Shown: positions 1 through 21,882, numbered from the stretch's first letter. The stretch is DNA of 21,882 bases from Chloroflexota bacterium (GCA_027623195.1 JAQBUT010000036.1:1-21882), one strand, 5' to 3'. Numbers and translations: made by a program. The notes: generated by a model not told the origin, from the letters alone.

Positions 1-70
1 CTTGTCTGAGACACAGCCGACTCTCTCTTAACGCGGCCTCTCGGTTGTCCACAGTATTGGGTCCACCTCA
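1..70 (+). mobile_element. Right end (IRR) of a probable IS3-family insertion sequence, truncated by the window edge
   Basis: 46-70 TGTCCACAGTATTGGGTCCACCTCA ends in CA. Its reverse complement TGAGGTGGACCCAATACTGTGGACA matches 21814-21838 at 16/25 positions, with the first 8 identical. 19-30 GACTCTCTCTTA is the perfect reverse complement of 21845-21856. An open frame ending in TAA at 29-31 could be the transposase C-terminus. TG...CA ends with a subterminal GGACA are typical of IS3 elements. Confidence 0.7.
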
Positions 71-352
71 GTATACCCTTTTATTTCGCCACTTTACTGT
101 CATAACGCACCCTCCAAATTCGAGGAGATTAAGTCATCGCAAAATTGCGACGATATACCTACAAACAGTATTTCATTTGAGTGTGTCGGGAAGTCTAGCG
201 GATATTGGTTCTTGGATTGAGTGTATTGGGGCGCAGCGTATGGAATGTGGAGCGTTATCCGAATGAGCGGAGTAGTTGCCCTCCATGGAAATGGCCAAAA
301 GCTCGGGTTAAATAATGGGAGGCCTCTAATACGCGTTGGGCCTGTATGTGGC

Positions 353-426
353 AAAGGAAAACCCCGCCCGCAGAACAACACCGACGCGGGGAGCCTCAAT
401 CCACGCTGGTTGCCTACGGGCGGGGT
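353..426 (-). terminator. Probable intrinsic terminator of the minus-strand gene at 489-1109
   Basis: Perfect 10-bp inverted repeat ACCCCGCCCG (361-370) / CGGGCGGGGT (417-426) with partial internal pairing. On the minus strand it is followed by TTTCCTTT. Confidence 0.5.
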
Positions 427-488
427 ATGGTTACTTATTTGTCGGCGGCGCTGAACGCCATATTAATTCAACGAACGTTCAACTACTT

Positions 489-1109
489 TTAATCGTCAAA
501 CGAGTGCAATTCGTGGGCGTCCTTGGACGTCTTGACCTTTCTCACGAATCCATCGATATTCACGATGACTATCGCGCCTTCCGTAGCGGCGTCTGATGGT
601 TTTTCAACCGTGGCCCTGTAGGTAGCGAAGCCTTCGTAGCCTTCGCCATCGATGACCTGCATTACATAGCTAGGACCCCACATTGTTTGGACTTCTCCAA
701 CTTGGACATCCCGCAAAAGTCTGAGAGGCGCGACGGCCCAACTCATCCTACCCTCGTCAATGCACCAGGCTTCGAAATCCATTCGAGGGGATGGCACCTT
801 GCAAGGCCCTCTGGTAGATATTCTCGCACCCATGAAATCATTGTATTCCAAATACACGCTCATCTGGGACCGCCTGCCGCCCACAAATTCGCCACTAGCC
901 TGAGTCAGTACAAGGTCGGTGAGGCCTGGAGTTAAGGAGTCAATAGGGCCTGTCACCCCTACGTAAGTAACGTTGAAGTTTTGGGCCCGAACCTCTGGCC
1001 CTCGAAACATAGCGTAAGCCGTGGAAGAAACTGTACCGGCAACCATAGTTATCGCCAACACGGCCACCAATACGTATGATCGTTTACGCAACATATGCCA
1101 TTTCATCAT
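489..1109 (-). CDS. Secreted hypothetical protein (206 aa) with an N-terminal signal peptide
   Basis: Start revised to ATG at 1109 because GGGAGG lies 6 nt upstream. A basic n-region (MMKWHMLRKRS), a hydrophobic stretch (YVLVAVLAITMVAG) and an AYA cleavage motif follow. The mature part looks beta-rich. No family recognised. Confidence 0.7.
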   Translation of the reverse strand: MMKWHMLRKRSYVLVAVLAITMVAGTVSSTAYAMFRGPEVRAQNFNVTYVGVTGPIDSLTPGLTDLVLTQASGEFVGGRRSQMSVYLEYNDFMGARISTRGPCKVPSPRMDFEAWCIDEGRMSWAVAPLRLLRDVQVGEVQTMWGPSYVMQVIDGEGYEGFATYRATVEKPSDAATEGAIVIVNIDGFVRKVKTSKDAHELHSFDD

Positions 1110-1422
1110 AAATCGCCTCCCCACTATTGCTGCCCGTGTTTCGTTCTGCAAAACAGAACCGACTACGTGATAAGGCAGCCCTCCACTCAGGATGTTCTCT
1201 AAACATTAGCGAATGAGACAGGCGGTAATGCGGGAATCCTGTTTGGAAAGGGTTTTGATAGAGTCGCCTGGCGGGGTTGAGAGGGTGTGCCAAAAAGATG
1301 AAGATGTAGCAAATATTTAACATATCGGTAATATTTTTGAAACAAACCGATCCCATAATAAGTTTCAGATTACAAACAAGCCTTCAGTTGATCTGAGGCA
1401 TTTAACCACGGAGGAACAGAAG

Positions 1423-1521
1423 ATGGGAATCGAAGCAGTACTAGGTGGGATCGCATTCATAGCTCTCTTCGGCATGTGGGTAGTGCTCCCGAGCAAAATG
1501 CGGAAAAATCGCTCCAAGTAG
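1423..1521 (+). CDS. Small single-pass membrane protein, 32 aa: MGIEAVLGGIAFIALFGMWVVLPSKMRKNRSK
   Basis: Read directly from the sequence; it is below the ORF-track cutoff. RBS GGAGG at 1410-1414, ATG at 1423, TAG at 1519-1521. A hydrophobic helix of about 20 residues is followed by a strongly basic tail. Confidence 0.75.
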   Translation: MGIEAVLGGIAFIALFGMWVVLPSKMRKNRSK

Positions 1522-1678
1522 CCCCTTCTTCACTCTTAAGCACAATTAAGAACTGATAATCAACGAGGCTTTTATTCTAAAGTCTCGTTGATTTTTTTGT
1601 TTCCAGGCCTAGTTGATAATATTTAATTTCGCTCGCTGCTCCGTCTTGTTCCAGTCTTACAACACGGAGCAAAATAAA

Positions 1679-1707
1679 TTGACTGCCGCATGGCTCCATG
1701 ATATCGT
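1679..1707 (+). promoter_or_regulatory. Putative sigma70-type promoter for glnII
   Basis: TTGACT (1679-1684), a 17-nt spacer, then TATCGT (1702-1707) with an extended -10 TGn. Confidence 0.55.
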
Positions 1708-1857
1708 CTACCCGGTCTATACGGCAGCAAAGGGGCATACGGTCTTGGCAATACAAATGCTTTTCGCCATGAAGGATGGCCTTTCGGCGAACTATTATTA
1801 AAATTTCTGCCCAGTCAGTGACGATTTCTACCGACCATATTAGCCCAGGAGGACAAA

Positions 1858-2859
1858 TTGAATTTCTATAAGGCAGAATACATTTGGATAGATGGATCTG
1901 AGCCAACAGCAAAGTTGAGATCCAAGACCAAGATCATTCCCATGGGCGAAGAGCCCCCTGTTTGGGGATTCGACGGTTCCAGCACTAATCAGGCTCCTGG
2001 CGAGAACTCAGACTGCGTTCTGAATCCCGTCTTCTCCTGCCCGGACCCCATTCGTGGCGATAACAACAGGCTGGTTATGTGCGAGGTTCTGCTCATCGAT
2101 ATGTCGCCACACCCGTCCAACACCAGGGCGGCCTGCGCAGCCGCCTCGGCAAAATATGCTGATTTCGACACTTGGTTCGGCATCGAACAGGAATACACCT
2201 TTTTCGATGGTTCAAGGCCCCTGGGTTGGCCTGTCAAAGGCTTCCCAGCACCTCAGGGCGGATACTACTGCGGCGTCGGCGCTGACGAGGTGTTCGGCCG
2301 TAAGGTAGTAGAGGACCACATGGAGGCTTGCCTGCAAGCGGGACTCGCCATTGCCGGCATCAACGCCGAAGTCATGCCAGCGCAGTGGGAATTCCAGATT
2401 GGCCCTGTGAACGCACTGGCTGCCTCTGACCACCTTTGGCTAGCCCGATGGTTGCTTTACCGTATAGGAGAGGACCACGACGTCAGCGCGACCCTGGACC
2501 CCAAGCCCGTTCACGGCGACTGGAACGGCGCGGGAGCTCATACCAACTTCTCCACCAGGCAGATGCGCGAGAACTATAAGGCTTGCGTGGACGCCGCAGA
2601 AGCCCTAGGAACCAGAGCCGAGCTTCACGTGGCCAACTACGGTCATCGGATTGAGGAACGACTTACCGGTCAGCACGAGACGGCGTCTTTCCGCGATTAC
2701 AGCTACGGGGTTTCTAACAGAGGGGCCTCCGTACGGATACCCTGGCAGGTACATCGAGACCAAAAGGGTTACATCGAGGACCGCCGGCCGAACGCCAACT
2801 GCGATCCCTACACGGTGACCCGACTAATAATCGAGACCGTTTGCGGAGCTGCCTCCTAA
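1858..2859 (+). CDS. glnII: Glutamine synthetase type II
   Basis: 333 aa with AEYIWIDG, LRSKTK, WGFDGSSTNQAPG, FGIEQEY, PQGGYYCGVG, GINAEVMPAQWEFQIGP, GDWNGAGAHTNFST, RLTGQHET, NRGASVRIP and YIEDRRP. TTG start with RBS AGGAGG at 1847-1852. Confidence 0.97.
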   Translation: MNFYKAEYIWIDGSEPTAKLRSKTKIIPMGEEPPVWGFDGSSTNQAPGENSDCVLNPVFSCPDPIRGDNNRLVMCEVLLIDMSPHPSNTRAACAAASAKYADFDTWFGIEQEYTFFDGSRPLGWPVKGFPAPQGGYYCGVGADEVFGRKVVEDHMEACLQAGLAIAGINAEVMPAQWEFQIGPVNALAASDHLWLARWLLYRIGEDHDVSATLDPKPVHGDWNGAGAHTNFSTRQMRENYKACVDAAEALGTRAELHVANYGHRIEERLTGQHETASFRDYSYGVSNRGASVRIPWQVHRDQKGYIEDRRPNANCDPYTVTRLIIETVCGAAS

Positions 2860-2879
2860 AAGCCAAGTCAGAAGAGACT

Positions 2880-2937
2880 AAACGAGGAGTCTGCGCCGTC
2901 CAGGCCCAAGCGGCAATGCAGACTCCTCGTTTCTATT
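2880..2937 (+). terminator. Long stem-loop after glnII, probable terminator
   Basis: 15-bp perfect stem AAACGAGGAGTCTGC (2880-2894) / GCAGACTCCTCGTTT (2918-2932) with an inner GCCG/CGGC pair, running into TTTCTATT. Confidence 0.7.
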
Positions 2938-3042
2938 AACGAAACTGGACTGACAGTAAGCCAACGCTTTTTCCGCGTTGGCTCATGAGAAGGATATCGC
3001 TCCGCCATGCGGTGGAGGGCGGCGCGGCGCTACGAAAATTAT

Positions 3043-3071
3043 TTGACACAATTTTCACAAGCTGCTATATT
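3043..3071 (+). promoter_or_regulatory. Near-consensus sigma70 promoter for glnA
   Basis: TTGACA (3043-3048), a 17-nt spacer, then TATATT (3066-3071) preceded by TGn. Confidence 0.8.
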
Positions 3072-3196
3072 TCGTTCAATACTTTTATGTAACGTTAAGC
3101 TGGGTAAAGTGAACCCTTCCCTCCCATAGTACACGGGTAAGTGCGCTAGACCTAATCCCATATAAACCATCCAAAATTCGTTTTAGGCAGTCATCT

Positions 3197-4534
3197 ATGG
3201 TGGTAGGCGACCCGGACGCAATTGAATTCGTTCTACACGAAGCCCGAGAGAATGACGTTAAGTTTATTCGACTCTGGTTCGCGGATATCCTCGGCAACCT
3301 CAAAGGCTTTGCAATAACAGTTGAGGAGTTAGAGGGTGCCCTAAGGCGTGGTATGGGTTTCGATGGATCCGCCATACAAGGCTTCACCCGGTCCGACGAA
3401 AGGGACCTGTACGCGCTGCCTGACCCCAACACCTTTAGTATTCTGCCCTGGAGGCCCCGCACCAACGCCGTGGCCCGCATGTTCTGCGACATCATGACGC
3501 CGGACGAGCTGCCGTTTGAGGGAGACCCAAGGGCTGTGCTCCGTCGAAATTTGGAACGCGCGTCCAAGATGGGATTCACGTATTATGTGGGCCCCGAAAT
3601 GGAGTACTTTTATTTCAAAAATTCTTCCACTACCGAGCCGCTGGACCACGGAAGCTACTTCGACCAAGACGCTACGGACCTTTCGACGGACCTGAGAAGG
3701 CAGTCGGTACTTACGCTGGAGGACCTGGGCATACCAGTGGAGTCCAGCCATCACGAGGTGGCCTCTAGTCAACACGAAATTGATCTTCGACACACAGACG
3801 CTCTGACCATGGCGGATACAGTGATGACATACCGCCTCGTCATAAAAGAGATAGCCCGACAAAACGACTGCTACGCAACCTTCATGCCCAAGCCTATACC
3901 TGGCGTGAACGGAAGCGGCATGCATACGCATCAGTCGCTTTTCAAGGGCGAAAATAACGTCTTCTACTCTGCGGACGATGAAAACAAACTCTCCGACGTC
4001 GCCAAGTACTTTGTGGCGGGCCTCATGCGGCACGCCCGGGAGATAACCTCCGTTACGAATCAGTGGGTCAACTCGTACAAACGGCTTGTTCCTCAGTTCG
4101 AAGCCCCGACATTCGTCACATGGGCCACTGTCAATCGCGCAGACCTTATTCGCGTCCCGTCGTTCAAGACCGGCCGCGAGGAGTCACGGCGCATCGAGTA
4201 CCGCTCACCAGACGCAGCCTGCAATCCATATCTGGCATTCAGCGTGATGCTGGCGGCTGGCCTGGAGGGCATCGAAAAGAAATACGAACTTCCCGCGCCA
4301 TCGCAGTCCAACGTTTACGAGATGAGCAAAGCAGAACGTGAGGACCTGGGAATAGAGCAGTTGCCTCGAAATCTCTGGGAGGCAATCCAGATCACCGAGG
4401 GTAGCGAACTTGTCAGGAAAGCGCTGGGCGACCAGGTATTCAACAGTTTCATAAATAACAAGATGATTGAGTGGGAACAGTACCACTCCCACGTGGCCGA
4501 CCACGAGGTCTCCAGATACCTGCCGCTTCTCTAG
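3197..4534 (+). CDS. glnA: Glutamine synthetase type I (short GSI-alpha/GlnA2-like form)
   Basis: 445 aa with KFIRLWFADILG, GFDGSA, GPEMEYF, HHEVASSQHEID, ATFMPKP, NGSGMHTHQS, NSYKRLVPQFEAP, NR..LIRVP and IEYRSPDAACNPY. Confidence 0.92.
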   Translation: MVVGDPDAIEFVLHEARENDVKFIRLWFADILGNLKGFAITVEELEGALRRGMGFDGSAIQGFTRSDERDLYALPDPNTFSILPWRPRTNAVARMFCDIMTPDELPFEGDPRAVLRRNLERASKMGFTYYVGPEMEYFYFKNSSTTEPLDHGSYFDQDATDLSTDLRRQSVLTLEDLGIPVESSHHEVASSQHEIDLRHTDALTMADTVMTYRLVIKEIARQNDCYATFMPKPIPGVNGSGMHTHQSLFKGENNVFYSADDENKLSDVAKYFVAGLMRHAREITSVTNQWVNSYKRLVPQFEAPTFVTWATVNRADLIRVPSFKTGREESRRIEYRSPDAACNPYLAFSVMLAAGLEGIEKKYELPAPSQSNVYEMSKAEREDLGIEQLPRNLWEAIQITEGSELVRKALGDQVFNSFINNKMIEWEQYHSHVADHEVSRYLPLL

Positions 4535-4682
4535 CCGTTTCAGGCTAGAATTCCACAAAACGGACTCCGGACGGCCTGGAGGGCGGATATATGTGCATTT
4601 AGCCATCAGTCGTCATAAAATTGAACGGTTAATTGTCGAATTTTAATTAAAAAGCAAAAAGGGATAATGATTTCGTATCGGG

Positions 4683-7600
4683 ATGAATAGAATGGTTGAA
4701 CAGTACGTACCGAAGCTTACAAAACAGGGCCTTTACGATCCCAGGTTCGAGCACGATGCCTGTGGGGTCGGTATGGTGGCCAACGTAAAAGGCGTGAAGT
4801 CCCACTCCGTGGTGAAACAGGGACTAGAGGTACTGTGCAATCTGGAGCATCGAGGAGCCCGAGGCGCTGATCCTGAAACAGGCGATGGCGCGGGGGTTCT
4901 TATACAGATGCCCCATGGCTTTTTCGCTACCCAGTGCTCCGACCTAGGCATGGAGCTACCGGAACCCGGCCACTACGCCGTTGGCATGACGTTTATGCCA
5001 CGAAAAGCCGAAATCCAGCAGGCGATAGAGAAACACATTAGAGATATCGTGGAACGCGAGGGTCAGGCCTTCCTGGGCTGGCGTGAAGTGCCGGTTTCCC
5101 CTAACGAGATAGGCTCTCTATCGGCATCCGTTATGCCAGCAATACGCCAGTTTTTCGTAGGGCGCGCCAGCGACCTAGCCGACGAATCAGCCTTCGAGCT
5201 TAAGCTGTACCTGATTCGCAGGCAGATTGAAGAAGCGGTGGCTCAGTCTGATTCGGACGCGACCGACGAATTCTACATCTGTAGCCTTTCTTCAAACAAG
5301 ATCGTTTACAAGGGTCTGATTGTGGCATCCCAATTGGAGAGGTTCTACCACGATCTGGCCGATGAGGACCTGATAACCTCTTTCGCACTTGTCCACTCCA
5401 GGTTCAGCACCAATACGTTGGGCACTTGGAAATTGGCCCATCCTTACCGATTCGTCATCCACAACGGCGAGATCAACACTCTTCGTGGCAACATTAACTG
5501 GATGGCAGCTCGGCAGCATATGTTCTCCTCCGAGGCCCTGGGACAGGACATCAAGAAACTGCTCCCGATTATAAGCACGGGTGTACAGAGCGACACGGCG
5601 AGCTTCGACAATGGCCTGGAGCTGCTAATGGCCACCGGACGCTCTCTGCCCCACAGCCTTATGATGATGATGCCCGAGGCCTGGGGCGATCACCTACCCA
5701 TGGACCAGGCGAAGAAGGATTTTTACGAGTATCACTCCTGCCTGATGGAGCCCTGGGACGGTCCGGCCCTCATTATCGGTACCGACGGCACGCAGGTCTG
5801 CGGAGTGTTGGACAGGAACGGCCTCAGGCCCTGCCGCTACCTTGTAACAACGGACGATCTACTAGTTATGGCCTCCGAGACTGGAGTACTGGACGTTCCA
5901 CCGGAGAAGGTGCTTTTCAAGGACCGGATTCGGCCAGGGCGCATGTTCCTTCTGGACACAGAAGAGGGCCGACTGGTAGACGACGACGAGTTGAAGCGCC
6001 GCCTGTCAACCCAGAAGCCTTATGGCAAATGGATTCAAGACAATCGGACTCGTCTGTCCGACCTGCCTGACCCTTCGACAAAGACACCGGCGAACTTCGA
6101 CACGCTGGTGGCCCGTCAGAAGGCTTTCGGCTATACCCTGGAAGATCTGCGCATGATAATGGAACCCATGGCTGCAACCGGCGGCGAGCCCACCGGATCC
6201 ATGGGCAACGACACTCCACTTGCGGTGCTTTCCGACAAGGAGCCGCTGCTTTTCAATTACTTCAAGCAGCTTTTCGCCCAAGTCAGCAACCCGCCGCTGG
6301 ACGCCATACGTGAGGAACTGGTGACTTCGCTTTCCGCCACTATAGGCGCGGAGGAGAACCTGTTCGCTGAAACCCCGGAGCACAGTCGCCAGTTACGTCT
6401 GGACGGGCCTGTAATCACGAATACTGAGATGGAAAAAATACGTGAGCTGAACAAACGGGGGCTTCGCACAAAGACTATCTCGACTCTGTTCGCGCCGGAA
6501 GACGGCGAAGGCGCCATGAAAAAGGCCATGGATCGTGTGTGCAAAGAGGCGTCCCAGGCGTTAAAGGATGAGTACACCATCCTGGTGCTTTCGGACCGTG
6601 GAGTAGACGCGGAGCATGCCCCGATTCCCAGCATGTTGGCCACGGCCGGCGTTCACCACCACCTGATAAGGGAAGGCACCCGCACAAAGGTGGGCCTGGT
6701 GGTTGAAACGGGTGAGGCACGGGAAGTGGCACACTTCGCTCTGCTCGTGGGCTACGGCGCTGGAGCCATCAACCCCTACCTGGCTTTCGAAACCCTGGCA
6801 AACATGGTCCACGAGTCAAGCTTCCTGACCACTAAACTTGACTATAAAACCGCCGAATCCAACTATATAAAAGCCTCGGACAAGGGAATCCTAAAGATAA
6901 TATCCAAGATGGGTATCTCGACCATCCAGGGCTACCGAGGGGCCCAGATTTTCGAAGCGGTCGGTCTCCACGAGCAGTTCGTAGAGCAGTACTTCAGCGG
7001 GACCTCTTCCAGGATAAGCGGCATCGGCATCAACGAGGTGGAAGAGGAGTCGCGCCGGCGACACGCCTTCGCCTACGTCGATCTGAATCTAATAGGCGAG
7101 CGTGACCTGAAATCCGGAGGGGCTTACCAGTGGCGTCGCGACGGGGAATACCACATGTGGAACCCCGAAACCATTGCCAGGCTCCAACACGCCACAAAGA
7201 CCAACAGTTGGGAATCGTATCAGCAGTTCGCCGAATCGGCCAATGGCTTTAGCAAGAACCTGTACACGATACGAGGCTTGCTGGAGTTCAAGAACGCAGA
7301 CAATCCTATCCCTATCGACGAGGTAGAACCGGCCAAAGAGATCGTCAAGCGTTTCGCCACGGGGGCAATATCGCTTGGTTCCATCAGCCGCGAGGCGCAT
7401 GAGACATTGGCAATAGCCATGAATCGCATAGACGCCCGCAGCAACACGGGTGAAGGTGGCGAAGACTGGCACCGGTACACCCCCGACCCGAACGGCGACT
7501 CTCGAAATAGTGCCATGAAACAGGTGGCGTCGGGCCGCTTTGGCGTGACGATCAACTATTTAGCCAACGCTAAAGACCTGCAAATCAAGATGGCGCAGGG

Positions 7601-9245
7601 CTCCAAACCGGGAGAAGGGGGCCAGCTTCCAGGACATAAGGTTGACGAGTACATCGGATGGGTGCGTAGTTCCACGCCCGGCGTCGAGTTGATCTCGCCG
7701 CCACCTCATCACGATATCTACTCCATTGAGGACCTGGCACAGCTGATACACGATCTTAAGAACGCCAACCCCACTGCCCGTATCCACGTTAAGCTGGTTG
7801 CGGAAGCTGGCGTAGGCACAATCGCAGCGGGCGTGTCCAAGGGCCACGCCGACGTGGTGCTCATCAGCGGCGATAGTGGAGGCACAGGGGCCTCACCGGA
7901 ATCGTCTATCAAGCACACAGGGCTTCCCTGGGAATTAGGCCTGGCCGAAACCCAGCAGGTATTGGTGCTGAACAACCTTCGCGGACGCATCGTCGTTCAG
8001 ACCGACGGCCAGCTCAAAACAGGTCGAGACGTCGCCATAGCCTGCCTGCTTGGCGCAGAGGAGTTCGGTATGGCCACGGCCCCGCTGATATCCATGGGCT
8101 GCATTATGCTTCGCAAATGCCACTTGAACACCTGTTCCGTGGGCATCGCGACCCAAGACCCAGACCTTCGAAAGATGTTCGCCGGTAAACCTGAATACGC
8201 TGTCAACTACTTCTTCTTTGTGGCCGAGGAGCTTCGCCAGATAATGGCGAAAATGGGCTTCCGGACCATAAATGAGATGGTGGGCCGTATGGACAGGCTC
8301 GACTCAGGAGACGCCTCTGAGCATTGGAAGGCAAAGGACTTGGACTTCTCGGCGCTGCTGTACAAGCCCGACGTTCCCGACAGCGTGGCGACCTATTGTA
8401 AAGAGAAGCAAGACCACTCCCTGGAGAGGGCGCTGGACAATAAGCTTATCGAGATGTGCAGGGACGCCATTGATTTCAAGAAGCCTACAACGCTAAACAT
8501 GGCAATTCGCAACGGCAATCGCACTGTGGGCACGACCCTCAGCTACGAAATTGCCAAGAAATATGGTGAGGACGGCCTACCGGACGACACCATCACTATC
8601 AACTTCAAAGGCTCGGCTGGCCAGAGCTTTGCCGCGTTTCTGGCCAAGGGCGTGACCATGAACATCAAGGGCGACACCAACGACTACTTCGGCAAGGGTC
8701 TCTCTGGCGGTAAGATTACTATCACCCCGCCAACGGAGGCGACGTACAAGCCCGAGGAGAGCATCCTGGTGGGCAACGTGGTCCTTTACGGAGCCACCAA
8801 GGGCAAGGCCTTCATTCGTGGAGTGGCCGGTGAGCGGTTCGCTGTCCGAAACAGCGGCGCACAGGCAGTGGTGGAGGGCGTCGGCGACCACGGCTGCGAG
8901 TACATGACCAGCGGCACGGTAGTGGTCTTGGGCCCCACTGGACGAAACTTCGCCGCGGGCATGAGCGGCGGGCAGGCCTTCGTTCTGGACGAAAAGGACG
9001 TTTTCGAAAGCATGTGCAATAAGGGCATGGTCGGCTTGGGCAAGGTTGAGACGGAGGAGGACGAAAGCCTCCTTCGTGGACTTATTCAGGAGCATCTTGA
9101 CCTGACAGGCAGCGTCAATGCTAAACGGATCATCGAGAACTGGAATGCCATGCGTCCAAAGTTCGTCAAGGTAATGCCCCACGATTACAAGCGCGTGCTA
9201 GAAGAACGAAGAAGATCTCAAGAGGCGGTCTCTGCGGCTGATTAA
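4683..9245 (+). CDS. gltB: Glutamate synthase large subunit
   Basis: 1520 aa with the Ntn amidotransferase EHDA^CGVG, HSRFSTNT, HNGEINT, EPWDGPA, SNTGEGGE, AQGSKPGEGGQLPG, the 3Fe-4S motif GCIMLRKCHLNTCSVGIATQ and a C-terminal GXGXG domain. Confidence 0.98.
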   Translation: MNRMVEQYVPKLTKQGLYDPRFEHDACGVGMVANVKGVKSHSVVKQGLEVLCNLEHRGARGADPETGDGAGVLIQMPHGFFATQCSDLGMELPEPGHYAVGMTFMPRKAEIQQAIEKHIRDIVEREGQAFLGWREVPVSPNEIGSLSASVMPAIRQFFVGRASDLADESAFELKLYLIRRQIEEAVAQSDSDATDEFYICSLSSNKIVYKGLIVASQLERFYHDLADEDLITSFALVHSRFSTNTLGTWKLAHPYRFVIHNGEINTLRGNINWMAARQHMFSSEALGQDIKKLLPIISTGVQSDTASFDNGLELLMATGRSLPHSLMMMMPEAWGDHLPMDQAKKDFYEYHSCLMEPWDGPALIIGTDGTQVCGVLDRNGLRPCRYLVTTDDLLVMASETGVLDVPPEKVLFKDRIRPGRMFLLDTEEGRLVDDDELKRRLSTQKPYGKWIQDNRTRLSDLPDPSTKTPANFDTLVARQKAFGYTLEDLRMIMEPMAATGGEPTGSMGNDTPLAVLSDKEPLLFNYFKQLFAQVSNPPLDAIREELVTSLSATIGAEENLFAETPEHSRQLRLDGPVITNTEMEKIRELNKRGLRTKTISTLFAPEDGEGAMKKAMDRVCKEASQALKDEYTILVLSDRGVDAEHAPIPSMLATAGVHHHLIREGTRTKVGLVVETGEAREVAHFALLVGYGAGAINPYLAFETLANMVHESSFLTTKLDYKTAESNYIKASDKGILKIISKMGISTIQGYRGAQIFEAVGLHEQFVEQYFSGTSSRISGIGINEVEEESRRRHAFAYVDLNLIGERDLKSGGAYQWRRDGEYHMWNPETIARLQHATKTNSWESYQQFAESANGFSKNLYTIRGLLEFKNADNPIPIDEVEPAKEIVKRFATGAISLGSISREAHETLAIAMNRIDARSNTGEGGEDWHRYTPDPNGDSRNSAMKQVASGRFGVTINYLANAKDLQIKMAQGSKPGEGGQLPGHKVDEYIGWVRSSTPGVELISPPPHHDIYSIEDLAQLIHDLKNANPTARIHVKLVAEAGVGTIAAGVSKGHADVVLISGDSGGTGASPESSIKHTGLPWELGLAETQQVLVLNNLRGRIVVQTDGQLKTGRDVAIACLLGAEEFGMATAPLISMGCIMLRKCHLNTCSVGIATQDPDLRKMFAGKPEYAVNYFFFVAEELRQIMAKMGFRTINEMVGRMDRLDSGDASEHWKAKDLDFSALLYKPDVPDSVATYCKEKQDHSLERALDNKLIEMCRDAIDFKKPTTLNMAIRNGNRTVGTTLSYEIAKKYGEDGLPDDTITINFKGSAGQSFAAFLAKGVTMNIKGDTNDYFGKGLSGGKITITPPTEATYKPEESILVGNVVLYGATKGKAFIRGVAGERFAVRNSGAQAVVEGVGDHGCEYMTSGTVVVLGPTGRNFAAGMSGGQAFVLDEKDVFESMCNKGMVGLGKVETEEDESLLRGLIQEHLDLTGSVNAKRIIENWNAMRPKFVKVMPHDYKRVLEERRRSQEAVSAAD

Positions 9246-9286
9246 CAGGCCCTTGTGTTGGCTCGGCTCGGATTTACGGGGCTGAT

Positions 9287-9301
9287 CCCAGGCAAAAGTA
9301 C
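9287..9301 (+). repeat. 15-bp intergenic motif CCCAGGCAAAAGTAC, copy 1 (candidate regulator site upstream of gltD)
   Basis: An identical 15-mer lies at 15124-15138; both copies are intergenic. Confidence 0.6.
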
Positions 9302-9333
9302 CCCTTGATCTAGATAATGGTAGAAGAGGCAGA

Positions 9334-10806
9334 ATGGGTAAACCGACCGGATTTAAAGAGCAGAAGAGGATGACGCAGCCGCACCAGTCGGTAGCGGAGC
9401 GAATACAGCATTACCGCGAGTTCTACGAGAACTGGACCGAGCAGCAGGCTCGTGACCAGGGCAGCCGATGCATGAACTGCGGTGTACCCTTCTGCCACAC
9501 AGGCTGCCCCTTGGGCAACCTCATACCTGACTGGACCGACATGGTCTACCGGGGTCGGTGGCAAGAGGCGCTTATAGAGCTTCACTCTACCAACAACTTC
9601 CCCGAGTTCACCGGTCGTATATGCCCAGCGCCTTGCGAAGCGGCATGTACGCTTGCAATAAACCAGGACCCTGTGAGTATCGAGCACGTCGAAAAGGCCA
9701 TAGCCGACCGCGGCTGGCAGGAGGGCTGGATTACTCCGCAGGCTCCGTCCCTTAACACTGGCAAGACAGTTGCCGTGGTGGGATCAGGTCCCGCCGGACT
9801 GGCCGCCGCACAGCAACTCAGCCGGTCCGGCCATACCGTCACAGTATTCGAGCGAGACGATTACATCGGTGGTCTGCTGCGCCTCGGCATACCGGACTTC
9901 AAGCTTGGCAAAGATGTCGTGCAGCGCCGCGTCGACCAGATGAAGGCTGAGGGTGTCACCTTCCAGACAGGCGTTCATGTGGGAACAGACGATTTCCCTG
10001 CGGACAGGCTACTCGGCGAATTTGACGCAGTGGTGCTGAGCGGCGGCTCCACCGTGCCCCGAGACCTACCAGTGCCAGGCCGCGAACTCCAAGGTGTTCA
10101 CTTCGCCATGGAGTTCCTAACACAGCAAAACAAGATCAACGCTGGAGAGACCATTCCCTCAGCGAAGCGCATATCCGCCGAGGGCAAACGTGTGGTCATC
10201 CTGGGCGGCGGCGACACCGGTTCCGACTGCCTGGGAACGTCGCACCGGCAGGGCGCGGAGGTTGTCTACCAGTATGAGTTGCTATCTGAGCCACCTACGG
10301 AGCGTTCAGCCAATAATCCGTGGCCCTTCTGGCCTATGGTTCTACGAACGTCCTCATCGCAAGAAGAGGGCGTAATCCCCGGCTTCGACGTCATGACCAC
10401 GCACCTCTCTGGTGAGGCTGGGCATGTCAAAAAGCTTCATGCGGTCAAGGTTAACTGGGGTGCGCCGGATGAGTCAGGCCGCCCACAGATGCAGAAGATC
10501 GAGGGCAGCGAGTTCGAGATAGACGCTGACCTGGTCTTGTTGGCCATGGGCTTTCTGCACCCCGAGCCAAAGGGGCTGTTGGCAGACTTGGGCGTAGAGT
10601 TAGACGCTCGTGGCAACCTTGCCGACGACGAGAACAAGATGACCAACGTCCCTGGTGTGTTCGCTGCCGGAGACATGGCGCGAGGCCAGTCACTGGTGGT
10701 ATGGGCCATCGCCGAGGGCCGGGAGGCCGCACGCGGGGTCGACCAGTACCTCATGGGCCACACCAGCCTGCCACACGTTCTCGCCGGAGCCCTGGCTAGA
10801 AGCTAA
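9334..10806 (+). CDS. gltD: Glutamate synthase small subunit (NAD(P)H-dependent)
   Basis: 490 aa with MGKPTGF, RCMNCGVPFCHTGCPLGN, NNFPEFTGRICPAPCE, VVGSGPAG, GGGDTGSDC and GQSLVVWAIAEGR. Confidence 0.97.
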   Translation: MGKPTGFKEQKRMTQPHQSVAERIQHYREFYENWTEQQARDQGSRCMNCGVPFCHTGCPLGNLIPDWTDMVYRGRWQEALIELHSTNNFPEFTGRICPAPCEAACTLAINQDPVSIEHVEKAIADRGWQEGWITPQAPSLNTGKTVAVVGSGPAGLAAAQQLSRSGHTVTVFERDDYIGGLLRLGIPDFKLGKDVVQRRVDQMKAEGVTFQTGVHVGTDDFPADRLLGEFDAVVLSGGSTVPRDLPVPGRELQGVHFAMEFLTQQNKINAGETIPSAKRISAEGKRVVILGGGDTGSDCLGTSHRQGAEVVYQYELLSEPPTERSANNPWPFWPMVLRTSSSQEEGVIPGFDVMTTHLSGEAGHVKKLHAVKVNWGAPDESGRPQMQKIEGSEFEIDADLVLLAMGFLHPEPKGLLADLGVELDARGNLADDENKMTNVPGVFAAGDMARGQSLVVWAIAEGREAARGVDQYLMGHTSLPHVLAGALARS

Positions 10807-10817
10807 GGACAAGCTGG

Positions 10818-12026
10818 TTATATAACAGCCTGATCCCGAAGCTCTGCCAGGTCCGCTTCCGACAGCCCTAGCAACTCGCCGTAAACCTCGGCGTTATGCT
10901 CTCCCAACAGTGGAGAATGCTTCATTTCTACTGGTGAGTCCTCTAGCTGCACCGGGAAGCCGGGCATCTTGAAGACGCCGCGTCTCGGATGGTCCATAGT
11001 GGTGATCATGCCCCGCTCAGCTAGATGCGGATCGTTGTGAATATCACCGGCGTTCAAGACAGCGCCGCACGGTATGCCACCTTCTCCCAGGATGTCCTGG
11101 ACCTCGTATTTGGTCTTCGTGGAGGTCCATGCCTCCACCAGCGCGTCCACCTCTTCCTTGTGCTGTCCTCGCCAAACAGGATTGGACCAGTCCGGGTCTT
11201 CCATGAGGTCTTCCCGGCCAATCATAAGGCACAGGGCGTCCCACATATGGCCTCGGGTGGGCTGGCAGTAGATGAACACGTAGTCGTCGGGGCCGCCGGG
11301 CTTGCACCTGTAGATATCAGCAGGGGCGTTGCCCGCCACGTGGCTGCCGGTCCTGCCCGGCTCTTCTCCACCCGAATCGTAATACTGACGCATCTTGATT
11401 CGGCTGAAGTTAACGACGGCGTCCTGCATGGAAAGCTCCAGCACCTGCCCCTTGCCAGTCTGCTCCCGCTGCCACAGCGCCGCCATAATGCCGAAGGCCA
11501 TGTGGATTCCGGAGCCGGTATCGCCGATAGTGACGCCCGGCTTCATTGGAGGGCCGCCGGGGGCGCCAGTGAACGCCATTGAACCACCGGTGGCCTGGGC
11601 GATCATGTCAAAGCTCTTGTAGTTTGAGTAAGGCCCGTACGTCCCGAACCCTTTGATACGGGCGAAAATAATCCTTGGGTTAACGCCCTTGAGCAGTTCG
11701 TAGGTGATGCCGATTCTCTCCAGCGTGCCGGGGGCCATGTTCTCGATCACAACGTCAGCCTGCTTCACCAGGTCCAGGAGCATGGCTTTGCCGCGCTCGG
11801 TCTTCAGGTCCAGGGTCACGCTGCGTTTGTTGGCGTTGAGTAGGATGAAGTAGTAGCTGTCCACGTCTGGCAGGTCGGAGCGATTGCGCCGGCCGGGGTC
11901 GCCCACGCCAGGCTGCTCTACTTTAATCACATCTGCGCCCAGCCAGGCCATGGACTCTGTGCAGGCTGGCCCCGCCTCGAACTGGGTCAGGTCGATTACT
12001 CGAAGGTTTTCCAGTGCTTTTCCCAT
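10818..12026 (-). CDS. Family III CoA-transferase (CaiB/BaiF, formyl-CoA-transferase-like)
   Basis: DLTQFEAGP, LGADVIKVE, NANKRSVTLDLK, IKGFG, catalytic Asp context IGDTGSG, SMQDAV and PLLGEHN. RBS AGGAG upstream. Confidence 0.93.
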   Translation of the reverse strand: MGKALENLRVIDLTQFEAGPACTESMAWLGADVIKVEQPGVGDPGRRNRSDLPDVDSYYFILLNANKRSVTLDLKTERGKAMLLDLVKQADVVIENMAPGTLERIGITYELLKGVNPRIIFARIKGFGTYGPYSNYKSFDMIAQATGGSMAFTGAPGGPPMKPGVTIGDTGSGIHMAFGIMAALWQREQTGKGQVLELSMQDAVVNFSRIKMRQYYDSGGEEPGRTGSHVAGNAPADIYRCKPGGPDDYVFIYCQPTRGHMWDALCLMIGREDLMEDPDWSNPVWRGQHKEEVDALVEAWTSTKTKYEVQDILGEGGIPCGAVLNAGDIHNDPHLAERGMITTMDHPRRGVFKMPGFPVQLEDSPVEMKHSPLLGEHNAEVYGELLGLSEADLAELRDQAVI

Positions 12027-12396
12027 TATTTTGCTCCTGCCGTGCGAAGGTCACTTCCGCCCGACAATTATTGAATTTTGATCAGAATTCACCCCGCAAC
12101 GCAAGCAGTCGCGGCGACTAGATGCCGATGATAGCATCGTTTGGGCGGAAGGGACAGCGGGACGCGTTGCGTCACTTGGGCATCCCCCGATCGGCCCTTC
12201 GGCCAGCTTTACGAGTGTAACATCCTGTTATATCTGCAAATCAAATGTATTTGTTAATGAACGCTTAATCTTCGACATATTCTGTTAAGAATTGCCTCCT
12301 AGTAGGAATTGAAGACCACCACATGCCTTAAGGGTCCTATCAGAAGCTGATAGCGAAGTCGGAGGTCTGAAATCTCATCCAAGAAAGGGAGAGGAA

Positions 12397-12852
12397 ATGA
12401 AAGGTCTAAAACGTAGTGTAGCGGTATTCCTAGCGGCAGCGACAGCACTTTCGGCTGTTGCGGTGGCGTCGGCGAACGGCGCCGGCGGAGTGACGGGCCC
12501 GGCGTTCTATGTCGACGGTGAGATGTACCGCACGGTTGGCACTCCAACCGACCTGTCTAACACAGGCGCGCCGGACCATAGTTTCGACGTTATTTATGGC
12601 ATTGGCCACAACCAACCCAACGTAGCTGAGGCCGCCCCCGGACAGGTGGGATTCAACGGTGGGCGATGGATGGTGCGTCCGGTCACGTTCAACGACTATG
12701 CCGCAGCTGTAGTAGCCCACGACGCCAACGACAGTGGGGACCTTGACAGCAACGAGGAAGTGGAGGCTGCTCTGGCCGATACGGGCGCATCGGGAGCCAC
12801 GCTTGGCGGCGTTGTGAAGACCTTTGAATGCCCGGTGATTCACATACCTTAG
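12397..12852 (+). CDS. Secreted hypothetical protein (151 aa) with an EF-hand-like Ca-binding loop
   Basis: RBS GGGAGAGG. Signal peptide MKGLKRSVAVFLAAATALSAVAVASA. The loop DANDSGDLDSNE fits DxNxSGxLDxxE. Also contains APG..GFNGGRW and a C-terminal FECPV. Confidence 0.85.
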   Translation: MKGLKRSVAVFLAAATALSAVAVASANGAGGVTGPAFYVDGEMYRTVGTPTDLSNTGAPDHSFDVIYGIGHNQPNVAEAAPGQVGFNGGRWMVRPVTFNDYAAAVVAHDANDSGDLDSNEEVEAALADTGASGATLGGVVKTFECPVIHIP

Positions 12853-12893
12853 GCTGCAACATGGCACCTGGGCGATAGGCCGACAACTGGTTG

Positions 12894-12946
12894 AAAGGAT
12901 GCCCTACTTTCGGATCTCCGAGATGGGGCATCCTTTTTCTTTTCTT
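12894..12946 (+). terminator. Intrinsic terminator, possibly bidirectional
   Basis: AAAGGATGCCCTA (12894-12906) / TGGGGCATCCTTT (12924-12936) with an inner TCGGA/TCCGA pair, followed by TTCTTTTCTT. It lies between convergent genes. Confidence 0.85.
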
Positions 12947-13020
12947 GGCCTGAAGGTAATCAAACTGTTTCTCGCAAAGGATGCTAGAGGTTATGGCTCC
13001 GAGGTTGGCATAAATGGGTT

Positions 13021-13759
13021 CTAGATCGCATGAGATAGGGAAAGCCAGTCCAGTAATTCCTGTGGGGAACGAAGGCGAGGAAACGGCGGGGCTCCTTCAG
13101 GGTATTGGCGCCACATGTCACCTGCGAATTTTCCTGGGCGAATTCCTGCGGGCCAGCGATCCAAGAACCATGTCGCCCATAACGCCGCGATGCCTAATTG
13201 AGAGGCTCCAGATAACTCGTCTCGCCCACCATCTCCAACGAAGACGGCCTCTTCAGCGCTCACTCCAAGCGTTTGAAGACAGTGACGGTATATGCGAGAA
13301 TCTGGTTTGAGCACGCCTATCTTGTAAGATGAGACCACAACATCAAAGAAAGAAGGGCGCAATCCGACATTCCGACCACGGCGCCATGTCCATATCGCCT
13401 GCATTCGTTACCAGCCCCAACCGAAGTCCTCGCGTTTTAAGGCCTTCCACTAATTCAATGATTGAATCTTCCATATTGGCAAATACAGAAGCCAGGCGTG
13501 CGAACTGTTCGCTAGCGAGTTCGGCAACAACTGAATTGTCCGGGACGTGCCCCACATTTCTGCAAACCGCTATTAGAAGCTCCTCATAGTTATCAAGATT
13601 CCCTTTCTGCCATTCATCATCAAATTGATCCCATTGGACTTGAAATTCATCCTCTCGCATACCAAGTCGTGCGGCAGTCGATTGCTGTGGAGGACTCCAA
13701 TTTGGATCAAAATGCGTTATGAGAGTCTCAAAAAGATCGAAAATGATGGCTCGAAGCAC
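13021..13759 (-). pseudogene. HAD-superfamily (subfamily IA) hydrolase, frameshifted
   Basis: GTG start at 13759 with RBS GGAGGA. Motif I AIIFDLFET and motif II GLVTN are in one frame; motif III KPDSRIY and motif IV FVGDGGRDE are in another. The switch is at minus-strand CCC TTC TTT CTT TGA. Removing 4 nt restores ...APFFDVVVSS. Confidence 0.88.
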
Positions 13760-13828
13760 GAAATCCTCCAGAAATAGTTTGTGTTGAGGAGCATTCCCGA
13801 CTTTACACATCGTGAAACAAATTTAGAA

Positions 13829-15025
13829 TTACCCGATCACGCCCTGCTCTCTCATATCCGACACGTATTCGGGCGTGTGGCCAAGAATCGTTGTGAGAAT
13901 ATCCTCGTTGTGCTCGCCGTAACGCGGGGCCTTCGTAACCGTATCGTCCTGGCCGGTGATCTTAATGGGGCAGCCTATCATGCGGTAGTCACCGCGGACC
14001 GGATCTTCCACATTCACGACCATCTCCCGTTCCGCCAGATGAGGGTCCGCAAGCAGGTCACGGGTGTTCATAGTGGCACCGGCCAGCACTCCAGCCCCAG
14101 CCAACAAGGTCATGGCCTCTTGCTTGGTGTGTTTGGTAGTCCACTCGGAAACGATCTCCTCAATCTCGTCGGCGTGGTCCGCCATGGTCTCGAAATCCTG
14201 GAAGCGCGGATCGCCGATTAAGTCCTCCCGCCCGATGACCACGAACAGCAGGTCCCACATCTCACCCCTGGGAAACAGCAAAATGTAGTCGTCCGGGCCA
14301 CCCGGTGCACAAGGGTAAACCATCGGCGTCCCTCTGCCGGCGCGGTGCCCACGGCGTTGCTCTGGCCTATCCAGACCCAATGTGGACGTGATTTGCATTC
14401 GCATGAGGTTCACCACGGCGTCCTGCATGGACACCTCAACCATCTCGCCCTTGCCGGTGGCGTCGCGTTTTCGCAGCGCAGCGAGGATGCCTATGGCCGC
14501 ATGCAGACCGCTGCCGGAGTCCCCTACCCCTGGTGAAATGTACGCCGGAGGCCTATCCGGGTATCCGGTGGTGGCCATGGCGCCGCCTACCGCCTGGGCC
14601 ACCATCTCCCAGCCCTTATATTGTTTGTACGGACCGTAGGTTCCGAAGCCCTTGATGGTGGCGTAGACCAGCCCAGGATTAATCTCCTGTAGCTTGTCCC
14701 AGCCGTATCCGAGCCGTTCCATCATACCCAGAGAGAAATTTTCCAGCAGGACATCAGCCCACTTTATTAAGTCTGTGAATATTTCCTTGCCTTTGTCCGT
14801 TTTCAGGTTAAGGCTGAGGCTTCTTTTGTTGTTATTGAATATGAGGAAGTAGAAGCTGTCGGAGTCTTCAGCATGGCGCAGGTCATGCCGCGTGGAGTCG
14901 CCTCCCCATATGTCCTCGATTTTGATTACATCTGCACCTAAAAACGCCAGCAGTTGGGTACACGACGGTCCCGCCTGCACATGAGTCAGGTCCAGTATTT
15001 TGACGCCCTCCAGTGCCTTTTCCAT
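13829..15025 (-). CDS. Family III CoA-transferase (formyl-CoA-transferase-like), paralog of 10818-12026
   Basis: LDLTHVQAGPSCTQ (Frc-like HVQAGP), NNNKRSLSLNLK, IKGFGTYGPY, VGDSGSG, SMQDAV and PRYGEHN. Confidence 0.93.
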   Translation of the reverse strand: MEKALEGVKILDLTHVQAGPSCTQLLAFLGADVIKIEDIWGGDSTRHDLRHAEDSDSFYFLIFNNNKRSLSLNLKTDKGKEIFTDLIKWADVLLENFSLGMMERLGYGWDKLQEINPGLVYATIKGFGTYGPYKQYKGWEMVAQAVGGAMATTGYPDRPPAYISPGVGDSGSGLHAAIGILAALRKRDATGKGEMVEVSMQDAVVNLMRMQITSTLGLDRPEQRRGHRAGRGTPMVYPCAPGGPDDYILLFPRGEMWDLLFVVIGREDLIGDPRFQDFETMADHADEIEEIVSEWTTKHTKQEAMTLLAGAGVLAGATMNTRDLLADPHLAEREMVVNVEDPVRGDYRMIGCPIKITGQDDTVTKAPRYGEHNEDILTTILGHTPEYVSDMREQGVIG

Positions 15026-15123
15026 ACTTGTGTTCCCACCCTCTTAATAAGAATCCAGCGCCATTATAAACCTGTCGGAAAGCGGCTGGGAGCGGTGAGA
15101 GATTCGGATCAACCGCAAAATCC

Positions 15124-15138
15124 CCCAGGCAAAAGTAC
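15124..15138 (+). repeat. 15-bp intergenic motif CCCAGGCAAAAGTAC, copy 2
   Basis: Identical to 9287-9301. It lies upstream of a minus-strand TATAAT (15063-15068) that precedes the CoA-transferase gene. Confidence 0.6.
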
Positions 15139-15702
15139 TGCAATGGGACGCCTCGGAGGCATTTCTTTGCGCAGATGCTGGACTATTTCACCCATTCCCA
15201 GCTCATACGCACGTCGCAGCAAAAGCGTTTTCTGCGTGCAACTCCGAGTTTAGACATCTGCAAGCGATTGCGAATACCCTCAGCAGCGCATCCACAGGGA
15301 AGCCTCAGCGAATTGCATGGGGTTACTCATGGCACGATGAGCCTTAAACGCTCGATGTAGGCCGTTAGTGCTCCAATTATCGGTCAGTCTTGCCAATTCT
15401 CCTTTACGGCTTGTCCATGGTATGGAAGGCACTATGACATGCGTGGCATTCATGGCCATCACAGTTCCGGTTGGATATTGGCACCTAGCGAAAAGTGTGT
15501 ACGGCCACCCCCCGTCCCATTTGACAGTACAAAACTCTATGTGTCGGCATACACGGGGGTAACACGCAGGGTGGTATCTGCTCAGAACACCTATACGCTG
15601 CTGATGAGTCCATTCAAGACTTATGAGGTAGATTGGCACACAATTCCGAAAGGGCATGCACACCAACCTCACACCGGGCCATCGAAGTGGAGCAGGACAG
15701 TA

Positions 15703-16926
15703 GTGGAAATTTACAAAGTGTTCACGTGCGAATCCGCACACCGCCTTCCCAACGTGGCGGAGGATAACAAGTGCGGTAGGCTGCACGGGCACTCTTACCG
15801 TTTCGAGGTTTGGGTAGACGGCCCCGTGGATCAACATACGGGTTGGGTTATGGACCTACATGACATCAGCAGGGCTTTCCAGCCGATTCATGATCAGATG
15901 GATCACCATTACCTAAATGACATAGAAGGACTATCGAATCCGACAAGCGAAAACATAGCCCGCTGGATATGGGAACGAATTAACCCATCGCTTTCGTATC
16001 TCAGCCGGGTTGTCGTATATGAGACCTGCACGTCAGGTTGCATTTATCGAGGAGAGGGGGCTGAATTCATGGTAGACGTTAGCCATGAACGCGAGGCTCT
16101 GAGTCAACTGGCTCTTAAAAGTCAGCAGATTATAGAGGACGTACAAAGCCGAGCGGACAACAGGATGATTCCCATAGATCGGGTGGGTGTCAACGACATC
16201 CAGTACCCGATACGTGTTTTGGACAGAGATGGTAAACCTCAGCATACGGTTGCCAACCTCTCCATGTCTGTGGACTTGCCACACGACGTGAAGGGCACGC
16301 ATATGAGCCGCTTCATAGAAATCTTGAATGCTTACGATGATGAACTGGGCATCGATACGCTGCCTAACATCCTCAGCACCATTCGGGAGAGACTCGGAGC
16401 GGCCAGCGCACGCATTGAGGCGGACTTCCCGTTCTTCCTAAATCGGGCGGCCCCAGTTAGCGGCGCGAAGTCCTTAATGAATTACGAGTGCTCCCTGCTG
16501 GGGGAATCTGGCACGAAGAAGGGCGATTATGTCCTAACCGTAAAGGTTCCTGTTACCTCTCTTTGCCCCTGCAGCAAGGAGATCAGCGACTACGGTGCAC
16601 ACAACCAGCGCGGCTTCCTGACAATCAAAGCCCGCAGCAAGCTAACCATCGATGGGAGCCTGCCTCGTATATCGATGGAGGACATCATAGACGTGGCGGA
16701 GCAGTCAGCGTCGTCTCCTGTCTACCCGTTGCTCAAGAGGCCCGATGAACGCCATGTGACGATGCAGGCTTATGAGAACCCCGTTTTCGTAGAAGACATG
16801 GTCCGAGAAGTCGCGACCAAGCTAAAAATAGACGATCGACTGTCCTGGTTTAGCGTTCACGCCGAAAATCAGGAGAGCATCCACAACCACAACGCTTTCG
16901 CCCAAATCGAATGGGCCAGGGCGTAA
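15703..16926 (+). CDS. queD-folE2: In-frame fusion of QueD (6-carboxytetrahydropterin synthase, PTPS-I) and FolE2 (GTP cyclohydrolase IB), 407 aa
   Basis: Start revised to GTG at 15703 (MEIYKVFTCESAHRLPNV). QueD motifs: CGRLHGHSY, MDHHYLNDIEGLSNPTSENIA, ETCTSGCIY. FolE2 motifs: DVQS..D.R.IPIDRVGV, KGTHMSRF, PVTSLCPCSKEISDYGAHNQR, LKRPDE, AYENPVFVEDMVR, ESIHNHNAFA. No stop codon separates the domains. Confidence 0.92.
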   Translation: MEIYKVFTCESAHRLPNVAEDNKCGRLHGHSYRFEVWVDGPVDQHTGWVMDLHDISRAFQPIHDQMDHHYLNDIEGLSNPTSENIARWIWERINPSLSYLSRVVVYETCTSGCIYRGEGAEFMVDVSHEREALSQLALKSQQIIEDVQSRADNRMIPIDRVGVNDIQYPIRVLDRDGKPQHTVANLSMSVDLPHDVKGTHMSRFIEILNAYDDELGIDTLPNILSTIRERLGAASARIEADFPFFLNRAAPVSGAKSLMNYECSLLGESGTKKGDYVLTVKVPVTSLCPCSKEISDYGAHNQRGFLTIKARSKLTIDGSLPRISMEDIIDVAEQSASSPVYPLLKRPDERHVTMQAYENPVFVEDMVREVATKLKIDDRLSWFSVHAENQESIHNHNAFAQIEWARA

Positions 16927-16935
16927 GGGCCGCTG

Positions 16936-18528
16936 GTGATAGGAGATAAGGCGTTAGATTCCAGTAGCTTCATGTCGCCCAGTCGACATGAAGTGATGGG
17001 GTTCGCCCCTGGTGCCGTCGATCCCAGAGGCATGAGCCTCGACGAGCTCACGGAACACCTGGACGCAGGCTTGCACAGGCAACGTGAGCAGAACTCTCGA
17101 TGGGACTTTGATGGCATAGTCTCTTTCCTGGATGGCGTTGCAAAGGCCAATCCGCATCAGCACATCACAGGCTCCGTGGGAAGTGCTGAGTTACTTAACA
17201 GGGCCCTTGAGATTTATCAGGAAGACCCCTCCGCTCGGGAAGCTTTCCTGGACTACGCGATATCTACTGGTTTGATGAGACCGGAGATCGCACGCCATTT
17301 CTTCCGGCTATCAAACAATGCAATGCTTCAGTGGCTACAGAGCCACATACCACTCAGCTCTACACCTACCGACTTTAGCCAGGCGGATGACCGCCTGAGC
17401 CTGGTCCGTCTGGCGTTTCAGAGCGGGCACCCTGGCACAGGCGAGTTACTGGAGGAGGCATACAGGGGTGTTGCCCTGGAAAACCATTTGCACGGCGTGG
17501 CCGAGGTGTGGTTCCGCACATCGCTAGGGGATCACAACGCAGAGGCCTTCGACCGGATTACCCAGTCGGCCATTCGAGGGGCGTCCAGGGCAGAGTCAGA
17601 GTCGAACTCGACTTTGAATGTCAGATTTGTCGTCGGCATGCGTAAGGCGTGGCACGACACCGAATCCGCAGCACAAAGAGGCTCTCCCTTCGACACTAAG
17701 GCGCTGGGTCTGGTAACACGGCTGGGAAAACTACGAGAGGGCGACGCCAAATCTGCCGGAATGATACTTGGCGTGGACAGCGTGGGCACGGATTCGGGCT
17801 GGAGGCCGGAATGGCAAGCGCCAGCACGAACTTTGGCCGCTTCACAAGATATGCATGTCGCGATGCATTTTGGGGAGTCCTGGCAATCCGGAGAACTGCT
17901 GGTCACGTTGCAACGACTAGAAGCCCTCGCACGAAACGGCGACATATGCCAGCTAGACAACTCCAATGCCTTATTTGCTACGCGTGACACCAAGAACCCT
18001 GTGCAGGTCTATTCAGATGATGAATGGAATGAAATTGGCAGGATTCAGGGAAGCGCTTTTGGACTGCTCGTAGAACGCCGTATCGGGTTGGGAATCAATC
18101 CCACAAGCAACGACTGGCTAACGCGGTCCCTCAGACAGCAGGAGGGCTGGAGGCTTCGGCAACACGATGAGAGTTTAACGCCGGGAGGGCCCTCCGTTAT
18201 TGACATGATGTCCTCGGAGAGCGGCGTCAATCCTCTCGTTATGGTAGTGGGCAATGACAACAGCCGTATTTACCCCTCCAGGGTGCGAAATTCGTATTTG
18301 ACTGTGAGCGAAGAACTGGCGAATTTATGGGAGACTCCAGGCTCCTCGGAGCCCAGCGTCTTCGGGAAATACCCAACTAGATTTATCGCAAAGCTAATTT
18401 TGAATGGCTTCACGTTAACGCGAGCCATGAGCAGTGCCAGTCAAGGTGCCGACCAATTTCGACTGGCACCGTCTTCGAACGATCAGAACCTGTCAAAGAC
18501 ACTCAGAGGTCCCAGCGGACGGGTTTAG
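16936..18528 (+). CDS. Divergent adenosine/AMP-deaminase-fold metallo-amidohydrolase
   Basis: ADA-family motifs appear in the expected order: KANPHQHITGS (cf. KxELHxHLDGS), ILGVDSVG (cf. VVGIDLAG), AMHFGES (cf. HAGE), QLDN (cf. RIGH), GINPTSN (cf. ExCPTSN), VGNDNS (cf. INTDDP) and VSEEL. The exact start is uncertain. Confidence 0.75.
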   Translation: MIGDKALDSSSFMSPSRHEVMGFAPGAVDPRGMSLDELTEHLDAGLHRQREQNSRWDFDGIVSFLDGVAKANPHQHITGSVGSAELLNRALEIYQEDPSAREAFLDYAISTGLMRPEIARHFFRLSNNAMLQWLQSHIPLSSTPTDFSQADDRLSLVRLAFQSGHPGTGELLEEAYRGVALENHLHGVAEVWFRTSLGDHNAEAFDRITQSAIRGASRAESESNSTLNVRFVVGMRKAWHDTESAAQRGSPFDTKALGLVTRLGKLREGDAKSAGMILGVDSVGTDSGWRPEWQAPARTLAASQDMHVAMHFGESWQSGELLVTLQRLEALARNGDICQLDNSNALFATRDTKNPVQVYSDDEWNEIGRIQGSAFGLLVERRIGLGINPTSNDWLTRSLRQQEGWRLRQHDESLTPGGPSVIDMMSSESGVNPLVMVVGNDNSRIYPSRVRNSYLTVSEELANLWETPGSSEPSVFGKYPTRFIAKLILNGFTLTRAMSSASQGADQFRLAPSSNDQNLSKTLRGPSGRV

Positions 18529-18557
18529 GGGTATCCGGGGTAAAGGAATAAATCCAC

Positions 18558-19502
18558 TTGGTTTGGATAGTGTTGTCTCTGATCAGCGCGGCGGCCTACG
18601 GGACAGTAGCCGTGATGGACAAACGATTACTGGATAAGCATATGCCAAGCCTATCTAGCTATTTCCTTTGGGTTGGTCTGGCGACGCTCATATATGGATT
18701 CGTTTATCTAGGCTTCAGCGATTTCCCTGTGGGCGTATCTGCAACGAGGATAGCCGTGGGAGCGCTTTCTGGGCTCTGTTGGGGGGGAGCCATCGCAATG
18801 ATGTTCTGGGGCTTCAAGCTTCAAGAGGTTTCCAGGGCCAGCGCGTTGCTATTTACGTTCCCAGTGTTTGTAGCGCTATTCGCTTCGCTGTTTCTCGGCG
18901 AATCATTGGGATACGGAAGATGGCTCGCAATTGGGGTAGTTGTCTTCGGCGCCCTGCTTATATCAGTGGCCGAGCCCACGAATAGTATATTCGAAAAGGT
19001 GAATCGTTATTGGAAACTAGGCGAACCAAAGTCAAAAAGCCAGATCCGGTTCACGCTGGCATTCCCAGTCCTAATCGGCTCTAGCCTGCTAACCGCGGGT
19101 GGGCATCTGACTGGCAAATACGCCCTTCAGGAGCTCTCGATACCAATGGTGACGTCTATGGGCTTTTTCGGCACCGCATTTGTGCTGGCGTTGTTCTGGA
19201 GACCAAGAGCTTTTAGAGAGATTAAACAGGTAGTCCGAAGTAAGGAGGCGTTGCTGCTGCTACTGCTCAGCGAAGGTATCTTGGTTCCAATCGCGGTCAC
19301 GTCGATGATCGCGGCAACCAAGCTGGGCCCCATATCTCTGGTGGCCACAATAGCGGGAACCCGTCCCATATTTGTCTTTTTCTATAGCACGGTATTGAGT
19401 CTGCCAAGTATCCGATTACTCAATGAAACGCTCGACCGAAGAACCCTGGTAGTCAAAGTAGCTTCGGTGGGCATGATAATTATAGGAATATTATCGCTAT
19501 AA
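18558..19502 (+). CDS. EamA/DMT-superfamily transporter (314 aa, two repeats, about 10 TM)
   Basis: Hydrophobic throughout. Repeat signatures EVSRASALLFTFPVFVALFASLFLGESL and GPISLVATIAGTRPIFV...LLNETL. TTG start with AAGGA upstream. Confidence 0.9.
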   Translation: MVWIVLSLISAAAYGTVAVMDKRLLDKHMPSLSSYFLWVGLATLIYGFVYLGFSDFPVGVSATRIAVGALSGLCWGGAIAMMFWGFKLQEVSRASALLFTFPVFVALFASLFLGESLGYGRWLAIGVVVFGALLISVAEPTNSIFEKVNRYWKLGEPKSKSQIRFTLAFPVLIGSSLLTAGGHLTGKYALQELSIPMVTSMGFFGTAFVLALFWRPRAFREIKQVVRSKEALLLLLLSEGILVPIAVTSMIAATKLGPISLVATIAGTRPIFVFFYSTVLSLPSIRLLNETLDRRTLVVKVASVGMIIIGILSL

Positions 19503-19576
19503 ATGTTTATCTATGCAGATATGACATCTCGTGAAAATTATATCGAGGCAAAAACACAAAATACAGGAGGGACACG

Positions 19577-20158
19577 ATGTTACAGAAAAGCTTGAAACCC
19601 ACGATAGGATTATTGGCAGTCTTCGGACTAATGCTGCTGTTGGTAGGTTGCAGCCAAAAGGCAAACCTCGCCTACGCAGAGATAGCTCCGGCGGGTATTA
19701 ACATTGGAGACGGAATTCCTTTGCCTACTGGAAATGCCATTCTCAACATTAGTGGAGCTATTAGCCAGACCAACGATAACGACAAACTAGTTCTCGACAT
19801 AGCTACGTTGGAAAAGCTGGGCCTGGTTGAGTACACCATCGCCGACCCATGGCAGAACCATGAGGAAATAACCTATGTCGGTGTTCTGATATCGGACCTT
19901 CTGAAGTACGCCGGCGCATCCGACACGGCCACCAACGTGCACATGGTGGCGCTGGATGAGTATGCGGTTGACGTTTCCATGGAGGACGTGAAGAAGTGGC
20001 CTGTGCTACTTGCCACACGCACTAATGGTAGTTACATGGACATTGAGAGTTCCGGACCTACCAGGGTCGTATTCCCATTCCATTCAAACCCGGAAATCGA
20101 CGAGGACACCTACAAGGTGTTGATGATCTGGAACTTGAGAGACATCGTAATCCAATGA
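19577..20158 (+). CDS. PruR-like small pterin-binding lipoprotein (truncated sulfite-oxidase/molybdopterin-binding fold)
   Basis: RBS AGGAGG and lipobox LVG-C25. Family pattern ILNISGAI..N, LEKLG, DPW, YVGV.ISDLL, ALDEY, LLA...NG..M....GP.RVVFP, IWNL. The lipobox Cys is the only Cys, so the Mo-ligating Cys is absent. Confidence 0.85.
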   Translation: MLQKSLKPTIGLLAVFGLMLLLVGCSQKANLAYAEIAPAGINIGDGIPLPTGNAILNISGAISQTNDNDKLVLDIATLEKLGLVEYTIADPWQNHEEITYVGVLISDLLKYAGASDTATNVHMVALDEYAVDVSMEDVKKWPVLLATRTNGSYMDIESSGPTRVVFPFHSNPEIDEDTYKVLMIWNLRDIVIQ

Positions 20159-21792
20159 CCGTAGAAAACTCCTCGGGAGCGGCCCCGTTCAGGCCGCTAC
20201 AAGAGATAGGCCCGCCCATGTACGGTCAGCAGACCGAGACTAAGAGTGGCTCATGCTGGGGCACATTCTCATCTGTTCAGGTGGGGCTGCTGCTGCTTGT
20301 CGCGATACTCGTTATAGCCGTGCAAGCTCTTATCCTGCGGACCTATTTCAACAGCTCGGCAACTGCTGAGCAGTTCGAGGAGGCCAGCTTTACAACAACA
20401 GGGCTGGCGAACATACAACGGGAAGCGCTGCTACTCCAGCTAGAAACGCATCTGGCCATAGAGAACCCAGACGCGAACCTGGAGAGTTTAGAGCTGAGGC
20501 GCGCCCTCCTGGGCAGTCAGCTGAGGCGACAACAAGGTCAATCAGCAAATAACCAGCAGATTTATGCCGGCCTCATGGAAATTAAGGACACCCTAAATTT
20601 CTATGACGAATCCTTCGACGAAGTTTTTTACAATCCCGACGGCGTTGACGAGCGCGTTAGCGAGGAAATAGCACTGACTCTGCGCAGCTTGGAGCTTCAG
20701 ATCAAGACCTTCTATGACAAGGAAGAGCAGAGCTTTTTTGCGGCATTTAAAGAGACCCTGGGTACTCAGAGAAACACTCAGGTTCTATTGCTAGCAGTCG
20801 ATGCCCTGGTTGTTATAACGGGTATCGTCCTTATCATGTCACTGGTGCGCTCAGTCAGAGCCCTGAATGAGGAAAACACCCAGCGTCAGATGGCTCAGGT
20901 CGCACTCAGGGAGGTCAACGAGACGCTGGAGCGACGCGTCGACGAACGCACTGAGGAGCTTAGCACCGCCAACTCCCGCTTGCAGGGAGAGGTTTTCGAA
21001 CGGGCACAGGCCCAGCGAGAACTAAGGGCGTTCACGCATAAGCTCGAAGAGAGCAACAGAGAGCTTCAGAGCTTTGCATCAGTGGCGGCCCACGACCTTC
21101 AGGAACCGCTGCGAAAGGTGCAGGCCTTCGGCGACAGACTGAAATCCAAATATTCAGAGGCACTTGGGGATCAGGGCCGAGATTACCTGGAGCGAATGCA
21201 GGATGCCTCAGGTCGTATGGCAAGCCTCATCAACGACCTGCTCAGCTACTCAAGAGTGACAACGAAGGCCCAGCCATTTGTCCCTGTGAATCTGAACGAC
21301 ATTACCACAGAGGTTGTCAGCGACCTGGAAATTCGAATAGAGGACCTGAAAGGCAGCGTTGAGGTGGGCGACCTACCCACCATTTATGCAGACGTTCTCC
21401 AAATGAGGCAACTTATGCAAAACCTTATAGGCAACGCCCTAAAGTATCACAAGGAAGAAGAAGCGCCGGTTGTTAAGGTGTCGGCTAAGCTAGTCAAAGC
21501 TACGGCAGAGAGACCGGGCAACCAGGAATCTGAAGAATTGTGCGAAATCACAATATCGGACAACGGAATAGGATTCGACGAGAAATATGCGGATCGCATT
21601 TTTGGAATATTCCAACGGCTGCACACCCGAACCGAATATGACGGCACCGGGGTAGGCCTCGCGATCTGCCGAAAAATTGCTGAGCGGCATAACGGAACCA
21701 TCAACGTCCATAGCCAGCCGGATAAGGGCTCCCAGTTCATGGTTACGCTTCCCGTTTCGCAAGTAAATGAAGATACGGAGGAAGAGGAATGA
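20155..21792 (+). CDS. Membrane sensor histidine kinase (2 TM, helical extracellular domain, coiled coil, HisKA, HATPase_c)
   Basis: TM1 VGLLLLVAILVIAVQALIL and TM2 VLLLAVDALVVITGIVLIMSLV. H-box FASVAAHDLQEPLRKV (Cph1/bacteriophytochrome-type kinase module), N-box QNLIGNALKY, DNGIGF, IFQRLH and GTGVGLAIC. ATGA overlap with the upstream lipoprotein gene. Confidence 0.96.
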   Translation: MTVENSSGAAPFRPLQEIGPPMYGQQTETKSGSCWGTFSSVQVGLLLLVAILVIAVQALILRTYFNSSATAEQFEEASFTTTGLANIQREALLLQLETHLAIENPDANLESLELRRALLGSQLRRQQGQSANNQQIYAGLMEIKDTLNFYDESFDEVFYNPDGVDERVSEEIALTLRSLELQIKTFYDKEEQSFFAAFKETLGTQRNTQVLLLAVDALVVITGIVLIMSLVRSVRALNEENTQRQMAQVALREVNETLERRVDERTEELSTANSRLQGEVFERAQAQRELRAFTHKLEESNRELQSFASVAAHDLQEPLRKVQAFGDRLKSKYSEALGDQGRDYLERMQDASGRMASLINDLLSYSRVTTKAQPFVPVNLNDITTEVVSDLEIRIEDLKGSVEVGDLPTIYADVLQMRQLMQNLIGNALKYHKEEEAPVVKVSAKLVKATAERPGNQESEELCEITISDNGIGFDEKYADRIFGIFQRLHTRTEYDGTGVGLAICRKIAERHNGTINVHSQPDKGSQFMVTLPVSQVNEDTEEEE

Positions 21793-21813
21793 GCACTAAC
21801 AATAAGACCATAA
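21789..21813 (+). pseudogene. 5' fragment (MSTNNKTI) of a gene coupled to the kinase, probably a response regulator, interrupted by an IS
   Basis: ATG at 21789 overlaps the kinase TGA (ATGA), with purine-rich GGAGGAAGAGG upstream. The sequence switches to an IS-like terminus at 21814. The identity is inferred from context only. Confidence 0.5.
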
Positions 21814-21882
21814 TGAGGTGGTATCGGTTTTTTAGACAGGTAGCTAAGAGAGAGTCCCGCTCCTAAAATGACAGAAATAAAG
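21814..21882 (+). mobile_element. Left end (IRL) of a probable IS3-family insertion sequence, truncated by the window edge
   Basis: Begins TGAGGTGGTATCGGTTTTTTAGACAG, an imperfect inverted repeat of 46-70. Shares the 12-bp subterminal TAAGAGAGAGTC with 19-30 (inverted). TAAAAT at 21864-21869 could be the transposase -10. Confidence 0.7.

Follow-up and report, generated by a model that had tools for sequence, protein, structure and literature searches.

In the early steps of queuosine and 7-deazapurine synthesis, FolE or FolE2 acts together with QueD to give CPH4, and the product of the QueD/PTPS reaction is a fully reduced pterin. In the PruA-PruR-DcpA system of Agrobacterium tumefaciens, a reduced pterin of the cell's own making is excreted and binds to PruR, and a membrane sensor passes the signal on (PMC11194511). 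The pteridine reductase PruA makes this pterin, a monapterin derivative, and the system acts on the turnover of c-di-GMP; the same paper describes PruR as favouring tetrahydropterins, and a length of 138-150 aa is reported for the periplasmic loop of DcpA. In the PruR-DTB pairs of Proteobacteria, PruR is combined with a histidine kinase of TorS/BaeS-like type that bears a DcpA-type periplasmic domain (Greenwich et al. 2024, PMC11194511). Such kinase outputs accounted for 23% of the proteobacterial pairs, which numbered more than 5,500, so the kinase output of PruR, which a sequence-only reading of the DNA studied here had set apart from the c-di-GMP enzyme of Agrobacterium, was already published in 2024.

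We analysed a 21,882-nucleotide stretch of Chloroflexota DNA (the window), which is the entire contig C48 of an assembly of 65 contigs that is 87% complete. Our main reading, to which we give a probability of roughly 55%, is that a dedicated pterin branch is coupled in one cluster to a PruR-type extracytoplasmic pterin sensor. Our literature search found no PruR pair in Chloroflexota, although Supplementary Dataset S1 of PMC11194511 could hold non-proteobacterial pairs, and no pair linked to a synthesis cassette, a deaminase-fold enzyme or a transporter, of which the same dataset might contain some. The arrangement as a whole had been called undescribed, and we likewise found no account of it, including in the main text of PMC11194511.

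Layout of the cluster

The features of the cluster and of the adjoining contig end are as follows.

15703..16068, + strand: QueD-type COG0720 domain (6-carboxy-tetrahydropterin synthase type; PF01242, 3.4e-36)
16051..16055, + strand: G5 homopolymer, whose run length decides between one fused gene and two
16069..16926, + strand: GTP cyclohydrolase IB (FolE2) domain or gene (PF02649, 4.7e-93)
16936..18528, + strand: 530-aa hydrolase with an adenosine-deaminase (ADA) fold, from its predicted structure
18558..19502, + strand: EamA/DMT-family membrane transporter, 314 aa (PF00892, 4.6e-17, two stretches)
19503..19576, no strand: 74-nt spacer between the EamA transporter and PruR genes
19577..20158, + strand: predicted PruR-type pterin-binding lipoprotein, Cys-less SUOX fold (lipobox LVGC, C25)
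20155..21792, + strand: sensor histidine kinase (HisKA PF00512, HATPase_c PF02518)
21789..21813, + strand: start of a stand-alone receiver (REC) gene, aligning with the start of L007:3622-4074 and ended by the contig end
21814..21882, no strand: contig-end artefact or high-copy sequence, outside the cluster

Five co-oriented plus-strand ORFs (15703-16926, 16936-18528, 18558-19502, 19577-20158 and 20155-21792) follow one another at distances of 9, 29 and 74 nt and then with two ATGA overlaps (20155-20158 and 21789-21792). This is the layout described in the sequence-only reading, which was also right about the identity of every component, down to the ADA fold of the protein without a match in Pfam or NCBIfam. 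It had seen no obvious terminator, and we agree: a consensus scan gave 5 terminator-like sites against 6.1 +/- 2.8 for shuffled sequences, the sole plus-strand site (19168-19188) lying within the EamA gene. The promoter and terminator scan as a whole did no better than on shuffled sequence. Rfam returned zero matches at E<=1 over 14900-21882, with no riboswitch across the 677 nt upstream of queD, and the 320 nt upstream of queD contained no 9-mer common to at least three of the four lineage groups compared. Positions 19503-19576 likewise gave no Rfam match and no promoter or terminator prediction. A spacer of 78-213 nt (longest ORFs) occupies the same position in six related loci (L003, L005, L006, L007, L016 and L019); since a gap of 74-213 nt is always present, there are possibly two transcription units, and the 74-nt spacer may hold an internal promoter.

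The QueD-FolE2 fusion of the sequence-only reading did not survive comparison. In place of the five G at 16051-16055, six are present in the closest relative (L004) and in contigs of the runs X3-X5, all three of which belong to a second study; in the G6 version, a TGA ends QueD and the ATG at 16069 starts FolE2. The window's G5 recurs in one run contig only, X2 (274 bases, depth 4.8), and X2 belongs to the study that also produced the likely source sample. All related loci covering QueD and FolE2 (9/9) encode them as two ORFs, and the fusion, which comes down to G5 versus G6 and is seen in this window alone, is on this comparison not a conserved feature. At the other end, the ORF reported as cut is present and truncated, and we can correct its identity to the start of a receiver-domain gene: its counterpart in L007 is a 150-aa Response_reg protein (PF00072, 1.6e-18), and run contigs X3 and X5 extend beyond 21813 with sequence matching the L007-type gene. 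The last stretch, 21814-21882, has no match in L007 and reaches a depth of 100-3,400 in unrelated short contigs, against 5-20 elsewhere, with loose ends at 21813/21814. Its great depth in unrelated contigs and the lack of an L007 match therefore mark it as a contig-end artefact.

Proteins predicted for pterin synthesis and sensing

The QueD-type gene begins with GTG, and a GGAG lies about 10 nt before it. Its product passes the QueD equivalog TIGR03367 (102.3 bits, cut-off 89.25), and the motif KCGRLHGH fits CxxxHGH, which PMC5041015 gives as the signature of PTPS-I/QueD, with ExxHGH marking PTPS-III. We rejected a PTPS-III or folate role for this enzyme, which has Gly in place of the Glu of ExxHGH; FolB is present on contig C56. 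Two of the ten QueD sequences compared (the window and nine loci) carry Asp for the signature Cys (DxxxHGH); both, L006 and L019, belong to the lineage that has SAR202 as the title of its genome record, and the loss of this catalytic Cys means that the reaction may differ among lineages. The adjoining cyclohydrolase passes the FolE2 model NF010200 (281.2 bits, cut-off 215) and is the sole FolE2 found in the genome. MptA and GCH-IV were considered as other identities and rejected, both scoring below their own cut-offs.

A search of 5.8 billion proteins gave the 530-aa protein 41 relatives, all of them without a functional name ('hypothetical protein'), and its gene is rare: among 401 genomes sampled from the class, only the window's own has it. 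Pfam at E<=10 over all 32 family members gave A_deaminase in only 2/32 (best E 0.034), and a PDB sequence search with the protein gave chance matches only (haemoglobin, E 0.6). The fold emerges from the AlphaFold2 model (mean pLDDT 81.6): the best Foldseek matches are ADA (E 1e-8), VIA-align gave Z 28.0 and an rmsd of 3.3 A over 314 residues to N6-mAMP deaminase and Z 26-28 to ADA, and the atlas score to A_deaminase clusters was 0.92. Sequence motifs include NPHQH (H74, H76), HFGE (H311, E314), LDN (D341, N342) and GNDN (D441), with H74, H76, H311, E314 and D441 invariant across the 32 family sequences. The metal ligands of ADA (HxH, His and Asp) and the Glu of HxxE are thereby kept, as mapped by motif and predicted strand ends. 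The beta-6 His and second beta-8 Asp are missing; by motif mapping, their places are taken by D341/N342 and N442, which we take to correspond to ADA His238 and Asp296. Lacking these two residues, the protein can be assigned deamination only as a guess. Like the adenosine, adenine and N6-methyl-AMP deaminases (cog1816, PF00962), it would be a TIM-barrel amidohydrolase, sharing, as judged by motif and strand position, HxH, the beta-8 Asp and the beta-5 His in HxxE. Unlike them, it has no significant Pfam match and carries an additional helical segment of about 100 aa. The neighbouring genes suggest that its substrate is a pteridine or derives from GTP, and the cluster is the first functional context for a family otherwise named only 'hypothetical protein'.

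That the Cys-less SUOX-fold lipoprotein is PruR-like had been proposed from sequence, and solved pterin-binding proteins now match it with E values down to 1e-25. All four PDB matches at E<=10 are titled 'pterin binding protein' (7rkb, 1.1e-25; 7kos, 1.1e-22; 7kom, 7.2e-14; 7kp2, 4.4e-9), and PF00174 gives a partial match (5.1e-9; truncated SUOX/Oxidored_molyb fold). W91, L126, D127, Y129 and W185 align with A. tumefaciens W70, L101, N102, Y104 and W160, and roles of L101, N102, Y104 and W160 in the PruR pocket are given in PMC11194511. The pocket Asn is replaced by Asp127, invariant in 7/7 homologues, and the Tyr129 position is Phe in 1/7. Instead of the Cys that serves as the Moco ligand there is Trp, W91 aligning with the 'TPW' Trp of 7kos; this position is Tyr in 2/7 cluster homologues. 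C25 of the lipobox LVGC is the only Cys of the mature protein; the lipobox was read off the sequence together with a signal peptide, and C25 is invariant in 7/7 homologues. By these alignments the lipoprotein is a true PruR homologue, and by its predicted signals it is extracytoplasmic and lipid-anchored instead of free in the periplasm.

The gene overlapping that of PruR encodes a histidine kinase (PF00512, PF02518) with two TM segments, in line with the initial description. After TM1 come a loop (residues 63-207), whose length of about 145 aa agrees with the 138-150 aa of DcpA, then TM2, a coiled coil and the HisKA and HATPase_c domains. Between loci, conservation is 39-79% in the sensor part, while the kinase cores differ. 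The model of the loop (pLDDT 91.4) has four long helices, forming a four-helix bundle. Foldseek with this model found no match at E<=0.001, the nearest solved folds being periplasmic four-helix-bundle sensor domains at weak E values of 0.03-0.1. The WX7E motif of DcpA-type domains is not in the loop, nor is any Trp; the invariant residues are Y64, F79, T82, L84, A85, N86, Q88, R89, E90, R115, R116, A117, Y150, D151 and others. An exhaustive profile search with the loop domain gave 208 representatives at E<=1e-3. Domains were surveyed in 75 representatives of at least 300 aa, drawn from 150 of the 208: among these listed matches, 34 had histidine-kinase and 24 GGDEF outputs (20 also EAL), one had SpoIIE, and 16/75 had GAF/PAS only or no domain. 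Judged by these domain assignments, the loop domain is modular. The source names of family members were uninformative, except for Anaerolineales and Ardenticatenaceae.

Complex prediction of PruR residues 40-193 with loop residues 63-207 gave scores of 0.43, 0.45 and 0.40, against 0.00 for the best of three controls; the runs shared at least 97% of contacts, with pLDDT of at least 87 for the partner. The mark used was passed by 116/157 solved complexes and 2/215 mismatched pairs, and passing scores of 0.60 or below belonged to just 18/157 solved complexes and to both mismatched pairs that passed. These predictions lend weak support to a contact between PruR and the kinase loop. Receiver-only genes lie 3' of the kinase in all four loci reaching there (L003, L005, L006 and L007).

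Linkage in related loci and the queuosine question

We compared 11 related loci from four lineage groups, limiting each count to loci with enough DNA. Every locus reaching upstream (9/9) has QueD and FolE2 immediately before the ADA-fold gene, and EamA lies downstream of it in 8/9 reaching downstream (an orthologue of 50-87% identity at the equivalent position in 8 loci). The order continues with PruR after EamA (7/7) and the sensor kinase after PruR (6/6). Protein identity to the window is 45-55% in three of the four groups, and the genes flanking the cluster vary by lineage; because the flanks differ, we conclude that the block is kept as a unit. By its gene order, the cluster is conserved among a few uncultured Chloroflexota, whose records bear the titles Dehalococcoidia and SAR202. 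The neighbourhood comparison called for by the sequence-only reading thus found synthesis and sensing linked in every locus reaching far enough, except one. In the exception (L015), QueD-FolE2-ADA-fold is followed by a convergent ABC transporter in place of EamA-PruR-kinase. Conversely, in G422, a second Chloroflexota genome, the PruR gene immediately precedes that of a loop-family sensor, and no synthesis cassette lies within 7-8 kb on either side. Therefore, the synthesis and sensing blocks can occur separately.

The unaccompanied pair in G422 would suit an arrangement in which EamA is an importer and PruR and the kinase sense pterins of the community, the synthesis genes being just co-located or a regulated target. 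EamA/DMT members transport either way, and the riboflavin importer RibN is a DMT member. A review suggests that some PruR systems may be tuned to exogenous pterins (PMC13259868). However, an extra GTP cyclohydrolase and a QueD-type enzyme mean de novo synthesis, not salvage, and they adjoin the transporter gene in 8/9 loci, so that import seems quite unlikely to us.

We also asked how far the synthesis genes can be assigned to housekeeping. Type IA FolE occurs outside the cluster in 6/6 genomes checked (on contig C49 in the window's genome), and a genome that pairs FolE2 with a zinc-dependent FolE shows the classical zinc-sparing pattern. The window's genome has tgt and a queF-queC-queE operon (contig C24) without queD, and the cluster's QueD-type gene is the only one found in it. 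Part of the flux therefore probably goes to queuosine, and in this genome the cluster's QueD probably feeds that pathway too. The sequence-only reading had counted a sole folE or queD in the genome against itself; the former does not apply, and the latter does for this genome. QueD and FolE2 could be read as queuosine enzymes or zinc-sparing isozymes whose proximity to the sensor pair is functionally meaningless. Yet QueC was not found at E<=1e-20 in two cluster-bearing genomes (G001 and G003), so this is not a queuosine operon, and a third (G004) has the cluster plus a separate queF-queD-queC-queE operon. Gene order is kept at 45-55% identity despite the differing flanks, and the ADA fold, which has a metal site in solved relatives according to their entry titles, is a misfit for a zinc-sparing set. 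On these gene contents, retention of the cluster for queuosine is ruled against, and we regard a mere housekeeping role as very improbable. The earlier view that this is not a queuosine operon thus stands for the cluster, with the qualification that its QueD probably serves queuosine here. The view that it is not a folate operon also fits, with no ExxHGH in QueD and both FolB and type IA FolE located elsewhere.

A possible pterin circuit and its relation to known systems

From the observed component identities and conserved linkage, we infer a route for the dedicated, sensor-coupled pterin branch that we favour. FolE2 would convert GTP to dihydroneopterin triphosphate, from which the QueD-type enzyme would form a tetrahydropterin, by family most likely 6-carboxy-5,6,7,8-tetrahydropterin. 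The ADA-fold hydrolase may then modify this compound, the simplest guess being hydrolytic deamination to a lumazine-type compound. The product would cross the membrane through the EamA transporter and be bound at the outer face by the membrane-anchored PruR lipoprotein, which would alter the activity of the adjacent four-helix-bundle sensor kinase and, through it, a relay of receiver-only proteins and a hybrid kinase. By these steps the cell would sense the level or redox state of its own pterin.

A stronger and more tentative version, possible though doubtful, is a self-contained pterin circuit outside Proteobacteria, in which the ADA-fold enzyme makes a new pteridine or lumazine signal from 6-carboxy-tetrahydropterin, EamA exports it, and the lipid-anchored PruR and WX7E-less kinase receive it. 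If this were true, the EamA protein would be the first identified pterin efflux transporter, and ligand, synthase and transporter would be named for a PruR system for the first time. Alternatively, the pterin may work outside the cell as an antioxidant, redox mediator or metal ligand, with PruR and the kinase providing feedback on its production. Such a homeostatic loop draws on the same linkage evidence as signalling, and the cluster contains no DNA-binding output or quorum-type target. It does, however, leave the conserved block without an extracytoplasmic pterin-using enzyme; the sequence level does not separate it from signalling, and we think it unlikely.

In the coupled branch that we prefer, a PruR-sensor pair stands beside three enzyme activities and a transporter, which provides concrete candidates for ligand, synthesis and transport. 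The cluster is a candidate source of the pterin signal of PruR systems and of its transporter, suited to heterologous expression, and it extends PruR-type sensing to Chloroflexota, the records coming from aquatic and estuarine metagenomes.

Compared with the early queuosine pathway, the cluster has a FolE2 and a QueD-type enzyme that pass NCBIfam equivalog cut-offs; it differs in having no queE, queC, queF or tgt, and an ADA-fold hydrolase follows instead of the radical-SAM QueE. As in A. tumefaciens, the cell would, in the proposed circuit, release a reduced pterin that it has made itself, PruR would bind it, and a membrane sensor would pass the signal on. The reductase of that system is absent, however; QueD-type, FolE2 and ADA-fold enzymes are found instead, and the output would be a phosphorelay. 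The PruR-DTB pairs are the closest in form (PMC11194511, PMC13259868), in that the PruR gene overlaps the next gene, which encodes a 2-TM sensor whose loop spans about 145 aa and whose output is a histidine kinase. Published surveys place those pairs in Proteobacteria only, whereas this cluster is in Chloroflexota, its PruR is lipid-anchored with Asp127 (7/7) for the pocket Asn, its sensor loop lacks Trp and WX7E, and its pair is joined to synthesis and transporter genes. The 208 loop-family representatives showed no sign of reaching the more than 5,500 published PruR pairs, DcpA having been compared through WX7E only. In both systems the sensor domain is modular and is carried on GGDEF-EAL proteins as well.

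Layout of the cluster and the end of the contig

The window is the whole of contig C48 in a 3.0 Mb assembly of 65 contigs (87% complete). Its stretch from 15703 to 21813 carries five genes read in one direction and the opening codons of a sixth gene. Neighbouring genes are separated by 9, 29 and 74 nt or, at two places, overlap at an ATGA. The features are as follows.

Features of the cluster and the contig end, in order
15703 onwards, +, product 1: QueD-type COG0720 domain joined to FolE2 as read in the window (Pfam, NCBIfam)
+, product 2: 530-aa protein, unnamed by Pfam and NCBIfam
+, product 3: EamA transporter (Pfam)
+, product 4: partial match to the Oxidored_molyb domain (Pfam)
+, product 5: HisKA-HATPase_c kinase (Pfam)
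21789 onwards, +: ORF, start of a receiver-domain gene
21814-21882: contig-end artefact (last 69 bases), high copy, with loose ends at 21813/21814

The QueD domain matched PF01242 at 3.4e-36 and TIGR03367 with 102.3 bits (cut-off 89.25), and FolE2 matched PF02649 at 4.7e-93 and NF010200 with 281 bits (cut-off 215). Family matches and the fold comparison described below bear out the components named in the sequence-only reading. Leaving aside the fusion and the end of the contig, the gene layout that it reported is real. The proposed fusion of QueD and FolE2 hinges on the length of a G run at 16051-16055, which is five G in the window but six G in the closest relative (locus L004) and in contigs from three runs of a second study. 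With six G, QueD stops at a TGA and FolE2 begins at ATG 16069, and every one of the nine related loci covering both genes has them as separate ORFs. The ORF at 21789 is indeed cut, and its counterparts in locus L007 and in contigs of sequencing runs X3 and X5 now identify it. The bases that follow it have a depth of 100-3,400 in four runs and are unlike the continuation seen in relatives, and their high copy and loose ends mark them as an assembly artefact.

Consensus scans for promoters and terminators returned counts no better than in shuffled sequence, and an Rfam search of the cluster region gave no match. The 677 nt upstream of queD (15026-15702) are without an Rfam match or a motif common to other lineages. 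The queD frame is open upstream as far as ATG 15439; the Pfam profile and the relatives favour GTG 15703. Elsewhere in the window, 1858-10806 holds a nitrogen-assimilation block comprising a short glutamine-synthetase-like ORF (333 aa), GlnA (445 aa) and the large and small subunits of glutamate synthase (1,520 and 490 aa). Two paralogous family III CoA-transferases, formyl-CoA-transferase-like and below the equivalog cut-offs, occupy 10818-15025 on the minus strand. Two ORFs lie between them: one of 151 aa (12397-12852, +), which has a hydrophobic N-terminus and matches no family, and a short one that is HAD-like (13343-13810, -).

The ADA-fold protein and conservation of its neighbourhood

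In a set of 5.8 billion proteins the 530-aa protein has just 41 relatives. No functional name is attached to any of them, and the two named records among them are Chloroflexi and Dehalococcoidia. Its gene was present in one of 401 sampled genomes of the class, namely the window's own. An AlphaFold2 model built from 32 sequences (mean pLDDT 81.6) matched adenosine, adenine and N6-methyl-AMP deaminases with a Foldseek E of 1e-8 and VIA-align Z-scores of 26-28 (best 28.0, rmsd 3.3 Å over 314 residues), and a language-model look-up returned the same deaminase family with a score of 0.92. Among the residues invariant in the family are H74 and H76, which come after strand 1, the H311 and E314 of HFGE, D341-N342 and the D441 of GNDN. 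By motif and strand position, rather than residue-level superposition, we take H74/H76, H311/E314 and D441 to be the HxH, the beta-5 His with the HxxE Glu, and the beta-8 Asp of deaminase-subgroup amidohydrolases. Two residues of adenosine deaminase, the beta-6 His and the second Asp, are missing from this protein. The fold matches and the conserved motif residues thus confirm the ADA-fold hydrolase of the sequence-only reading; that it acts as a deaminase is a guess.

Two metagenome proteins are related to this family. P0040 (456 aa) is a chimeric ORF in which ADA-fold residues 12-151 (60% identity) and PruR residues 94-139 (76%) are joined to an unrelated HisKA-HATPase part. Either it arose from the cluster by deletion or it was misassembled. 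P0041 (399 aa, from a contig of 2,100 bases) resembles the N-terminal half of the ADA-fold protein more distantly (41% identity) and has a 225-aa N-terminal extension carrying an XRE-type HTH (PF01381), so other contexts may also harbour members of the family.

Pattern searches based on the 530-aa family located 11 loci, of which five belong to species-representative genomes and six to contigs of metagenomes. L004 and L007 come from the same MAG as two separate contigs, and L003, L016 and L017 seem to represent a single population. Among loci reaching far enough, QueD and FolE2 lie immediately upstream of the ADA-fold gene in 9/9, EamA comes after it in 8/9, PruR follows EamA in 7/7 and a sensor kinase follows PruR in 6/6. 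The linkage of synthesis genes, transporter and sensor first seen in the window is therefore conserved in other genomes, L015 excepted. Outside the window's own lineage the cluster proteins are 45-55% identical to those of the window, and the flanking genes vary. Receiver-only genes lie downstream of the kinase in all four loci reaching that far, and in L007 and L003 these are succeeded by another hybrid kinase gene or a fragment of a kinase. In L015, the three enzyme genes are followed by a convergent ABC transporter, and another Chloroflexota genome (G422) has a PruR-sensor pair whose surroundings, to 7-8 kb on both sides, contain no synthesis cassette. The synthesis and sensing halves are therefore separable modules that, in loci with the ADA-fold gene, are usually found together.

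Housekeeping or dedicated pterin supply

The sequence-only reading had allowed that the cluster might hold the genome's sole folE and queD and serve queuosine or folate synthesis. The folE is not the only one, as a type IA FolE is encoded elsewhere in all six genomes checked, which makes the cluster FolE2 an extra GTP cyclohydrolase; the QueD is the only one found here. A folate role for the QueD-type enzyme was rejected, as it lacks the PTPS-III signature (PMC5041015) and FolB, present in the window's genome, renders it dispensable for folate synthesis.

The same genome carries queF-queC-queE on contig C24 (C24:112348-114662, locus L021) and tgt on contig C11. The C24 operon is without queD, its queF-queC gap being just 143 nt where the related genome G004 has queD, and no other QueD-type gene was found in this 87% complete assembly. 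The cluster QueD probably does double duty in the window's genome, supplying queuosine synthesis too. A second, different PTPS-domain protein seemingly runs off the end of contig C65 (C65:174123-175190). Its homologue in the close relative G002 (L028:3-2871) is 462 aa long, has the PTPS domain at the C-terminus and precedes a PTPS_related membrane protein (PF10131).

QueC was found at E<=1e-20 in neither of two other cluster-bearing genomes, G001 and G003, and G004 has its own queF-queD-queC-queE operon besides the cluster. Therefore, the cluster is not maintained for queuosine, and the view that this is not a queuosine operon stands. In L006 (6555-6917; in G004) and L019 (6600-6962) the cluster QueD has DxxxHGH for CxxxHGH, with Asp replacing the catalytic Cys, so the first product may differ among lineages. 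The L006 genome record is titled SAR202, and L019 is an untitled metagenome contig.

The PruR-type sensor pair and comparison with known systems

The lipobox cysteine of the fourth product, C25, is invariant. A lipid anchor on PruR fits if these Chloroflexota are without an outer membrane. All four PDB sequences that the lipoprotein matched at E<=10 (7rkb, 1.1e-25; 7kos, 1.1e-22; 7kom, 7.2e-14; 7kp2, 4.4e-9) are titled 'pterin binding protein', and according to the main text of PMC11194511 (Greenwich et al. 2024) they are structures of PruR. With residue roles from the same text, W91 aligns with the PruR Trp that stands in for the Moco cysteine, and the pocket residues L101, Y104 and W160 correspond to L126, Y129 and W185; N102 is replaced by D127, an Asp kept in 7/7 cluster homologues.

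The kinase has two membrane helices either side of a ~145-aa loop, similar in size to the periplasmic domain of DcpA, the partner membrane sensor of PruR (138-150 aa as reported in the main text of PMC11194511). DcpA domains are defined by a WX7E motif, which this loop, having no tryptophan, lacks. The loop was modelled as a four-helix bundle (pLDDT 91.4), and its closest solved folds are periplasmic sensor domains, with weak E-values. Sequence identity of the sensor part is 39-79% from one related locus to another, while the cytoplasmic kinase cores are of differing types. A sensor-part profile matched 208 proteins at E<=1e-3 among 1.84 billion representatives. A Pfam scan of 75 representatives of at least 300 aa, among the 150 matches listed, gave 34 histidine kinases, 24 GGDEF proteins (20 with EAL), one SpoIIE and 16 with GAF/PAS only or nothing; these varied outputs argue that the domain is modular and deployed as the DcpA domain is.

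Complex prediction weakly supported binding of PruR to the kinase loop (0.43, 0.45 and 0.40, vs. 0.00 for the best of three controls), on a mark passed by 116/157 solved complexes and 2/215 mismatches, of which just 18/157 plus both passing mismatches fall at <=0.60. At least 97% of contacts agreed in these runs, and partner pLDDT was at least 87. The window's genome also encodes a second member of the sensor-loop family (C4:271-2661, minus strand, locus L033; E 1.5e-47), a 796-aa GAF-HisKA-HATPase-REC hybrid kinase next to a methyladenine glycosylase gene and with no adjoining PruR gene. Since tblastn found a single PruR in this genome, one PruR may serve two sensors.

Taken together, we infer each step of a coherent route in which a pterin would be made, modified, moved and bound, and its binding transduced. 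We put the probability that a self-made pterin is read by the PruR-kinase pair at roughly 55%. A complete autoinducer-like circuit, in which the signal would be new and the transporter would be the first exporter known for a pterin, seems less likely than not, and rival explanations together hold the remaining probability.

In the main texts of PMC11194511 and PMC13259868, PruR is paired with a c-di-GMP enzyme (DcpA) or with a histidine kinase ('PruR-DTB', 23% of >5,500 pairs), in both cases in Proteobacteria only. The kinase output is thus not new, having already been published as PruR-DTB (PMC11194511, main text). Full-text literature searches and term searches within these two main texts found no description of PruR pairs from Chloroflexota, of a PruR with a lipid anchor or of a WX7E-less PruR partner domain. 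Above all, they found none of a PruR pair sharing one block with a transporter and with GTP cyclohydrolase, COG0720 and uncharacterised ADA-fold enzymes, in agreement with the earlier statement that no description of the arrangement was known. The main text of the review PMC13259868 states that pterins have no known efflux system and that the ligand which PruR binds in vivo has yet to be identified; the cluster opens two standing questions of pterin signalling to direct testing.
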